Shown here: in pieces, positions 1 through 64,000 of the stretch
Position numbering within the stretch: the stretch's first letter is position 1
Layout of the letters: each line of letters opens with the position of its first letter
Made by a program: the position numbers and the translations under genes
Source: a bacterium
Lineage (GTDB): Bacteria > UBA8248
NCBI GenBank assembly: GCA_965203325.1
Contig: OZ241875.1
Location: 608,001 to 672,000 of the forward strand
Length of the DNA: 64,000 bases
Direction of reading: 5' to 3'
Notes under the pieces: model-generated
Seen by the model: only the letters and a program-made list of their open reading frames with translations
Told to the model about the DNA's origin: nothing
Database searches by the model: none

Positions 1-1
1 G

Positions 2-559
2 ATGAATGAGGATGAGTCGACTTTATCCCTGTCAGACAAGGTGTTGGACCGGGCAAATGTTTTGCGTTTTCCAAAACCGGACGAGCTTAAGTCGAATCTA
101 CCGACGGCAGGCGAGCAGCACCAGTCACAAGGTTACCTGCCCAAGTCGCGCTGGACACAAGAGTGGATGCGTAGTGAGAAGAATATGGACACAACCGTAT
201 TGAATTTGTCGTCCAGCATTGTCGAGGACATTAATGGAATTATGGACTCCATGGGACGGCCGTTTGGTCACCGTATGGGCCAAGCAATATTACATTACGT
301 GGCGAACTATCCTTCCGATCTTAACCAGTACAACTCTCTGAAGGCTGTTAATATGGCAATGTGCGATCAAATAGAACTGAGAATTCTCCCGAGGTTGCGT
401 GGCGTCCTAGTAGAGGAGAATCGCACCCATCTAATTCAACTCATCGATGTTGTAAAGACATTGGAGGATGACTCGCTAGCGAAAGCGATCGATCATGCTA
501 TACAGCGCTCGCGCGACACTAACGGCCTGTTTGTCTGGCGTGGGCACACCAGAGAATAA
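2..559 (+). CDS. McrB-family AAA+ GTPase, C-terminal part (5' truncated by window edge)
   Basis: Begins MNEDESTLSLSDKVLDRAN: the NxxD signature plus the arginine-finger segment of McrB-like GTPases. Directly upstream of a DUF2357-like gene. Confidence 0.8.
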   Translation: MNEDESTLSLSDKVLDRANVLRFPKPDELKSNLPTAGEQHQSQGYLPKSRWTQEWMRSEKNMDTTVLNLSSSIVEDINGIMDSMGRPFGHRMGQAILHYVANYPSDLNQYNSLKAVNMAMCDQIELRILPRLRGVLVEENRTHLIQLIDVVKTLEDDSLAKAIDHAIQRSRDTNGLFVWRGHTRE

Positions 560-570
560 AATTCCGAGTT

Positions 571-2178
571 ATGGCGACTCCAGACCTGATCTTTTTGCGA
601 TTGCCTTGGGGCCTCATCGGGGGCCCCGGGACACGGCGGAACATTCCTGCTCCCGCGGTCGTACAGGAAAGCGGCCGCGTCGCCCCCCTACTGTGTAGTC
701 GTGACGAACGGACCATTCTGCTCAACGGTGATGAGTTCCAGGGCGAATTATTCGTCGAAACCCAGACGCGTTTTGGCGAAAAACAGCGAGTCTGGGAAAT
801 TCCAATCCCGCTGCACGATTACGAGTCCCAGACCCTGCGTTTCCACTCTTGGGACCGCGACGCTCCGATCGAGTGGCAGCACCGTGTCAGTTGTCCGTCA
901 AACAGCCCTTCGGTCTCTGAGGACGATGAAGACCAGATGGGAGTTGGAAGCCTCATTGTCCATTTTTTGCAGACCATTGTCGCACGGATGCAGGATTTCG
1001 AGATTGCCTTAACAACCGGGCAGGATTCGTGGGATCATGTTCTCGAACTCTGGCTCGATCCAGAAGTGCCGCGTGAGCCTACAATGGATATCCTGGTGCG
1101 ACACGCGCGTGAATACCAGGCCACCTGGACCGATATCGCTGAGCATCCAAGACGATTGCTGAATCGTAGCCGCGAGCTCGTGGCTATTTCACGTGTGCAA
1201 GAAATTGATGTGCAGTGCATGCAATGGTTGTCACGCCAACCTGGTGAAACATTGGCGCAACGAGCGGGGGATCGGCAGCGTATTCTAGCGCTGGCTCGCC
1301 ATGAAAACCGAAATACTCTCGAGAATCGCATTTTCCTTGATCTCATGGTTCGGAGTGCAGCCGCAGCGCGGGACTACCTCGCTATGAACAAAGGTCGTTC
1401 GGTCACGTCGAGGACTCAATCGATTGAACGATACAAACGGGAGTGCCTCAATCTCATTATTGAGCTTAACGCTCAGGGCGTGTGGCGCCAGATTGAGCCG
1501 GTCCAACCCAATTATGTCCTGTTATACGATGAACGCTATCGTCATGTCTGGACTGCGCGGCAAGAAATCATCCAACGTGAACGGGCTGCGGACAATCTTT
1601 GGCGCTGGCAGCATCGGTCTTGGGCGGAGTTCTGCAAATCGGTGGTCGCCGTTTCCATGCTTTGGATTTCCGGTGCCGAGCGCTGCTTTGCCACGCCGTT
1701 GTTCGTGGCAAACGAGCATCAGCGCGGACAATGGCTAATCCATGATGATCCGATGATCGTCATCGCCCATTGGCAAAAGGGGTGGGTTGTGGAGCTGTTA
1801 TCAGGCAATTCGGATGATGTGTCCACTAAAAAACGCAAACTTTGCGCATCATTTTGGCTACGCTACACCAATTTGCGCGGCGGGGATTACACTTATATTG
1901 CAGTCTGGGCCGTTCATGGGTTGGACGGAGCGTTGGATCTACGCGAACTTGTTGACTCCGCTAACGAGGCGTTGGAAATGCTCCGTGACCGCAGCCACCT
2001 CGCCGGCGGAATCGTATTGGCTTCGAATGTCAACCCAAATTCCGTGAGTAGAACTGAACAGGCGCAGTTTGTATCGGGTTGCATGTTCGGTCCATATGAC
2101 AAACAACTAACCGACGCACTCGAGCATTTGGGCTATTACATTCAGAACTGGATCGAGGCTTCGTCGTGCGACCATTGA
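571..2178 (+). CDS. DUF2357 / McrC-like protein
   Basis: Motifs HPRRLL, NTLENR and PNYVLLYDERYRHVW are typical of DUF2357 McrC partners. Starts 11 bp after the McrB-like gene. Confidence 0.75.
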   Translation: MATPDLIFLRLPWGLIGGPGTRRNIPAPAVVQESGRVAPLLCSRDERTILLNGDEFQGELFVETQTRFGEKQRVWEIPIPLHDYESQTLRFHSWDRDAPIEWQHRVSCPSNSPSVSEDDEDQMGVGSLIVHFLQTIVARMQDFEIALTTGQDSWDHVLELWLDPEVPREPTMDILVRHAREYQATWTDIAEHPRRLLNRSRELVAISRVQEIDVQCMQWLSRQPGETLAQRAGDRQRILALARHENRNTLENRIFLDLMVRSAAAARDYLAMNKGRSVTSRTQSIERYKRECLNLIIELNAQGVWRQIEPVQPNYVLLYDERYRHVWTARQEIIQRERAADNLWRWQHRSWAEFCKSVVAVSMLWISGAERCFATPLFVANEHQRGQWLIHDDPMIVIAHWQKGWVVELLSGNSDDVSTKKRKLCASFWLRYTNLRGGDYTYIAVWAVHGLDGALDLRELVDSANEALEMLRDRSHLAGGIVLASNVNPNSVSRTEQAQFVSGCMFGPYDKQLTDALEHLGYYIQNWIEASSCDH

Positions 2179-4721
2179 TTGGCGTTGATTTGAACGGGGT
2201 TTGCGACTGGCTGGCGAGACTCAAGGCTGACGATGAGCAGGAGTACATCAATCTCGGTGTTCGCGGTGGTATAATCCGCCTCCAGGCGCAGGATGATCTG
2301 TGGTTGGCCGGGATGCAGAATGAATTCGCGCCTCATGGTCGCGGCTTAGGCTGGGGGAAACTGGGTTCCAGCGACAATCGGGTCGAGATGCTGAAGATGC
2401 TGGAGATAATTAACTCCTCGGAACCCGACGACCGAATCAGAAACGCAGTAACCTCCTCTTTACCTAGCCTCTTTGGTGACAGCGATCTCACGGTTTTTGC
2501 AGTTCCGGACATTCCAGCTTATGGAGAGGACTTCCGCGACCGACTACTCCGTCTACTGAATCTTGTCACCGGGCTGCGGCCTTTGCTGCTTTGGCGGCCA
2601 GTAGCGGCTCTTTTGGGCCACATTGCCAAAGCTCCTCAGGTTTTTCGCCCCGGTCTTGATATCGCGGTCTTATCGCTCATGGCGGATGGAATTCACCTGT
2701 CTTCTCTATCCCTGGAAAACCACGAAGGCAGTCCACTGCTAGTTCCGGTGCGAAACAAGTCCGGTCGACAAGCCTGCGGCTCCTTTCGCGGCGAGAGCTT
2801 GGTGGAGGATGCTCGAAGTCGCCTTGTTCGCTTATCTTCTTTGTCTGCCGAGGAAATTGAGGCATCTGCAATGGCACCTTGGCGCTTTGCAATAGGCGCG
2901 GAACAACAGCAAGAACTTATCCGGTTGACCGACGACCGCGGTTGGTTGAAGCTTCCGGATCTCGATTATAGTTCTCCATTCCCGGAAAAGATGGACTTGC
3001 CAGATAATTTCTTGGATAGCCTCCGTACGGTGCAAGCCCTACTGATCGAGGGACCATTTGCTGGTAACGAGGCATGGCGCGAGAACGTAGTAGCAGCATT
3101 GAAGGCGCATGTGAATCTGCCGACCTATATCGATACGTTGGACAGAACCACCGTTGCTCTAGGATGTTTGGAAGCGGCGAAACGGCATCGTATTGGTCAG
3201 CCGATATACTATGACTTTCTTCCCCAGCTTGAAATTAACGCGATGGTAGGAAACACCCCACAATTCGTCGACTTGATCGAACCTGGCGCTCGATGCCAAG
3301 GCGGGGAGCCCTTCTTTGCCGATGCGCCTGGGGAGTATGTCATAGACACGGGTGCGACGCGTCTCACCTTCTGGCTCTTCAAGGAAGATTTTGGGCCTGA
3401 GCGCCCCCGTAAGGCCGAAATAGAACTGCCAGTAGAAGCCGAGCAGCGATATGAACTTTCCGTTTCGGTCAAACAGACGCCGGGCCAAGGATTCGCAGAA
3501 GTGCAAATTTCGTCGTCTGAATTCGAGGCTCTCCGAAGATCCCCCATTACACTCGATTGGGCGAGTATGGAAGAGATCAATTTATCTCGTGAAGAAATCA
3601 TGAAGGAATTGGAAGATCAATCCCAAATTGGTCGTCGCTGGCCAGACATCGACGTCAAGCCCGGTCACCCTATTTTGTGGCTGGATGTACATCCTAAGGG
3701 AAACCTCATAGAACAGTTGGCGGCATATCGTACGAGTCCCTTGATGCGAAACTTCGAGATCGATCCGTGTGCAACATTACGCCTAAAAACTTTACGGGAA
3801 CGGTTCAGCAAGCCCGACACTCCCTCTTTTCTTGGCTCTAGGATAGGGTTAGACGTACAAGAACGCGGCAGTTTTCGCGCTCTCGATAGTAACGGGGAGT
3901 TACCTAAACCGACGAGTAACCTTCAGGTCCCGGAGCATACAGGCAAGGAATTGGATAAGACACTGCACAAATGTGAGAAAGATCTAGCCGTTCTCCAACA
4001 TAGTTTTGGTGAAAGGATAAAAAAGACGATTTTGGGTGATATTCTCGGTTTTGCCAGTTGGTGCTTCTGGCGTTGTCCGTCTAATATTGCCGAGGTATTT
4101 CTGGGCACATACGAAGGTAAGTTCTCATATGATATTAACCCCATCCTGCTTCGTGAAGGAGTGGCGCGCGTGGTTTGCAAGCCTAACGAACTGAAGCGCT
4201 ATTTTAAGGCTCTGGAAATACGGCTCACGAAAATAGGGCGCATCACAGCGGCAGAATACGCGGGCCTCGCCCGTGTGCTTGGAACCTCAGAAGAAGCAGC
4301 GGTCATCCTCGGTCCGGCGCTTGCAGACCGCATTGGAAATCTGACAGTCACAGATATTGCGGATGAAAACAACAAAGACATCAAAACGGCTTATAAAAAA
4401 CGATTCAAAGCGGCGCTGTTGATGCTGGCTGCACTACTGCGACACCGAAAAAAGCGCGAGGACTTTCTATATCCAGCAACCAAAGTCGCCCGACAGCTTC
4501 TCGAGAAACTGGACAGTGCGAAGGATCGCAACCGCCAATTCGCCGAAAAAAACAAACGATTGGCTTCTCGTGTCCAAGGAGATCTCAGGAGGAGGCGACT
4601 CGCTGCGGCGAAACGCATGGACAATAATGCCAAGATCATTTCCGAACTCAAGGAGTACATCCACCTCAAAGGTCAAGACCCGAATATTATCCGGCGCATC
4701 GATATGCTTGATGAAGAATGA
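2166..4721 (+). CDS. Degenerate Hsp70/actin-fold protein with C-terminal helical domain
   Basis: IGVDLNG, FAVPD...LLLWRPVAALL, IAVLSL, LLIEGP and TVALGC occur in the same order as the Hsp70 NBD motifs. Overlaps the upstream gene. Confidence 0.65.
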   Translation: MRPLIGVDLNGVCDWLARLKADDEQEYINLGVRGGIIRLQAQDDLWLAGMQNEFAPHGRGLGWGKLGSSDNRVEMLKMLEIINSSEPDDRIRNAVTSSLPSLFGDSDLTVFAVPDIPAYGEDFRDRLLRLLNLVTGLRPLLLWRPVAALLGHIAKAPQVFRPGLDIAVLSLMADGIHLSSLSLENHEGSPLLVPVRNKSGRQACGSFRGESLVEDARSRLVRLSSLSAEEIEASAMAPWRFAIGAEQQQELIRLTDDRGWLKLPDLDYSSPFPEKMDLPDNFLDSLRTVQALLIEGPFAGNEAWRENVVAALKAHVNLPTYIDTLDRTTVALGCLEAAKRHRIGQPIYYDFLPQLEINAMVGNTPQFVDLIEPGARCQGGEPFFADAPGEYVIDTGATRLTFWLFKEDFGPERPRKAEIELPVEAEQRYELSVSVKQTPGQGFAEVQISSSEFEALRRSPITLDWASMEEINLSREEIMKELEDQSQIGRRWPDIDVKPGHPILWLDVHPKGNLIEQLAAYRTSPLMRNFEIDPCATLRLKTLRERFSKPDTPSFLGSRIGLDVQERGSFRALDSNGELPKPTSNLQVPEHTGKELDKTLHKCEKDLAVLQHSFGERIKKTILGDILGFASWCFWRCPSNIAEVFLGTYEGKFSYDINPILLREGVARVVCKPNELKRYFKALEIRLTKIGRITAAEYAGLARVLGTSEEAAVILGPALADRIGNLTVTDIADENNKDIKTAYKKRFKAALLMLAALLRHRKKREDFLYPATKVARQLLEKLDSAKDRNRQFAEKNKRLASRVQGDLRRRRLAAAKRMDNNAKIISELKEYIHLKGQDPNIIRRIDMLDEE

Positions 4722-4940
4722 AGACTATCGAATATGCAAGTATGGAATAAACACTTCCTCCCACAAAAGTATTGAGATGTTCGATACAGGATTCTTGATT
4801 TGGAAATTGTCAGAGCATCTGTATAAGGACCACGATTTTCTCTCCTCGCCTAGTGGTATTGGTTCCTATTCCCCTCAGACCGGAATCGATATTCACCGAG
4901 TAGGAGAGATTGTCGTGGCCTTGAACCAGGAGAACCCGCT

Positions 4941-5283
4941 TTATTTCTCTGAAGACATTGCCCGTGCGATCAAGGCCCCGACCTTCTCCGCCGCCTCGAC
5001 GAGATGCCCGTCGGCGAGGTGCGCATAGCCCGCGGTGGTGCGGTGCCGCCGATGCCCGAGCAGCGCGCCGACCAGAGGCAAGTTCTCGCCCGACATAACA
5101 GCATGGCTGGCCATGGTGTGACGAAGGTCGTGGAGCCGCAACCTGCCGAGGTCCGCATCCTCGCACAACGCCCTTCAGCAGTTGCGAAAGGATAGTATCC
5201 CCGTCCATTGGCGTAGTCTGGAAATAGAAACCTGTCCGGAGAGCGCTCACCAGGCATGGCATCGATGATCGCCCTGGCGCCCC
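4941..5283 (-). pseudogene. Tyrosine integrase C-terminal remnant
   Basis: HDLRH...LLGH...TTAGYAHL catalytic motifs. The upstream part (FLFP) is in another frame and the N-terminus is missing. Confidence 0.85.
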
Positions 5284-5620
5284 GGTCGCGCGGCGCGGGT
5301 TTGCGAGAGAGGTTTCGGGGTGGCTACGCCGAGGGATACCGGCTTCTTGGGCGAAGAGGGTGGCGAGGAGTGTGTGAACGAGTCCTGCAAGGACGAAGGC
5401 CCTAGTGCTGCAGGGTGGATTGGGATTCGTCAAGGGTGCACTTCAGGGGTTGTGGGTTCCGCCCGGTCCTTTCCGCCAGGCTCCCGCACCCACGCCGTCT
5501 CCCTCCTCGTCCTCTGCAAGGTGCTTACCCGGCGTGCGATGAGGCGGCACAATCCTGTCTCATCGTCCTCTTTGCGCATACGCGCGATCACATATGGTTC
5601 AATTCAGTAAGGAACGCGGA

Positions 5621-5883
5621 ATGAGGTAATTGGATATTGCGGCCCACGTCGCAGATCGGGGCTCGCTGTCGAAAGACTAGCAGTGAATGCGCTTTTCGAG
5701 GCCATCCAGGGTGCTCTAGTGAACGGGGAGATGGTCTCCATACCGGAATACGGAACGTTCTCGACGAGGAACTGGCTGGCGCGGAGTGGACAAAACCCCC
5801 GCACGGAGAAGAACATCGACATGGCCGCCGCAAAGATGCCGTTCTTCAAGGCCAGCAAGGCCCTGCGGAACGCGGTGTGCTAG
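5621..5883 (+). pseudogene. HU/IHF-family DNA-binding protein, disrupted
   Basis: C-terminal GTF...GQNPRT...PFFKASKALR. The N-terminus reads ATG AGG TAA then LDIAAHVADRGSLSK, with a premature stop and a frameshift. Confidence 0.75.
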
Positions 5884-6210
5884 CGTTCGATCGGATTAGA
5901 GCAGGGGTGCGGGCCGGTTCGAACTACAATGTCTACAAAATAGCTGGCTAAAACCGACACCTTCTTCAATTTTGCTCCACCATTTTACAGGTGTGAGTGG
6001 GTGGCACGAAACCGGTATAACCGTTGTTAGTCTCAAGAAAATTGACTGGAATAACAATAAACTATACAAGAAGCTGCCGCTCGCGGTGGAATATTCGAAA
6101 TATTTTACTGGTCATTAGTAACAGAACCTAAGCATCGTTTACACGGCCTAAAATTTCAGGAACTCCATGTAGATCAAGACAATCGTCGGATAGTTGGCAG
6201 TGGAGGGACC

Positions 6211-8193
6211 ATGAAGATTGAGCGCTTGCGGATTAAGAATTTTCGGTGTTTTGGGGGCAACCACAAGAACATCCCTTTTGAGCATGGCGTCACCGCGTTC
6301 GTTGGCGGTAATGGCTCCGGCAAGACAGCAACCTTTCTTGCTCTTTCTCGCCTGTTTGGCGTCAGTTCGTCACAACGTGCCGTGCACCGGAGGGATTTTC
6401 ATATTCCCAAAGAGAGCCACCAATTGGAATCGGGAGCCTCGCTGACAATAGAGGCAATCTTCGGTTTCCCGGAACTGGAGGGTCTAGAAGAGGAGGAGTA
6501 CGAGCATGCGGTCCCCGAATTCTTCCTTCAGATGGCCGCTTCGGGCCCTGGCGAGCCGTTGAAGGTTCGCATGCAACTCCAAGCAACTTGGACTGATGAC
6601 AGTACACCGGATGGAAACATTGAAGAGGACTTGCGCTGGATAACGACGCTTGACGAAGTATTTGACTGGGATGAATGCGCAAGGGTCCAGGCGGTTCAGC
6701 GGGGTTCAATTCAACTGATCTACGTTCCCGCAGTTCGCGACGCTGCTAGTCAGGTTACGAATCTCTTAAAAGGACGCCTTTGGAAGGCAGCTCGCTGGTC
6801 GGAAGGGTTTCGAGATCGGAGCGCGCGAAGCGCGGAGAAGCTCCAACGGCGCTTTGAAGAGGAAGAACCAGCAGAGTTCTTAATCGAACGTTTGTCAGAT
6901 CGATGGCTGCAACTCAGCGAAGCAGACACCGACACCACGCCAGCCCTAAAGCTCGTTGACAGCCGTTTTGAGGAGTTGGTGCGAAAGGCCGAGTTCGTAT
7001 TTTCACCCGACGAAGAGGGGCGTGAACGTGAATTGGCTGATCTGAGTGATGGGCAACGATCTCTGTTTCATATCGCTCTCACCGCCGCCACGCTTGAGGT
7101 TGAGAAAGATGCATTTGCACAGTCGGCGGATGAGAGTTTTTTTGAGCATGAAAAGCTCCGCAGAACGCATTTGACGCTTTTCGCTATTGAGGAACCAGAG
7201 AACAGTCTGTCCCCGTTTTTTCTCTCGCGTATCGTATCGCAGGCGCGTGAGATCGGTGCCTTGCCAATGGCTCAGGTGATGATATCGAGCCATTCATCAG
7301 CAATCCTGAGTCGCATTGAACCTGAGGAGGTGCGGTATTTTCGACTTAATCGTCGGAGTCGGAGGGCTGTGGTCCGGAAGCTTTCGTTACCAAGAGATGA
7401 TCAGGAGGCGAGCCAATATGTGCGGCTCGCCGTGAAAGCATATCCGGAACTCTATTTCGCGCGATTCGTGGTTTTGGGCGAAGGGGATTCAGAGCGGCTT
7501 GTAATTCCGAGAATTGCAGGCGCCATGGGCCTGGCGCTCGACCCGTCCTTTGTCCCGGTCGTTCCCCTTGGAGGTCGTTTTATTGGCCACTTCTGGAAGC
7601 TGCTTTCAGATTTACGTATCCCGCATGCTACGTTGCTTGATTTGGATCTCGGTAGAAAACATGGCGGGGCAAGTGCAATAAAAAAAGCCGTCACCGCGCT
7701 CGAAGAGTATGGGGTCGACTTTTCCGAGAAACCTTGTGTTGAGAATGGAATGGTAGACCCTGAAGCAATTGATGACCTGGATGACGCAGAACTGCTTGAT
7801 GAGGAACACCACTGGTTCGACGCCCTTGCCAAAGAGAATGTCTTTTTCTCCCATCCGATCGATCTCGACTTTGCGATGCTATCCGCATTCCAGGAGGCGT
7901 ACCAAACGCCACATCCGGGCGGGCGGGGACCGCGAATGAGTAAGAATGCGATCGAAGAAAAAAAGAGAACCACGCTGAAGACCGGCGGTACCCCCGATTT
8001 ATATGATGAGGACTATAACGGCGCATTTTCCTGGTATCCTTACCTGTTCCTGAACCGCAGCAAACCTGAAACGCACATTGCGGCACTTTCCTGTATTGAC
8101 GAGCAGATTCTTGCGAAAGACGCACCCAACGAGATCAAAGCGCTGATCGATGCCATCTGCGAAGCGCTGGGGCTGCCGGAAGACGAAATATGA
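6211..8193 (+). CDS. gajA: Gabija GajA: OLD-family ABC ATPase-TOPRIM nuclease
   Basis: Walker A GGNGSGKT, LSDGQ signature, IEEPE Walker B, TOPRIM GEGDSE and DLD. Overlaps the UvrD gene by ATGA. Confidence 0.85.
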   Translation: MKIERLRIKNFRCFGGNHKNIPFEHGVTAFVGGNGSGKTATFLALSRLFGVSSSQRAVHRRDFHIPKESHQLESGASLTIEAIFGFPELEGLEEEEYEHAVPEFFLQMAASGPGEPLKVRMQLQATWTDDSTPDGNIEEDLRWITTLDEVFDWDECARVQAVQRGSIQLIYVPAVRDAASQVTNLLKGRLWKAARWSEGFRDRSARSAEKLQRRFEEEEPAEFLIERLSDRWLQLSEADTDTTPALKLVDSRFEELVRKAEFVFSPDEEGRERELADLSDGQRSLFHIALTAATLEVEKDAFAQSADESFFEHEKLRRTHLTLFAIEEPENSLSPFFLSRIVSQAREIGALPMAQVMISSHSSAILSRIEPEEVRYFRLNRRSRRAVVRKLSLPRDDQEASQYVRLAVKAYPELYFARFVVLGEGDSERLVIPRIAGAMGLALDPSFVPVVPLGGRFIGHFWKLLSDLRIPHATLLDLDLGRKHGGASAIKKAVTALEEYGVDFSEKPCVENGMVDPEAIDDLDDAELLDEEHHWFDALAKENVFFSHPIDLDFAMLSAFQEAYQTPHPGGRGPRMSKNAIEEKKRTTLKTGGTPDLYDEDYNGAFSWYPYLFLNRSKPETHIAALSCIDEQILAKDAPNEIKALIDAICEALGLPEDEI

Positions 8194-10043
8194 GCCTGAC
8201 CAGCCCGGAGGAATGGCAACCGCAAGGCGTCGATGATCTCGAACCCCGGGCTTGGGAAGCACTTAGGGAAACCGAGCAGAGCATCCTCGTTACAGCAGGC
8301 GCCGGTGCGGGCAAAACAGAATTTCTCGCGCAGAAAGCGGCTTACCTTCTGCAAACCGGGCTCTGCCCTGCTCCGAAGCGCATCTTGGCGATCAGCTTTA
8401 AGCGAGATGCTGCGCGTAATTTGACGCTTCGCGTTGAGAGGCGCTGTACGCCTGAACAGGCGCGCCGCTTCAATTCCTTCACATTCGATGCTTTCGCAAA
8501 GAACCTCGTTGATCGTTTCAGGGCAGCGATATCCGGCGAATTTCAGCCTCCCGCTGACTATCGCATCGTCATGCCGAGGAATCCGGATTTCCGTTATTTT
8601 CTTGAAAATAGGAATATTCGTGCCATTGGAGAACAGCAGCTTGAGCGGCTGGTTGCGCGAACACCTTTGCCGTTTAACGGTGATGGCCTAGCCGTTCAGA
8701 CCCTTCACGCGTATTGGCACGCGCAATTCGAGGACCACGAGGATGTCCTACTTTCCTTTGCCATGATAAACCGTCTAGCGCTTCGAATGCTGGAGGAAAA
8801 CCCATCAGTTCGGCGCGCCCTGCATCTTAGCTATCCGGTTATTTTCCTAGACGAATTCCAGGACACGACTTTCCCCCAATATGAATTGCTGCAGGCAGCT
8901 TTTAACGACGGTCATCCAATATTCACAGCGGTCGGAGACGACAAGCAACGCATCATGGTTTGGGCCGGCGCAATGCCTGAAGCATTTGATACATTTGCTG
9001 ACGATTATCACGCGCGCCGTATACCACTAATTTGCAATTGGCGTTCCCATGAGGATCTCGTTCGCATGCAACAAGTGATTGCCACACGGATCGATCCAAC
9101 AGTAGAGCATCCCGAGGCTCAGGCTGAGCGTTCAGTCGACGGCGAAATTGCGGCCATTTGGCAGTTCGCGACGGAGGAAGAGGAAGCCGAAATCCTCGCG
9201 GCGTGGATCGCGCAGGAAGTTGCCGTTGGTACGGTCGAACCGCACGACACGGCCATTCTGGTCCGCATGCATGCTAACAATGTAGAAAACAAGCTCTCCG
9301 ACGCTTTTGCCCGCTACGGGATTCGCCTGCGAAATGTCGCACGCGATGTCGGCGGGATTTCCATCCAGGATGTGCTTAGCGAGGAGCTCACGCAGATTCT
9401 TCTGCCACTTCTGCGCCTTGGAAGCACCATCCGCAGTCCGGACAATTGGGATTCTTCGCTTCGGAACCTTCAATTCCTCGAAGCCGTCGACACAGAGAAT
9501 GATGCGGCCTTGCTAAGACTGGAGCAGCGACTGGAAACGTTCGTGCGGGAGATGCGCCTTTCGATGCGCAGCGACAATCCCGATGAAGACTCCATTGAGG
9601 CTGCCGCATGCGCTGCTCTCGCGTTTGTGCAAGAGGAAAAAGTTCGACAAGCCTTTCCCGAATATCACCGTCAGCGTGATTTTGACCGCGCGTGGAGCGG
9701 GTTTGTAACGCTCCTGAAAGAATGCGCTGCGATAGGCGACACCTGGACCACCATCCTCGACGAATTCGAGGGAACCGACCAAGTCGTGCTGATGACCATC
9801 CATAGGAGCAAGGGCCTGGAATTTCATACGATGATCTTCTACGGGCTAGATGATCGAACTTGGCGGAGCCTAGCATCGCAGCGCCTTGAAGAACTGAACT
9901 CGTTCTTTGTTGCATTCACCAGAGCACGTCAACGTGCTTTCTTCACCTTATGTGATGAACGAGGGCGACCAGTTGCTTGGCTCGAAAGGCTCCTGCTTCC
10001 TGCTGGTGTCAACCGCGTGGAGGGTAAAATATTGATTGCGTGA
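8190..10043 (+). CDS. gajB: Gabija GajB: UvrD-like helicase
   Basis: AGAGAGKT, LDEFQD, VGDDKQRI, NWRS, MTIHRSKGLEF, VAFTRAR. Confidence 0.85.
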   Translation: MSLTSPEEWQPQGVDDLEPRAWEALRETEQSILVTAGAGAGKTEFLAQKAAYLLQTGLCPAPKRILAISFKRDAARNLTLRVERRCTPEQARRFNSFTFDAFAKNLVDRFRAAISGEFQPPADYRIVMPRNPDFRYFLENRNIRAIGEQQLERLVARTPLPFNGDGLAVQTLHAYWHAQFEDHEDVLLSFAMINRLALRMLEENPSVRRALHLSYPVIFLDEFQDTTFPQYELLQAAFNDGHPIFTAVGDDKQRIMVWAGAMPEAFDTFADDYHARRIPLICNWRSHEDLVRMQQVIATRIDPTVEHPEAQAERSVDGEIAAIWQFATEEEEAEILAAWIAQEVAVGTVEPHDTAILVRMHANNVENKLSDAFARYGIRLRNVARDVGGISIQDVLSEELTQILLPLLRLGSTIRSPDNWDSSLRNLQFLEAVDTENDAALLRLEQRLETFVREMRLSMRSDNPDEDSIEAAACAALAFVQEEKVRQAFPEYHRQRDFDRAWSGFVTLLKECAAIGDTWTTILDEFEGTDQVVLMTIHRSKGLEFHTMIFYGLDDRTWRSLASQRLEELNSFFVAFTRARQRAFFTLCDERGRPVAWLERLLLPAGVNRVEGKILIA

Positions 10044-10862
10044 CTTCACGGCCTCAAGAGAGAAGTAAGCGCACAATTGACAGGCTGGATGCTACATATA
10101 TTCTAGTTTACTCTTGCCAGTTATCAATGCGGCACTCTATGGCAGATCCCGCGAAGCAACCGAGTGTGTCTCCCCCCTTTTAAGGGGGCTTTGCCGCCAA
10201 AGGCCAGCCCACGGCTTCAGCCAATCCCAATAGGTGATGGGGGTCAGCACGTTTATGCAGTGCTCGCGTCAGACATGGTCGGCGTTGCGCGGAAGGTAGC
10301 GCTCGGCCGTCAGGAAGGCCTCGCACCGAAGCAAGACCGTACTCGCAGAAACCCGCCGAACTTTCTCGCTGATATAGCCGAACAACTGCTTTATTAGACG
10401 AGCCGAGCGCGCAGGGTTGGCAAACGGTGTCCGAGACGACAACAAGCATGTCAGGCGCGTTCTTGCGACCGCCCCTCGGCCCGAAAGATGATGATTGCGC
10501 AATCATCAGGCGTACGTGCGACAAGGGTACGCATGTTGGTCATTTCTCCATTTATTCCACTGCGCAGCCATCTTTCTGATGGCATAGTTGCCTATTGGAA
10601 TACATTATGGCTTGCATCCTACGAGAGCCAATACGGTCCCACACAGACCAAGATAACAGAAATGTGTAATTCCCACGATTACCAAGCAAACGTCGGTGTC
10701 TCGAGTCTCTTCGGGACTTCCGTATTGAGAACATGGCCCCCGTTGGCCTTCTTGGCGATTAGGGCAAGAGCGAGCAGGGTGACAAGAGAACCGAGACTAA
10801 GTCGGACATAGGGAGCCCGCCCGTTTTCCAGGAAAGGCACATGTGCCGCTTGGGTCTTTTTA

Positions 10863-11753
10863 CTACCAATCAGAAAGAGTGATGTTGATGCGTATGGCGG
10901 CACCGATCGGACCGGACCGACGGTTGATTAGTGGCCCAATCAGATCTTGGTCAGACTGCGAGTACTGTCGTCCCACTTTACATCGCAACAGCAATTCTGC
11001 GGTCCACGTTTCAAGTCGCCAATTTTCGTCACCCGACGACAACTGTAATTCTTTGAAGCTTGGACTGGCTTTTGGTCTGGAAGGGTCGTTGAGAACGCTT
11101 TCAATGGCACTGGACCTTACTACACGCGGTCCCAAAGGAGGAAATTGCACTGTATGATAGTTCGCCGCAGGCAAAGTGGATTCGAACGGAATTTGCGGTG
11201 GATGATAGAGAAGATAGAAAATCGATTCTCCAAATTTCTGTTGAAAATCACCAATGCGTTTCAATTGTTTATCATCGTGTTTGATCGCCGCATAGATCGA
11301 TTGGTCAATAAACTCGTAAGTCGTCCTCCTGATTAGTGGCGCGGTTGTTTCGAGAGGATTCAACAAACGGTTCAGGCCGTAACTAAAACCAATAGGGTCA
11401 TCGGTATCGACGTCATGATTCTCCGGGTATAGGCGCTTGGATTGTAGAAGGCCGATCTTCTGAGCTGTCGGTTTTCCACCGGAATATACGTGAACAAGAA
11501 AGGCAACATCGGCAAGCTCCCATTTCTCCAACTGTCTAAGGCCACCAATATTGTGCACCTGAATCATTACGACCGCGTTCGACGGAAGGCGCTTGGGAGC
11601 GGCAAATTTGGCTACAGCATTGACGAGCGCGTCATCCAGCGATGTTTCTCTAATGTTTGGTTGGTTGGATATTCGCTCAGTAGTTTCATCCGATGCATAC
11701 CGAACAACCATTCTAACATATTCAATGACGTCTTCCGGAATATCTGGCCACAT
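10863..11753 (-). CDS. Putative PD-(D/E)XK restriction-endonuclease-fold protein
   Basis: E...ELAD...LLQSKRL pattern, GAAGGAG RBS, defence-island context. Confidence 0.55.
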   Translation of the reverse strand: MWPDIPEDVIEYVRMVVRYASDETTERISNQPNIRETSLDDALVNAVAKFAAPKRLPSNAVVMIQVHNIGGLRQLEKWELADVAFLVHVYSGGKPTAQKIGLLQSKRLYPENHDVDTDDPIGFSYGLNRLLNPLETTAPLIRRTTYEFIDQSIYAAIKHDDKQLKRIGDFQQKFGESIFYLLYHPPQIPFESTLPAANYHTVQFPPLGPRVVRSSAIESVLNDPSRPKASPSFKELQLSSGDENWRLETWTAELLLRCKVGRQYSQSDQDLIGPLINRRSGPIGAAIRINITLSDW

Positions 11754-11801
11754 GAGAAAATTGCTCCTTCAATATTCGGTCAGAATTTGCAGATTGTGTC
11801 A

Positions 11802-13214
11802 GGGTTAAGTCCTAAACTTGCTGGAAAATTAAGAGGGGTGCCTCCTCGGCGGAGGAACCATGAACCCGTGCCGGTGAGCGCCGGCATCCCACCGAGGAGG
11901 CAACCCCATGAAGAAGAGAATACAGGCATCGATGCATACCCGCCAATCCCTGTCCGACCTGCTCGAAGGCCGTCTGTCGAGTCCTGATGCGCGAGCCGAC
12001 CTGGTGAAGCTCGCCACGCGGCTCATCGTGGAAGAGGCGCTGGAGGCGGAGAGCCGCGACGCCTTGGGCCGGGAATACTACGAACACGGCGCGAAGCCCG
12101 GCCAGGGCTACCGCAACGGTCACCGCCCGGGTCGCCTGAAGACGGCCGAAGGGTTCATCGAGTACGCGGCGCCGCAGATTGCCGGGCGCGAGGAAGGGTT
12201 CCGCTCCGAGATCCGCGAGGGCCTCAAGGGGCGCACCGAGGCGCTCGAGGGGCTGGCGGTGGAGCTTCTGGCGCGCGGCCTGTCGGTGCGCGACATCGAA
12301 GACGTCTTCACCGACGAGAGCGGTCGTCTTCTGCTCTCGCGCACGGCGGTCTCCGAACTCGGTGAGCGTCTCTGGGAAGACTACCAGGAGTTCGCGTCAA
12401 GGGACCTGGGCGAGCACGAGGTCGTCTATCTGTTCATCGACGGGATTGCGGAACGTATCCGCCCGGGGAGCAGGCGCGAGCCGGTTCTGGCCGCCTGGGG
12501 ATTCACGGCGAACGGCGCGAAGGTTCTCCTGCACCTGATGGCGGGTTCAAAAGAAGACGCCGAGACGGTGAGCGCGTTCTTCCACGACATGCGCGCCCGC
12601 GGCCTGGGCGACCCTTTGCTGGTGGTCAGCGACGGAGCGCCCGGCATCATCAAGGCGATCGAGACGTGCTTCCCGCGCTCGGAGCGGCAACGCTGCCTGG
12701 CGCACCGGATGAGGAACCTCGCGGCCAAGGCGCCCGAGGACCTCTGGCCGGAGTTCAAGGCGCGGGCGACGGCGGCCTACCAGGCCCCCTCGCGCGCCAT
12801 CGCCCGGGAACTGGCCGAAGGGATAGTCAGGGACTACGAGTCCGAACTGCCCGGCGCCGTGGCGTGTATCGCGACGACTTCGAAGCCTGCATCGCGCACC
12901 TGCGGGCGCCCGTCAACCACCGCCGGGCCGTGCGCACCACGAACCTCTTGGAGCGCTTGCTCGTCGAGGAACGCAGGCGGATGAAGATCATCCCCAACGC
13001 CTTCGGGGAAAAGCCGGTGCTCAAGCTCATGTTCGCCGCCATGATCCGGGCTTCGGAGCGATGGCGGGCGCTCAGGGTCACCGGCTTCGAACGCCGACAG
13101 ATGGACGCCCTGAGAAGGGAACTGGACCAGGACTACGAGGCGGAAAACGACATCAGGCAGCCCTCGGCCGATATGCGCCCAAAGAAATTATCCAGCATCT
13201 ACAGGACTTGACCC
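11802..13214 (+). mobile_element. IS256-family insertion sequence
   Basis: 29-bp imperfect terminal inverted repeats (GGGTTAAGTCCTAAACTTGCTGGAAAATT vs GGGTCAAGTCCTGTAGATGCTGGATAATT, 23/29) around a mutator-type transposase. Confidence 0.9.
11908..13211 (+). pseudogene. IS256 transposase with a frameshift near 12867
   Basis: YRNG, YLFIDG, VSDGAPG and QRCLAH are in one frame; RTTNLLER and the C-terminus are in another. Confidence 0.85.
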
Positions 13215-13698
13215 TTTTTAGTTCCGCCTTGCTCGGCTGATAGGTAGGTTTGACGACTTTTACGGTGGGGCGTTTTGGCTGATCTTTTTTCATTATTCCC
13301 AACCCTCCTTCATCATGTCATTCCCCCTTCGGAAAGCTATCCTTGCGCACTGTGAAATAATATGCAATTCTTTTTCCGTCACTATTGCTTGAGAGAACCC
13401 GTCACATCCGTCGGGTCTCTCGCTGAATACAACAGCCTGCACGATTCCGGGGGTCGCTCCCTTGGGAAAGGTGAATAGGCGAGTCTTCACACGATCTCTC
13501 AAGTGATAGTGACGCGGCCCGGCCTGGACGGGTCACGTCATCAAAAATGCGTCGGGGTTCCCGCTCGAACGAGAACCCCGACTTGGTGGGGTTCGCCACC
13601 ACACAACACATGGTATTCATCCTGTGTAGCACACCCCACCGACCTGAACGATGAACAAAGGTGTGTCCTTTCAAAATCGCTTGTCGGGAGGGTGACCA

Positions 13699-14235
13699 AT
13701 GCGTCATTTTCTGTGTCTGTTTTTTGTTGTCCTTGTGGTTTCCGGATGCAAGTCCGCCATGGACTTCAAACCGCCACCTGCCCAAACCGCCCAAGAAAAA
13801 GCGGACGTACGGGTAACCGAGCAGCATTTTAGTGCCGAGAGAGAAGCAACGCGGTTATGGCAGAAAGCGGAAGATCGCGCACGCGCGGCGATCATGAGAT
13901 CAAGTGCAGGAGACGAGTGGATAGCTGTTGCGAAAGAATATCAGGACGCCAAGTTTCAATGGGAATACAGCTACAAGGGAGGGCGCATGGACTCTCTGGG
14001 TGAAGTTCTTTTCAACGCCATGTTCGTGGATAGATACAAAGCCGCAAGAAGTCGATATCACGAAGCCAAGCAGAAATACGAGTCACTGCGGAAAGACATG
14101 CGGAGAACTCTTTACAGAATGACAGCTGAGTTTCTTGAAGATGAGATCAGGAAAATTCGTGAAAGGAAACAAGATTCGCTCTTGGGCAAGCTCAGAAGAT
14201 TGATGAAGAAAAAGAAAGCCGAAATGACGCTCTAA
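13699..14235 (+). CDS. Putative lipoprotein, helical/coiled-coil
   Basis: Hydrophobic N-terminus ending in lipobox VSGC; GGAGG RBS. Confidence 0.6.
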   Translation: MRHFLCLFFVVLVVSGCKSAMDFKPPPAQTAQEKADVRVTEQHFSAEREATRLWQKAEDRARAAIMRSSAGDEWIAVAKEYQDAKFQWEYSYKGGRMDSLGEVLFNAMFVDRYKAARSRYHEAKQKYESLRKDMRRTLYRMTAEFLEDEIRKIRERKQDSLLGKLRRLMKKKKAEMTL

Positions 14236-14269
14236 AGAAGCATTTCCGTTGCGAAAGGGAAATATTGAA

Positions 14270-14506
14270 ATGCAGATATTTCAACATGAAGAAGAAAGTT
14301 ATAGCGAATGGCTTGAAAGCAATCCCAAAGGCTTCGTCTTGAATAACGGTATGATTCATCGTGCTTCTTGTTTCCATATCCATCTAGGTGCATACAAAAA
14401 GATCATGAGTAGCAATTTGAGTGATCTCGTTACTCATTTACTTGCAAAGCATGAAGGATGGACTTACTGCAAGACTTGTACACCACAAAACTGGAAAGAG
14501 ATTTGA
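14270..14506 (+). CDS. Small hypothetical protein, possibly metal-binding
   Basis: YxxWLxxNPxGFVLN, HRASC and C-terminal CKTC. Confidence 0.5.
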   Translation: MQIFQHEEESYSEWLESNPKGFVLNNGMIHRASCFHIHLGAYKKIMSSNLSDLVTHLLAKHEGWTYCKTCTPQNWKEI

Positions 14507-14852
14507 TTACCGATTGAATTTCCGGCATGAAGACGGAGGCCGCGGCTACTACCGGGGCCTCCGTTCCGCCCGTTCGCTTGTTGGCTTGACCACTAACGGG
14601 GATACTTCCAAAATCAATTGCTGAAATATTTCCGAAAAAATTGCTCATGTCAACCTCTCAGGTCCAGTGTGCCCGGGAGGAAAATGAGATGCAATACGAA
14701 ACAAGAAAAAGGCACCTCAACTATCAAGAACTGATGAAAGAGAACTTGTGCAAGCAAGGAAAACTGAAACGGAGAATCATTCGAAAATTTCGCATTGATT
14801 CTATCTCTGTGGTTGGGCCTTCAGAAAAGATTCCGGTTCTGATAGGGAGAAA

Positions 14853-15068
14853 ATGAAAATGGACACGACCGAGAGACATGAACGAAAAATCCACGCGCTC
14901 ACGCACGCCTTGCGTGAGATTATTGTGGCGCTGCTACCCCTGCTTGATGAGAAGCAACGCTTCCAGCTCACTGCGGAAATATCCAAGAAAGCGCATGGGT
15001 TCTCGATGACCCCGGACGATGATCCCTATCAGCAGATATTCCAGGAGCTTGAGGAGGTGCTGCTTTAA
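14853..15068 (+). CDS. Small hypothetical helical protein
   Basis: GGGAG RBS, ATG start, protein-like composition. Confidence 0.45.
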   Translation: MKMDTTERHERKIHALTHALREIIVALLPLLDEKQRFQLTAEISKKAHGFSMTPDDDPYQQIFQELEEVLL

Positions 15069-15879
15069 TTTGGTGTTCTGGTTGGCGCTTATGTTTTAAC
15101 GAATTGTAGACGCCTCGACAGAGGCCGTGCATGCGATTTTTTCATAAAGGGCGGCACGCTCTTCGGGGGTACAAAGACAATCGACGACGGCGTTGATTTT
15201 CACCTCAAGATACCATCCTTTACTGGATTTTCTTCCAGAGGTGACAGCCAATTCAGTTCTATCAAGAAGCCATTCATCGATTTGACGGCGGAATGGACGT
15301 GCAACATAAGGCTGCAACAGTTGCAAGGTTAGAATTTAGTGTTGAAAACGTCATAACTTATTGTTTTTAAATGCTATATACCCCCAACAGATTAACGTTC
15401 ACTCCTTTCATGTGTCTCACAAATCCTCAGGCAGCGAGACCAGTCTCTCAGCATGCCAAAAAAACTAGCTAGACTCTGTCTGCGGGTTAAGGTTTCCGCG
15501 AAGGATTTCCTACCGCCTCTTGGTCGCGTCTTACGATCATAGGGAAACAAACCAACTAACCACTCTCTCCGTTCTGTCATGACACATTGGCAAGTGAGCC
15601 AAAAATTCTCCGTTGCAATATGGCTTTTACAGGACAATTCGGACAGACGGAGAGTAGGATAATTTGGAGACGACATCTTCGGAACGCAAACGCGATTCAC
15701 TAAACTGCACTCGCACCAGTACCGGACTGAGATGGATAGGAGAAACGGAATAATTCTACTGAAAAGCATAAGTTTATTAAGATTAGAGACTTATTAAAGA
15801 CACCCTAGCTCTCGAATATCCTCACCTATGTATGATATATTGTTGGAAAACAAAAAATAATGGGATATAAAGCTAATAT

Positions 15880-15892
15880 AATCAATAAGTTA
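15880..15892 (+). promoter_or_regulatory. IHF binding site beside the att site
   Basis: AATCAATAAGTTA matches the WATCAANNNNTTR consensus exactly. Confidence 0.55.
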
Positions 15893-15901
15893 ATATTATT
15901 A

Positions 15902-15924
15902 TTCTAATCCGGCCTTGGGCACCA
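15902..15924 (+). other. att site: duplicated 3' end of a tRNA (Leu-like)
   Basis: TTCTAATCCGGCCTTGGGCACCA is a degenerate T-loop, T-stem 3' strand, acceptor strand and CCA. There is no 5' tRNA half upstream. Confidence 0.75.
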
Positions 15925-15967
15925 CTTACCTTTTCTCACGTTTCCGTGAATAAGCGATTTTGCCCTG

Positions 15968-15999
15968 AACCCCTTGTAACACAGGGGTTTTCTGTTTCT
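15968..15999 (+). terminator. Rho-independent terminator-like hairpin
   Basis: AACCCCT-TGTAACAC-AGGGGTT followed by a T-rich tract, just after the tRNA-like end. Confidence 0.55.
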
Positions 16000-16183
16000 A
16001 TCACGTTAGTTGTTGTCATTGGTCCTTGCATGTTGACGAATAGCCATCATCAAAGAAAGCAGTTAGATATCAATGAGTTCCAATATATCGCCAAGTATCG
16101 AAAAGAATTTTCACATGATTGTAAAAAAAGAGTGCGCGTGCGACGATTGTGTCTGGATATGACGCTCGAACCCCTCGATAACG

Positions 16184-18229
16184 GTGGCTGTGTTGAACCA
16201 CGGACGTTCGATATTTCGCCGCTCGCAGAGTCTTCCCAGATACCTGGAATATGGCATACCTGCGCTGATCCTGTTGCTGGGGCTTGCCCTTCGGGCCTGG
16301 GATCCGGCGCCGATTGCGGACATGCGGCTGAGAACTTTTGACTATTATCAACACATCAAACCGCGCGAATACGTTCCGCTTCCGGTCCATATCATTGATC
16401 TCGACGATGAAAGTATTTCACGTTACGGCCAATGGCCGTGGCCGCGGAATTTGCTTGCCCGGCTCCTCGAAAAGTTGACGGAGGCTCGTGCGGCGGCGGT
16501 TGTCTTCGATGTCATATTCTCGGAACCTGACCGCACATCGCCTCTTGAAATTATCAAACATTTACCGGGACAATTGGTCGATGAGAACCTGCGGGAGAAA
16601 GCGGCGCGCTCTAAAAATCACGACGAGATGTTTGCGGCCGCAATCAGAAAAGCGGGTAATGTCGCGCTGGGTTTCGTATTAACCCCGAATGGTCCAGGCG
16701 CTCAGCCGCCAATTCGCACGGGATACGCATTTACCGGTGACGACCCGCGCCTTTTCGTTCCCCGCTTCGAGGGTTCCGTTCTCAATTTGAGCCGCCTTTC
16801 CACTTCTGCAGCCGGTGGCGGAAGCCTGAACCTTGTACCCGAGCGTGACGGCGTGGCCCGCCGTGTTCCGCTATTGGTAAATTTCGTCGACAAAATCTAT
16901 CCGACACTATCACTCGACACGCTGCGAATGGTCCAAGGCGCCTCGACACTGCTGGTGAAAAGCTCCGGCGCAAGCAGTGAGAAAGCGTTCGGACAAAAGA
17001 CCGGCGTCATCAACGTCAAGGTCGGCCGGCTCACGGTGCCGACGGATGCGGTAGGGAGAATCTGGCTCTACCAGACCCGTGAGCAGGATGTCCGGTTCGT
17101 GCCGGCCTGGAAGGTACTCGTCGGCGATTTCAACCAAACCCGGCTCAAGGGTTCGATTCTATTCGTCGGCACGAGCGCCGCAGGACTCGCCGATCTCAAG
17201 ACGACACCGCTCCATCCGTCTCTTCCCGGCGTTGCGATCCACGCCCAAGTCACCGAACAAATGCTTCTCGGCTCCTACCTTACCCGCCCAGACTGGGCGA
17301 CGGGCGCAGAGTTGATCTTTCTATTCATCGCCGGCTCCATTCTCGTATTCCTTATCCCGCGGCTTGGAGCGGCATGGTCGGCGCTGATTGGCGGTGTGTG
17401 TGCCGTATTCGGCGTCGCCCTCTCATGGTATGCCTTCAGTGCGGCCTCCATAAGGCTTTTAATCGATCCGATCTATCCCGTCTTCATTGTAGGAATCGTT
17501 TTTGTCTGCGGTTCGATTTTGAGCTATTTGCGCACCGAATTGGATCGTCGCCAACTCCACAGCATGTTCGGCATGTATGTTTCGCGCAAGCTTGTCGACC
17601 ACCTCGTCACACACCCGAACGAGGTGAAACTGGGCGGAGAGATGCGGCCCTTGACGGTGATGTTCATGGATGTGCGCGGCTTCACCGCTCTGTCCGAGAA
17701 CATGTCGGCTGGCGAACTCACCACGTTCATGAACCGGTTTCTGACGACGATGACCGCGGCCGTACTCGAACAAGACGGGACGATCAGCCACTACACGGGT
17801 GACGGACTAATGGCCTTTTGGAATTCGCCGGTCGATCAGCCCGATCACGTCCGCCGCGCCTGCTTGGCGGCGCTGGATATGAGAATGCGTCTCGATAATC
17901 TCAATGCGGACCTCGAAAGCGAAGCCCTGGCCCGGAAAGCCTCGCACAATCCCATACGGATCGGGATCGGATTAAACACCGGCGTATGTTGCGTCGGCAA
18001 CATCGGTTCTGAGCAGCGCTTCGGCTATTCGGCCCTGGGCGACGCCGTGAACATCGCAGCCCGCCTGGAGACGGAATCAAAGACCTACGGAGTGCCGATC
18101 ATCATCGGCGAATCGACTCGCGCGGCCGTCTCCGAGTTCGACTGTGAGGAGATCGGCAATATCAAAATTCGTGGTCGGGAAGCTCCGTTGACGATATTCT
18201 CTTTATTGGGCGAGCAACACGCAGAATGA
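16184..18229 (+). CDS. CHASE2-domain class III adenylate/guanylate cyclase
   Basis: GQWPWPR and DVIFSEPDR (CHASE2), three TM helices, then FMDVRGFT, GDGLMAFW and GDAVNIAARLE. Confidence 0.92.
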   Translation: MAVLNHGRSIFRRSQSLPRYLEYGIPALILLLGLALRAWDPAPIADMRLRTFDYYQHIKPREYVPLPVHIIDLDDESISRYGQWPWPRNLLARLLEKLTEARAAAVVFDVIFSEPDRTSPLEIIKHLPGQLVDENLREKAARSKNHDEMFAAAIRKAGNVALGFVLTPNGPGAQPPIRTGYAFTGDDPRLFVPRFEGSVLNLSRLSTSAAGGGSLNLVPERDGVARRVPLLVNFVDKIYPTLSLDTLRMVQGASTLLVKSSGASSEKAFGQKTGVINVKVGRLTVPTDAVGRIWLYQTREQDVRFVPAWKVLVGDFNQTRLKGSILFVGTSAAGLADLKTTPLHPSLPGVAIHAQVTEQMLLGSYLTRPDWATGAELIFLFIAGSILVFLIPRLGAAWSALIGGVCAVFGVALSWYAFSAASIRLLIDPIYPVFIVGIVFVCGSILSYLRTELDRRQLHSMFGMYVSRKLVDHLVTHPNEVKLGGEMRPLTVMFMDVRGFTALSENMSAGELTTFMNRFLTTMTAAVLEQDGTISHYTGDGLMAFWNSPVDQPDHVRRACLAALDMRMRLDNLNADLESEALARKASHNPIRIGIGLNTGVCCVGNIGSEQRFGYSALGDAVNIAARLETESKTYGVPIIIGESTRAAVSEFDCEEIGNIKIRGREAPLTIFSLLGEQHAE

Positions 18230-18325
18230 CGCCTCTTGGGAAAGCGAACCCGCTTGCTAATCCCGGGTTCGTTACTCAGTAGACATCGACCTGAAAAACT
18301 ATCCGGTTTTCTTTCCGATCAAACG

Positions 18326-21073
18326 CTATCTTTCCCCCGCGAAAGTTCCGCCGGCCTTGTAGCCGTTGCCCGTGACGTTGAAATCGCCGCCGACATAGGC
18401 GGGGATGGCGCCGGAACCTTGGGCAGGCGACTTGAAGAACGACCCCCGCAGGTTCATCACCCGATTGGAACTGCCCTGGATGTTCGCACTCTGGAAGTCG
18501 CTCCTGAGATTCGATGCCGAAACCGATCCTGAATAGTCGGCGCCGTCGAAATTCGTGACGTTAAATGCGCCTGTATCGGTCGCAAAATTGTACTGTTGGG
18601 TGAAGCGCCCCGCCGAAACGTAGTAGTTCGCGCCGTTTTTTACGTTACCCACGATGTGCCCGGCGTATGAGGCCGTACCGGTGGTGGGTATGTCCACGGC
18701 GTCGGGGATCTCGCCTGCGACCCAGGAAGCGATGTGAACTGCTTCCCTCTCGTTGTTTCGATCTTCCTGGGTTGTTTCCCTACGTGCATCGGCCGACCAG
18801 TAACCCCAACTCAGATATTCGCATTCGCAGGGCGTAACGCCCTCCGGCAGTACGTCTCCGAACATTCCGGTGGAAGCGAACAATCCACTCAGGCGTAAGA
18901 TGGGATTACCACTCATAAAACCGTTACCGCCGATGACTTCTCGTCCGCCAGGCGATAGCTCACGGGCGATGAAACGGCGGTCGTCGATAAACGCCGATCG
19001 GGAATGGAAGGTACCTATGGGGGTGCCGAGGCGGTAGAAGTTGTTGTTGGACCCCTCAATGCTTTCAATGCCCACTTCCACTAGCATCCAGTTGCTACCG
19101 TTATCCGTGAAAATCCGGGCCCCGGCCTGTCCGCTCGGCGACACGTCGGGCGTGCTATAACGCCCGCGATCGACGGGGTCGGCATTAAAGACATAATCGC
19201 CTTGAAACTCGCCCCCTCTCTCTCTGATCTCGACGATGCCGCCTGTGTAGCCGAACAGTGTGCGTGTCGTTCGCCTAGAGCCGAGATTGGCCGGCGAGGA
19301 AGCCGGTCGCACGTACCCGTTGGTATGGAATCTTGTTCCTTGAGAGTCAAGACCGATTAGGGTCTGATAAAAGCCTGTGTAACCGGGTTGGCGAACGCCG
19401 GATAAAGTTCCAGAGTCCTGGGTGCTGTTGACGAAAAAATCGGGCGCGTTCACGCCAAAAAGACTATTTTTGTTCTCATCGTGTACGGAGTAGAAATTAA
19501 AAGCCGTTCGCACGGGATGGCTCGTACTGGATCGCCTTACAGATGTCCTGCTGCCTCCCCGAATTTCAATCGGTCCCTCTCTCGGCCCGCCCTCCACCAG
19601 ACGTGTAAGATAGTAACCGCCGGAAGTACCAAGCATGGCGGAACGCTGCGCCGGGCCCGAGCCGTCGAAGACCACGGCCGCGCCGGCGATTACTCCCGGG
19701 GCGACGTTTGTGTCGCGGGCTCCGTAAATCGTAAAAAGGGTGTATTCACGGAGCAGGCCGAGGACGTCGCCGCCTGCGGCATTGGGGAAGGGATGGGCAG
19801 TCTGGTGACTTTGAGTTGCGAATCCTGATGAGGGGAACAAATCCGAGGTGATCGGAATTCCGCCGAAAATCGTCGCGAGATTTCCGTCGTTCTCAGTCTC
19901 TCCCAACGTGTAGAAGAAGAAATCCTGGTTGGGCGAGAAAAACCCTGTGCCCGAAACCGGCCCGAACGGCGTAGACGTTCCGGCAGCATCAAAAGTGAAG
20001 TCCCCGTGACTGGGAATCGGCAGGCGAATCTCCTGGCCGTTCAGTATCGCGTTGAACCACCCGTCCTCGATCTGCCCATTTCCGTATCTGATGTTGTGTG
20101 CGGGAATCAATTCGATGATTCTATCCGCGCCCGTGGTTCCTTGGAAATCCTGAACTGGATTTCGTTGGTATTGGCCGTAGAAAGTAACCTGCGGGATACT
20201 TAGGCCGGGCTGCGGTTCGGGTTCAGGCTCGGGCATAGCCGAAAGGTTATCTTGCGCCTCCTCAATGATGTCGCTCTCCGGCACTTTCTCGTCGGCAACA
20301 CTCTTTTGCGTGGCTTGGGCAGCTTGGATAGCCGGCTCAATGGGTGCGAGATCAGCCGGATTCTGGGACGAACCTGCATCGGCAACCTGTTGTTCGGATT
20401 CGGCCGGCTCGTCGGCCGCTTCGCCTTCGAGCTTGGCGAGGTTGCCGTCGATTTCGGCTTGCGTAACTTTTTCGAGCTGAACGCTGCCGGTTTTTTCCGT
20501 CACCGTTGCCTTGAAGCCGTTACGGAGAATCCTGGATTGCAACTCCGCGCCGTCCGGCGTTCTAGGCGTGACAGCGACGTCGACACCGAAATGCTTGATC
20601 GCAACCACCGATTTATCGGAAACGTTAACGTCGGCGATGCCGCCGCGCAGCGCGATAATTGCGAGCGGAGTGCGGAACTCCACCTTGTTCTTCTTCGATA
20701 TCACGCCCCCAACGAAGCGAAAGAAACCTTTTGTTGTAGAGAAGATGACCTTGCCCGCCTTCGTCTTGGGATCGTAGACGTATTCGTCGAGCACGAGGTC
20801 TGAGTTCGGCGCAACGATCAGCGACGAGCGGTCATTGAAGATCAACTGCGCGCGGCCGCTTTGCGAAGTCACCAACCGTTCGTTGGCGAAGACGTTGGTG
20901 CCGATTTTTAGCCGCCGCGCCACAGCGCCCGGCGGCTGCCCGGTGGTAAGAACGGTGACCGCCGTGGTCGTCCCGATCTCCTGCGCCACCGCTACAGTTC
21001 CGAACATAGAGAGCACGATGCCCATCAGGGCGGCTTTCCACCGCCGCGTTCGGATAGATGATGTCATAATCAA
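18326..21073 (-). CDS. Secreted FecR-domain protein with C-terminal TbpB-like beta-barrel
   Basis: Signal peptide; FecR motifs (LIFNDRS, KGFFRFVGG, TPLAIIALRG); acidic/Pro linker; C-terminal PTTGTASYAG...GGTFAGER. Confidence 0.75.
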   Translation of the reverse strand: MIMTSSIRTRRWKAALMGIVLSMFGTVAVAQEIGTTTAVTVLTTGQPPGAVARRLKIGTNVFANERLVTSQSGRAQLIFNDRSSLIVAPNSDLVLDEYVYDPKTKAGKVIFSTTKGFFRFVGGVISKKNKVEFRTPLAIIALRGGIADVNVSDKSVVAIKHFGVDVAVTPRTPDGAELQSRILRNGFKATVTEKTGSVQLEKVTQAEIDGNLAKLEGEAADEPAESEQQVADAGSSQNPADLAPIEPAIQAAQATQKSVADEKVPESDIIEEAQDNLSAMPEPEPEPQPGLSIPQVTFYGQYQRNPVQDFQGTTGADRIIELIPAHNIRYGNGQIEDGWFNAILNGQEIRLPIPSHGDFTFDAAGTSTPFGPVSGTGFFSPNQDFFFYTLGETENDGNLATIFGGIPITSDLFPSSGFATQSHQTAHPFPNAAGGDVLGLLREYTLFTIYGARDTNVAPGVIAGAAVVFDGSGPAQRSAMLGTSGGYYLTRLVEGGPREGPIEIRGGSRTSVRRSSTSHPVRTAFNFYSVHDENKNSLFGVNAPDFFVNSTQDSGTLSGVRQPGYTGFYQTLIGLDSQGTRFHTNGYVRPASSPANLGSRRTTRTLFGYTGGIVEIRERGGEFQGDYVFNADPVDRGRYSTPDVSPSGQAGARIFTDNGSNWMLVEVGIESIEGSNNNFYRLGTPIGTFHSRSAFIDDRRFIARELSPGGREVIGGNGFMSGNPILRLSGLFASTGMFGDVLPEGVTPCECEYLSWGYWSADARRETTQEDRNNEREAVHIASWVAGEIPDAVDIPTTGTASYAGHIVGNVKNGANYYVSAGRFTQQYNFATDTGAFNVTNFDGADYSGSVSASNLRSDFQSANIQGSSNRVMNLRGSFFKSPAQGSGAIPAYVGGDFNVTGNGYKAGGTFAGER

Positions 21074-21156
21074 AGGTTCCTCATTTTATTTGAGATTCTT
21101 CAATTTCAATCACCCAAGTATCGGGATTATTTGCTTTTGCTTTCCTATCCGGCGAT

Positions 21157-22569
21157 TCAGAATGAACGGCTCAGGGAAGCTGCGACCCCTGTATTGGTCT
21201 GTTCGAAATTCGGCAGATTCGAACTATTTCTCGAATGGGTCACGCCGATTCCGAGCGACACTAACTTCGAGAGAGGAATGTTCGTTTGCACGCGCAAACT
21301 CCACTTCTTGTCCTCTCTCTGCGTCGTCAGCGACACGGCGGGATCGGGAGCCTTATACTTCACAAACGAAAACTCACTGCTGACCGAGGTAAGCCAACGG
21401 CGCGAAGGGTTCCCAATCGGTGGCTCGTAAGACACCGATAAGCCGGCAAGTCCTCCATATTCGCGGTTCGCCTCGTAATCGACCTGAGCATCGTGGGCCT
21501 TTACGCGCACCCGCGCGAAAGCGTTGACCGTCGGGGTGATGGAGAACGCTGCCGTAACATGTCCCGACTGCTCTACGCCATCTTCGTCGCTGGCCGCCGG
21601 GCGGCTTGTGTTGTTATCAAAGCGCTTGTCTCTGGCGTCGTATCGCATCGTCACGCCCAGCCCGTCGTTGATTTGCCTGGAGATCTCAAGGCCGCCACCG
21701 AATGAGGAGTAGAGAATGTCTTCTCCGAGATGGATTACGTTTCCCGAGACGAACGGACGTATGAGTGTATTGGCACGCCCCTCTGATGCAACACGAAACC
21801 GCGGCCCTGCCACGACCTCCAGGAAGAGGATGTCAATCTGGTCTTGTTCGAGATGTTTGGAGCCAAACACGAACAGGTCCGTATCGAGCGTAGTTTGCTC
21901 CTGTGTTTCCAAGTCATAGACGTGGCGCAGATTGAGCGCACCAAAGAAGTTCCCATCCTTCTTGCTCGTATAGGCTTCATCGAGTTCAGCCGGAATTCCG
22001 AAAAGCAGCACCGAGGGCGAGTCAGGACCTGCATTGGCGTTCGTCTGGTAGCGTAGGCCTGCGCTTGCCGAGCCGGACAATTTGGACTTTGACAGCAATT
22101 CGTTGATCTTTACGAGGAACACGCCGACACGCTCGCGAACCACCGGCGGCACATTTTTCCCCTTTACCGCACTCTCGAGATAGGACTTTGCGAGCGCGTA
22201 GGAGCCGAGCCTGAAATAGAGCACGCCGAGTTCGAGCCGCACTCGGGGAAGACTGGGGTTGGTAATCAGCATACGCTCGAGCGCGCTGATCGCGGCTTCA
22301 AAATCGCCGCGTTCAATCGCAAGTTGCGTGAACCGAAACGATTTATCGAGGTTGCCGGGGTCCTTCAAAACTTCCTTATACGCCTTTTCGAAAATCCGGT
22401 CGTTTTCGGATATTTGTTGCGCATCAGCAGTGACGTAGAAAAAAAATGAGAAGAAAAGGACAGCGGTTAGCGCAGCAAACACAAGATTCTTGAGCGATGA
22501 ATTTCCCAAAGGCCCTATCCTCAATAACCGTTCAAATGATGATTCCTCATCAGGCAGCAAAGAATACAT
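21157..22569 (-). CDS. TPR + beta-barrel outer membrane protein (Slam/DUF560-like)
   Basis: TPR segment AISALERML...RVRLELGVLYFRLG, YQTNANAGP at the barrel start, terminal Phe. Confidence 0.75.
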   Translation of the reverse strand: MYSLLPDEESSFERLLRIGPLGNSSLKNLVFAALTAVLFFSFFFYVTADAQQISENDRIFEKAYKEVLKDPGNLDKSFRFTQLAIERGDFEAAISALERMLITNPSLPRVRLELGVLYFRLGSYALAKSYLESAVKGKNVPPVVRERVGVFLVKINELLSKSKLSGSASAGLRYQTNANAGPDSPSVLLFGIPAELDEAYTSKKDGNFFGALNLRHVYDLETQEQTTLDTDLFVFGSKHLEQDQIDILFLEVVAGPRFRVASEGRANTLIRPFVSGNVIHLGEDILYSSFGGGLEISRQINDGLGVTMRYDARDKRFDNNTSRPAASDEDGVEQSGHVTAAFSITPTVNAFARVRVKAHDAQVDYEANREYGGLAGLSVSYEPPIGNPSRRWLTSVSSEFSFVKYKAPDPAVSLTTQREDKKWSLRVQTNIPLSKLVSLGIGVTHSRNSSNLPNFEQTNTGVAASLSRSF

Positions 22570-23032
22570 AAAGCCCTGGAACGCCTACTTTTCAAGGATT
22601 TAGTGTCGTGTAACTATTATGTTAACAAATCAGTTGCGGTGTCAAATTGATACTCAAGCCCTAAACTCCAAAACATTTGACGTGGCCCGATAGTGGTATG
22701 TTGACAAATGCTTCGCTGGCTCGGTTATATTCACGCGTATTCCAGCTTTGTCCATTGAAATTATTGTGAGGGAAACTGTAAAACACGAAAACATAAAATA
22801 AATACAATTATGCAAACTTTTTCGATTTAAGCATTGGCACCATTTAAACTTCTTGCAAGCGACATGAAAGACTTCTGCAGTTCGCCCGTATCGTCCCTCC
22901 ACCCACCCTGAAACCCCGCCAAAAACAATCCGCGCCTTTTCTGTGGCGAAATCTTCGCCTTGAAACCTATATTGAGAATATAAGAGGGCGTTACATCTCG
23001 CTCGGAAGGCAAAGTCGCCTGAGGAGACCGGC

Positions 23033-23236
23033 ATGAGCAGATACACCTGGATTTGCCCGAGTTGCCTGCACCAGTTTCAGGGACACGTGTTCGATGAGGG
23101 CACCTACGGGACCGGCCCCATCTGCAACGCCTGCTGCGTGGAACTGGAATTCGCGCCCGGAGAGGATGCGGCGGATGAACCTGCGTTAAAGGAACGGAAC
23201 CGCGGGACGCAGGTCCGCGCGACTCACCCCGCCTAG
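23033..23236 (+). CDS. Small zinc-ribbon protein
   Basis: CPSC...CNAC; GAGGAG RBS. Confidence 0.5.
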   Translation: MSRYTWICPSCLHQFQGHVFDEGTYGTGPICNACCVELEFAPGEDAADEPALKERNRGTQVRATHPA

Positions 23237-23308
23237 AGACGCAGGGCGCGATACCCCCGGTATTCCTCGTCGTATCAAAGTTGTGAAATCCCCCATCCAG
23301 GCCAAAAA
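23233..23308 (-). repeat. Degenerate copy 2 of the def 3' end
   Basis: Encodes ...MGDFTTL/(frameshift)DEEYRGYRA; aligns to 25966-26042 with a 2-bp deletion. Confidence 0.7.
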
Positions 23309-23320
23309 CCGGATAGGCCG

Positions 23321-23551
23321 TCATTCAGCGAGTTTTTTGTAGAGCGGCGCGTATCTCTCGTGACTCGCCTGGTACACCGCCATGACGCGGGGGCGCGGCC
23401 TGCTCCCCCTGCGCTTCTCGATCAGGTCGGCCTGGGCTTCATCCACCAGGGTTTGAAGCTGCCGCCCCTCGCTCCGCGCAAGGCTGCGGACGGCGGCCAG
23501 AATCTCAGAATTCACCCGGGTAGTGAATTTCTCTCATCGCCGGGTCGCTAT
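23321..23551 (-). pseudogene. Ribbon-helix-helix antitoxin-like gene, inactivated copy
   Basis: Same length as and near-identical to 25031-25261, but the start is ATA and codon 6 is TGA. Confidence 0.75.
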
Positions 23552-23897
23552 GGGACGCCTCCTATCTTAAGCCCCTCACCCCGCTTAGGGCTGCGGAGCG
23601 TGGTGCCTGCGGCGCGGCGGGCTTGATGAATCCGGCGCGGCCTCGATGGGTGGCGGGGAAAGGGAACCGACTACGCGGCGGGGAGAAAATTTTTTTCCGC
23701 TCCCCTTCATCGGGGGAAATCGGCAAAACAGGGCTTCATGCTCCATGCCGAAAGCGGAAAGGGATTTTTTTATGCGCGCCGTCAATTTCATTACATGGCC
23801 GGGCGGGCATGATATGATCTCGCCCGGATGATAATGGCGCATGGGCCACTGATGGCACCGCCGCCGCTTGCCGATAGGGCACACTTCGGAGGGGTGA

Positions 23898-24692
23898 GTG
23901 ACGAACTACGCAGACAAATTGGAGGCACAAAAAATGTCGCAATATCTAATAGTTGATGTGGATAGTTGGCTAACCCATAAAGGAAACGAGAAACCGTGTC
24001 TGGATGTTGCAATTCCTTCTGTCTTGGAGTCTGTCTTCTGCGCGCTGGTAGGTGCTTTCGGTAAGTTACCTGACGAACGAATTGAAGTCTCTTGGTGGAA
24101 AGATTTATCCAGAGTCCTTTCAGATTCCGGTCCTTATCAAATCCGTATTAATGCTCAAAATAGGAATTGGTGCGAATACGTCTATCAGTTCTCGCACAAA
24201 CTGTGCCATGTAATGACGAACTACAATCGCAACAAAGGACATCGCCATACTTGGTTTGAGGAAAGTCTTTGCGAAATGGCGTCATTGTTCGTTTTGTCTA
24301 GATTATCGGAGACTTGGAAAACCAACCCGCCTGTGAATGTCAGTGGAGCTGCCGAATTTGCACCTAGCCACGCAAAATACTGTGAGGATTTCGCAGACAA
24401 ACACCTGACACCAGAACGCAAAAACTTACCAGGATGGTTATCATTAAATCTTGAGGATATGCAAAACAATCCTTATCTTCGCTGCCGCAATGCAGTTGTA
24501 GCCCTTGCCCTCCTAGATCATTTTCGGAGTGATCCTTCTCTTTGGGCGGACTGCGGATTTATCAATTATTGGAATGCTGAAAACGACAAAACTTTTGAAG
24601 ACTATTTGAATTCATGGGAAAAGTGTTTGAAATGCAATGACTCTGATTCGGTTCGAGTACCTGCCCTCGTTAGAAAAATGTTTTACGAGTAG
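23898..24692 (+). CDS. Zincin-like metallopeptidase-fold protein with altered motif
   Basis: YQFSHKLCH (HExxH-like) followed by WFEESLCE; lower GC than its flanks. Confidence 0.6.
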   Translation: MTNYADKLEAQKMSQYLIVDVDSWLTHKGNEKPCLDVAIPSVLESVFCALVGAFGKLPDERIEVSWWKDLSRVLSDSGPYQIRINAQNRNWCEYVYQFSHKLCHVMTNYNRNKGHRHTWFEESLCEMASLFVLSRLSETWKTNPPVNVSGAAEFAPSHAKYCEDFADKHLTPERKNLPGWLSLNLEDMQNNPYLRCRNAVVALALLDHFRSDPSLWADCGFINYWNAENDKTFEDYLNSWEKCLKCNDSDSVRVPALVRKMFYE

Positions 24693-24925
24693 CAAGTCGT
24701 GAAGATAAACCAGTTGATCGCAAGTCTTGAATCCGCGCCCGTGGGCGACGGCGATCTTATGGACGAGCCGTTCCTGTGATAGCCATATTAGCGTCGCCCC
24801 CCTCATGCTGCTCTTGCACCCTAGTATTGTGTACCGGCCTTTCCCTTGATGTGATGGCGTGAAGTCCGGGTTTGGACAAGCCCTGTGCCTAGACATCGTG
24901 TGAGCCCGAGCGTGGACCGGGTGCT

Positions 24926-25018
24926 CTACTCGGCCTCTTCTTTGGGCCGCGGCGCGTGATGCCCCCGGTATTCCTCGTCGAAGCAAAGAGAAGTGAAATC
25001 CCGAATCCTGTCTAAATA
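24926..25018 (-). repeat. Degenerate copy 1 of the def 3' end
   Basis: Translates YLDRIRDFTSLCFDEEYRGHHAPRPKEEAE* versus def FIDRMRDFSTLCFGEEYRRYHAPRPKED*. Gapless, 61/77 nt identical by hand count. Confidence 0.85.
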
Positions 25019-25030
25019 CCGGATAGTCCG

Positions 25031-25261
25031 TCATTCAGCGAGTTTTTTGTAGAGCGGCGCGTATCTCTCGTGGCTCGCCTGATAGACCGCCATGACGCGG
25101 GCGCGCGGCCTGCTCCCCCTACGCTTCTCGATCAAGTCGGCAAGCGCCTCATCGACCAGGGACTGAAGCTGCCGCCCCTCGATGCGCGCAAGGTTGTGGA
25201 CGGCGGCCAGAATTTCTGAATCCACCCGGGTTGTGAATTTCTCTCGTCGGCGGGTCGCCAT
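25031..25261 (-). CDS. Ribbon-helix-helix (CopG-like) antitoxin-type protein
   Basis: KFTTRVDSEILAAV...EGRQLQSLVDEAL...YAPLYKKLAE; GGAGG RBS. Confidence 0.7.
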   Translation of the reverse strand: MATRRREKFTTRVDSEILAAVHNLARIEGRQLQSLVDEALADLIEKRRGSRPRARVMAVYQASHERYAPLYKKLAE

Positions 25262-25320
25262 GTGACGCCTCCAATCCTGGGTCCCTCACTCTACATAAAG
25301 CCGCGCGCACCTCTCAACCC

Positions 25321-25902
25321 TCAGGGCCGGGCTTTCTTGATGCGCCACTGCTTGAACTTCGCATCGGTGGAGGCGCACGGCGCGAGCGCGAGGTCGCGCG
25401 ACATGAACGGCCCGGCCGACCTGCTTGCGGCCCCCGCGACGAGGCAAAGCGTCCGATCCGCGCCGGGGCGGAATTCCATCGACGCAGCGTCGTAATCGAA
25501 GACCTGGCCTGTGGCGTCTTTCGCGCAATCCAACAGCCCAAGCGTTACCCCGGCGGCGGCCGGCGCCAGGAGCGCCGCGCATTTCCCGGAAAATGTGGCC
25601 GAAGCGATCCGCCGCGCCGCCTCCTCGTAGCGGAACTGAACGTCACCGCCGCGCGGCTTGCACGAGTGCGTATGAAGCCTGTCGCTGAATCCTCGTCCGC
25701 GGGTATCAATGCACCACCCAAGCCCATCCTGCTCGTCCAGATTATCCGCCAGGTAGATGACCGGCGCCGGAGTCTTGAGGTCGGGCGGCGCCGCATACGA
25801 TGCCGCCGGGAGGCCCAACAGCAGGAGAAGCGCCAAATAACCGAGACAGTCGCCAAAAAATCCTGAACGGCGGCGGGTGCCAGTAGTTGCGGTCATCGTC
25901 AT
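25321..25902 (-). CDS. Secreted ricin-B/beta-trefoil lectin-like protein
   Basis: Signal peptide; repeated C...C...QxF/QW pattern (WCID, QFRY, QVF, KQW). Confidence 0.65.
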   Translation of the reverse strand: MTMTATTGTRRRSGFFGDCLGYLALLLLLGLPAASYAAPPDLKTPAPVIYLADNLDEQDGLGWCIDTRGRGFSDRLHTHSCKPRGGDVQFRYEEAARRIASATFSGKCAALLAPAAAGVTLGLLDCAKDATGQVFDYDAASMEFRPGADRTLCLVAGAASRSAGPFMSRDLALAPCASTDAKFKQWRIKKARP

Positions 25903-25961
25903 TTTAGAATCCTCCCTTTCCTGATACAGGAGAAACTGAGCGGGAAGCAGGCACAGGCCCT

Positions 25962-26489
25962 TCAATCCTCTTTCGGCCTCGGGGCGTGGTATCTGCGGTA
26001 TTCCTCGCCGAAGCAAAGCGTCGAGAAATCGCGCATCCTGTCGATGAACAACAACCCATCGAGATGATCGTACTCATGCTGGCACACGCGCGCGGCGAAA
26101 CCTTCAAGCTCCTCCGCATAGACGTTCCCCTCATGATCCTGCGCTTCCAGCCGCACGCGGTCGTTGCGCGGCACGCGGCCGTGAATGTCAGGGATGCTGA
26201 GACAACCCTCCCATTCCTCCCAACCCTCGTCGCCTAAGGCCGTGAGCTTCGGGTTCACGGCGAAACGCAGCGTTTCCTCATCGTCGGGGTCGAACTGCAT
26301 GACGAACAGCCTGATCCCCAAGTGCACCTGGGGAGCGGCCAGGCCCACGCCCGCATATTCCACCATCGTCTCGAACATATCCTCGATGATTTCCGCAAGT
26401 TCGGACCCCCCAAGATACTCGGGCTCGACCTCGCTCGCCTTCCGGCGCAGGACGGGGTGGCCCATGCGGGCGACCTTTAATATGGGCAT
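25962..26489 (-). CDS. def: Peptide deformylase
   Basis: GVGLAAPQ, EGCLS, QHEYDHLDG. Confidence 0.97.
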   Translation of the reverse strand: MPILKVARMGHPVLRRKASEVEPEYLGGSELAEIIEDMFETMVEYAGVGLAAPQVHLGIRLFVMQFDPDDEETLRFAVNPKLTALGDEGWEEWEGCLSIPDIHGRVPRNDRVRLEAQDHEGNVYAEELEGFAARVCQHEYDHLDGLLFIDRMRDFSTLCFGEEYRRYHAPRPKED

Positions 26490-26498
26490 CTCCCTCTC

Positions 26499-27215
26499 CT
26501 ATTCGCTCGGGGACGAGGCGGGCGGCAGGGCGGCGAACCAGGCGGCCAGACCGCCCGGGTCGACGGTCTCCTCCAGCGAGTCCACCACGCGGTCGGCCCC
26601 GGTCAGCTTATCGGCGGGGTAGCTCGTCGTCACCGCGAGCGTCCTCATGCCGGCGGCGCCTCCCGAGCGCACGCCCGCCACGGAATCCTCCACCACGAGG
26701 CACGACCCCGGCGCAACCGGTTCGGCGCGGCCCTCGTTGATCCGCGCAAGCGCCGTCAGGAAACTCTCGGGGTCCGGCTTTCCCCGGCTCACCATCTCCG
26801 CCGTCACGATGATCGGGAAACAATCGATCAAGCCCACCCGCTCCAGCACGGGCCGCACCTCGTGGCCTAGGGCGCCGCTCGCGATGGCGAGGGGCCAGTG
26901 CGCGGCAGCGGCGCGAATCATCTCCGCAGCGCCCGGCAGAATCTGCGGCGCCAGAGCGATTTCCTGGTATCGCGCCTCTTTCATCTCCAGAAGCTGCTCG
27001 AAGCGGTCGGGCTCTACGCCCACGCCGCGATCGTTCAGCACGTGCGTGAACAGGAGCCTGTCGTCGAACGCGAGGTAGCGCTCGGCGTATTCCTCCTCGG
27101 TCAAGTCCAGGTCCAGCTCTTCCGAGAGCACCGCCTGGAACGCCGCCAGGTGCAGCGGCTCGCTGTCCGCGATGGTGCCGTCGAAATCAAAAATGATCGC
27201 TTGTAATTCCGGCAT
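26499..27215 (-). CDS. HAD-family phosphatase
   Basis: FDFDGT, KPDP, VEDS. Confidence 0.9.
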   Translation of the reverse strand: MPELQAIIFDFDGTIADSEPLHLAAFQAVLSEELDLDLTEEEYAERYLAFDDRLLFTHVLNDRGVGVEPDRFEQLLEMKEARYQEIALAPQILPGAAEMIRAAAAHWPLAIASGALGHEVRPVLERVGLIDCFPIIVTAEMVSRGKPDPESFLTALARINEGRAEPVAPGSCLVVEDSVAGVRSGGAAGMRTLAVTTSYPADKLTGADRVVDSLEETVDPGGLAAWFAALPPASSPSE

Positions 27216-27302
27216 TCTCTCTCTCCGTATCCATGGCCGCCACGCCCCGGTGGAAGCCTCCGCCTCGCCGCCGCACGCCATCCGCCATCTTTTTACCGGG
27301 CC

Positions 27303-28067
27303 TTACAGCCACCCTCCTCCGTCTTCGAATATGCTCTCGCCCGTGATGTAGGCCGATGCGTCGGACGCCAGAAAAACCGCGAGACCCACGATGTCTTCGG
27401 GCTCCCCCACACGGCCCAGTATCGTCCTCTCGTTTAAACCCTCTTCCACTTCAGGGTCTGCGAGCGCGGGCTTGACCATCGGCGTACGGTGCACGCCCGG
27501 GCAGATGCAGTTCACGCGAACGCCGCGCCCGCCCCACTCCATCGCGAGCGATTTCGTCAGGCCCACCACGCCGTATTTGCTCGCGTTATAGGCCGCGCGC
27601 GCGGGCCGGTGCCCCCGCTCGCCCAGGAACGTGCCGATGCTCACGATGCTGCCGGAGCCTCGCGCGAGCATCCCCCGGCCTGCGGCCTGCGCGCACAGAA
27701 AAGCGCCCGTCAGGTTCACGTCGACGACGAAACGGAAATCCTCAGGGCTCACGTCCACGCTCGGGTCGGCGTTGATGACGCCTGCTCCGTTTATCAGGAT
27801 GCCGATACCGCCCAGGGCCTCTTCCGTCCGCACCACGGCGCGGGCCACCTCATCCGCTTTCGTCACGTCCGCTCCGATAGCGAGCGCGCGGCGGCCCAAG
27901 TCTTCTACCCGGCCCGCCGTCTCGGCCACCAGGTTCTCTCTCCTGCCCAGAACGGCCACGTCCGCTCCCGCTTCCGCCAGTCCCAGGGCCATCGCCGCGC
28001 CCAGGCCCGTGCCCGCTCCCGTCACCAGGGCCGCCTTTCCGTCCAGACGAAATTTATCGAGTATCAA
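27303..28067 (-). CDS. SDR-family oxidoreductase
   Basis: TGAGTGLG, YNASK, VNCICPG. Confidence 0.92.
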   Translation of the reverse strand: MILDKFRLDGKAALVTGAGTGLGAAMALGLAEAGADVAVLGRRENLVAETAGRVEDLGRRALAIGADVTKADEVARAVVRTEEALGGIGILINGAGVINADPSVDVSPEDFRFVVDVNLTGAFLCAQAAGRGMLARGSGSIVSIGTFLGERGHRPARAAYNASKYGVVGLTKSLAMEWGGRGVRVNCICPGVHRTPMVKPALADPEVEEGLNERTILGRVGEPEDIVGLAVFLASDASAYITGESIFEDGGGWL

Positions 28068-28157
28068 GGCAAAATCCTTTAGCGAAAGTATCGCTCCGCG
28101 TGATGAGCTATAACATCAGCCCAAAAACGAGGATGAAAAAGTTGTTTTTATTTACCT

Positions 28158-30125
28158 TCATTTTATAGCAGATGTTTCATGAGCAATTGATAATAACGGC
28201 ACACGGTTTTCCTCATTTAGAATCTCGCAACAAAGCCGTTCCAGACTATGTGATCGAAATTGTTGATCCCAAGCAAAAGCCAAGCTTGCGCCGATATGCA
28301 ACGTATTCTTTTTTAATCCTCCGGCAAGGCCATATTGATGATTAGCTTTGATCTGACACGATTTCCAATCATCTTCCCCTATATCCGCCTCGATGATCGC
28401 TCCGATATTAGAGTGCCAAATTGTGAATCCTTTACCCCAAATTGGAGCCGCAGGCATCGGGTTTTCGGACTCTGCACCCAGCAAGTTTAAAAGAGCCTGA
28501 TTGTCTTTTTCATGTTTGATTCGGCTGCCGTTCCTGTCTTGCTGGTCAGCATCGGCATCGAAGACTACATAAGTTGGAATACCCATATGTTTGGCGATGA
28601 CAAGAGGCTGGAGCAATTCGCTCTTCCCATTTACCGGAACGATATGGCAACCCATGCGCCTGTAATCTTCCAATCGCCCCAGTAAACTAAAATATGCCAA
28701 TAAGTAGGCTACATCTTCCAGCCCTTCAACTAAAACGAGGTGCTGTGTGAAAAACATTTCGTTCAAACTAGGCTGCAAGACCTGATGAATTTTTGCGAGC
28801 GCCCCCTCGGGTTTAACATGATGGTTACCCGTGGCTTCACCGACAGCCTTAGCAATTTCCCCGAAAGACATGTGCCAAACAGACGAAGAAGGACTGCCAG
28901 AGTCTTTACGGACCATACGCACATCCTCAAATCCTTCGCCAGAAACAAACAATGGGTTATGCGTAGAAACAAGGACTTGGGAGTTATCGCGGCTGAGGTT
29001 ATCAAGCACATCTGCAAGATGACGAGCTTGAGGTGGATGCTGATAGAGTTCAGGTTCCTCGCAAGCAAGTATTAAAGTAGGAGCACCAGAGGTGTTAGTT
29101 CCTGCGAGTTCTTGCAAAAGAGCAAGTAAATATGAGCGCTGCAAACCATGTCCGAAACGAGCCAACTCGCCTTCAAAGTTGCCTTCACCTGCAAGAATGT
29201 GAGCCAAAGGCTCCTCCACTTGTACTGATTTTTCGGGATCTTGCTTCCATTGTAGACGCAATCGCGCGTCTGGATGCGCCCATTCAGTTAGTCGTTCTTG
29301 AAGGCTAGTTGAGATTTCGTTGAGCACATCTTGGTTTTGATCAAGTATGTCCTGGTATTGCTCTTGCACCTCAGTTCGCAAAGCATTTACCGTTTCGTCG
29401 AAGTTCGTTTTGGACCGAACAGTGCGCGCTAAAAGCTTACCCAGAGCAGAGTTGCGCGCCTCGCTCTGCTCGCTCGTGACGTCTTTTACAGCTGGCACAT
29501 AAACCCACTGCACATGTTTGTCGAGTCGGTTGACCCCTCTAGAGAAACCATAAAATTGATCTTCACTTGGGATGAGTTCACATTGATTCGGGTGCTCACT
29601 TTCATAATCATGTAAAGCTTGCTCCATGTTGTTCTTGGTTCCAGGTGGAGGCAAATCCGCAAATTCGTTCCGGAGGCTAGTATAAATTTCTTTCAGTTCC
29701 GCTACTTTCTTCCCATCGCTTGAGGCCTTAAAAAATGGAGCAAAGTCTAATATCCCCGAGCGCTGACCATATTGTTTGACCTCCGCATTACCAGTATCGG
29801 CGTTAAATTCGGCAACAGCGGAAACAACGAGTTTGTCTTGACGGAAATAATTTGAGAAATCCTTCTGCGCTTCCTCGCTCAATTCGGTAAAAGTGATCGT
29901 GATACAAATAGGATCAGCGGTGTTTTTGCAATTAAAATCCTCCTCAGCCAATTGGCTAAGATTAGTCGGAGTATTTTTTGATTCTCGGAAGAATACATTA
30001 AGAGCAGTCAATACCGTGGATTTACCAGCACCATTGGGACCGACTAAGCAGGTATAATCATTGAAAGGAATGGTTTCATCTTTAAATGAGCGAAAATTCT
30101 CGATACGAACAGATTCTATTTTCAT
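28158..30125 (-). CDS. Stand-alone OLD-family ATPase-TOPRIM nuclease
   Basis: GPNGAGKS, GHGLQR, EEPELYQHP, STH, LVEGLED, FDAD. AT-rich relative to its flanks. Confidence 0.88.
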   Translation of the reverse strand: MKIESVRIENFRSFKDETIPFNDYTCLVGPNGAGKSTVLTALNVFFRESKNTPTNLSQLAEEDFNCKNTADPICITITFTELSEEAQKDFSNYFRQDKLVVSAVAEFNADTGNAEVKQYGQRSGILDFAPFFKASSDGKKVAELKEIYTSLRNEFADLPPPGTKNNMEQALHDYESEHPNQCELIPSEDQFYGFSRGVNRLDKHVQWVYVPAVKDVTSEQSEARNSALGKLLARTVRSKTNFDETVNALRTEVQEQYQDILDQNQDVLNEISTSLQERLTEWAHPDARLRLQWKQDPEKSVQVEEPLAHILAGEGNFEGELARFGHGLQRSYLLALLQELAGTNTSGAPTLILACEEPELYQHPPQARHLADVLDNLSRDNSQVLVSTHNPLFVSGEGFEDVRMVRKDSGSPSSSVWHMSFGEIAKAVGEATGNHHVKPEGALAKIHQVLQPSLNEMFFTQHLVLVEGLEDVAYLLAYFSLLGRLEDYRRMGCHIVPVNGKSELLQPLVIAKHMGIPTYVVFDADADQQDRNGSRIKHEKDNQALLNLLGAESENPMPAAPIWGKGFTIWHSNIGAIIEADIGEDDWKSCQIKANHQYGLAGGLKKNTLHIGASLAFAWDQQFRSHSLERLCCEILNEENRVPLLSIAHETSAIK

Positions 30126-30270
30126 GACCCATGTCTCCATCTATACAAAGTACAACTAATCCATTCCCTCCCCGCAAAAGCGCCCCAAGCTAGGGGAAGG
30201 CGCATGGGGTGTCAATATGAGGGGCGATAGTTTGAGCCGACGCGAGAGCATGGTGGAACGTATTTCTAGT

Positions 30271-30521
30271 GGGTTTGCTGAAAAAGCCCTCTCCGCCTCA
30301 TCCTGAGTAGTGGCGTCGCAGGCTCTCGCCTTGAAAACCAACCCCCCCTACCCCCCCTTGACAGGGGTCAAAACCGACCGAAGAGGGAGGTTTTGCAAGA
30401 CGATGTGTTTCTCGTCAATGGCTCATGCAAACGCTCGTTCATCACTCGCGTTTGACCCCTGACAAGGGGGGTAGGGGGGTTGCCTTTATCCCCTGGACAG
30501 GGAGGCTTTTTCATCAACCCC
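30271..30521. mobile_element. MITE-like palindromic element, copy A
   Basis: Ends GGGTTTGCTGAAAAAGCC / GGCTTTTTCATCAACCCC; long internal inverted repeat CCCCCCTACCCCCCCTTG...CAAGGGGGGTAGGGGGG. Confidence 0.65.
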
Positions 30522-30607
30522 GTTGTTGAGGGCATACATAAAGACTACACTTTTCCCGATGTGTTTGATCCCTGCAAAACGCCCCCACCCCAGGATGGGC
30601 TATCTGA

Positions 30608-31291
30608 ATGGCCGGTACCCGACCAGAACACTCGCTGGATGAGAAGTATGAAACCTGCCCCTTGTGCGGGTCGGGCGAGGCCGGGTTTTATCTTCGCGCC
30701 GATGGCAGGGATTATATGCACTGCCCCGTCTGCCGCCTCATTTTCGTACCGCCCGGGTACTGGCCCGCACCGGATGCGGAAAAAGCGAGATACTTACAGC
30801 ATCAGAATTCCGCTTCCGATGAAGGCTACGTCGCCTTTCTCAGGCAGTTGAGCGAGCCTCTGGCCAAGATGCTGCCCCAGGTCGCGCGGGGGCTTGATTT
30901 CGGCGCGGGGCCTGCGGCCGACGGACACCCCGTTCTGTGCGAACTGCTCCGGGCGGAAGACTTCGAGTGCCTGCCCTACGATCCTTACTTTTTCCCGGAA
31001 ACCCCCGAAGGCCCCTTCGATTTCATCGCCGCGAGCGAGACGTTCGAGCATCTCAGACATCCGAGAGAAGAAATCGGGCGGATTTATGAAAACTTGAAAT
31101 CGGGCGGCCTCTTGGGCGTCATGACGGCATTCTGGGAGGAGGCGCTGTTCGCCAATAACTGGCACTACAGGCGCGACTTCACCCATCTTTGCTTCTATCG
31201 GCCCGAAACTTTCGCATGGATTCAGGAGCATTTCGGCTTCGCATGCCGCTGGACGGATGAGCGCCGCGTCATCATTCTGGAGAAGTTGTAA
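30608..31291 (+). CDS. Class I SAM-dependent methyltransferase with N-terminal Zn ribbon
   Basis: CPLC...CPVC, LDFGAGP, YDPYF, ETFEH. Confidence 0.88.
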   Translation: MAGTRPEHSLDEKYETCPLCGSGEAGFYLRADGRDYMHCPVCRLIFVPPGYWPAPDAEKARYLQHQNSASDEGYVAFLRQLSEPLAKMLPQVARGLDFGAGPAADGHPVLCELLRAEDFECLPYDPYFFPETPEGPFDFIAASETFEHLRHPREEIGRIYENLKSGGLLGVMTAFWEEALFANNWHYRRDFTHLCFYRPETFAWIQEHFGFACRWTDERRVIILEKL

Positions 31292-31338
31292 TATGGCTGG
31301 ACTCCGATTGCTCTCTCAAAATATGAGGCGGGGCGTAT

Positions 31339-31643
31339 GGGGTTGTTGAATAAGTCCTGTGCGCCCCCTCGAATGGCGGCCGTAGGGGTCAGACATATAT
31401 GTCTGACCCTGTGGCCGCCCGTCGGTCGTATTCACCCCGATACAGGAAGGGCACGGGGGGCCACGGACAGGCACAGGGGCCTGTCCCTACGGATACCTCT
31501 TCCCGGTCGGCATTGACCGTCGCCGGAATGACGAACAAAGCCGAATCGCATCTGTAGGGACAGGTCGCGACCTGTCCCTACTCCTCCTTCCCCTTTCGAC
31601 TCCATCGTCGAATCACGAATTGAAGGGCTTTTTCAACAACCCC
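31339..31643. mobile_element. MITE-like element, copy B, carrying GTAG-type REP-like hairpins
   Basis: GGGGTTGTTGAATAAG...CTTTTTCAACAACCCC; internal GTAGGGACAGGTCGCGACCTGTCCCTAC. Confidence 0.7.
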
Positions 31644-31789
31644 GAAGCCGTCGCCCGGAATAATTATCTCCATTCGGCCCACTCATCCCCCTGGTTTTCC
31701 ATATCCCTTGTTCGCTCCCATCCGGTGTGGCATTCTTGCCCGTGGGAAAAACCTATTGATTCATGTGGGGAAACGCTCTCTTGCGCACG

Positions 31790-33514
31790 ATGAAAACGGA
31801 CATCCTCATCCTGGGTTCGGGCGGCGCGGGCCTCCTGGCCGCACTCGCCGCGCACACCAAAAACCCCGCTCTGGACATCACCGTGGCGGTCAAGGGTTTG
31901 TTTGGGAAAAGCGGCTGCACGCGCATGGTGCAGGGCGGCTACAACGTCGCGCTCGCCGAGACCGACTCGGTGGAAAACCACTTTCTCGACACCCTGAAGG
32001 GCGGAGCGTGGATTAACGATCAGGAACTCGCCTGGACGCTCGTGAGCCGCGCCCCCGGCTGCGTGGAGCGGCTCGAAACCGTGTGCGGGTGCTTTTTCGA
32101 CCGCAACGAGGACGGCACGATCCACCAGAAAGCCTTTGCGGGCCAGAGCTTCGACAGAACGGTGCACAAGGGCGACCTGACGGGCATCGAGATCACCAAC
32201 CGCGTGGCCGAGCAACTCGTAAGACGCGGGGTGGACGTACTGGAAGAAACCAGAGCCGTGGCCCTCCTGCCCGCAAGAAGGGAGCCTGAGCGCGTCGCAG
32301 GCGCGCTACTGCTCGACATCCAGAGCGGCGAATTCATCGCCGTGAACGCCAAATGCACGCTCCTCGCCACGGGCGGCGGCCCCACGCTCTATAAGATCTC
32401 CGCCTGTGCGCAGGAACTCGCCACCGACGGCATGGCAATCGCCTGGGAGGCGGGCGCATCGTTCTGCGACATGGAGATGGTGCAGTTCCACCCCACGGGC
32501 ATCCTCACGGGAGACGGACTCCAGATAACCGGCACGCTTCTGGAGGAAGGCCTGCGCGGCGCGGGCGGGCATCTGAAAAACGCGGCGGGCGACCGCTACA
32601 TGGAGCGCTACGACGCCGAGCGCATGGAGCGCGCCACGCGCGACGTCGTCTCGCGCGCGGGCTACACCGAGATCATCGAAGGCCGGGGCACGGAGCGCGG
32701 CGGCGTGTTCATCGACGTGAGCCATTTGGGAAAGTCTTTCGTGCGCAAGAACTTCAAGGGCATGGTCGAGCGCTGCGCCGATCTGGGCTACGACCTCGTC
32801 GGCGGCCCCGTGGAGGTCACCCCCACCGCGCACTACATGATGGGCGGCGTGAAGATAGACACCGCCTGCCGCACGAATCTGCCGGGGCTTTACGCCGCGG
32901 GCGAGGACGCGGGCGGCACGCACGGCGCGAATCGCCTGGGAGGAAACGGGGTGGCGAACGCCACGGTGTTCGGCGAGATCGCGGGCGAAGCCATGGCCGA
33001 TGAGGCGGCGGACTCTCCCCTCCTCCCTTATGACGCGGAAGCGCTCGCGGTTGCGGAGGAGAAAACGCTGGATGCGCTGGGCGAAGGCGAATCCCCCTAC
33101 CCTATCCGGTCAGAACTGAAAGAAATCATGTGGAACAAGGTGGGGCTGAGACGAAACGGCGCGGACATCCAGAGCGGGGTCCGGCTCCTGCACGATCTGA
33201 AGAGACGCGCGGCAGACGCCCGCGCGGAAGGCGGGCGCGCCTATAACCTCGCCTGGCAGCACGCGCTCGACGTGAGAAACCAGGTCCTGGTCGCGGAACT
33301 GATCGCTTTTTCGGCGCTCGAGCGCGACGAGAGCCGGGGCAGCCACTACCGTGACGATTGCCCCCACACAGGGGATGAGGACCTCTACAACGTCTATATC
33401 AAGAGGGAGGGCGATGCTGCGGTCATCGAGCGAAGGCCCGTCGCGTTTCCCCGCCTGCATCCGGCGGCGGAGCCGGCTGCGCAGCTGGAGCCCGATCCCA
33501 ATTTCATCGACTGA
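31790..33514 (+). CDS. Succinate dehydrogenase/fumarate reductase-like flavoprotein (non-canonical)
   Basis: GSGGAG, QFHPTG, AHYMMGG, HGANRLGGN, ESRGSH. Confidence 0.9.
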   Translation: MKTDILILGSGGAGLLAALAAHTKNPALDITVAVKGLFGKSGCTRMVQGGYNVALAETDSVENHFLDTLKGGAWINDQELAWTLVSRAPGCVERLETVCGCFFDRNEDGTIHQKAFAGQSFDRTVHKGDLTGIEITNRVAEQLVRRGVDVLEETRAVALLPARREPERVAGALLLDIQSGEFIAVNAKCTLLATGGGPTLYKISACAQELATDGMAIAWEAGASFCDMEMVQFHPTGILTGDGLQITGTLLEEGLRGAGGHLKNAAGDRYMERYDAERMERATRDVVSRAGYTEIIEGRGTERGGVFIDVSHLGKSFVRKNFKGMVERCADLGYDLVGGPVEVTPTAHYMMGGVKIDTACRTNLPGLYAAGEDAGGTHGANRLGGNGVANATVFGEIAGEAMADEAADSPLLPYDAEALAVAEEKTLDALGEGESPYPIRSELKEIMWNKVGLRRNGADIQSGVRLLHDLKRRAADARAEGGRAYNLAWQHALDVRNQVLVAELIAFSALERDESRGSHYRDDCPHTGDEDLYNVYIKREGDAAVIERRPVAFPRLHPAAEPAAQLEPDPNFID

Positions 33515-33539
33515 CATTTGAGCGGAGCGAAGATTAACG

Positions 33540-33890
33540 ATGACGAGCGTGAAAGACCCCGTGACCAACAAACCCCCCGTCTGGAAAATCAGCGCATGGC
33601 GCTCGATGTATCCGGGCATGTGGTCCTGGGTGCTGCAAAGGCTCTCCGCCCTCGCGCTCATCGTCCTGTTCCCGATTCACGTGATGAACCCCTACATCGA
33701 TTCGGTGCGGATCACGATGCTCCTGCTCGTCGTCTGGCACGCCATGCACGGGATAAAAGTGATCCTGACCGATTTCGGCTTTCCGGATCGCCACCAGCGG
33801 AAACTCTTCTGGGTGCTGTGCGTCTTGGGCGTGGCCGCGTTCTTCTGGCTGGCCTACATGCACACCGAATACTGGAGGTTCATGGCGTGA
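33540..33890 (+). CDS. SdhC/D-like membrane anchor
   Basis: GMWSWVLQRLS, three TM helices, HAMHG. Confidence 0.75.
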   Translation: MTSVKDPVTNKPPVWKISAWRSMYPGMWSWVLQRLSALALIVLFPIHVMNPYIDSVRITMLLLVVWHAMHGIKVILTDFGFPDRHQRKLFWVLCVLGVAAFFWLAYMHTEYWRFMA

Positions 33891-34756
33891 ACGAAGACGC
33901 CCGAGTGAGCGAAGACGCGCGGTTGAGCGAAGGAGCGCAGGGACAAGAAACGCAGGAAGAGCCGGCTCCGGAAAAAGAAGAGCCGGAAGAAAAGGCGGAA
34001 AAACGCCCCACTGTGCGCGTCAGAATCCGTCGGGGCGGCGCTGCGGACGACCCCGAAGAACGCTTCGACGAGTTCCAGGTCGAGATCGGCCCGCGCATGA
34101 CGGTGCTCGACGCCCTGGTCGCCGTTCAGAGCGCACAGGAGCCCGCGCTTTCGTTTCGCTACTCCTGCCGGGTGGGCATGTGCGGCACGTGCGCCTTGAA
34201 AGTCAACGGACGCCCCGCCTGGGCCTGCAGAACAAGGCTCGAAGGACTTGGCGATGAAATCACGCTCGAGCCGCTCACCAATTTCCCGGTGCTCCGCGAT
34301 CTGGCCGTCGACATGTCGCCATTCTTCGAAAAAATGAAACGCGCGCGCGGCTGGCTCGAACCCACGAGCGCGGCGGAGAAGACTCCTGCGCTCATCGCGC
34401 CGGGTTCGCGCGAGCGCAAGCGCATCGAGCCGCACATCGAGTGCATCACGTGCGGAATCTGCTATGCTTCTTGCTCTATTGTAGGGCATGATAGTGATTA
34501 CCTGGGGCCCGCGGCGCTGAACCGCGCCTACACGCTCGTGAACGACAGCCGTGACGCCTTAGGATTAGAGAGGCTTCAGGAGGTTTGTACCGAGGACGGC
34601 GCCTGGCGGTGCCACTCACAATACAACTGCACGGAGAGCTGCCCCAAGGGCATCAGCCCCACGGGCGCCATCAAGGGACTCAAGCGCCGCGCCGTAACCG
34701 GCGGCGTCAGACAATTCGCCGCATCCATCTTCCGGGGCCGCGCGCCCGGCGGATGA
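33887..34756 (+). CDS. SdhB/FrdB-like iron-sulfur subunit
   Basis: SCRVGMCGTC, CITCGICYASC, CHSQYNCTESCP. Confidence 0.9.
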   Translation: MNEDARVSEDARLSEGAQGQETQEEPAPEKEEPEEKAEKRPTVRVRIRRGGAADDPEERFDEFQVEIGPRMTVLDALVAVQSAQEPALSFRYSCRVGMCGTCALKVNGRPAWACRTRLEGLGDEITLEPLTNFPVLRDLAVDMSPFFEKMKRARGWLEPTSAAEKTPALIAPGSRERKRIEPHIECITCGICYASCSIVGHDSDYLGPAALNRAYTLVNDSRDALGLERLQEVCTEDGAWRCHSQYNCTESCPKGISPTGAIKGLKRRAVTGGVRQFAASIFRGRAPGG

Positions 34757-34775
34757 GAGCGGGGAGGATACCGAC

Positions 34776-35726
34776 ATGCCGACCGTCGAAACGCACGCCA
34801 TCAGCAGCGAACTCATCAGAGAGGTTGCCTTCGAGCTCAACCGCCGCGCCGCCATCGGCATCCCCAAGGACGTGGGCGATTCCATCGCCGACATGGCCGA
34901 GCGCGAGACCCAGAAGCTCTCGAAGTTCGTCCTGCTCGAAATCGTCAACAACTACAAGGTCGCCGTGGACGAGCAGCGCCCGATGTGCGCCGACACGGGC
35001 CTTCCGCGCTTCTACGCGAAGATCGGGAACGACGCGGCCATAGAGGGCGGCTTCGTGGCGCTGGAGCGCTCGGTCCGCCAGGGAACGGCGGACGCCACCG
35101 AGCGCGTGCCCCTGCGCCCGAACCGCGTGCACCCCATCACCCGGCACGACTACAACAACAACGTCGGCATCCACGCCCCCACGGTGGACTACTCCTGGGA
35201 ACCGGACGTCGACTGGATAGAGCTCACGAGCTTCCACAAGGGAGGCCTGTTCGGCGGTGACTACCGGATGCTCTTCCCCACCGACGGCATCGACGGCATC
35301 AAGCGCTTCTTTCTCGACGTGATCAGCGAGTTCTTCAAGCGCGGCCTCTCGTGCCAGCCCGCCATCGTGGGAATCGGCATCGGCGGAACGAAAGACACCT
35401 GCGTGCGCCTCGCCAAGGAGGCGGCCTGCCTCCGCGTGGTGGGGGACAGGAACCCGGACCCCCAGATCGCGAAACTCGAAGAAGACCTGAACGATCTGGG
35501 CCGGAGAACGAGCCTCGGCCCCATGGGCTTCAAGGGCGAGGGCGCGGTGATGGACACCCACATCGAGGTGGCCTACACCCACACCGGCGGGATGCCCATC
35601 TCGATCCACCACCAGTGCTTCGCGCTCAGGCGCGCCACCGCACGCATCCACCCCGACGGCCAGGTGGAATACCGCGAAAACCCCCTCTGGTTCACCGACT
35701 ACTACCGCCGCGACGGCGTCGCATAA
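34776..35726 (+). CDS. Fe-S fumarate hydratase/tartrate dehydratase-like alpha subunit
   Basis: PMCADTG, PLRPN, CQPAIVGIGIGG, C.ALRR. Confidence 0.88.
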   Translation: MPTVETHAISSELIREVAFELNRRAAIGIPKDVGDSIADMAERETQKLSKFVLLEIVNNYKVAVDEQRPMCADTGLPRFYAKIGNDAAIEGGFVALERSVRQGTADATERVPLRPNRVHPITRHDYNNNVGIHAPTVDYSWEPDVDWIELTSFHKGGLFGGDYRMLFPTDGIDGIKRFFLDVISEFFKRGLSCQPAIVGIGIGGTKDTCVRLAKEAACLRVVGDRNPDPQIAKLEEDLNDLGRRTSLGPMGFKGEGAVMDTHIEVAYTHTGGMPISIHHQCFALRRATARIHPDGQVEYRENPLWFTDYYRRDGVA

Positions 35727-35748
35727 GCGGCTTGGGAGACTTTTGGAT

Positions 35749-36432
35749 ATGAGCGGCACCGCAGATCTGGAAATGAAGGAACACCACCTGACCACGCCCG
35801 CCACGCCCGAGGACCTGGCGAAACTGGAACTCGGCGACATCGTATATTTCGACGGCCTGGTCTTCACGGGCAGGATCGGCCTCTACAAGAAACTGTTCGA
35901 TGAAAAAGCGCCCCCGCCGGTGGACATCGCCTCGCTCACGAACGTGACGTTCCACTGCTCGCCCGCCGTGGGTCAGAACGATTCGGGCGAGTGGGAGGTG
36001 GCCGCCGTCACGGCCACGGCGAGCTTTCGATTCGAGAAGCACCTGCCCCTCCTGCTGGACGGGCACGGGGTGCGCTGCGTCATCGGCAAGGGCGGCATGG
36101 CGCAGGAATTTTATGAGAAACACTTCAAGCGGCTGGGCGCGGTGTTCCTGAACACGGTGGGCTACGGCATCGGCGCGCAGTACGGGCGCGGCATCACGGG
36201 CGTCAAGGACGTCTACTGGCTCGACGAACTCGGCATCGCTCAGGCGATGTGGGTGTTCGAGGTGAAGAACTTCGGGCCCTTTCTCGTGGAATGCGACGCC
36301 CGCGGCAACAGCCTCTACCAGATGGCGCTCGCCGAGACGAACGTGGAACTGGGCAAGCTCTACGAGGGACTGCCCCTTCCAACGCTCAAGCGCATGGGCG
36401 AGGTGCACAACCCCGAAGACGAGGTTTTCTAG
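35749..36432 (+). CDS. Fe-S fumarate hydratase/tartrate dehydratase-like beta subunit
   Basis: LELGDIVY, IGKGGM, FGPFLV.CDARGN. Confidence 0.88.
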   Translation: MSGTADLEMKEHHLTTPATPEDLAKLELGDIVYFDGLVFTGRIGLYKKLFDEKAPPPVDIASLTNVTFHCSPAVGQNDSGEWEVAAVTATASFRFEKHLPLLLDGHGVRCVIGKGGMAQEFYEKHFKRLGAVFLNTVGYGIGAQYGRGITGVKDVYWLDELGIAQAMWVFEVKNFGPFLVECDARGNSLYQMALAETNVELGKLYEGLPLPTLKRMGEVHNPEDEVF

Positions 36433-36472
36433 CAAAACCCCCGGAAATTCGAACCGAACCGCCGACGAGAGG

Positions 36473-37486
36473 ATGAAAATGTCGAAAGGAATCGCCTGGG
36501 TCACCACGAGCTGGCTGAGCGGCCTCGAAGACCCGATGCGCCACTTCAAACGGCTCGAAACCGAGGCGGGTCTTGAAGTCAGAATCGAATCGAACGGCGT
36601 GGACAAGACAGAAGAAGAGCTCATCGCCTCGCTTCCCGGCGTGGTCGTCACCTTCCCGAGCAACGACCCCTACAACGAGCGCACCCTGTCGGCGGGTACG
36701 CATCTCAAGCACATCGCCAGGACGGGGGTGGGCTTCAACTCCGTCGACCTCGACGCCGCCACGCGCCGCGGGGTGGTCGTCACCAACGCGCCGGGACAGA
36801 ACTCCGATTCCGTGGCCGAGCACGCGGTCGGCCTCATGCTGTGCATCGCGCGGAATATCGCCTTATCCGATAAAAAAATGCGCGCGGGCGAATGGGCGGA
36901 CTTAAGAGTCCCCATATCGCCGCTCCGGGACAAGACGCTGGGGGTCATCGGGCTCGGCAACATCGGCAAGCGCGTGGCGAGGCGCGCCGCCGCCTTCGGC
37001 ATGGAGGTCATCGCCCATGACATCGTGCGCGACGAGCGCTTCGCAGCCGAGGTCGGCGTATTCTTCGAGACGCGCGAGGAGGTGACGCGCCGGGCCGATT
37101 TCATCACCTGCCACGTGCCCCTGAACGACGGAACACGCGGCATGGTGGACGAGAAATTCCTAGCCTCCATGAAGCCGGGCGCCTATCTCATCAACACCTC
37201 GCGCGGCCCCGTGGTGGATCTCGACGCCGCGGCCACGGCCCTGGAGCGCGGGATCATCCAGGGCGCTGCGCTCGACGTTTTCCCGAACGAGCCGGCCGAT
37301 CACCGCCACCGCATCTTCTCGCTCGACAACGTCGTCCTCACCCCGCACATCGCGGGTCTGGGCGAGGATGCGTGCGAGCAGTCGCTCGAGTTCGCCGTCG
37401 ATGCCGCACTCGACGTTATCGCCGGTAAACGCCCTGCCGGCCTTCTGAACCCCGAGGTGCTGGAAAAAGCGGGCATCAAGGACTAG
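36473..37486 (+). CDS. D-isomer-specific 2-hydroxyacid dehydrogenase
   Basis: GLGNIG, INTSRG, LDVF, TPHIAG. Confidence 0.92.
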   Translation: MKMSKGIAWVTTSWLSGLEDPMRHFKRLETEAGLEVRIESNGVDKTEEELIASLPGVVVTFPSNDPYNERTLSAGTHLKHIARTGVGFNSVDLDAATRRGVVVTNAPGQNSDSVAEHAVGLMLCIARNIALSDKKMRAGEWADLRVPISPLRDKTLGVIGLGNIGKRVARRAAAFGMEVIAHDIVRDERFAAEVGVFFETREEVTRRADFITCHVPLNDGTRGMVDEKFLASMKPGAYLINTSRGPVVDLDAAATALERGIIQGAALDVFPNEPADHRHRIFSLDNVVLTPHIAGLGEDACEQSLEFAVDAALDVIAGKRPAGLLNPEVLEKAGIKD

Positions 37487-37560
37487 AGTAGGTCGTCGCC
37501 TTATCGCCGGGCCTCACCCCCGGATCGTTCATCACAAGCCGCCGCCACGAGGATGGATTC

Positions 37561-38958
37561 ATGCGGAAAACATACAGACTGCGCGCACTCATGGCCGTCG
37601 CCTGCCTCCTCCTTCTATTGGCCGCGCCGCCCCCCGGAGCACGAGCCAAAACCGGGGCGCCCCTGCGGGTTCCCTGGAAGGTGACCGAGCACAGGATGAA
37701 GAACGGGATGCGCGCCCTGCTCCTGCCCGACCACAGCGCGCCCATGGTGGTCATGAAGGTCTGGTACGCCGTCGGCAGCCGCGACGAGCAGCCCGGCCTC
37801 ACGGGCATCGCTCACTATCTCGAGCACATGATGTTTCGCGGCACCAAGAAATACGGCCCCAGGAAATTCAGCGAGATCATCAAGAAAAACGGCGGCTCGC
37901 ACAACGCGTTCACAGGCTTCGACTACACCGCGTACTACGAGCGCATCGCCTCGGACAGGCTCGAACTGATTATCGAACTCGAGGCCGACCGCATGGTGAA
38001 CATGGTGCTCGAAAAGACGGCCTTCGACGCGGAGAAGAACGTGGTGCACGAGGAAAGACGCACCCGATATGACAGGCCGGTGGGCAAGTTCTGGGAACAA
38101 TTCCAGGCCGTCGCCTACACGAACCATCCCTACAAGAACCCGATCATCGGCTGGCCCGAAGATATAGACGCCATCACCATCAAGGACATGGAAGCATTCT
38201 ACAGGCGCTACTACAGCCCCGAGAACGCCGTCGCCGTCCTGGTGGGCGATTTCAAGGTAGAAGAGGCCATCGCGCTTCTCGAAAAACACTTCGGGAGAAT
38301 CCCCAAATCCCCCACCTTCCGGAAAAGGCCCGCGCTCGCCGAGTTCCCCCAGAAGTCGGAGCGCAGGGTGTACGTTCGCGCGGACGCCCAGCTCCCCTAC
38401 GTTGCTATCGGCTATCACGCGCCCAACTGGAAGAGCGAGGACGCGCCCGCTCTCGTGATGCTCGAGGCCATCCTGGGCGGCGGAGAGACCTCGCGCCTCC
38501 ACCAGAGGCTCGTGCGCAAGGACACGCTCGCGCTCGGCGCGGGTTCTGATTACACCTACATCTCGGTGGACCCGATGATCTTCTATCTCTACGCGCGGGT
38601 GGCGCCCGGCAAAAAGGCTGCCGATGCGGAGAAAGCCCTGCTCGAGGAGGTGGAAAAACTCATCGAAAAAGGCGTTACGGACGAAGAGTTCCGCCGCGCG
38701 CTCAGGAACATCGAGGCGAACACGGTTTTCGCCATGGACTCGCACTACTACCGGGCGAGGCTCCTCGGCTCGGCGGCGGTCGCGGGCGACTGGCGGCTGC
38801 TCGAAGGCTACCTGCCCACCCTCAGGAAGGTGACGCCCGCCGACGTGGTCCGCGTCGCCAGGAAATACCTGCGCCACAAGAACAAGACCACCGCCGAACT
38901 CATACCGACAAAGAAAAGCCGCCGCGCGAACACCGCCAAAAGCCGGGGAGGACGCTAG
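37561..38958 (+). CDS. M16 (pitrilysin) family peptidase, catalytic subunit
   Basis: HYLEH inverted zinc motif, NAFT, signal peptide. Confidence 0.93.
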   Translation: MRKTYRLRALMAVACLLLLLAAPPPGARAKTGAPLRVPWKVTEHRMKNGMRALLLPDHSAPMVVMKVWYAVGSRDEQPGLTGIAHYLEHMMFRGTKKYGPRKFSEIIKKNGGSHNAFTGFDYTAYYERIASDRLELIIELEADRMVNMVLEKTAFDAEKNVVHEERRTRYDRPVGKFWEQFQAVAYTNHPYKNPIIGWPEDIDAITIKDMEAFYRRYYSPENAVAVLVGDFKVEEAIALLEKHFGRIPKSPTFRKRPALAEFPQKSERRVYVRADAQLPYVAIGYHAPNWKSEDAPALVMLEAILGGGETSRLHQRLVRKDTLALGAGSDYTYISVDPMIFYLYARVAPGKKAADAEKALLEEVEKLIEKGVTDEEFRRALRNIEANTVFAMDSHYYRARLLGSAAVAGDWRLLEGYLPTLRKVTPADVVRVARKYLRHKNKTTAELIPTKKSRRANTAKSRGGR

Positions 38959-38959
38959 C

Positions 38960-40288
38960 ATGAGGCCCCACCGCATTCTCTGGACACTGGCCGCTGCATT
39001 CCTTCTGCCCGCCCTGGCATGGGCGGACGTCATCACCTACGAGCGCGAAGAACTGCCGGGCGGCGGCGTATTGCTCGTCAAGCAAAGCAGGCAACTGCCC
39101 ATGGTGCGCATCGCCGTCTCGATTCCAGCGGGCGCGCGCCACGAGGCGCCCGAACAGGCGGGACTCGCGAACCTGACCGCCGCCCTGCTCACCCGGGGAA
39201 CGAAAACGAGAAGCGCTTCGGAGGTCGAGAAGCTGAACGATGCCTTGGGCGGCGGCGTGGGCTTGGAGGCAGGCCGCGCGCGCGCAGAAGCCTCCATGCG
39301 CGTGCTCACGCGGGATCTGGAAGAAGGCCTCTCCCTGCTGGGCGACGTGCTCAGAAACCCCGTCTTCCCGGCGGAGGAGATCGAGAAGACGAAAAGGCGC
39401 ATCGTGGGCGGCCTGCGCAGGCAGCGCGAGCGTCCCGGCCATCTTGCGAACAAGGCGCTCCGGAAGAGTCTTTTCGGCGAAACACCCTACGGCCGCCTGG
39501 TCGAGGGGGCGGAGGCGTCGATCAAGAAACTCGGCAGAGAAGACCTCGTCCGCTTCCACAAACAATGGTACGGCATGAAGGGAACGATCTTCGTCTTCGT
39601 GGGCGACGTATCGCTCAAGCGCGCCCGAGAACTCGTTCTGGCCCGCTTCCAGGGCTGGCGGGCGGAGGGAGGTGAAATTCCCGAATCGACGCCCCCTGTG
39701 ATTCCGAAAAAGATGCAGGTGGTCAAGATCGACCGCCCCCTCTCCCAGGCCACGGTGATTCTTGGCAACCGCTCGCTCAAGCGCACGCATCCGGATTTTT
39801 ACGCCGCGCGCGTGATGAACTACATCCTGGGCGGCGGCGGGTTTTCCAGCAGGATCATGGACAACCTGAGAGAGGACAAGGGCCTCGTCTATAGTGTCTA
39901 CAGCTATTTCGCCGCAGGCCGCTTTGCCGGCCACTGGCGGCTCATGCTCCAGACGAAGAACAAGACGGCGAACGAGGCCATCCGGGAAGCGATCGGGGAG
40001 GTGGAGCGCATCCAGGAAAAAGGGGTGAGCGAGGAGGAACTTCAAGACGCCAAGGATTTCATCACCGGGAACTTCGCCACGCGCTTCGGCTCGTCGGGCC
40101 GCATCGCAAACTACATCCTCGCGGTGGAGCTTCTGGGCTTCTCGCCGGGATATGCGGATGAATACCTGAAAAAAATCCGCGCCGTCACGAAAGAACAAAT
40201 TCTCGCGGCGGCGAGGAAACACATCCGGCTCGACCAATCCACCCTCGCCGTGGTGGGAAATCTGAGCGAGGCGAAACTCGCCTTTTGA
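38960..40288 (+). CDS. M16 family peptidase, non-catalytic subunit
   Basis: LGGGGFSSR, LREDKGLVY; no HxxEH. Confidence 0.9.
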   Translation: MRPHRILWTLAAAFLLPALAWADVITYEREELPGGGVLLVKQSRQLPMVRIAVSIPAGARHEAPEQAGLANLTAALLTRGTKTRSASEVEKLNDALGGGVGLEAGRARAEASMRVLTRDLEEGLSLLGDVLRNPVFPAEEIEKTKRRIVGGLRRQRERPGHLANKALRKSLFGETPYGRLVEGAEASIKKLGREDLVRFHKQWYGMKGTIFVFVGDVSLKRARELVLARFQGWRAEGGEIPESTPPVIPKKMQVVKIDRPLSQATVILGNRSLKRTHPDFYAARVMNYILGGGGFSSRIMDNLREDKGLVYSVYSYFAAGRFAGHWRLMLQTKNKTANEAIREAIGEVERIQEKGVSEEELQDAKDFITGNFATRFGSSGRIANYILAVELLGFSPGYADEYLKKIRAVTKEQILAAARKHIRLDQSTLAVVGNLSEAKLAF

Positions 40289-40317
40289 GGCGCGCGAGCG
40301 TTCGAGGAGGAAAGAAG

Positions 40318-40713
40318 GTGAAGCGCGAAACGGTAACGCCCGATTCGCTGGCCGCACCGGCCGGTCATTTCTCGCACGGGGTCATCGCCGAGGGCGAGCG
40401 CACGCTCTACGTGGCGGGCCAGACGCCGCTCGATGAGGACGGCAACATCGTCTGCCCGGGCGACCCGGAGGGACAGGCGCGCCAGTGCTACCGGAACATC
40501 CAGAGGGTGGTCGAGGCGGCGGGCGGGCGCATGGCGGATACGGCCAAGATCCAAGTGTTCGTGACGAGTCTCGACTACAGGGCCGCCGTCGGCAAGGTAC
40601 GGGCCGAGTTCTTTCCCGATAATCCGCCGGTGAGCACGTTTCTGGTGATCTCCAGTCTGGCCGAGCCCGATTTTCTGGTCGAGGTCGAGGCGATCGTCCC
40701 CCTGCCCGGATAA
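40318..40713 (+). CDS. RidA/YjgF family protein
   Basis: YVAGQ, PVST, LVEVEA. Confidence 0.88.
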   Translation: MKRETVTPDSLAAPAGHFSHGVIAEGERTLYVAGQTPLDEDGNIVCPGDPEGQARQCYRNIQRVVEAAGGRMADTAKIQVFVTSLDYRAAVGKVRAEFFPDNPPVSTFLVISSLAEPDFLVEVEAIVPLPG

Positions 40714-40725
40714 GGGAACGAGGCG

Positions 40726-41118
40726 GTGAGCGGAAAAACCACCCTGCGCTGGGCGTTCGCGCTCGCCTATATGGCGGGGATTCACGTCTGGACGGCGACG
40801 GGCGGGCGGAATCCCTCCTCGCCCATGCCGTTCGGGGTGGACAAAATCGTGCACCTCTGCGAGTTTGGAATCCTCGCCTGGCTGCTCTGGCGGCCCTGGC
40901 GGGAAACGCTCCCCCGCTGGGCCGAGGGGAAGACCGCCGCTTTCGTCTTGATCCTCACCGTCCTGAACGGCCTGGGCGACGAGTTGCACCAGCTGTTTCT
41001 GCCCCACCGGAACGCGACGTGGGGAGACCTGGCGGCGGACGCCGCGGGCGGCGGGGTTGCCGTTTTGTGGTGTATTCACCGGGAGAAGACAAGGCCCCGC
41101 AAGACGACGCAGGGATAG
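40726..41118 (+). CDS. VanZ family membrane protein
   Basis: DKIVH...DELHQLFLPHR...D. Confidence 0.85.
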   Translation: MSGKTTLRWAFALAYMAGIHVWTATGGRNPSSPMPFGVDKIVHLCEFGILAWLLWRPWRETLPRWAEGKTAAFVLILTVLNGLGDELHQLFLPHRNATWGDLAADAAGGGVAVLWCIHREKTRPRKTTQG

Positions 41119-41129
41119 GAGAATACACG

Positions 41130-41579
41130 TTGTCCAGTATCCGGGATGCCCTCACCGAAGACATGAAGGCCGCCATGCGCGCCAGGGAGGCGCTCAGGCT
41201 CTCGACCATCCGCATGGTGCGCGCCGAGATTTTGAACAAGGACAAGGAAGGCGGTGAAGAAACATCGCAAAAAGATATTCTCAAACTGCTCCAAAGTATG
41301 GTAAAGAAACGAGAGGAAGCCGCCGAGCAGTACGCAGCCGCCGGCCGCGAGGATATGGCCCAGAAGGAACGCGATGAGATCCGGATCATCGAGGGCTATC
41401 TCCCCGCGCAGATGGAGGATGCGGAAATCGAATCCGCCGCCCAAGCGGTCATCGAGGAAACCGGGGCCTCCTCGATGAAAGACATGGGCAAGGTAATGGG
41501 AATTTTGTCACGAGAACTGGCCGGGCGCGCTACGGGCGCCCGGATTTCCCAGGCGGTCCGGAAACTCCTGGGCACTTAG
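41130..41579 (+). CDS. GatB/YqeY domain protein
   Basis: DMKAAMRA, YLPAQ, MKDMGKVMG. Confidence 0.9.
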   Translation: MSSIRDALTEDMKAAMRAREALRLSTIRMVRAEILNKDKEGGEETSQKDILKLLQSMVKKREEAAEQYAAAGREDMAQKERDEIRIIEGYLPAQMEDAEIESAAQAVIEETGASSMKDMGKVMGILSRELAGRATGARISQAVRKLLGT

Positions 41580-41598
41580 GGAAGAAGGAGGTCTCCAA

Positions 41599-41994
41599 AT
41601 GAAGAAGCCGGCCTACCGCTTAGAAGACGTCGCCACAGCGTACCAATGCGAACCCGAGCAGGAGGAGATCATCTCCGCTCTGGCCGAGCGCGACTACCGT
41701 GTATTCGAAGTCGAGCAGCCCGCGGGAGCCTTCGTGCCCTACCACACGCACGATGAAGAAGAAGCCGTGATCGTCATCGAGGGACAGATGCAGTTCAACG
41801 TAGAAGAAGAACTCGTCCTCGTCCAACAGGGCGAGGTGATCACCATCCGGGAAGAAGCCATCCACAGCGCAGCCCAGATTGGAGAGGAGAAGGCCAGACT
41901 CCTGCTCGCCTTCCCGAACGACGGCGACGATCCGCCGGTCATCGACCTAGACTGGGAGGGCGATGAGGAGGACGACAACCTCGGCTACGCCTGA
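41599..41994 (+). CDS. Cupin domain protein
   Basis: HTHDEEE...G...H. Confidence 0.8.
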   Translation: MKKPAYRLEDVATAYQCEPEQEEIISALAERDYRVFEVEQPAGAFVPYHTHDEEEAVIVIEGQMQFNVEEELVLVQQGEVITIREEAIHSAAQIGEEKARLLLAFPNDGDDPPVIDLDWEGDEEDDNLGYA

Positions 41995-42439
41995 TTCGAA
42001 CTACTTCGCCTACGGGGCGAACCTGCACCTCGCGCAAATGAAATCTCTCTGCCCCAGGAGCGCGCCCGTATGTCCCGCGCGCCTGGTGGACTACCGCCTC
42101 ACCATCGCCCTGCCCGCCGCGTCATCCGGCAACCAGCCCGGCTGGGCGACCGTGACGCCCGAAGCGGGCGCGCAGGTACCGGGCGCGTTGTTTCGCCTCC
42201 ACGAAGACGACCTGCCCGCGCTGGATCATTTCGAGGACTACCCGGCGCTCTACGACCGGAAGGATGTGGAGATCGTCACGGCGGAAGGCCCGCTCCGGGC
42301 CATGATCTACATCATGCGGCATCCGCTGAAACCTGCGCGCCCGGCGGCGCACTACGTCGAGACGCTCCGGCAGGGATACCGCGACTTCGATTTACCGATG
42401 GAGGTTCTGGAGGGCGTTCTGGGGGAGACTGATTCTTGA
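41963..42439 (+). CDS. Gamma-glutamylcyclotransferase family protein
   Basis: YFAYGANL, LDHFE.YP.LY. Confidence 0.85.
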   Translation: MRRTTTSATPDSNYFAYGANLHLAQMKSLCPRSAPVCPARLVDYRLTIALPAASSGNQPGWATVTPEAGAQVPGALFRLHEDDLPALDHFEDYPALYDRKDVEIVTAEGPLRAMIYIMRHPLKPARPAAHYVETLRQGYRDFDLPMEVLEGVLGETDS

Positions 42440-42468
42440 TTATCGAGTAGAAGGCTTGTTGCCTGACG

Positions 42469-42897
42469 TCAGTCGGCGGTTCGCTCGAGCAGACGGCGCA
42501 AGGCCAGCATCGCCGTCTCGCTTTGCTTCATGGTCATTTCACTCTGCTTCATTGTCATTTCGCTCTGCTTGAGCAGCACTTCCGTTCGTTTCGAAGTATC
42601 TTCCTGCAACTTGATCAGCACTTCCGTCTGCTTCATGGATTCTTCCTGCAATCCAATCAGCGCGTCCGTGCGTTTCATGGATTCTTCGTGCTGCTTGCTA
42701 AAGGCGTCAGCCATGACCTCGATCTGCTTCATCATGGCGTCGATCTGCCTGTCCGTCTGTTGCGCGCGCCTTTCTGAGGCATCGCTCATCCGCTTGATGC
42801 CGTAAAAGAACAAGCCCGATTGCACCATGCCCACGAACAGGGCCACGCCGGCCTGAACCCATCCCACGAGCAAGGTCGCCTGCTGGAATTCCGTCAT
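42469..42897 (-). CDS. Single-TM protein with heptad-repeat coiled coil
   Basis: TM helix, then 7-aa repeats (KQSEMTM); ends LLERT. Confidence 0.7.
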   Translation of the reverse strand: MTEFQQATLLVGWVQAGVALFVGMVQSGLFFYGIKRMSDASERRAQQTDRQIDAMMKQIEVMADAFSKQHEESMKRTDALIGLQEESMKQTEVLIKLQEDTSKRTEVLLKQSEMTMKQSEMTMKQSETAMLALRRLLERTAD

Positions 42898-43074
42898 TTC
42901 CCACTCTCCCACGCCTGAGAATAAATCAACATACGAGACGCCATCAACTCGTCCCGTCTCGGGTGGGTCCTCATTTCTCGTGGAGGTCGTAAAGAAGCAT
43001 AGCATAAAACGAATAAATTACGAAATCAAAGTGCAAAAAATTTTCAGCCTGAAGATAAGTAGAATAAGCGCGTC

Positions 43075-43560
43075 CTAGAAATCGCCCTTCTCTTGTAAAT
43101 ACGGAATGAGGCCGCCCGCCTCGATCATCGCCCAGAGGCCGTCGGGGAACGGGGGGAAAGTAATCGTCTCATCGCCTACGCGGGCCTCGCCCTTCATCGG
43201 GTCGACCTCTATCTCATCGCCCGCTCTTATCGCGTCGGTATCGCACGCGATGACGGGAAGACCTGAGTTAATGGCGTTCCGGTAGAACATGTGCCCGAAG
43301 CTCCTGGCGAGCACGCAGCTCACGCCGAGTTCCCTGAGCACGACGGCGGCATCCTGCCGGCTGCTCACGAGGCCGAAGTTCTCCCCCGCCGCCACCACGT
43401 CGCCGGACTGCACGTTCTTCGAGAAACCGGGGTCCAGTTCCCTGAAGGCGTCGCGCTTGAGTTCTTCGAGCGTCGTGCCCGGCGGGCGGTATTTGACCGA
43501 CAGATGCACGTCGGTGCTGATGTCGTCCCCGAAACGGTGGACCTTGCCCCTCATCGCCAC
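43075..43560 (-). CDS. LeuD-like aconitase-family small subunit
   Basis: GDDISTD, AGENFG.SSR, FYRNAIN.G. Confidence 0.88.
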   Translation of the reverse strand: MAMRGKVHRFGDDISTDVHLSVKYRPPGTTLEELKRDAFRELDPGFSKNVQSGDVVAAGENFGLVSSRQDAAVVLRELGVSCVLARSFGHMFYRNAINSGLPVIACDTDAIRAGDEIEVDPMKGEARVGDETITFPPFPDGLWAMIEAGGLIPYLQEKGDF

Positions 43561-43582
43561 GATTTCATCTCCCTCATCATGC

Positions 43583-44839
43583 CTATAGAAATTCCCTGGG
43601 GTCGGTGATGCGGCCCGTCACCGCACTCGCCGCCACCGTGGCCGGGGAACCCAGATATATCTCGGCCTCCTTGCTGCCGAGCCGGCCGGGGAAGTTGCGG
43701 TTCGCGGAGGATATGGCGCGTTCGCCGTCGGCGAGGCAGCCGTTTCCCGTCATCGAGGCGCACGGCCCGCACGCGGCGGTGAGCACGGCGGCCCCCGCTT
43801 CGGCCAAGGCCCCGATGGCCCCGCTCGCGGCGGCGGCCTCGTAAATTCTCTTGCTCGTGGGCGCGACGTAGAAGCGAACGCCCGGCGCGATCTTCCTGCC
43901 GCGCACGATTCTCGCCGCGATTTCGATGTCCTCGAGCCTCCCGTTCGTGCACGTGCCCACGAACGCCTGCTGGACGGGCAGGCCCGCGTAGTCCTCTACC
44001 GGGTGCGCGTTCCCCGTGGCGGGCGGAGCGGCCACTACCGGAGTGAGAGCCGAAACATCGAGATGGATTCGCCTCGCGTATTCGGCGTCCGGGTCCGGCG
44101 ATACGGGCGTGTTGAACCGCGCCCCGTGCGCCCGCGCCCAGTCGAGCGCCTTATCGTCCACCTCCATGATCCCCGTCTTCGCCCCCATGTCGACCGACAT
44201 GTTCGCGACCGTAAAGCGTGCGTCCATCGAGAGATCGGCCAGCGCGTCACCGCCGTATTCCACCGCCATGTAGTTCGCGCCGTTCTCGCCCATCTCGCGC
44301 GCGAGGACGAGTTCCATGTCTTTCGAAAAAACGCCGTGGGCGAGCGCGCCGGTGAACTCCACGCGAACGCTCTCGGGCGTCTTGAACCAAAGCTTCCCGG
44401 TGGCGTAGGCGGAGGCGATTTCCACGCTCTCGACCGCCACGCCCATCGCGCCCAGCGCCCCGTAGGTGCATACGTGGCTGTCGCCCCCCACGGCGAGCGC
44501 GCCGGGGCCCACCCGGCCCTCCTCCGTCACGACGGTGTGGCAGACGCCCGCGCCGGGTTCAAAGACCTCGACGCCGTGCTCCTCACCGAAGATTCTCAGT
44601 TTCTTGTGATGGTTCGCCCAGAGGACGTCCTGCGCGGGCACGAAATGATCGATGACGAAATCGGTCTTCTTGGGGTCCATCCGGAACTCGAAGCCTGCGT
44701 CCCTGAAGATGTCGACCGCTTTGGGTCCCTTGGCGTCGCCCGCCATGACGTAGTCGAGTTCCGCGATTACCAGGTCGCCGGCCCTGGCCTCGCTATCTGA
44801 GTGCGCGGAGAGGATTTTCTCCGCCATCGTCTGCCCCAC
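43583..44839 (-). CDS. LeuC-like aconitase-family large subunit
   Basis: DHF, GVCH, DSH, GTCTNGR, CGPC, NRNFPGR. Confidence 0.9.
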   Translation of the reverse strand: MGQTMAEKILSAHSDSEARAGDLVIAELDYVMAGDAKGPKAVDIFRDAGFEFRMDPKKTDFVIDHFVPAQDVLWANHHKKLRIFGEEHGVEVFEPGAGVCHTVVTEEGRVGPGALAVGGDSHVCTYGALGAMGVAVESVEIASAYATGKLWFKTPESVRVEFTGALAHGVFSKDMELVLAREMGENGANYMAVEYGGDALADLSMDARFTVANMSVDMGAKTGIMEVDDKALDWARAHGARFNTPVSPDPDAEYARRIHLDVSALTPVVAAPPATGNAHPVEDYAGLPVQQAFVGTCTNGRLEDIEIAARIVRGRKIAPGVRFYVAPTSKRIYEAAAASGAIGALAEAGAAVLTAACGPCASMTGNGCLADGERAISSANRNFPGRLGSKEAEIYLGSPATVAASAVTGRITDPREFL

Positions 44840-45056
44840 GGTGTTCTCCTTGCTGAATCTTTCATATCGGGAACGCAAAGCCTTTGTATACACCAAAAAC
44901 CGGGCGCGCGGAATTGTGAGGAGGCGTGCGCCTCGCGGTGGATTTAGAGGAACAAGGCGACGAGGAGCCGAACGCACCTTCGTTTTGACTTATCCCCCTC
45001 TCTGGGCGAAACTGGCCGGACTGGCTGCTCCACGAGGACAGACAGGAGAGAACCGA

Positions 45057-45494
45057 ATGACGGAATACGAAGCCGCAAACCTCACCGTGCAGCAAGCCGC
45101 CCTTGCGCTGCAAAAAGACACGCTCGCACTGCAGCAGGCCACTCTAGCCCTTCAACAAGCATCGCTCGCCGTGCAGCGAGCTTCCGTATGGGTCGCCGCC
45201 CTCGTCGGGGCCGCGCAGTGCAGCCTCATCGGAGTCGGGCTCTACATCATGCGACAGGCCTCGAAGCAACGCGACGCCCAGCACCGGGAAAACATGGCGC
45301 AGCATCGGGAAACCATGGCGGCGATTAACGCCCAGCGAGAGGCGCAAAAAGAACAACACCAGGAAACCATGGCGGCGCATCAAGAAACCATGAAGGTGCT
45401 GGAAGGCCAGAACAAGGCCCTGGACAATCAACAAACGGCGATGATGGAACTCATCCGCCGCACCTCGGGGGCACCCGCTCAAGAGGACGGCTGA
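45057..45494 (+). CDS. Single-TM protein with heptad repeats (paralog of 42469-42897)
   Basis: QQATLAL repeats, TM helix, QHRETMA repeats; ends LIRRT. Confidence 0.7.
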   Translation: MTEYEAANLTVQQAALALQKDTLALQQATLALQQASLAVQRASVWVAALVGAAQCSLIGVGLYIMRQASKQRDAQHRENMAQHRETMAAINAQREAQKEQHQETMAAHQETMKVLEGQNKALDNQQTAMMELIRRTSGAPAQEDG

Positions 45495-45572
45495 GGGGGC
45501 GGGGGCTTCGCCTCCCCTTCTCTTTTTCCTCCTTGACCTCACTTGGAGCAGCGCATTTGCGAGTTTTACCCC

Positions 45573-46121
45573 TCACTCGCCGGGGCGGTGGCACGCTAGG
45601 GCGCGGGAGAGGATGTCGCGCGCGGGCTGCGAGCCGTCGAGCGGGCGCAGCTTCCGGCTCTTAATCTTCCAGCCCTCCGGCGTGCGCACGAGCTCCCAGC
45701 GGTTGGCGAGGACGCGGTGGATGCGGTAGCCGGTCGAGACGCCGTGGTTGGGGAGTTCGCGCTCGGCGCCCTGGTGGTCCGGGTGGATGAGTTGCAAATA
45801 GGAGGTGACGAAGGCCGAATCGCCGTCGAGCTCGACGTGCGGCAGCCCGGCGAAGTGGGCGAGGCCGCCGTGGATGGCCTCTTGATGCGCGGACCTTTGG
45901 GTGATGGCGGCGATGGCCTCGTTTCCGAGCGTGTAGTCTAAGCTCTCGCCCCGGTCGAAGACGCCGTCTTCGGTGAAGACGGCGCGGGTGTAATAATCCG
46001 CGCCCGTGTCGGCGCTCGGCGGGTGCGAAGCGATCAAGTTGTAGATTTCGAGCCTGTCCTCGATATCGCGCAGCCGCGCCTCGAGCGACACAGGCCCCGG
46101 CGTCCTTTCGGTTTCCGTCAT
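45573..46121 (-). CDS. SnoaL/NTF2-like protein
   Basis: IEDRLEIYNL, FTEDG, GWKIKSR. Confidence 0.8.
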   Translation of the reverse strand: MTETERTPGPVSLEARLRDIEDRLEIYNLIASHPPSADTGADYYTRAVFTEDGVFDRGESLDYTLGNEAIAAITQRSAHQEAIHGGLAHFAGLPHVELDGDSAFVTSYLQLIHPDHQGAERELPNHGVSTGYRIHRVLANRWELVRTPEGWKIKSRKLRPLDGSQPARDILSRALACHRPGE

Positions 46122-46881
46122 GTCGGCTTCTCCTCGGAGGTGGGATGAGAAATGGGAATATCTCACATCCGGGGGCGTGGTTCCTATCGCTTCGGTCGAG
46201 TTTCATCATGTTAGAATCACCCCCCCTTGAGGGGAGTGATTTCCATCCTTTCTCGGTCTGCAAAGCCTTTTTCCTCAATCGCAATAAATCCTCTCTCCTC
46301 ACTCGGGATCGACACTTAACGCATTTATCCGTATTTGAGTCTATGGCGCGTGGGACGAGATTCGCCGTCCGGGACGGGCCGCTTCCCGATGCTTGCGGGC
46401 GGAGGCGTTTTCGGGAGAGCATCGGGATGGGAGCAGAAAGAAGGACGATGAGGCGAAGCGGGGATGATTGCAGGACTTCGAACAGGGCTTCCCGGGCGAA
46501 GTTCGCAGGCGCAAAGATCCCGCCCGGAATTTCCGAAAAATTCGATAAAATCAGATAAATTCACGGGGTTATTCGATAAATCAAGTTGATTGGATATTCC
46601 AGGCCGTTCTCATCGGCGATGGAATCCGTATAACTTATTGATATCATGTCGAATATATGGCTCGTCCATGCCTGCCGGAATTCGCCTTCCTCAACCCGTA
46701 ATCAAGCCGAAAGCGGATTCGTTTAAACTCCCGCGCACCCCAGCGAGCGCGCGTCGGTATCAACGTTCGTCCCTACGACACGGTTGTGTAAAATTGGTTC
46801 CCGTTCGATCCTTATACCGAAAAACATACCAAAAACGTATGGTTTCGCAGGAACGATTTTTTGGGATGAACGCAATGCTGC

Positions 46882-48057
46882 TCAAGGCTTTTTCGAGGAA
46901 GAATAGCGTCTCAGTTCTTCCGCGACTTCCGGGTAGGTGAACCACTCGGGGATTTCTTCGCCCTTTTCCATCATTTTGCGAAGCCTCGTGCCGGATATCC
47001 TGAGGATTCGGGTGTTTTCGGGGATCCGGTCCACCGGCAGGTAGCGTCCCTCATCCGGGGCGTAGACCATCTCCTGAAACGGGACCATCGCGATCCCGCA
47101 TTCGGCCTGGTGGTTTTTCAGTAGATCCTGGGCGGCGTACGGGTCGTAGAAAGGCTCACCCCGGCCGTCGACGCCGGGGCCGGCGTGATCCCTGCCCACG
47201 ATGAAGTGGGTGCAGCCGTAGTTTTTTCTTATGAGCGCGTGCCAGAGCGCCTCTCTGGGGCCGGCCATCCGCATCGCCAGGGGCAGCAGCGCCAGGGTGA
47301 CGGAACCGGACGCGTAATGCTTGAGAACATGCTCGTAGCAGCGCACCCGGCATATATGGTCGATGTCTCCCGGCTTCGTCATCCCTGCCACCGGGTGGAT
47401 GAGTATGTTGGCTCCATTCTCGGAAGCGGCGCTCTTCGTCAGCTCGACGTGCGCCCTGTGCAGCGGGTTGCGCGTCTGAAAGGCGACGACCCGCTTCCAT
47501 CCCATCGCCCGGAATTTCTCCCGCAATTCTCCCGGCGTGCGGCGATATTGCGGGAAATCGGCGTGCCGGGGCAGGCGGATTCCGCGCAGGCGGCCGCCGA
47601 GGTAGAAGGGGCCGGTTTCCTGGAAAAGGTATCGAACCCCCGGATGCGTTTGGTCGAGGGTGTCGAAGACGCTTAATGCCTCTCGTTCGGGGTCGGCCCG
47701 CCATACGTCTTCGGCCTCCAAAATCGCCAGCGGCGTCCCGTCGCCGTCCCGCAGGGCGAGCCGGGGGCGCTTCTCAATCCTGTTCGCCTCTTTCTCGGGA
47801 ACGTCCAAGGCGATGGGGATGGGCCACAACGCCCCGTTTTGAAGGCGCATGGATTCGAGAACGCACTCGTAGTCTTTGCGGCTTGAATATCCTTGTAGCG
47901 GCGCGAAACCGCCGTTCAAGAGCAGTTCGAGATCGCATAGCCGGCGGGCGTCGAGGGAGATGTGAGGCAGATCGGCAGCCTCGCGTTCCAAAGCCGCTCT
48001 TTCCTCCTCGGGGACGAGGAGACGGGGATGCTCCAGCGGGTCGTTTTGCGGGGACAA
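46882..48057 (-). CDS. sat: Sulfate adenylyltransferase (no APS kinase domain)
   Basis: FQTRNPLHRAH, MAGPREA, HFIVGRDHAG, ISGT. Confidence 0.93.
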   Translation of the reverse strand: MSPQNDPLEHPRLLVPEEERAALEREAADLPHISLDARRLCDLELLLNGGFAPLQGYSSRKDYECVLESMRLQNGALWPIPIALDVPEKEANRIEKRPRLALRDGDGTPLAILEAEDVWRADPEREALSVFDTLDQTHPGVRYLFQETGPFYLGGRLRGIRLPRHADFPQYRRTPGELREKFRAMGWKRVVAFQTRNPLHRAHVELTKSAASENGANILIHPVAGMTKPGDIDHICRVRCYEHVLKHYASGSVTLALLPLAMRMAGPREALWHALIRKNYGCTHFIVGRDHAGPGVDGRGEPFYDPYAAQDLLKNHQAECGIAMVPFQEMVYAPDEGRYLPVDRIPENTRILRISGTRLRKMMEKGEEIPEWFTYPEVAEELRRYSSSKKP

Positions 48058-48071
48058 ACCGGACGCTCCCT

Positions 48072-49085
48072 TTAATGGAAACCCAAAAGGAGGGAATCCC
48101 GGTCCTCTGGCGCCCATACGCCCCGCTCAAGCCTTTCTCTTCTTCTTCCGTCATGCCAGCGCTTGTACTCAATGGACGCGATGTTGGTGATGGTGTCGTT
48201 CTCCATCAGTTGGCGCTTCTCGCGGGAGGATAGGTTGTCCGGCGCGCCCGTGAGCGCGTAGCCGAATTCGCCCAGCGTCTCGCCGATGAGGCTTTCGATG
48301 ACCCCCACGTCCGACTCCGGTAGGCGATGCTTGTACATTTCGACGAAATCCGTCGTGATGGGGCGGGCCGTCTTAGCGTGGATGGGCGTTTCGGCCCACT
48401 TTTTCGTCGATGCGGTTTCCTGGTGGGCGAGCATGGCGGGCGAGAATTCTTCGCCCAGGAATTCACACAGTTTCTCCAGAACGGGTTCCGGTTCGGCGCA
48501 GAGATCCTCATATCTCACGACGTAAAAAGACTCGGGATCCAGCGTTTCCGCCGATTCGTTCACGCTCTCGACGAAGTCGCGCCACACGGCGGCGGTCGCG
48601 TAGAGGTTGTTCGGCCACAGTGCGGAATCCGCGATGTCGATGGCGACGTCCCGGCCGTCCCGGATGATGTGAACGAACTGCGCGCCGGGATACATGGATT
48701 TGAGATCCTCCATGTAGAAGCAGACGCGCGGCGTCTTCTCTCCCCAACGCTCTTTTCCGTGCGATTGCGCATACAGCCGGTGCAGGGCGGCGTACATCTC
48801 GGCAAAGCTGGGTTCTTTCATTTCAGCGCGCACTTCCTGAGCGCTCGGCGAGATCGGCCACGCGCGGATCGTCGGTGTGGCGAGGGAGTCCTCGATCATT
48901 TCGGCGAGATTGGCCTCGTTCGACAAGTCGCCGTAGCTGTAGAGATAGGAATAGATGAAATGCGTGAGCCATGCGGGCGGGGGCACCGCCAGGCGCGGGT
49001 GCGCGTCCAGGATCAATCTCAGAAGCGTGGAGCCTGAACGGGGCGAGCTGACGACGAATACGGGGCGTTCGATGTTCTCGGTCAT
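48072..49085 (-). CDS. Sulfotransferase family protein
   Basis: PRSGSTLL...HP, WGEKTP, IRDGRD, RYEDL. Confidence 0.9.
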   Translation of the reverse strand: MTENIERPVFVVSSPRSGSTLLRLILDAHPRLAVPPPAWLTHFIYSYLYSYGDLSNEANLAEMIEDSLATPTIRAWPISPSAQEVRAEMKEPSFAEMYAALHRLYAQSHGKERWGEKTPRVCFYMEDLKSMYPGAQFVHIIRDGRDVAIDIADSALWPNNLYATAAVWRDFVESVNESAETLDPESFYVVRYEDLCAEPEPVLEKLCEFLGEEFSPAMLAHQETASTKKWAETPIHAKTARPITTDFVEMYKHRLPESDVGVIESLIGETLGEFGYALTGAPDNLSSREKRQLMENDTITNIASIEYKRWHDGRRRERLERGVWAPEDRDSLLLGFH

Positions 49086-49166
49086 GAAAATCTTCCTCTC
49101 AGGACGGCCCCGGCGCGTTCGCGCCTCTTTCCGGGGTGTGGTTGGAACGGGTTCATTCCATCATCT

Positions 49167-50045
49167 TCATGCGGGGAAACACATCGTCTCCCAGGGGAAT
49201 CGGTCGGGATTTCCCCGCGTGAAGTGCATGGTTTTCTCAATCAGGTCGAAGATGACCGCGGTGCGCGTCGAGCATGGCTGCGCGCTGTTCGTCCGCGCTC
49301 CCGGCGCGCGCAGGTCTACCGCGCAGATCGAACCCACGCCCCCGTCCCCTCCGGGGCCTTTCCAGGCGAGCGTTCTTTTCAGGCTGTCGAGCGCTTCCGC
49401 CTTGCTCATTCCCTGCGGCACGGACTCATGGAGCCTCGCCAAGGCGTTCTGCATGTAATCGCAGCGCGTCTCCCTGTCCTCGCGCACGTGTTCGGGCAGC
49501 CGGGCCTGCTCGTCCAGCAGGATGAGGCGACCGTTGTTCCCGCGCGCGGAGAATCCTTCCGGATAGACGCGGGATTCGATTCTGTCCTCACAGTGCTCCA
49601 GTACGGCGACCTTGCCCGTGGCGTCCGCCAGAAGAAAATTTCCGCCCCGCTGCCCGGTACCTGCTCCCGTGTGTTTGGGGATAACGTCGTGCAGGTAGGG
49701 GAGCGTCTCATCGACAGTCTCGTAGATTTCCAGAAGGCTTGCCGCGATGGCGCTGCGGCGATCGACGTCGAGCGGGAAGTCTTTTTGTTCTTTCACGGGT
49801 TCGTCTTTTTCCTCGAAAGGCCCCCGGTAGTCCAAAAATGAGCGGATGACGGCCAGGCCCTTTTCGTTCATGCCGGAGTTCACGCCGGGCCGCGAGGCCG
49901 TGTTGAAGCCCATGAAGTCGTTGCCTGCTCCTCCGGTGATGCAGCCGTGCCAGTGGCCGACCTGCATGTAGTCCGAATTCTTGAGCGCAAAGGCGACGGG
50001 ATTTCCCTTGGAATCTGCCGTCGCGACGGCGCCTATGGTGCACAT
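49167..50045 (-). CDS. Ntn-hydrolase (peptidase C45-like)
   Basis: N-terminal M-C-T nucleophile, KNSD, GMNEKGL. Confidence 0.7.
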   Translation of the reverse strand: MCTIGAVATADSKGNPVAFALKNSDYMQVGHWHGCITGGAGNDFMGFNTASRPGVNSGMNEKGLAVIRSFLDYRGPFEEKDEPVKEQKDFPLDVDRRSAIAASLLEIYETVDETLPYLHDVIPKHTGAGTGQRGGNFLLADATGKVAVLEHCEDRIESRVYPEGFSARGNNGRLILLDEQARLPEHVREDRETRCDYMQNALARLHESVPQGMSKAEALDSLKRTLAWKGPGGDGGVGSICAVDLRAPGARTNSAQPCSTRTAVIFDLIEKTMHFTRGNPDRFPWETMCFPA

Positions 50046-50091
50046 TTCGCTCTCCTCACAAGAAACATACTTGAGCAAGCCTCATCTATAG

Positions 50092-52287
50092 TTACGCAAG
50101 GTTCACCCATACGGGACTGCTCCAGGCTTTTTCCTGGTCGACCTGGATCACCCGGACCCAATAGGTGTTGAGGCCCGAGGGCGCATCGTCGTCGATGTAT
50201 TCGAAACGCGCCTCCCAGGGGCCGTCCGTCGAAGGTGTTCTTCCGACTTCAATCCGCTGGCCGAGCCTTCCGGCGTCCGCCATGGCTGGGTTTTCCAGAA
50301 AATCCCGGATTTCTCCTTTAAGCTCCGCGTGTTCCGTGCTGATCTCCATCTCGCCCGCATCGCCGTCCAGTTCGAGGTTGAACCCCCGGGAATCTCCCGC
50401 TGTGTAGAGACTCCAGGAGACCCCGGATTCCGCGCCCGGGTCGAGCCGGTCGCGGTTTTCGACGAGCGCGACGGGTTCCGCCGCCAGGATTCGCGCTTCG
50501 CTTAAAGATAGCTGCCCGTCCCACAGGGTGGAGCGCCCCCGTCCGCGCACCCTGGCGCCTGAGAACAGGACGCGAAGCCAATTGCCCGCCCGATCCTGTG
50601 CGATTTTCTCGGTATGAACCCGCGTCATCCCGCGAAACACCTCGATCCGCTCTATGGGGCCCGTGCCCACGGCTTCGACCGAGATACGGGGCGCTCCCGC
50701 CGTCTCGATCTCCTCTCCCATCCAACTATCGTTCACGGTGAAGCGCAGGTAAATCCGCTCGCCGCTCGTGGCGTAGCAGCGGCGCGCCTTGATGTCGGCC
50801 CAGATGGATTCCCGCGTCAGCTCACCGGCGTAGAGCGCCGTCAGGCCGTTGCGCGCGGCGAAGTGGCTCACGTCCTCGCTCGGGTAACAGGCGCCGGGCT
50901 GGCCGTAGTGGTCGTCGCTCCCGCCGACGAAGCCCACCTTCATGTTCCGCTCGATGGATTCCTCGAGCATCCACTCGAACATGCCGTGTTTGGAGTGGAT
51001 CTCGATGACGGGTTCGAGTTCGGGGTCGTGAAACGCGAGATTCGCCGGACGCCCGCCCACGTGCGGGAGGCTCAGCGCTCCCCCGCCTCGCAGCTGCGCA
51101 TGGAGCTTGGTGATGTGATCTCGATCGGTATCGGAGTCCGAGAGATCCGTCTGCAGCCAGTGGGAGCAGCGGTGGATAGAGTTCTCCTCATCGAAGAAGA
51201 ATATGGCGTGATCCCCGCCCATCGGCGTGGTACCCGACCACTCATAGCCCAGGAAGGGGACGAAGCGGCCCGGCTCGTGGAAGGCGCGGGTCTTTTCTTT
51301 CAGCTCCTCCATGTCCTCGTTCGTCACTTCGAAGCAGTTTCCCTGGTGGGTGGTGAACTCGAGCGCGCCCGCGTCCCGCGCGAAGCGGTAGAATTCCTCG
51401 AAGCTGTTGACGCCCACCGTGCCGGCGGTCTGGCCCCCGTGAAAATCCCCCCAGTAGAGACGGGGGCCCTCTATCCGCTCTCGCACCACGACTGGGTTCG
51501 TGAGCGCCTCGCGTCCCGCACTGTCTTTCACACGGATGCGCGCCACGCCCTCGCTCCCGAATGAAATCTCCTCCGTCCTTATCAGTGCGAGCCCATCTGC
51601 GTCGAAACGCAAATTATCGGGAAGGCCCAGGTTCGCGCCTTCGGCTTCGAGCGAAATTTCTTCTGCGCAGCCTTCCGCAATGTTGCCGTGTCTGTCTTCC
51701 GCTTTCACGAGCAGCCATCCCTTTTCGCCGACGGCGGCCTCGGAGGTCATGATGGCGACGAGGCGGCGCGCCTCTCCTCCCTTGATCCGGAGCGTCGGGG
51801 AACCCGGCAGGGGCTGAAAATTCCCCGCGCCGAATGGGTCGACGAAAATCTTGAACTCGAAATTGCTCTCGCTGAAGGTCTGCGCCTTGAGACCGGGGCT
51901 TCCCTGACTCGTATCGCCCAGGACGATCTCGATGCTGTCGCCTTCCCAGAGACACCCGTCCAGAACGTCGATGGTAAGCGCCTGGCGCCAGTGGCGGATG
52001 TAGCCTCGCCTCTCGAACCTGGGTGCGAGCACCGCTTCGGAATCGGAATGGAGCCGGACCGTGGTGTAGTTCTCCCCCTTGGGGTCATCGAACTGCGGCG
52101 CGCCCCAGTTGCTCACCTGCCGGAAGGCGACCTTGATGGAGCCGCGCTCATCAATGCCCCAGCGGCCCACCGTGTAGCGGATCCGCCATGTGCCGAACTC
52201 GCCGGCCACCGCATCGGCGGCGGGGTCGACCTCGGCGAAGCCCAACTCATCCGTCCAGTCCTGTATCGTCCAATCCGGGAGACGCAC
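50092..52287 (-). CDS. DUF3604 (PHP-like metallohydrolase) protein
   Basis: YWGDFH, FLGYEWS, GGSDDH.G.PG, RRCYATSG, AWSSPVW. Confidence 0.82.
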   Translation of the reverse strand: MRLPDWTIQDWTDELGFAEVDPAADAVAGEFGTWRIRYTVGRWGIDERGSIKVAFRQVSNWGAPQFDDPKGENYTTVRLHSDSEAVLAPRFERRGYIRHWRQALTIDVLDGCLWEGDSIEIVLGDTSQGSPGLKAQTFSESNFEFKIFVDPFGAGNFQPLPGSPTLRIKGGEARRLVAIMTSEAAVGEKGWLLVKAEDRHGNIAEGCAEEISLEAEGANLGLPDNLRFDADGLALIRTEEISFGSEGVARIRVKDSAGREALTNPVVVRERIEGPRLYWGDFHGGQTAGTVGVNSFEEFYRFARDAGALEFTTHQGNCFEVTNEDMEELKEKTRAFHEPGRFVPFLGYEWSGTTPMGGDHAIFFFDEENSIHRCSHWLQTDLSDSDTDRDHITKLHAQLRGGGALSLPHVGGRPANLAFHDPELEPVIEIHSKHGMFEWMLEESIERNMKVGFVGGSDDHYGQPGACYPSEDVSHFAARNGLTALYAGELTRESIWADIKARRCYATSGERIYLRFTVNDSWMGEEIETAGAPRISVEAVGTGPIERIEVFRGMTRVHTEKIAQDRAGNWLRVLFSGARVRGRGRSTLWDGQLSLSEARILAAEPVALVENRDRLDPGAESGVSWSLYTAGDSRGFNLELDGDAGEMEISTEHAELKGEIRDFLENPAMADAGRLGQRIEVGRTPSTDGPWEARFEYIDDDAPSGLNTYWVRVIQVDQEKAWSSPVWVNLA

Positions 52288-52308
52288 GTTTCCTTTCCTT
52301 TCCTTTCT

Positions 52309-52640
52309 GGGGTTGTTGAAAAAGTTCCCCTCCTCAGGGGATAAAGGCACCCCCCCTACCCCCCCTTGTCAGGGAGGCAAGAAAAAACAAAAGCCCCTCT
52401 ACCGGCGGCGGACGTCGCCTTTTCATACCCCCCTGTCAAGGGGGGGGTAGGGGGGGTTGCTTTTCCAGGGGCGGCCCCCCGTGGCCGCCCTTATCGAAGA
52501 TGTCTATTCCCGTGGTTGTCCTTCGTCAGGACAGGCACGGGGGCCTCGGACAGGCGCAGGGGCCTGCCCTGCTACGGTGAACAATCCGATGATCGGGATT
52601 CCCTCCCCCCCCCCTCTCAAGGGGCTTTTTCAACAACCCC
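52309..52640. mobile_element. MITE-like element, copy C
   Basis: Perfect 16-bp TIR GGGGTTGTTGAAAAAG; shares modules with copies A and B. Confidence 0.72.
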
Positions 52641-52656
52641 GTACCAAAACGGCTCT

Positions 52657-53664
52657 TTACTTCGCCATCATGGCCGATGCGGGCAGTTTGATTCCCTTCT
52701 CCTTGTAGTAGCGAATCGCGCCCGGGTGCACGGGGATGTTCGCCTTCGTCATCTTGTTGATGTCGAGGGCTTCCCACGACCTGTGGGCGAGCACCAGGTC
52801 CTTCTTGTTCGCGAAAGTCGCCTTCACCACCTCATACACGAGGTCGTTCGGCACGTGCGCGCCCGAGCCGAGCCAGTTCGTCTGCCCGATGGTCTTGACG
52901 GGTTTCGGGTTCCCCTTGTACATGCCGCCGACGATCGCCGTCTTCACGTAGAACGGGTATTTCGCCAGCATCATCTCCGCCCATTTCCCGTGCCCGAGCC
53001 CGAACACGCGGAAAGGAAGCTGGGAGGTGATGGAGGCGACGGCGGGATGAGGCGGCGCGCCGATCGTGGCGGCGACGTCGAGAATGCCGTCCTGCATCAT
53101 GCGGTTCGCCTGCCCGTGGCCCACGTTGGTCACCTGGCTGGGCTTTAAGCCGACCACCTTCATGAGATTGCGCCCGAAGCGGTCCACGCCGCTGCCCGGA
53201 CGGCTGATGTTGAGGCGCCTTCCCTGGATGTCCTCCGCCTTCATGATGGGGCTTTTCGCTGGCGTCCAGAACTGCACGCCCGAGCTGTCCACCGGCGACA
53301 TGATGCGAAGGTTCTTGTAGCGCTTCCCTTTGGCGAAGCCTCTGCCATGATAGGCGGCGTCGGAAATGCTCGAACTCGTGCCGAAGCCGAAATCCTGCCT
53401 GCCCTGGCTGATGAGCCTGGCGTTCACCGTGGCGCCGGCGGTGGACTCCACCGAGGAGTTGAGCTTGAGCACCTTGTTCAGCACGCTGGACCAGCCAAGC
53501 GCCTGGAACTGGATGGTTCCCTGGAGAGGTCCGCCGCCGATGGTGATGCGTTTGGGCCAGTCTTTTCTCGCCCCCTCGGCGGGAGCGGACAACGCGACTC
53601 CGAAGGCGAAGGCGGCGATGATCGCAAAAACCACGGGTTGAATCTGCTTGCGGGTGAGTTTCAT
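52657..53664 (-). CDS. TAXI-family TRAP transporter solute-binding protein
   Basis: Signal peptide, STAG...N, PGSG, IPVHPGAIRYYKE. Confidence 0.9.
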   Translation of the reverse strand: MKLTRKQIQPVVFAIIAAFAFGVALSAPAEGARKDWPKRITIGGGPLQGTIQFQALGWSSVLNKVLKLNSSVESTAGATVNARLISQGRQDFGFGTSSSISDAAYHGRGFAKGKRYKNLRIMSPVDSSGVQFWTPAKSPIMKAEDIQGRRLNISRPGSGVDRFGRNLMKVVGLKPSQVTNVGHGQANRMMQDGILDVAATIGAPPHPAVASITSQLPFRVFGLGHGKWAEMMLAKYPFYVKTAIVGGMYKGNPKPVKTIGQTNWLGSGAHVPNDLVYEVVKATFANKKDLVLAHRSWEALDINKMTKANIPVHPGAIRYYKEKGIKLPASAMMAK

Positions 53665-53721
53665 GGCCTTTCTCCTCTGTGTGAGATTGACAGGCTGTCA
53701 GGTTCACGTGAAAACCTGCGT

Positions 53722-55644
53722 CTAAGTGCTCTCCTCAAGTGTTTCCTCTTTTTGCTTCCCGCTGCGAATCTTCTGGAACCAGGCGAGCAGGTCGCCCCCC
53801 AGCCCCAGGGCCAATACAACGAGGCCGATGATGTCCGTCAGGCCGCCGGTCAGGATCAGCAGCAGGGCCGCCACCCCCAGTACGCCCCTGCGCCACAGGG
53901 CGATTCCCTGGTCGATGACGCACCTCGCCAGGGCGTAGACGCCGAAAAGCGCCGTGCCGACCGCCATCGCGATGCCTCCCCAGGAGCCCTGCATCAGGAG
54001 CGAATCCCCGTAGACGAACAGGAACGGGACGATGTAGGCGGCGATACCGAGCCGCACCGCCATGAAGCCGACCTGCATGGGATGGGCGCCTGCGAGCGCG
54101 CCCGCGGCGAAGGCCGAAGCCGCCACGGGCGGTGTCATGGTGGCCAGGACGGCGTAGTAGAAAATGAACATGTGTGCGCTCAGGAGCGGAAACCCCAGTT
54201 TCACGAGAGCGGGACCGGCGGCCGCCGCGGCGACGAGGTAGGCGGCGACCGTCGGCACGCCCATCCCCAGGACGATGGAGACCAGCATGACGGCGAGGAG
54301 TCCCAGCATCTTGCTGTCGCCCACGTAGGAGAGCAACAGGTCCGTGACCTTGAGTCCCAGCCCCGTGAGAGACAGGACGCCCACGACCACGCCCGCCAGG
54401 GCGCTGGGCGTCGCGACGTGAATGGCGCCTTCCATCGTCCGGTAGAGCGCCTCGGCCACCCTTTTCGCCCCCATGCGCGTCTCCTGCCGGAGCCAGCTGG
54501 CGACCACCGCCGCGCCGATGGCGTAAAAGGCCGATTTCATCGGCGAGACGCGCACGTAGACCAGGAAGTAGATGAGGACGAAGATGGGCAGAAGCAGGTG
54601 GCCGTTCTGACGCAGGACGTCCCAGAGGCGCGGAAGCTCACTCCTGGGCAGGCCGCTCAGGCCTAAGTTTTTCGCTTCGACGCCGATCATGAAATAGACG
54701 GCCACGTAGAAGAGAATGGCCGGTATGAGGCCCGCTGCTGCGATCTTGAGATAGGGGATGCCGGTCACCTCGGCCATCACGAACGCCGTGACGCCCATGA
54801 CGGGAGGCATGAGTTGCCCGCCGGTGGAGGCGACGGTCTCGACGGCGCCCGCGAAGGCGGGACGATAGCCGATGCTCTTCATCAGGGGGATGGTGAAGGT
54901 GCCGGTCGTCACCACGTTCGTCACCGAACTGCCGGACATCGTGCCGAACAGGCTGCTGGCGAAAACCGCCACCTTGGCCGGCCCGCCTCGCGCGCCGCCC
55001 GCGATGGCCAGAGAGGTATCGATGAACAGCCTTCCTGCGCCCGAGCTCTGAAGAGCGGAGCCGAAGAGGATGAAGAGGATGATGAAGGTGGAAGAGGCCG
55101 CCAGCGGGGGCCCGAAGATTCCCTCCAGGCTGAAGAGGTACGTGATGGTGCGCGGATAGGGATAACCCCTGTGGCCCCACAGGCCCGGGAGGTAGTCGCC
55201 CCACAGCGCATAGGCCAGGCAGACGAGGGCGAGGATCGGCAGCACGTATCCCTGCAGGCGGCGTCCCATCTCCAGGATGACGAGGAACGTGATGGTGGCG
55301 AAAATGACGTCGTAGATGTTGGGGTCGACGCCGACCCGGTAGAGCATCTCGTCGAAGTCGACGATGAGGAAGATGGTCGTCGTGACGAGGAGAAAGGCGA
55401 GGGAATAATCGAGGAGGTTGGGGCCTTCGTTTTTCCTGTCGGCTCTCCAGGGGATGAGCGCGAAAACGAGGATGCCCGATGACGTCAGGTGAAAGGATCG
55501 CAATATCCAGGGCTGAATCGGCTGGACCATGAGGACGTAGAGGTGAAACGCGGTGCTCAAGGCTCCAAAGGCGAATATGATCTTCGCCAGAATATCGGGG
55601 AGGTTCCTGTGCTGGGACCCTACTCCCTCGGTTCTATCCTGCAT
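53722..55644 (-). CDS. TRAP transporter fused (4TM/12TM) permease
   Basis: GGPAKVAV, GSSVTNV.TTG.FTIP, STGGQLMPPVMG, TPPVA. Confidence 0.92.
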   Translation of the reverse strand: MQDRTEGVGSQHRNLPDILAKIIFAFGALSTAFHLYVLMVQPIQPWILRSFHLTSSGILVFALIPWRADRKNEGPNLLDYSLAFLLVTTTIFLIVDFDEMLYRVGVDPNIYDVIFATITFLVILEMGRRLQGYVLPILALVCLAYALWGDYLPGLWGHRGYPYPRTITYLFSLEGIFGPPLAASSTFIILFILFGSALQSSGAGRLFIDTSLAIAGGARGGPAKVAVFASSLFGTMSGSSVTNVVTTGTFTIPLMKSIGYRPAFAGAVETVASTGGQLMPPVMGVTAFVMAEVTGIPYLKIAAAGLIPAILFYVAVYFMIGVEAKNLGLSGLPRSELPRLWDVLRQNGHLLLPIFVLIYFLVYVRVSPMKSAFYAIGAAVVASWLRQETRMGAKRVAEALYRTMEGAIHVATPSALAGVVVGVLSLTGLGLKVTDLLLSYVGDSKMLGLLAVMLVSIVLGMGVPTVAAYLVAAAAAGPALVKLGFPLLSAHMFIFYYAVLATMTPPVAASAFAAGALAGAHPMQVGFMAVRLGIAAYIVPFLFVYGDSLLMQGSWGGIAMAVGTALFGVYALARCVIDQGIALWRRGVLGVAALLLILTGGLTDIIGLVVLALGLGGDLLAWFQKIRSGKQKEETLEEST

Positions 55645-55949
55645 CGGCTTCGCCTTTGTGTGGTCTGTGTTTCAATCGAAAAGGAATCGGAAAAATTCCT
55701 TTTTCCGAATTTTCAATAGCGTCGTTGTCGGCAATCCCTCAAAAAAGTTTTTATGAGCGTTCGTCATCGGCGCGATTCGGGAGGCGTCGTTTCGGCCTTT
55801 GGTTACCTCCACGAAACGCAGAGACGCCGTGAACCCCTCGTCATCGGGAATCCGGCCTTCCTGAAATCCGGGAAGGACGCCTCACTCTGAATAAAAAGTA
55901 TGTAACTGGTATACAAACAAACATTTTCCGGGTCAATCCCGCGCCGTTC

Positions 55950-56262
55950 GGGGTTGTTGGAAAAGTCCCCTCCTCGCTCGGAATTGACCACCGCCGTCAT
56001 TCCGGCGAAAGCCGAAATCCATTTTTACGCCTTTTGCCTTTCGTCATGGTTCCCGCGCATCGGTGGGGAATGAAACGCCGCCGTTCATTCACCCGCATCC
56101 GCAAATGGATTCCGGCTTTCGCCGGAATGACGAACAAAACCGCACCGCCTCTTGTAGTGGGCCGTTCTTGTGAACGGCCCAAGGTCGCGACCTGTCCCTA
56201 CGGCCCCTTTCACGGTCGACTCCATACGCCGAATCAAAAAATCTGGATCTTTTCAACAGCCC
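55950..56262. mobile_element. MITE-like element, copy D
   Basis: GGGGTTGTTGGAAAAG...CTTTTCAACAGCCC; internal GTCATTCCGGCGAAAGCC...GGCTTTCGCCGGAATGAC. The right half resembles copy B. Confidence 0.7.
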
Positions 56263-56265
56263 GGA

Positions 56266-57792
56266 TCATTCATCCCCCAGGGCGAACTCCTCTTGTGGCT
56301 GATCCCTGTTCCTGCGGAGAAGGGCGGAGATCAGCGGATACGCGAGGACGAGGGCGGTCAATATGATGAGGGCGATGCTGATCGGCCGGGTCCACAGGAT
56401 CGACCAGTCATCCTGCGACAGGCGGAGCGCGACCCTCAGGTTGAACTCGACCTTGGGTCCCAGGATGAGGCCGAGAATGAGCGGGGCGATGGGAAACTTC
56501 AGCCGCTCCATCGCGTAGCCGAACAGGCCGAACCCCAGCATCAGGTAGACGTTGAAGATGCTGTTCTCGAACGAATAGATGCCCACCACCGTCAGCGCGA
56601 TGATGACCGGCATCAACTGCACCTGCGCCAGCCGCAGGATGTTGGCGAACAGCTTGGTCGCGATGATGCCGCCGAACACGAACAGGGAAGCCGAGGTGAA
56701 CAGCATCGCCCACATGTAGCCGTACACCACGTCGGGCGCTTCCTTGAACAGGCGCGGGCCGGGTTCGAGCCCGTGGATGAGCAGGCCCGCCAGTATCAGG
56801 GCGGCCAGCCCGCTGCCGGGAACCCCCAGCGTGAGGGCGGGGATCATCGCGGCGGCGTTGTCGGCGTTGTTGGCGCACTCGGCCACGGCGACGCCCACCG
56901 GGTTTCCCTTCCCGAAGCTCTCGGGGTCTTTCGATGAGCGCTTGGTCTCGTTGTAGGCGACGAATGCGCCGACGACGCCCCCGACGCCGGGGAGAATCCC
57001 GATGATGATCCCGATGACGTTCGCGCGGATCCAGGCGGGGAAAATCTGCATCCACGGCCAGTTCGCCATGTCGGATTTGCCTTCGAATTCGAGGTCTTTG
57101 GATTTCACGCCGGTCATGATGGCGCGTTCGGCCATCTGAAACGCAGGCGGAAGCGCGTACACCCCGACCATGATGACGATGAGCTGCAACCCGCCCGAAA
57201 GCTCAAGCGTGTCGAAGGTGAAGCGCTCATAGCCGGTCACGTGGTCGAGGCCCACCATGCCCAGGAGCAGTCCGACGCAAGAGGCCATCAGGCCCTTGAT
57301 GGGGTCGGACCCGAGCAGGACGGCGATGCTGGAGAGGCCGAACAGGCTGATCCAGAAGATCTCGGGCGGCCCGAAGGCCAGGGCGAATTCCGCAAGCGGC
57401 GGGGAGAGCGTCATCAGCGATACGGCGCTTACCATGCCGCCCACCGCCGAGGAGACGCACGCGATCTTGAGGGCGCGCTCTGCGAGGCCCTGCTGGGCCA
57501 TCGGGTAGCCGTCGAACGTGGTGGCGATGGCGCCCGGCGTGCCCGGAATGCGCAGCAGGACGGCGGGGATGGCGCCGCCGTATGAGCCGCCGTTGTGGAT
57601 GCCGGCCATCATCCCGAGCGCCATGAGCGGCGACATGCCGAAGGTGAGGGGGATCAAGAGGGCGATGCCCATCGTCGCCGTCAGGCCCGGAATGGCGCCG
57701 AAGATGATGCCGCCGATCACCCCCACGAGCATGGCGAGAATGTTCTGCCACTCGAGGATGACCCACAGGGAATTGTAGAAAGGCTCTATCAA
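56266..57792 (-). CDS. tctA: Tripartite tricarboxylate transporter large permease
   Basis: GAIPGL, IPGTP...DGYPMA, LTLGVPG. Confidence 0.92.
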   Translation of the reverse strand: MIEPFYNSLWVILEWQNILAMLVGVIGGIIFGAIPGLTATMGIALLIPLTFGMSPLMALGMMAGIHNGGSYGGAIPAVLLRIPGTPGAIATTFDGYPMAQQGLAERALKIACVSSAVGGMVSAVSLMTLSPPLAEFALAFGPPEIFWISLFGLSSIAVLLGSDPIKGLMASCVGLLLGMVGLDHVTGYERFTFDTLELSGGLQLIVIMVGVYALPPAFQMAERAIMTGVKSKDLEFEGKSDMANWPWMQIFPAWIRANVIGIIIGILPGVGGVVGAFVAYNETKRSSKDPESFGKGNPVGVAVAECANNADNAAAMIPALTLGVPGSGLAALILAGLLIHGLEPGPRLFKEAPDVVYGYMWAMLFTSASLFVFGGIIATKLFANILRLAQVQLMPVIIALTVVGIYSFENSIFNVYLMLGFGLFGYAMERLKFPIAPLILGLILGPKVEFNLRVALRLSQDDWSILWTRPISIALIILTALVLAYPLISALLRRNRDQPQEEFALGDE

Positions 57793-57860
57793 GGTTTCAT
57801 CCCCGGGGCTTGGAGTTTGAGAACGAATCGGTGTCCGGGCACGATGTTACGCACTCCCCC

Positions 57861-58334
57861 TTAGTGGCGCAGGAAAAATTCCTGCGTGAGCGGGCGGTCG
57901 AAGAGCTGATCGAACACCACGAAGATGAACAGGAGATAACAGACCGTGGTGCCCGCCATGACGAACCTGTTCCGGTAGCCCAGCGCCCACGCCGCGGCGG
58001 GAATGAAAACCAGCGAGGCGCTGTAATAGCCGAGATACTGAACGCCCGCGATGTAGCCCAGCGCCATGAGGGTACTTAGGAGGAACCTTTTGTGGTGGAT
58101 GAAGAAAGGCTCGAAGGTCCTGCTCCGCCCGGATTTGAGCCACGACTTCACGAACATGAGAACGGAGAGAATGACCATCAGGCCGATGACCATCCGCGGG
58201 TAGAAGGCCGCTTCTTCGGGGAAACTCCCGGCGTGGTAGTAGAGGAAGGTCGTCGCAAAGAAAAAGATTACGGAGGCGACCCTGTCATGGTTCTGGAACA
58301 CGTGCGCTTCCCCCGCGAGTGTAGCCAGGGACAA
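57861..58334 (-). CDS. tctB: Tripartite tricarboxylate transporter small subunit
   Basis: Four to five TM helices, FYP, LGYY; adjacent to tctA. Confidence 0.8.
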   Translation of the reverse strand: MSLATLAGEAHVFQNHDRVASVIFFFATTFLYYHAGSFPEEAAFYPRMVIGLMVILSVLMFVKSWLKSGRSRTFEPFFIHHKRFLLSTLMALGYIAGVQYLGYYSASLVFIPAAAWALGYRNRFVMAGTTVCYLLFIFVVFDQLFDRPLTQEFFLRH

Positions 58335-58372
58335 CTCGTATGAGGCCGAAACTTCAAAGCGCCTTTTTCTTG

Positions 58373-59155
58373 CTACGGCATGGCGTCGACCTCGGCCAGG
58401 AACCCGAGCGTGTGCCGGCAGAACGCCTCGGGTCTTTCAATCGGGATCAGGTGTCCGCAGTCGGGAATCCTGACGAGCCGCGAACCCGGGATCCCCTCGT
58501 TCATGATTTCCGCATGGCCCATCACGTTGGTGACGTCCGCCTCGCCGTTCAGGATGAGCGTCGGAGCCTCGATGCCGGGGAGCTCCGCCTTGATGTCGAA
58601 CGTCCCGAGCGCGGTGACCGTGAGTTCGCGGAATTTCTGCGGCGATTGCAGGGCGATACCGTACGCCTCGACCACGTCCGCCTCATCGCTGCCCGGACGG
58701 AACCAGTGGTGGATGAGACGATCCGCAACGGCGGGCCATCCGTCCCGCTCCAGTTCGGCCAGCGTCTCGGGGACGTTGCGCCCCGTGCGGTCGGGCATCG
58801 TCCCCACGAGCACCAGCCCGTCCACACGGTCTGGGTAATCGAGGGCGAAGCACTGGGCTATCATGCCGCCCATGGAGAGCCCGCAGACGTGGGCCTTCTC
58901 GACGCCGAGCGCGTCCATGAGGCGCGCCAGTTCCCCTGCGAATCCGCGCGGCGAGAAATCGCCGCTCTCTTTTTTCTCGGAATCGCCGAACCCCTGGCGG
59001 TCGTGCGCGATGGCGCGGTAGCGTTTTTTGAACTCGGGCGTGATTTTACGCCACACGCGGCTCGAACCCGCGTTCCCGTGAAGAAAGAATACGGGTTTCC
59101 CCTCGCCCTCGTCGACGTAGTGGAGGTCGACTCCCGAGACGTTGATGTGCGGCAT
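58373..59155 (-). CDS. Alpha/beta hydrolase (enol-lactonase-like)
   Basis: HG, GLSMGG nucleophile elbow, GEAD, GH. Confidence 0.88.
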   Translation of the reverse strand: MPHINVSGVDLHYVDEGEGKPVFFLHGNAGSSRVWRKITPEFKKRYRAIAHDRQGFGDSEKKESGDFSPRGFAGELARLMDALGVEKAHVCGLSMGGMIAQCFALDYPDRVDGLVLVGTMPDRTGRNVPETLAELERDGWPAVADRLIHHWFRPGSDEADVVEAYGIALQSPQKFRELTVTALGTFDIKAELPGIEAPTLILNGEADVTNVMGHAEIMNEGIPGSRLVRIPDCGHLIPIERPEAFCRHTLGFLAEVDAMP

Positions 59156-59248
59156 ACCTTTCACCCGACCCTGAGGCGCACCGGCTATGCACGCCTCGGG
59201 GTTGCTCGTGATTTTGCGCTCTCGCTTACGTGAAGACCCGGACCGTTC

Positions 59249-60229
59249 TTACTTCTTTTTCTTCTTCATCCAGGGATTCGTCTTCCAGAGCTGCTCGTGC
59301 GCCATGTGAGAGGCGTTTGCGACCTTCGCCATCTCCTCGCCGCTCGTGTATTCCACCGCGACTTTCTGCTTCTTCGCCACTTTCAGGAATCCCGGGTCCG
59401 CGATCGCCTTTTTGAAGGCGGCGCGCAGCTTCGCCAGAATGGGCGCCGGCACCCCCTTGGGAGCGGCCACGGGGCGGTAGACGAAGTTGGTGATGTCCAC
59501 GCCCTGTTCCTTGAACGTCGGGACCCAGGAGCCGATCGACACCCGCTCGGGCGCCGCCTGAGCGAGGATGTTGACCTTGTCCCTGAATTTGGCGATAGCC
59601 GACATCGAGATCGCCAGCACCGGAACGTGGCCGCCGAGCAGGGCGTTGCGCGCGGGGCCGCCGCCGCCGAAGGGCACCTTGTTGAATTTGAGTCCCGTCT
59701 TGACCATGAACTTGCTGGTCCCGATGCTGTGGACGCTGCTGAGGGCCGCCATGCCTATCGAGATTTTACCGGGGTTCTTCTTGACGTCGGCCATGAGGTC
59801 GGCCAGCGTTTTGTACTTGCTCGTCTTGAGCACGGCGAACGTCGTCGGTCCCCTGTTCACGTTGCCCAGGAAGTCGAAGTCCTTGATGGTGTATTTCACC
59901 TTCCCCATGATGGGGCCGACGATGGCCTGGGGGAAGTTCGTCATGCCGATGGTGTAGCCGTCGGGCTTGGCGTTCGCTATCGCGTTGAACCCGATGTTGC
60001 CGCCCGCGCCCGGCTTGTTGATGATGGCGATCTTGGCGCCAGCTCCCAAGTGTTTTTCCAGAAAGGGAACGAAGGCGCGCGACGTCCTGTCCGAACCGCC
60101 CCCGACCCTGTAGGCGACGATGTAGTTGATGGCGCGTTCGGGATAGGCCGCTTCAACCGGGACTGAATCGACGAACCCCACGGATACCAGAACACCAAAG
60201 GCGATGATGCATTTCATGATCTTGGACAT
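59249..60229 (-). CDS. tctC: Tripartite tricarboxylate transporter substrate-binding protein
   Basis: YP, GGGSD, NKPGAGG, PDGYT, LLGGHV, VPTFKEQG. Confidence 0.92.
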   Translation of the reverse strand: MSKIMKCIIAFGVLVSVGFVDSVPVEAAYPERAINYIVAYRVGGGSDRTSRAFVPFLEKHLGAGAKIAIINKPGAGGNIGFNAIANAKPDGYTIGMTNFPQAIVGPIMGKVKYTIKDFDFLGNVNRGPTTFAVLKTSKYKTLADLMADVKKNPGKISIGMAALSSVHSIGTSKFMVKTGLKFNKVPFGGGGPARNALLGGHVPVLAISMSAIAKFRDKVNILAQAAPERVSIGSWVPTFKEQGVDITNFVYRPVAAPKGVPAPILAKLRAAFKKAIADPGFLKVAKKQKVAVEYTSGEEMAKVANASHMAHEQLWKTNPWMKKKKK

Positions 60230-60460
60230 CGGGCTTCCTCCATGAGCAGTTTTCCCAGATTATGTTTCGATTCCGTGTATTCGGCTCCTATTATTCGTGG
60301 TTTCTCGCAACGAAAGAGAAAACGAATAGACCGGACTTCCTCAAGAGGCGCATGACTCGCATGAAATATGGATGTCCACCATGATAGTGAATCCAAGGAG
60401 GCGGCACAAGCGCGCCTTATCCGGCCCGGAAATACCGATGCGCCGGGAGTCGTCTACCCA

Positions 60461-61474
60461 TCAGCAAAGAGAGCGCAGGAGGGATTTTCTCTCTTCGAGC
60501 TTCCAGACGCCCCCTTCGAGCCGCTCGCGCCGCCGGTCGGCGTGCCATTTGCGGTAGGCGATCACGCGGGGGGCTGAGATCATCTCGCTCTCCATCAACT
60601 GGGCCGCGAGCTTTTCCGGGATGGGCTTCGCGCTCCCGCCCACCGGGTAGCCGAACTCGACGAGCAACTCCCCCATCACCTCCTCGAGCGTGGACACGTC
60701 GTCCGCAGGCAGGCGCGTCTTGTACATCCCGCAGTATTCCGTGGAGATGGGCCGCCCGCTCTTCACGTGGTTGGGAAGGGAGCTCCAGCTCTTCGAGGAA
60801 TCCGTTTCGTGGTGGGCCAGCATCTGCGGGTCGAAATCCTCGCCCAGAAATCCGCACAGTTTTTTAAGTTCATTCTCAGGCTCCGCACACAAGTCCTCGT
60901 AACGGATGACGTAATAATCCGATTTCCCCATGCGTTTTCCCGATTCGTGCGCGGCGCCGGTGAAATCCTTCCAGACGTGGGCGCCCGAGTATACGTTCTC
61001 GGGCAGCATCTCGGGCGAATCGGCGATGTCGATCGCCATGTCGCGCCCGTCGCGCACGATGTGGACGAACTGCGCAGCCGGGAAATCCGCCTTGATCTCC
61101 TCCATCCAGAACGAATTGCGGGGGGATTTCTCGCCCCACCGCTCCTTTCCCGTGCGCTCGGCGTAGTGGCGGTGAAGCGCGTCGTAAAGCCCCCGGAAGG
61201 TAGGCTCGGCAGCAGCGGCAACGAGGTCCTCGGGCGTGATGTCTAGCTTCATGTTCTTGATGAAGGGGCTCTCGAAGATGTCCTCGGCGAGGGCCGCGAG
61301 GTTTTCCGGGCTTGATAAGTCGCCATAGCTGTAGAGGTAGGGGTAGACCATTTCGTACAGCCAGGCGGGGGAAGGCACCGCCAGGCGCGGGTGGGCGTCC
61401 AGGATGAGGCGGAACAGGGTCGAGCCTGAACGCGGGGCGCTGACGATGAATACGGGTCTGGAAAAATCCGGCAT
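60461..61474 (-). CDS. Sulfotransferase family protein (paralog of 48072-49085)
   Basis: Same 337-aa length; PRSGSTL, WGEKSP, VRDGRD. Confidence 0.9.
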   Translation of the reverse strand: MPDFSRPVFIVSAPRSGSTLFRLILDAHPRLAVPSPAWLYEMVYPYLYSYGDLSSPENLAALAEDIFESPFIKNMKLDITPEDLVAAAAEPTFRGLYDALHRHYAERTGKERWGEKSPRNSFWMEEIKADFPAAQFVHIVRDGRDMAIDIADSPEMLPENVYSGAHVWKDFTGAAHESGKRMGKSDYYVIRYEDLCAEPENELKKLCGFLGEDFDPQMLAHHETDSSKSWSSLPNHVKSGRPISTEYCGMYKTRLPADDVSTLEEVMGELLVEFGYPVGGSAKPIPEKLAAQLMESEMISAPRVIAYRKWHADRRRERLEGGVWKLEERKSLLRSLC

Positions 61475-61718
61475 GTTTCCTCCTTCATGGATTATCGGGC
61501 GTGCCCCTATTCAGGCGGTTTCTCCCCCGCCCTCGATTGCATGGCGTGTGGGCGCATTATACGGGCGCGCCCCCCCGGAGCCTAATCAGTTGGGAAGATC
61601 GTCGAATGAAGGAGAGGTATAAACCTCTCGCTTTTCCATCCTTGCAACCGCGTGGATGATGCGATTTACTGAAAACCCTGTCCTCATCAACCAATACGAG
61701 CCTGAAAGGAGTTCTCAG

Positions 61719-62531
61719 ATGGCCGGATTCGCCTTCGATTTCGTTCCCCTCCCTGAAGAGCGGAGCATGGAAAAACCCAGAACCAGCGGGATCACCATGA
61801 TGATCGACAAGGGGGAGACCATCGAATATCTCCGGGGGCTCCTGCGGATGAGCGGCCCGTTCATTGACCTGGGCAAAATCGCGGTGGGCACCTCGCGCCT
61901 CTATCTCGAGGATTACTACCGCGAGAAGCTCGAACTCTTCAAAAGCCACGATATCAAGCCCTTCATCGGCGGGCAGTTCCTGGAGTTCATCTTCGCCACG
62001 CAGGGCTGGGGCGGGGTTCAGCCCTATTTCGAGGCGGCGGCGGAATACGGGGTCGAGGCGATAGAGATTTCCGACAACTGCGTTTCTCTTACAGACGGCG
62101 AAAGGGAGCGGATGGTGCGCTCAGCAATAGACGCAGGGCTGGAGGTGCACGGCGAGGTGGGCTCCAAGACCGGCAAGCAGGACGTGGCGGAGTTGATCTC
62201 ACAGGCGAACATCTGCATGGATGCGGGCGCCTCGGTGGTGCTGTTCGAGGCGGCGGAACTCATGCCGGGCGGCGCGGCCGACCGCGCTCTGATCGATTCG
62301 ATCCGGGAGCAGATGGACGTCCGCAAGGTGATTTTCGAGCTTCCCGGCTGGTGGATCGAAGGCACCACGAACAACGTCATCTACGAGCTACAGAAGTTCC
62401 TGCTCACCGAATTCGGCCCTGACGTGAACATCGGGAACGTGCCTCCCTGGATGACGTTCAATCTCGAAGCCCTGCGCTGCGGCCTCAGTTCGGTCGGCCC
62501 GACGGAGCGGACCTTCGAATCTGCGGGATGA
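61719..62531 (+). CDS. comA: Phosphosulfolactate synthase (ComA)-like protein
   Basis: KPR..GITMMIDKG, IEISD, EVGSK, FGPDVNIGNV, LEALR.GL. Confidence 0.75.
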   Translation: MAGFAFDFVPLPEERSMEKPRTSGITMMIDKGETIEYLRGLLRMSGPFIDLGKIAVGTSRLYLEDYYREKLELFKSHDIKPFIGGQFLEFIFATQGWGGVQPYFEAAAEYGVEAIEISDNCVSLTDGERERMVRSAIDAGLEVHGEVGSKTGKQDVAELISQANICMDAGASVVLFEAAELMPGGAADRALIDSIREQMDVRKVIFELPGWWIEGTTNNVIYELQKFLLTEFGPDVNIGNVPPWMTFNLEALRCGLSSVGPTERTFESAG

Positions 62532-63039
62532 GGAAGAAGTTGGGGAAATTTTTTCTGGAACAATCAAGAGACTGAACATCGACATTACAGCCTGCCCCGC
62601 GCAAAAAAACAACTTGCATCGAAAATTTTACAAGGAGCTATTTTGCTTCGCCCGTTTAGAGTCATTGGTCTTTTTCCAACGGCCAAAATATCTCAAAGGT
62701 ATCATTGAAAAAATTCAATCTTTTCAGTCTCGGTTTGAATCCAGTTTTCCCAGCAAATCATAACGAAAGTGGGTCAAGAATAACTCCTCGGCAACCTGGA
62801 GTTTCTCTGTCGGGGCGTCCTCTAAAAACTGGCGTGAGAAGGTTTACTTGTTGTCATATTCTTGAACTAGCGCCTCGACCAATGGGTCATCGGTCCCGAC
62901 CACGAGCAAGGTTCGCCCGGAAACTCTGCCATGCAAACAGTCCCAGGAAGTGTTTCCTTTTACAAGAGCAGGCCCACCTCACGGTTTGCACATCATTTGC
63001 TTCGGTCAGTGCGCTTCCCGGGCAATTTCCCTCATCACC

Positions 63040-63313
63040 GAGAAGCCACGAACTCTCCTACGGCGGCGTGATGACGCCGGAACTCATCAAAACGCGCATG
63101 CCGAGGCAGACGGCCCTCTTTGAACTCACGGTCGGTAAGGACGGGATAGCGGACCTGGGTTTCGTACCAGCCTTGATTGACGATGCCGGCAATTCCGGCC
63201 TGGTCGAAGGCGAGAGAGCCGAAGAGGTAATCGACTTGGTGGAGAGGCTCTCGGCGGAGTTCGCCACCCGGATCACCTGGAGGGACGGCATGGGGAAAAT
63301 TGTTTTGGGATAG
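63040..63313 (+). pseudogene. C-terminal remnant, possibly of a CapA/PGA_cap-family metallophosphoesterase
   Basis: FVPALID..G...LVEGERAEEVI..VERLSAEF resembles CapA C-termini. No plausible N-terminus upstream. Confidence 0.4.
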
Positions 63314-63346
63314 AAGGCTTTGCGCCATAAGCGATGAGGATTGGCA

Positions 63347-64000
63347 ATGGACATGGGTCTGGAGGGGAAGGTTGCTCTCGTCACCGGAGGGACAAGCGGG
63401 ATTGGAAAGGCGACGGTCTTGGCCTTGGCGGACCAAGGTGTGAAGGTCGCCTTCTGCGGCCGGAATCAAGCCCGCCTGGACGCCGCACTTAAGGCGGTGG
63501 AGGAACAAGGCGGCGTGGGGCTCTCGCTACGTGCGGACATCAGCGTGGAGGAGGAAGCCTCGGAGGTTGCGTCCCGTGTGGTCGAGTCATACGGGCGGCT
63601 GGACATCCTCGTGAACAACGCCGGCCGCGCGGCGCCGAGTACGTTTTCCTCGCTGACGTCGGCGCAGATCCGAAAGACCGTGGACACGAAGATCGTCGGT
63701 TATCTCGTGATTTCGCGCGAGGCGGCGCATTTTATGAAAAAACAAGACAGGGGACGGATCATCAACATGATCGGAGGAACCGGGAAGGAACCCCTGCCCG
63801 GCGTTTTGGGAGGAAGCACGACGAACGCAGCGCTCCTGGGCCTGAGCAAGGGTCTCTCCCAAGCCTTGGTCAAAGACAATATCCTGGTGAACACGATCTG
63901 TCTGGGGCAGATCGATACGCCCATGCAGGACTGGATGACGGAGCAACTTGCCGAAGAACGCGGGATGTCGATCGACGAGATGCGCCGGGCTCGTGAATCG
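63347..64000 (+). CDS. SDR-family oxidoreductase (3' truncated by window edge)
   Basis: MDMGLEGKVALVTGGTSGIG, LDILVNNAG. Confidence 0.88.
   Translation, partial: MDMGLEGKVALVTGGTSGIGKATVLALADQGVKVAFCGRNQARLDAALKAVEEQGGVGLSLRADISVEEEASEVASRVVESYGRLDILVNNAGRAAPSTFSSLTSAQIRKTVDTKIVGYLVISREAAHFMKKQDRGRIINMIGGTGKEPLPGVLGGSTTNAALLGLSKGLSQALVKDNILVNTICLGQIDTPMQDWMTEQLAEERGMSIDEMRRARES

Follow-up and report, generated by a model that had tools for sequence, protein, structure and literature searches.

CoCoNuTs (coiled-coil nuclease tandems) form a large branch of McrBC-type immunity that was defined by computation, and direct evidence so far exists for only one Type II-like locus. A seven-gene Type II CoCoNuT-like locus protected Pseudomonas from RNA phages and one DNA phage (bioRxiv 10.64898/2026.04.06.716636). 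Type III-B was described by computation (Bell, Sahakyan, Makarova, Wolf, and Koonin, eLife 2024, PMC11090510). As set out in that paper, in Type III-B a Vsr nuclease is fused to CnuH, which is also credited with wHTH and OB domains, CnuA is separate and has no other domains, CnuC carries Ig-like and inactivated nuclease domains, and CnuD is a separate gene whose product is described with C-terminal HEAT-like repeats and a coiled coil. The examples given there are TBW38397-38400, PDS29263, ATX65552, and RLB93046. The Type III-B form is compact, with each predicted activity residing in a separate intact protein, and it is therefore convenient for probing an Hsp70 look-alike in nucleic-acid restriction.

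Here, we analyzed a locus at the 5' end of a 64,000-nucleotide stretch of bacterial DNA (the window) together with the sequence upstream of it. We consider it very probable that, taken as a whole, the locus is a complete Type III-B CoCoNuT cassette that works broadly along the lines of the model given below, with an anti-phage function as the most likely one.

Gene content and operon layout

The window opens with exactly three ORFs on the same strand, as tightly coupled as the initial annotation had stated: the ORF list gives an 11-nt spacer between cnuB and cnuC and a 13-nt overlap between cnuC and cnuD. The genes and the domains predicted for their products are as follows.

2..559, + strand: 3' end of cnuB (last 185 codons of the gene for a 711-aa McrB-like AAA+ GTPase); ORF, open at the 5' end of the window
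571..2178, + strand: cnuC, 535-aa McrC homolog; ORF, Pfam DUF2357, structure model
571-885, + strand: predicted Ig-like beta-sandwich, CnuC residues about 1-105; model strands 6-102
919-1662, + strand: predicted DUF2357 helical region, CnuC residues about 117-364; Pfam, model
1663-2175, + strand: predicted inactivated PD-(D/E)xK-like alpha/beta domain, CnuC residues about 365-535; model
2166..4721, + strand: cnuD, 851-aa Hsp70-fold protein; ORF, structure model
2166-3215, + strand: nucleotide-binding domain (NBD), CnuD residues 1-350; model
3216-3575, + strand: SBD-beta-like sandwich, CnuD residues about 351-470; model
CnuD residues 471-590, + strand: mixed linker; model
3936-4718, + strand: all-helical C-terminal region with a basic tail at its end, CnuD residues 591-851; model

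The window edge cuts inside cnuB. The whole gene occupies G000:C1:606424-608559 (= L002 10424-12559) and begins 1,577 bases upstream of the window, whose first letters fall at the GTPase signature (first codons M-N-E-D-E; the NxD is N528-E529-D530-E531). The complete cassette, cnuH-cnuA-cnuB-cnuC-cnuD, spans G000:C1:601252-612721, and its five reading frames are all intact and full length compared with homologs. This five-gene architecture matches Type III-B CoCoNuT and upholds the earlier proposal that this is a McrBC variant of the CoCoNuT type to which an Hsp70-like component has been added. The match to a described subtype lowers the novelty of the locus: this copy is a complete, intact example and no new kind of system. 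The subtype had already been described, by computation, in 2024, and our literature search found no experiments on any Type III CoCoNuT, III-B included.

CnuB and CnuA

The first ORF of the window (185 aa), taken alone, matches 0 Pfam families, so the label "McrB-like GTPase" suits the full 711-aa gene and not this ORF by itself. The full-length CnuB matches AAA_5 (Pfam, E 8.1e-05) and the PADLOC component PDC-M26A (E 7.4e-41). All of the 61 aligned homologs retain its Walker A (G383..K389), its Walker B (D464-E465), and the N528-x-D530-E531 residues. This signature is the shortened NxD of Type III-B CoCoNuT, which in that subtype usually precedes an E or D and here precedes an E. In addition, the coiled-coil McrB N-terminus that had been predicted upstream has a candidate in CnuB residues 45-300, which match the coiled-coil arms of the JetC and LmuB profiles and contain 1.6% Pro+Gly and 69% E/K/R/Q/L/A, a composition consistent with a coiled coil.

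CnuA is the ORF between cnuH and cnuB. Its Pfam matches are all sub-threshold and of the coiled-coil type, and it also matches the arms of JetC, LmuB, and DruC; like its Type III-B counterparts, it is a separate coiled-coil protein without any other recognizable domain. The cnuA gene carries a recent tandem repeat (156-bp x 3.3). CnuA and CnuB each have a hydrophobic N-terminal segment, and we regard these as predicted membrane anchors, of which the text and four supplementary files of PMC11090510 make no mention.

CnuH and the question of DNA restriction

The SF1 helicase that was expected upstream is CnuH. Its single 1096-aa ORF matches AAA_11 (E 9.1e-18), AAA_12 (E 3.6e-26), MTES_1575 (E 4.6e-14), and DUF559 (E 3.2e-06), and thus encodes a UPF1-like SF1 helicase fused to a Vsr-like PD-(D/E)xK nuclease, with no separate CnuE, as in Type III-B. 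Helicase residues G403..K409 and D702-E703 are kept in 53 of 53 homologs, and the Vsr-like D...ExDG...H motif (D1022, E1039, D1041, G1042, and H1046) in 52 of 53. Neither a HEPN nor a PLD gene was detected within the cassette by ORF and Pfam analysis. Vsr-family nucleases are DNA enzymes and, since the Vsr-like domain is the sole nuclease present, it does not favor the published idea of RNA targeting.

These features bear on the alternative that survives best, namely that the cassette restricts DNA, not RNA, which we rate as a real possibility though not the expected outcome. The membrane-tethered CnuB/CnuC motor and the CnuH helicase would then engage phage DNA, which may be modified, as it enters, the Vsr-like domain would nick or cut it, and CnuD would only regulate or stabilize the complex. 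Such a reading is supported by canonical McrBC, which both translocates and cuts DNA, as well as by the Vsr/DUF559-like character of the only conserved nuclease motif and the predicted membrane anchors, which would put the complex at the point of phage DNA entry. However, UPF1-like helicases and Hsp70-like domains have been argued to suit RNA binding (text of PMC11090510), and RNA phages were among those that the Type II relative gave protection from (bioRxiv 10.64898/2026.04.06.716636).

CnuC

The only Pfam match of CnuC is DUF2357 (E 2.2e-05; 24.2 bits, with a cut-off of 23.3). Its structure model (pLDDT 88.1, pTM 0.86) has McrC chains as the best Foldseek matches (6ut7_G, E 6.2e-05; 6hz4_M, E 9.3e-05), and the assignment of the Ig-like domain comes solely from weak Foldseek matches to Ig domains (E 0.07-0.25). 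E408-L409-L410 occupies the (D/E)xK position, where lysine was found in 0 of 34 aligned sequences, and D392 is conserved in only 85% of sequences. The initial annotation had seen no intact PD-(D/E)xK motif in the DUF2357 protein, and the alignment agrees. Judged by model and alignment, CnuC is an McrC fold without the catalytic lysine, and its Ig-like beta-sandwich, DUF2357 region, and retained but inactivated PD-(D/E)xK domain are those of Type III-B.

CnuD, an Hsp70 look-alike

CnuD had no match in Pfam, NCBIfam, or PADLOC, and a profile search of PDB sequences returned 0 matches at E up to 1. PF00012 was absent at the cnuD position in a genome scan that did find DnaK and three others, and hhalign against the genome's own DnaK gave a probability of 0.5%. 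The predicted fold is the only level at which the relationship between CnuD and Hsp70 is visible: structural searches were filled by Hsp70 matches spanning residues 1-470, and an Hsp70/actin-like fold, which the initial annotation had suspected from motifs, is present in the model. Those motifs do occur in order and in non-canonical form, IGVDLNG corresponding to IGIDLGT and AVLSLMADG to AVYDFGGGT of the genome's own DnaK, and the latter pair was also aligned by hhalign, below significance. Likewise, the model contains the anticipated beta-rich segment (residues about 349-449) and the long basic helical tail (the last 111 residues, helical, net charge +15). Residues 592-846 form twelve helices in the model, and an Atlas search with residues 585-851 gave no usable match.

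The phosphate-2 loop is replaced in CnuD (S-L-M-A-D-G where Hsp70 has DFGGGT), W-R-P-V-A-A stands where Hsp70 has NEPTAA, and the catalytic Glu has become an invariant R144. Across 45 sequences, no variation was seen at D8, N10, G11, D14, R144, R196, or G200. A separate gene, an Hsp70-like NBD/SBD, and a degenerate Walker A-like motif are what Type III-B CnuD is described to have. No nuclease or other effector domain was detected in CnuD, which favors a role as a sensor or adaptor rather than an effector.

Predicted CnuC-CnuD complex and working model

A model of CnuC in complex with CnuD(1-465) scored 0.80 (three runs, 0.80-0.81) compared with 0.01 for the best control. Of 157 solved complexes, 116 attained that mark, whereas only 2 of the 215 mismatched pairs did so, a calibration that is only rough with our own alignments. 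The runs share at least 91% of contacts, with partner pLDDT of at least 84. We know of no solved McrC-Hsp70 complex, and it is therefore unlikely that the score passed through likeness to a solved structure. In the model, a CnuD NBD loop (G49/Q51/A55-P56-H57), which is specific to CnuD and nearly invariant, contacts CnuC at strands 370-378 and at its vestigial site, H-D-D-P (390-394). The predicted interface as a whole was not more conserved than the rest in CnuC (mean 0.529 versus 0.476 overall, permutation p 0.13) or in CnuD (0.571 versus 0.549, permutation p 0.32).

Taken together, we propose the following working model. CnuB would assemble into an AAA+ ring powered by GTP, with a tether to the inner membrane and a coiled coil that lengthens it alongside CnuA. 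CnuC would plug into this ring like McrC without cutting, its dead nuclease domain holding CnuD, and CnuD, a non-hydrolyzing or slow Hsp70 look-alike, would bind a target or signal, for which RNA or a ribosome-associated substrate has been proposed (text of PMC11090510). Restriction or abortive infection would fall to CnuH, the helicase to which the Vsr-like nuclease is fused and the sole predicted cutting activity. More tentatively, and with doubts of our own, we suggest for Type III-B in general that the dead CnuC nuclease domain may serve as the dock of CnuD, that the Hsp70 cleft may be repurposed rather than decayed, and that single-pass anchors of CnuA and CnuB may tether the machine to the inner membrane. 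If this is true, the cassette would act as a sentinel bound to the membrane, which on reading incoming nucleic acid or a signal close to the membrane sets the CnuH helicase-nuclease free.

Linkage, distribution, and function

CnuH, CnuB, and CnuC occur in order at 51 of the 52 related loci that have at least 9 kb upstream of cnuD, and the 1.1-3.6 kb gap for CnuA is present at 56 of 56 loci measured; the supposed linkage of the three genes is thus conserved. Clustering of 940 flanking ORFs revealed no family in more than 5 loci. Among 69 related loci, there was no counterpart of the 132-aa ORF overlapping the cnuH start, of two upstream minus-strand ORFs, or of the DUF429 protein, the HU and integrase fragments, and GajA. 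With no extra conserved neighbor, the cassette consists of five genes. GajB was rejected as a component, as only three unrelated helicase matches were found among the 69 loci. Single ORFs joining CnuC and CnuD in two related loci, L058 (1292 aa) and L065, were set aside as evidence for a fusion: both lie on MAG contigs, where a single wrong base at the overlapping stop/start would be enough to create them.

The related loci have a scattered distribution and flanks that are unrelated to one another; they come from Binatia, Poribacteria, Alpha- and Gammaproteobacteria, and a Planctomycetales MAG, the closest being in Binatia MAGs. A Gabija system lies 1.5 kb downstream of the cassette (GajA, E 2.9e-238; GajB, E 5.2e-208), with an integrase fragment in between. 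The truncated integrase (75 aa) and an HU-like ORF that is short at its N-terminus lie just downstream, and a transposase is also found near the cassette.

Given the neighboring Gabija system and the mobile-element remnants, anti-phage defense is in our analysis the most likely function; because the literature search yielded no test of Type III-B, the case for it draws on this context and on a different subtype (Type II-like). It is improbable that the cassette instead serves in housekeeping or stress, as a machine at the membrane for the quality control of RNA or protein, put together from components of McrBC and Hsp70. Bell et al. proposed a non-defense, stress-related role for the Pseudo-Type I-B CoCoNuT relative (text of PMC11090510), and CnuD retains the inter-domain layout of Hsp70; however, the scattered taxonomy, the unrelated flanks, and the Gabija genes, integrase fragment, and transposase beside the cassette form the pattern of a mobile defense cassette. 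A decaying, non-functional remnant of a defense island, which the shortened integrase and HU-like ORFs and the missing canonical catalytic residues of CnuC and CnuD might suggest, is very improbable, since the five frames are full length with motor and nuclease motifs intact, and since residues lost family-wide while other positions stay invariant point to selection, not decay.

Comparison with known systems

None of the ten NCBI-sourced homologs that we checked links the locus to the listed Type III-B accessions, as they carry other accessions or none; membership in Type III-B is therefore by features, not by identity with a listed example. Types I-B and I-C were rejected, as they are without CnuH and CnuD and carry CSD/YTH domains (text of PMC11090510). 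At E up to 0.01, PADLOC gave no match for CnuC or CnuD, and the match of full-length CnuB to component A of PDC-M26, a PADLOC candidate, means that a CnuB relative is already among listed defense candidates.

Canonical McrBC (E. coli and Thermococcus gammatolerans; PDB 6hz4, 6ut6, and 6ut7) shares with the cassette a Walker A/B AAA+ GTPase and an adjacent McrC-fold partner. However, CnuB has NxD, not NxxD (61/61), and a putative coiled coil with a predicted membrane anchor in place of the DNA-reading domain, the CnuC nuclease is inactivated (no Lys at ExK in 34/34), and there are three extra proteins, which sets the cassette apart from canonical type IV McrBC. Similarly, CnuD keeps the inter-domain layout of Hsp70/DnaK in the structure model, whereas it lacks a PF00012 profile match and the catalytic residue set, and in place of the helical lid it has 260 residues of helical region ending in a basic tail.

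Types III-A and III-C resemble the cassette in their NxD CnuB, CnuH helicase, and Hsp70-like module, the latter fused to CnuC as CnuCD in III-A and a separate CnuD in III-C; their CnuB has a coiled coil, for which the present CnuB has a candidate. They differ in that III-A has a separate double-HEPN CnuE and a CnuC without a nuclease fold, and III-C a separate CnuE with two PLD domains, whereas the nuclease of the present cassette is Vsr-like and fused to the helicase, with no HEPN or PLD protein. What the present copy contributes to the record of Type III-B is a complete, intact five-gene example with models of high confidence, a CnuC-CnuD interface that lends itself to testing, and a prediction of membrane anchoring, on which the text of PMC11090510 is silent.

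Architecture and conservation of the cassette

The window corresponds to G000:C1:608001-672000. In the 12 kb upstream of it (L002; window coordinate = L002 coordinate - 12000), three further plus-strand genes of the cassette begin: cnuH, cnuA, and cnuB, the last of which runs on into the window. The three ORFs that the initial annotation had described as an operon all appear in the ORF listing, and they make up the last three lines of the following layout:

L002 5252-8542, +, cnuH: 1096 aa; AAA_11 + AAA_12 (SF1 helicase), C-terminal MTES_1575/DUF559 (Vsr-like) nuclease
L002, ending at 10409, +, cnuA: coiled-coil protein, ~600-680 aa depending on start
L002 10424-12559, +, cnuB: full McrB-like protein, 711 aa; AAA_5
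Window 2-559, +, cnuB 3' end: ORF of 185 aa, open at the window 5' end, i.e., the last 185 residues of CnuB
Window 571-2178, +, cnuC: 535 aa; Pfam DUF2357 (McrC N-terminal domain)
Window 2166-4721, +, cnuD: ORF of 851 aa

An SF1 helicase, which the initial annotation had suggested looking for upstream, is thus encoded by cnuH. The cnuB and cnuC genes are separated by 11 nt, and cnuC overlaps cnuD by 13 nt. Full-length CnuB matches PADLOC candidate PDC-M26A (E 7.4e-41), and the cnuA product gave coiled-coil-type matches only, all of them sub-threshold. In the cnuA start region (L002 8364-8613), the longest ORF runs 179 nt into the end of cnuH, in-frame TTG codons at L002 8511 and 8562 are alternative starts, and the hydrophobic anchor starts 62 nt past the cnuH stop. 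The gene also contains an in-frame tandem repeat at L002 9666-10183 (G000:C1:605666-606183; 156 bp, 3.3 copies, 95% matches). One copy encodes 52 residues, and the repeat seems to have extended the CnuA coiled coil recently.

Our scan of one genome per species uncovered 69 loci with CnuD relatives, hosted by Binatia, Poribacteria, many Alphaproteobacteria, some Gammaproteobacteria, and one Planctomycetales MAG. When these loci were searched by tblastn with the five proteins of the present locus, CnuD was recovered at E <=1e-5 in 68 of them (missing in L061). Conserved linkage, whose absence would have counted against the initial annotation, holds: among 52 loci whose sequence extends 9 kb or more upstream of cnuD, 51 carry CnuH, CnuB, and CnuC in order and on the same strand, and in the remaining one, L065, CnuH was undetected. 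On shorter contigs, the genes detected are those that the available flank permits. The CnuH-CnuB gap spans 1.1-3.6 kb in all 56 loci measured and holds a long, poorly conserved ORF, which fits the expectation for a coiled-coil CnuA. No further conserved flanking gene was found at the related loci.

Predicted activities of CnuH, CnuB, and CnuC

The Walker A and Walker B motifs of CnuH are retained in 53/53 sequences and its nuclease residues (D1022, E1039, D1041, G1042, and H1046) in 52/53; therefore, the helicase and the Vsr-like nuclease, the only one in the system, look active as judged from these motifs. The window's opening codons encode the NxD signature of CnuB (N528, D530, and E531), each residue of which is retained in all 61 homologues aligned from related loci; the same holds for K389 of Walker A and D464-E465 of Walker B.

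CnuC has DUF2357 as its single Pfam match (E 2.2e-05, barely above the cut-off). Its structural model, built from a 34-sequence alignment (pLDDT 88.1, pTM 0.86), has McrC chains 6ut7_G (E 6.2e-05) and 6hz4_M (E 9.3e-05) as its best Foldseek matches and the only ones at E <=0.001; the N-terminal sandwich gave weak Ig-domain matches. The position of PD...(D/E)xK is occupied by H391-D392-D393-P394 ... E408-L409-L410. E408 and P394 are conserved in the alignment and D392 is present in 85%, with a lysine two residues past E408 in 0/34 sequences, which bears out the earlier remark that the DUF2357 protein shows no obvious intact nuclease motif.

CnuD and its predicted contact with CnuC

CnuD has no match in Pfam, NCBIfam, or PADLOC, and matches in structural searches are dominated by its Hsp70 part. 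The two non-canonical loops noticed initially are indeed seen, and one further replacement with them: by eye, IGVDLNGVCD stands for Hsp70 IGIDLGTTNS (with D8, N10, G11, and D14 invariant in the family), W143-R144-P-V-A-A-L-L for NEPTAAAL, and S-L-M-A-D-G for DFGGGT, the latter two correspondences also appearing in a non-significant hhalign alignment. R144, an invariant Arg, takes the place of the catalytic Glu. Given these replacements, canonical ATP hydrolysis is unlikely, and yet the cleft residues are strongly constrained. Twelve helices are modeled across residues 592-846, and the net charge of the final 111 residues is +15.

The family is of modest size: one search gave 71 clusters when grouped at 90% identity, and at the 50% level there are 368 representatives with E <=0.001. 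None of the 71 clusters has a Pfam domain, and source names read only "hypothetical protein." Distant relatives P0114 (1405 aa), P0173 (1059 aa), and P0181 (1053 aa) have a C-terminus 200-550 residues longer. In a Loktanella MAG contig (L058 3190-7068), CnuC and CnuD share one 1292-aa ORF, which may reflect either a true fusion or a single-base error in the assembly.

We modeled CnuC with CnuD residues 1-465, each supplied with its own alignment, in three runs with three controls. The complex scored 0.80 (runs 0.80, 0.80, and 0.81) versus 0.01 for the best control. Of 157 solved complexes, 116 reach this mark, as do 2 of the 215 mismatched pairs, a calibration that is approximate with user-built alignments. 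Contact agreement between runs was at least 91% and partner pLDDT at least 84. The contact involves the dead nuclease domain of CnuC, vestigial H-D-D-P included (residues 147-153, 370-378, 390-394, and 397-437), and CnuD residues 26-57, 66, 101, and 248-262, among them a family-specific, nearly invariant loop (G49, Q51, and A55-P56-H57). Interface conservation was not higher than in the remainder of either protein (p 0.13 for CnuC; p 0.32 for CnuD). The predicted contact supports, but does not show, that CnuC binds CnuD.

Predicted membrane anchors

Anchors were called by hydropathy, as a run of 19 residues at the N-terminus averaging >=1.6 on the Kyte-Doolittle scale, in 52 related loci plus the present one. 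CnuB has such a run in 53/53 loci, starting at residues 4-28, and the CnuA ORF in 51/53, starting 2-134 nt past the cnuH stop; the two loci without one are L005 (truncated ORF, 218 aa) and L036 (hydropathy 1.59). Both proteins are thus predicted to carry N-terminal membrane anchors, a feature of Type III-B of which the text and four supplementary files of PMC11090510 make no mention.

Neighbourhood and putative function

The cassette is flanked by the following features:

L002 39-380, -, upstream of the cassette: Gp49-like (HigB-type toxin family) ORF
L002 1696-2958, +, upstream of the cassette: DUF429 protein, 420 aa
Window 4941-5168, -: integrase fragment, 75 aa, matching the phage integrase profile only over its final 50 positions
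Window 5683-5883, +: HU-like ORF, N-terminally short (first 24 profile positions absent)
Window 6211-10043, +: Gabija pair, GajA 660 aa (PADLOC E 2.9e-238) and GajB 617 aa (E 5.2e-208)
Window 11908-12984, +: Mutator-family transposase (Transposase_mut E 3.4e-50)
Window 16184-18229, +: CHASE2 sensor-adenylate/guanylate cyclase fusion
Window 28158-30140, -: second OLD-family ATPase (AAA_15 E 1.3e-49 + OLD-like TOPRIM)

Two minus-strand ORFs (264 and 370 aa) between the Gp49-like/DUF429 ORFs and cnuH have no Pfam match. The Gabija pair, 1.5 kb downstream of cnuD, is complete, with the GajA stop overlapping the GajB start. The integrase fragment sits in a GC jump (0.65 at window 5001-5500 versus ~0.5 around it), and this fragment and the HU-like ORF are probably a scar left where a mobile-element boundary lay between the two defence systems. 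The ORF list has no helicase adjoining the second OLD-family ATPase, which may be a solitary OLD or a PARIS-like or other defence gene. The CHASE2-cyclase gene is adjoined by a 915-aa FecR-like protein and a TPR protein on the opposite strand.

Literature searches found no experiment on any Type III CoCoNuT. A preprint credits a Type II CoCoNuT-like locus from P. aeruginosa, seven genes long, with protection against two RNA phages and a single DNA phage (bioRxiv 10.64898/2026.04.06.716636). CoCoNuT-type islands are described as usually carried on integrase-bearing mobile elements (PMC12458937), a habit that fits the integrase fragment, transposase, and Gabija beside the present copy. Because the Type II-like locus protects and these neighbours fit the published pattern, anti-phage defence is, by analogy, the most likely role of the cassette. 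The target may be RNA or, as the only nuclease (Vsr-like) belongs to a DNA-enzyme family, DNA.

Comparison with known systems

We compared the locus with the subtypes in the text and supplementary file 1 of Bell et al. (eLife 2024, PMC11090510). As defined there, the CnuH of Type III-B is a UPF1-like helicase fused directly to a Vsr-like nuclease, and a separate CnuE is absent. CnuA is encoded on its own as a coiled coil and has no further domain, and CnuB joins a coiled coil to a McrB GTPase of the NxD type. CnuC combines an Ig-like sandwich with DUF2357 and a PD-(D/E)xK domain that is inactivated, and CnuD is a stand-alone Hsp70-like NBD/SBD protein that has HEAT-like repeats. The locus agrees with this definition item by item, with a putative coiled coil in CnuB, weak Ig-domain matches for the CnuC sandwich, and a helical CnuD C-terminal region that may be HEAT-like, and the initial reading as a CoCoNuT-type system is thereby supported. 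Since an exact match to a described subtype was acknowledged at the outset to lower novelty, novelty is low. A preprint has added Druantia I/II as "Type IV CoCoNuTs" (PMC12458937); the Type III-B kind is already described computationally, and the present locus adds another member.

Follow-up and report, generated by a model that had tools for sequence, protein, structure and literature searches.

The window, as the whole 64,000-nucleotide stretch of DNA analysed here is called, encodes two paralogous sulfotransferases, ST1 (48072..49085) and ST2 (60461..61474), both on the reverse strand, both 337 amino acids in length, and 54% identical to each other across 331 residues. They match the Sulfotransfer_3 family PF13469 (cut-off 27) with 122.6 bits (ST1, E 3.8e-35) and 108.2 bits (ST2, E 9.5e-31). 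The ST1 translation contains FVHIIRDGRDVAIDIADS, and that of ST2 contains FVHIVRDGRDMAIDIADS. These two enzymes and their closest homologs are referred to as Asp-type, having an aspartate where Ser-type relatives have the 3'-phosphate Ser.

Immediately downstream of ST1, on the same strand, lies the gene of the ATP sulfurylase Sat (46882..48057). Its product combines the PUA_2 (PF14306, 156 bits) and ATP-sulfurylase (PF01747, 291 bits) domains of the homo-oligomeric Sat type and scores 447.8 bits against TIGR00339 (cut-off 322.95). Of the 572-position bifunctional model NF004040 it covers only positions 14-392 (549.7 bits, cut-off 669), in agreement with the initial annotation, according to which Sat ends without an APS kinase domain. 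The reading frame is open from 46882 to 48117, and the likely start is a TTG at 48057: the TAA stop codon of ST1 (48074-48072) is followed by a ribosome-binding site (GGGAG) and then by this in-frame TTG, which reproduces the 14-nucleotide gap described earlier. The kinase-less Sat is the only one in its genome and is translationally adjacent to ST1; 10 related loci likewise have Sat after ST1 on one contig.

The remaining neighbours are transporters and enzymes of acid metabolism, all on the reverse strand except one. Directly upstream of ST1 is a C45-like Ntn acyltransferase/hydrolase gene (49167..50078; NF040521, E 7.5e-11, below the cut-off) that is syntenic with ST1 orthologs, those of loci L016 and L017 among them. 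It is followed by a DUF3604 or CehA-McbA-like metallohydrolase gene (50092..52350; PF12228, 52.6 bits), which also adjoins Asp-type enzymes in L016, L049 and L051; neither protein has a match at E<=0.01 among PDB sequences. Next come a TAXI-type TRAP solute-binding protein (52657..53664; TIGR02122, 182 bits) and a TRAP fused permease (53722..55644; TIGR02123, 607 bits). A TTT transporter (56266..58334; PF01970, 480 bits) consists of TctA (56266-57792) and a TctB-like protein (57861-58334) and is syntenic in relatives, while its solute-binding protein type, TctC (59249..60229; PF03401, 137.8 bits), is encoded downstream of ST2. TctC also adjoins Asp-type enzymes in Burkholderiales loci, with the order TctC-ST-TctB-TctA in L045. 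Divergent from ST2, on the forward strand, is a ComA-family (phosphosulfolactate synthase-like) gene (61656..62531; PF02679, 183.6 bits; PDB 1qwg, E 1.5e-21), and in the betaproteobacterial locus L051 ComA lies 16 nucleotides upstream of an Asp-type enzyme. A LeuC/LeuD-like aconitase-family dehydratase pair (43075..44977; NF001614, 489 bits; TIGR02087, 150 bits) is found downstream of Sat, and such a dehydratase likewise follows ST-TctC in Burkholderiales loci. Altogether, the acid-metabolising neighbours of Asp-type enzymes comprise Carboxyl_trans, enolase-superfamily, LeuCD-like, C45-like and ComA-like proteins. Given the association of the clade with TRAP and TTT uptake genes, an organic acid taken up from outside is the probable acceptor.

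Two altered active-site positions in a conserved fold

The AF2 model of ST1 (pLDDT 88.7, pTM 0.87) has the P-loop-like sulfotransferase fold, and its best Foldseek matches are TPST2, TPST1, the olefin synthase (OLS) ST and the CurM ST (probability 1.00, E about 1e-12). TPST1 and TPST2 (PDB 5wrj, 3ap1 and 9wwe) are the closest in structure, with E-values from 1.1e-12 (TPST2) to 7e-12, while the CurM and OLS ST (PDB 4gbm and 4gox; E 4.3e-13 and 1.3e-15) are the best sequence matches among solved structures. The 5'-phosphosulfate-binding loop of PAPS sulfotransferases (PKxGTT-like) is intact in ST1 as P15-R-S-G-S-T20 (49026..49043, reverse strand); its columns are invariant in alignment A1 and align to the PRSGST or PRSGTT of the CurM and OLS ST and the TPSTs.

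The second hallmark of PAPS sulfotransferases, R-x7-S, is not retained. ST1 has R142-D-G-R-D-V-A-I-D150 (48636..48662, reverse strand), invariant in alignment A1, and ST2 has R-D-G-R-D-M-A-I-D from R141 to D149 (61028..61054, reverse strand), as supported by the ST1 comparison and by homologs; both motifs lie where the initial annotation had read them. In a phmmer search of PDB sequences, 'irdgrdvaid' aligns to 'vrdgrasvhs' of TPST1 and to the CurM ST and OLS ST motifs, and since this alignment is ungapped, the last Asp falls on the Ser of R-x7-S, the residue contacting the 3'-phosphate in canonical enzymes. Judged by this sequence register, the earlier observation of an Asp at the 3'-phosphate Ser is confirmed, and the Ser of IADS that might have occupied the site instead, Ser154, lies four residues further on. 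In the predicted model, strand 136-141 leads into a helix (144-155) that contains D150, with the invariant Ser154 about one helical turn beyond it.

The aspartate is a constant feature. It is present in both window proteins, in all 120 homologs among those listed and in 50 of 50 close-family loci; in a more distant set of 30 loci, the residue is Asp or Glu in 24 and Ser in six. Such invariance favours selection over tolerance as its explanation. The clade is widespread. ST1 is matched at E<=1e-30 by 574 cluster representatives, although the best 150 of these are mostly Ser-type, and close Asp-type members occur in MAGs of Nitrospinota, Burkholderiales, Rhodospirillales and Desulfarculaceae. 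Among 301 sampled genomes of the order around G018, an Asp-type enzyme was found at E<=1e-60 in only two, both previously known, which makes independent statistics impossible. Apparent N-terminal extensions in L018, L019 and L021 were rejected, as they come from reading out of frame through an enolase-superfamily gene located upstream.

The Glu that follows the HP motif, the catalytic base in TPST/CurM-type enzymes, is also absent. It aligns to Pro37 of ST1, in a segment that is AVPPPAWL in the Asp-type clade and AIPPESHF in Ser-type relatives. Newly recognised features of the Asp-type clade are the loss of the catalytic Glu found in its nearest relatives and a position beside TRAP and TTT uptake genes. 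The TPSTs share the PRSG[ST]T loop and the R-D-G-R core with ST1 and ST2. However, they end R-x7-S with Ser, carry the Glu base and transfer sulfate from PAPS to protein substrates, whereas ST1 has Asp for Ser and Pro37 for Glu and is encoded beside small-molecule transporters and Sat. The CurM and OLS ST are PKS domains that use PAPS on ACP-bound 3-hydroxyacyl substrates and contain both the 3'PB Ser and the Glu of PPE; ST1 and ST2, in contrast, are free-standing and have both residues replaced.

Without this Glu, the chemistry of the Asp-type clade may differ from ordinary O-sulfation. Having lost both the Glu and the 3'PB Ser, the clade could have ceased to be an O-sulfotransferase and have put its nucleotide-binding fold to another use, transferring sulfuryl to a carboxylate, thiol or amine, catalysing another adenine nucleotide reaction, or only binding a ligand, though we consider this unlikely. 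Among diverse representatives, the Glu is missing from all 12 rows that are acidic at the Ser site, and none of the 117 rows that retain it is acidic there, a pattern that fits such a change, as do the acid-metabolising neighbours. On the other hand, the invariant PRSGST loop and the linkage to Sat suggest a sulfuryl donor, and 21 Ser-type rows lack the Glu as well, so other residues presumably can act as base. Neither the loss of the Glu nor the uptake-system neighbours had been noticed in the initial annotation.

ATP sulfurylase and APS kinase across genomes

APS kinase (PF01583) has no match in the window, as had been reported for cysC. The single match in the window's genome (G000:C1:2516611-2517057), about 1.9 Mb away, appears to be an intact cysC domain, and this organism may therefore have a supply of PAPS. 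A third sulfotransferase of the same genome, P0124, serves as an internal control. It is Stf-like (PDB 2zq5, E 5.5e-40), has a canonical R-x7-S motif (THREPTQFMGS) and belongs to a PKS cluster, with the genome's only cysC 14 kb away. Among 13 relatives, a P0124 homolog occurs in G005 only (85% identity), with cysNC 13 kb away on the same contig. The only cysC of the genome travels with the Ser-type, Stf-like P0124 rather than with the Asp-type enzymes. P0124 and mycobacterial Stf-type enzymes (PDB 2zq5 and 2z6v) share the superfamily of ST1 and ST2, and P0124 also shares their genome, but it differs from them in its R-x7-S, its PKS cluster and its cysC/cysNC partner.

Within the genus, 12 of 13 genomes with Asp-type enzymes also have a kinase-less Sat, compared with none of 10 genomes that lack these enzymes, although genomes within one genus are non-independent and many of those compared are MAGs whose completeness is unknown. 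G083 has the one other Sat of the genus, as a fusion with a kinase. Most carriers in the genus combine Sat with the absence of APS kinase. Across the phylum, 11 of 14 carriers of Asp-type enzymes have no APS kinase at E<=1e-10 and three have one. Four of these 11 are single-contig genomes (G069, G085, G090 and G094) with a completeness of 94-98%. In sister class f4 of the same phylum, Sat is encoded beside cysC in seven of seven genomes and there is no Asp-type enzyme. The first enzyme of the Sat-CysC route to PAPS is shared, and in the genus of the window an Asp-type sulfotransferase adjoins Sat instead of cysC. Ser-type relatives were accompanied by a full-length APS kinase in five of five genomes.

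This distribution does not extend to the whole family. APS kinase is present in 21 of 39 close-family carrier genomes (absent from 18) and in nine of 11 carriers of the distant acidic type; its absence is therefore not general. Proximity of Sat to an Asp-type enzyme was likewise observed only in the Nitrospinota clade and, outside it, in a single locus, L070, from a Burkholderiales MAG. There the gene order is ST (acidic type), TauE-like, Na/sulfate symporter and Sat, and the sole resemblance to APS kinase in the genome is a weak P-loop match. The idea that Asp-type enzymes co-occur with sat in preference to cysC, and are coupled to Sat, is partly supported, but adjacency to Sat is not a trait of the family as a whole.

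These counts bear on the reading that ST1 and ST2 are ordinary PAPS-dependent sulfotransferases, with an Asp that is tolerated or metal-bridged, PAPS from cysC or from outside the cell, and a Sat that feeds cysC. The cysC of the window's genome and the kinases of the 21 close-family carriers are consistent with this reading, as is the retention of R142, since this Arg and the entire RDGRD core are also found in Ser-type relatives. Nevertheless, it appears quite unlikely given the kinase-less carriers of the phylum, four of them single-contig, the co-occurrence of cysC with a Ser-type, Stf-like enzyme rather than with the Asp-type enzymes, and an invariance of the Asp that points to selection. 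In addition, a carboxylate next to a phosphate would be unfavourable without a bridging cation.

Other consumers of APS were sought as well. PAPS_reduct (CysH/CysD) was found in none of five carrier genomes tested, and AprA exceeded its cut-off neither in the window's genome nor in any of three single-contig g1 carriers examined. As these three g1 genomes have no APS kinase, CysH/CysD or AprA, the Asp-type enzymes are the only candidate APS users there. CysQ (TIGR01331) proved uninformative as a marker of PAP turnover: none of 51 phylum genomes exceeded the cut-off, and 50 of 51 contain inositol-phosphatase paralogs.

The pair could also operate in reverse, a possibility suited to the g1 genomes, where Sat has no other known APS-consuming or APS-producing partner. 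Through the sulfotransferase, an imported sulfate ester and AMP would yield APS, from which Sat, with pyrophosphate, would form ATP and sulfate, resulting in an energy-conserving desulfation. The catabolic layout of the locus, with TAXI-TRAP and TTT uptake operons beside hydrolase-like genes, agrees with this, and in G013 and G018 Sat is encoded beside AprA, the gene context of a Sat that runs in the ATP-forming direction. A phosphate nucleophile would moreover require no catalytic base, fitting the missing Glu. Yet this direction seems very unlikely on energetic grounds: hydrolysis amounts to about -37 kJ/mol for an alkyl sulfate and about -80 kJ/mol for APS, and formation of APS from an alkyl sulfate would be strongly uphill, with an extremely low steady-state APS concentration. 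The combination of an acidic-type enzyme, Sat and a Na/sulfate symporter-family gene in L070 also accords with an uptake of sulfate and a reaction in the forward sense.

APS as candidate sulfuryl donor

Standard teaching holds PAPS to be the universal sulfuryl donor for sulfotransferases, and an acidic residue makes Rossmann enzymes specific for NAD rather than NADP. By analogy with the latter, the Asp of ST1 and ST2 could take part in donor choice, repelling a 3'-phosphate and hydrogen-bonding to free ribose hydroxyls. Sat would convert sulfate and ATP to APS, which the sulfotransferases would use directly, releasing AMP. In combination, the acidic 3'PB residue, the adjacency to Sat and the complete genomes without PAPS synthesis suggest what is probably a shorter natural sulfation pathway. 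On balance we lean, by a small measure, towards ST1 and ST2 representing a conserved TPST/CurM-like sulfotransferase clade whose donor has switched from PAPS to APS. The initial annotation had proposed PAPS-independent enzymes coupled to Sat and APS; genomics of the genus and phylum supports this, whereas the invariance in the Asp-type clade of R142, the Arg with which the 3'PB motif begins, and the kinases of the close family count against it.

Use of APS has an experimental basis. Five canonical sulfotransferases used APS in vitro with a kcat/Km about 2- to 5-fold lower (Xu et al., 2023, Nat Commun 14:7297, PMC10638397). Activity with APS was raised by 3'PB changes, namely S140E, S140I and R132N/E in AST IV and R143C, S152P and W154N in Stf0; the natural replacement of Ser by Asp in ST1 and ST2 mirrors the engineered S140E (Xu et al., 2023). 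The best APS variants described there changed the first Arg of the motif, to which a role in positioning PAPS is also assigned (Xu et al., 2023). Unlike these laboratory variants of PAPS enzymes, the Asp-type clade is natural and widespread, keeps the Arg, and shows both linkage to Sat and absence of APS kinase. As Ser-type enzymes accept APS in vitro, the absence of cysC favours use of APS but not the Asp as its determinant. The literature searched contained no published report of a natural APS-preferring sulfotransferase.

If such a clade exists in nature, it would overturn the PAPS-only rule for biological sulfotransferase donors, save one ATP and the PAP-recycling step in sulfation, and explain genomes that keep Sat without kinase or reductase. 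It would also give biocatalysis an APS-specific scaffold, for which the published route is mutagenesis of PAPS enzymes.

The purpose of sulfation can be addressed more tentatively. The acceptor may be a small carboxylated compound imported by the adjacent TAXI-TRAP (ST1) and TTT (ST2) transporters, a context suggesting that sulfation has an overlooked part in small-acid metabolism. Sulfation would probably activate this compound towards the hydrolase, dehydratase or ComA-like enzymes encoded nearby, in the manner of the 'activating' CurM and OLS sulfotransferases, which are a precedent for sulfate as a leaving group instead of an end product. The released sulfate could then be re-activated by Sat. 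We regard as rather doubtful the full scheme of a PAPS-free, two-enzyme module, in which Sat makes APS, the Asp-type enzyme sulfates an imported organic acid, and the ester serves as leaving group for the ComA-like enzyme, dehydratase or hydrolase, so that sulfate, released and then recycled by Sat, would act catalytically as an activating group for catabolism. A literature search on 'activating sulfotransferase' returned nothing relevant; sulfation-elimination would, if the scheme is correct, join the activation chemistry of catabolism. A NIR_SIR reductase is encoded 6 kb past the window, and a replacement of CysH by an APS:thiol sulfotransferase feeding this reductase was considered and set aside, proximity being the sole link.

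The acidic residue at the 3'-phosphate site

ST1 (48072-49085, minus strand) and ST2 (60461-61474, minus strand) are paralogous sulfotransferases of 337 aa each, with 54% identity to one another, and both score far over the Pfam cut-off for Sulfotransfer_3. The motif R-D-G-R-D-[V/M]-A-I-D is present in both paralogs as the initial annotation had read it, at nt 48662-48636 of the minus strand in ST1 and nt 61054-61028 of the minus strand in ST2. The ST1 stop codon (TAA, 48074-48072) is followed by GGGAG and then by a TTG at 48057 in the frame of Sat, the adjacent ATP sulfurylase, in agreement with the 14-nt gap described earlier between the two genes. The Sat ORF (46882-48117) also ends without an APS kinase domain, as had been claimed, since it contains only PUA_2 and ATP-sulfurylase domains, and its match to the bifunctional Sat/kinase model of 572 positions runs from 14 to 392.

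In canonical enzymes, the 3'-phosphate-binding (3'PB) motif is R-x7-S, with the Ser contacting the 3'-phosphate of PAPS. A phmmer search against all PDB sequences matched the sulfotransferase (ST) domains of olefin synthase (OLS; E 1.3e-15) and CurM (4.3e-13), followed by TPST1/2 (~1e-7). In the 3'PB region, 'irdgrdvaid' pairs gap-free with 'vrdgrasvhs' of TPST1 and with the CurM/OLS motifs; Asp150 therefore falls on their Ser, as first proposed. An AlphaFold model of ST1, built from a 27-sequence alignment (pLDDT 88.7), has a strand at 136-141 followed by a helix at 144-155 that carries Asp150, and its best Foldseek matches are TPST2, TPST1, OLS ST and CurM ST (E 1e-12 to 1e-11). Ser154, which had been raised as an alternative Ser for this site, is invariant and lies four residues beyond Asp150 on the same helix, according to both the alignment and the model.

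Asp occupies the Ser site in 120/120 of the homologs listed and at all 50 close-family loci (at least 45% identity), which come from Nitrospinota, Burkholderiales, other Betaproteobacteria, Rhodospirillales, Desulfarculaceae and other MAGs. Among 30 farther loci (31-38% identity), the same site holds Glu in 15, Asp in nine and Ser in six. An exhaustive search returned 574 proteins at E<=1e-30, and in an alignment of the best 150 of the 574 cluster representatives Ser was found in 141 of 172 domain rows, with RDGRDVALS as the motif of these Ser-type relatives. The Asp-type enzymes thus form a distinct minority clade within a large, mostly Ser-type group.

A second difference lies after the HP motif, where Ser-type relatives read AIPPESHF and the Asp-type clade reads AVPPPAWL. 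The Glu of AIPPESHF aligns with that of 'PPE' in CurM/OLS ST, and in CurM ST and TPST2 this PPE-type Glu acts as the catalytic base. It is missing from the Asp-type clade, both in ST1, where Pro37 (48975-48977) takes its place, and at the same site in ST2. Across the 151 rows holding both columns, Glu and Ser occur together in 114, none of the 117 Glu-bearing rows is acidic at the Ser site, and Glu is absent from all 12 rows that are acidic there, as well as from 21 Ser-type rows. Loss of the Glu and an acidic Ser site therefore co-vary across these rows. The initial annotation was right about the motif change but missed this accompanying loss.

Sat and APS kinase in carrier genomes

A search of 51 genomes of the phylum for Asp-type enzymes, Sat and APS kinase found Asp-type enzymes in 14, comprising 13 of 23 genomes of genus g1 and one of two of genus g5. 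A kinase-less Sat is encoded by 12 of the 13 g1 carriers, the exception being 79% complete (G075), against none of the ten g1 non-carriers; the only other Sat in the genus (G083) is encoded in the same open frame as an APS kinase. APS kinase was detected at E<=1e-10 in three of the 14 carriers, namely the window's own genome (G000), G073 (= G005) and, as a partial match, G077, and was absent from the other 11, including four single-contig genomes that are 94-98% complete (G069, G085, G090 and G094). PAPS_reduct (CysH/CysD) was found in none of five carrier genomes searched, and AprA over cut-off in none of three g1 single-contig genomes searched nor in G000. In the g1 genomes covered by these searches, the adjacent sulfotransferase is therefore the sole candidate for using the Sat product. 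In carriers G013 (C1:2576597-2579671) and G018 (C18:545062-549158), AprA lies beside a kinase-less Sat in a dissimilatory arrangement, and this Sat is not beside the sulfotransferase. All 7 genomes of the sister class f4 have Sat adjoining cysC and no Asp-type enzyme. Located 5-7 kb beyond the window end (L086:5718-8395; G000:C1:676717-679397), in a genome without CysH/CysD, are genes for a siroheme-type methylase and for a NIR_SIR reductase of 600 aa, whose substrate would be sulfite or nitrite.

The wider set comprised 50 genomes with close (39) or distant (11) acidic-type enzymes, MAGs whose completeness is not known, and a clear APS kinase was found in 21 of the former and nine of the latter. 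The remaining 18 close-family and two distant-type genomes had no kinase or a weak match that covers about 50 residues at most at the N-terminal end of the model. A separate set of five genomes with Ser-type relatives all had a full-length kinase. Among the loci compared outside the Nitrospinota clade, Sat was found near the enzyme only at L070:9523-14438 of a Burkholderiales MAG, where the genes run in the order acidic-type sulfotransferase, TauE-like protein, member of the Na/sulfate symporter family, kinase-less Sat. This is an independent Sat linkage, in a genome with only a weak APS kinase match. The proposed association of Asp-type enzymes with sat in the absence of cysC thus holds within g1 for Sat, and across the phylum's carriers for the scarcity of the kinase, but is not general in the wider set.

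G000 is a single contig of 4.39 Mb, 95% complete, and its lone APS kinase match (C1:2516611-2517057) lies some 1.9 Mb away from the window. This match is preceded by a cysD fragment, which covers positions 2-54 of the 175-position PAPS_reduct model and is the sole match to that model in the genome, with no cysN between the fragment and the kinase (C1:2516611-2517395); in G005, the kinase sits inside a 651-aa cysNC-like frame. The G000 locus looks like a partly deleted cysDNC of which only the kinase was kept. This kinase is 14 kb from a PKS cluster (C1:2521087-2532453) encoding a 2346-aa PKS and two proteins of 580 and 841 aa, the larger of which ends in a third sulfotransferase domain, which is Stf-like (2zq5, E 5.5e-40) and of the Ser type, keeping the canonical R-x7-S (THREPTQFMGS). 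Of 13 relatives, G005 alone encodes an orthologous domain (85% identity), with its cysNC 13 kb off on the same contig. Proximity in both genomes indicates that cysC travels with the Ser-type enzyme. The PKS cluster and cysNC are found together again in only one of the 13 relatives.

APS as the proposed sulfuryl donor

According to one study, Stf0, NST, C4ST, AST IV and EST all accept APS in vitro, with kcat/Km values roughly 2- to 5-fold below those with PAPS, and APS activity is raised by 3'PB mutations, including S140E/S140I and R132N/E in AST IV and R143C, S152P and W154N in Stf0 (Xu et al., 2023, PMC10638397). The natural Ser-to-Asp change of the ST1/ST2 clade resembles AST IV S140E; unlike the best variants of that study, however, the clade keeps the 3'PB Arg. 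Full-text literature searches, largely limited to journals outside subscription, turned up no paper on a naturally occurring sulfotransferase that prefers APS.

APS use by the Asp-type sulfotransferases, as initially proposed, is the best-supported reading, with a probability that we place a little above even. It is favored because the acidic substitution at the 3'-phosphate site is invariant, because ST1 is operon-linked to a kinase-less Sat, because complete genomes keep both the enzyme and Sat without APS kinase or APS reductase, and because, as an internal control, cysC goes with the canonical enzyme. Against it are the retained 3'PB Arg, the presence of cysC in G000 and about half of the carrier genomes, and the non-independence of genomes from the same genus.

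Gene neighborhoods and the acceptor

ST1 and Sat follow genes for a TRAP fused permease, a TAXI binding protein (52657-53664), a DUF3604/CehA-like metallohydrolase and a C45-like Ntn acyltransferase/hydrolase, with a LeuC/LeuD-like dehydratase pair downstream. The stretch from the TRAP permease to Sat spans 46882-55644. ST2 is flanked by a TctC binding protein (59249-60229), with TctA and TctB close by, and on its other side by a ComA-family gene in divergent orientation together with an SDR. Similar associations recur in other phyla, with C45-like and TAXI/TRAP genes at L016 and L017 and DUF3604 at L016, L049 and L051. The order is TctC-ST-TctB-TctA at L045, and Crp, Carboxyl_trans, enolase-superfamily, ST, TctC, LeuC, LeuD, enolase-superfamily in Burkholderiales. 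The position of a cytoplasmic sulfotransferase inside carboxylate uptake operons hints at a small acid, taken up from outside, as the acceptor.

The ComA-family (phosphosulfolactate synthase-like) gene lies beside an Asp-type sulfotransferase in two distant phyla (window 61656-62531; L051:9104-9970), 16 nt upstream of the enzyme at L051, and this linkage suggests a common sulfur-containing intermediate.

By sequence, ST1 has its nearest solved relatives in the 'activating' sulfotransferases from the curacin and olefin synthases, which put sulfate on as a leaving group. By analogy with these relatives, we favor the inference that sulfation would be an activation step on the acceptor, with Sat re-activating the sulfate once released.

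Elsewhere in the window, a Gabija-like pair (6211-10040) consists of an OLD-family ATPase/TOPRIM protein and, after it, a UvrD-type helicase, and a second OLD-like ATPase is encoded at 28161-30140. A Mutator-family transposase (11908-12981) lies next to a low-GC stretch (14001-16000; 0.435 vs ~0.6 across the remaining region), and together these may represent an insertion. The genes at 31763-34756 encode a flavoprotein subunit and an iron-sulfur subunit that are TfrA/TfrB-like (thiol:fumarate reductase-like), each scoring under its equivalog cut-off.
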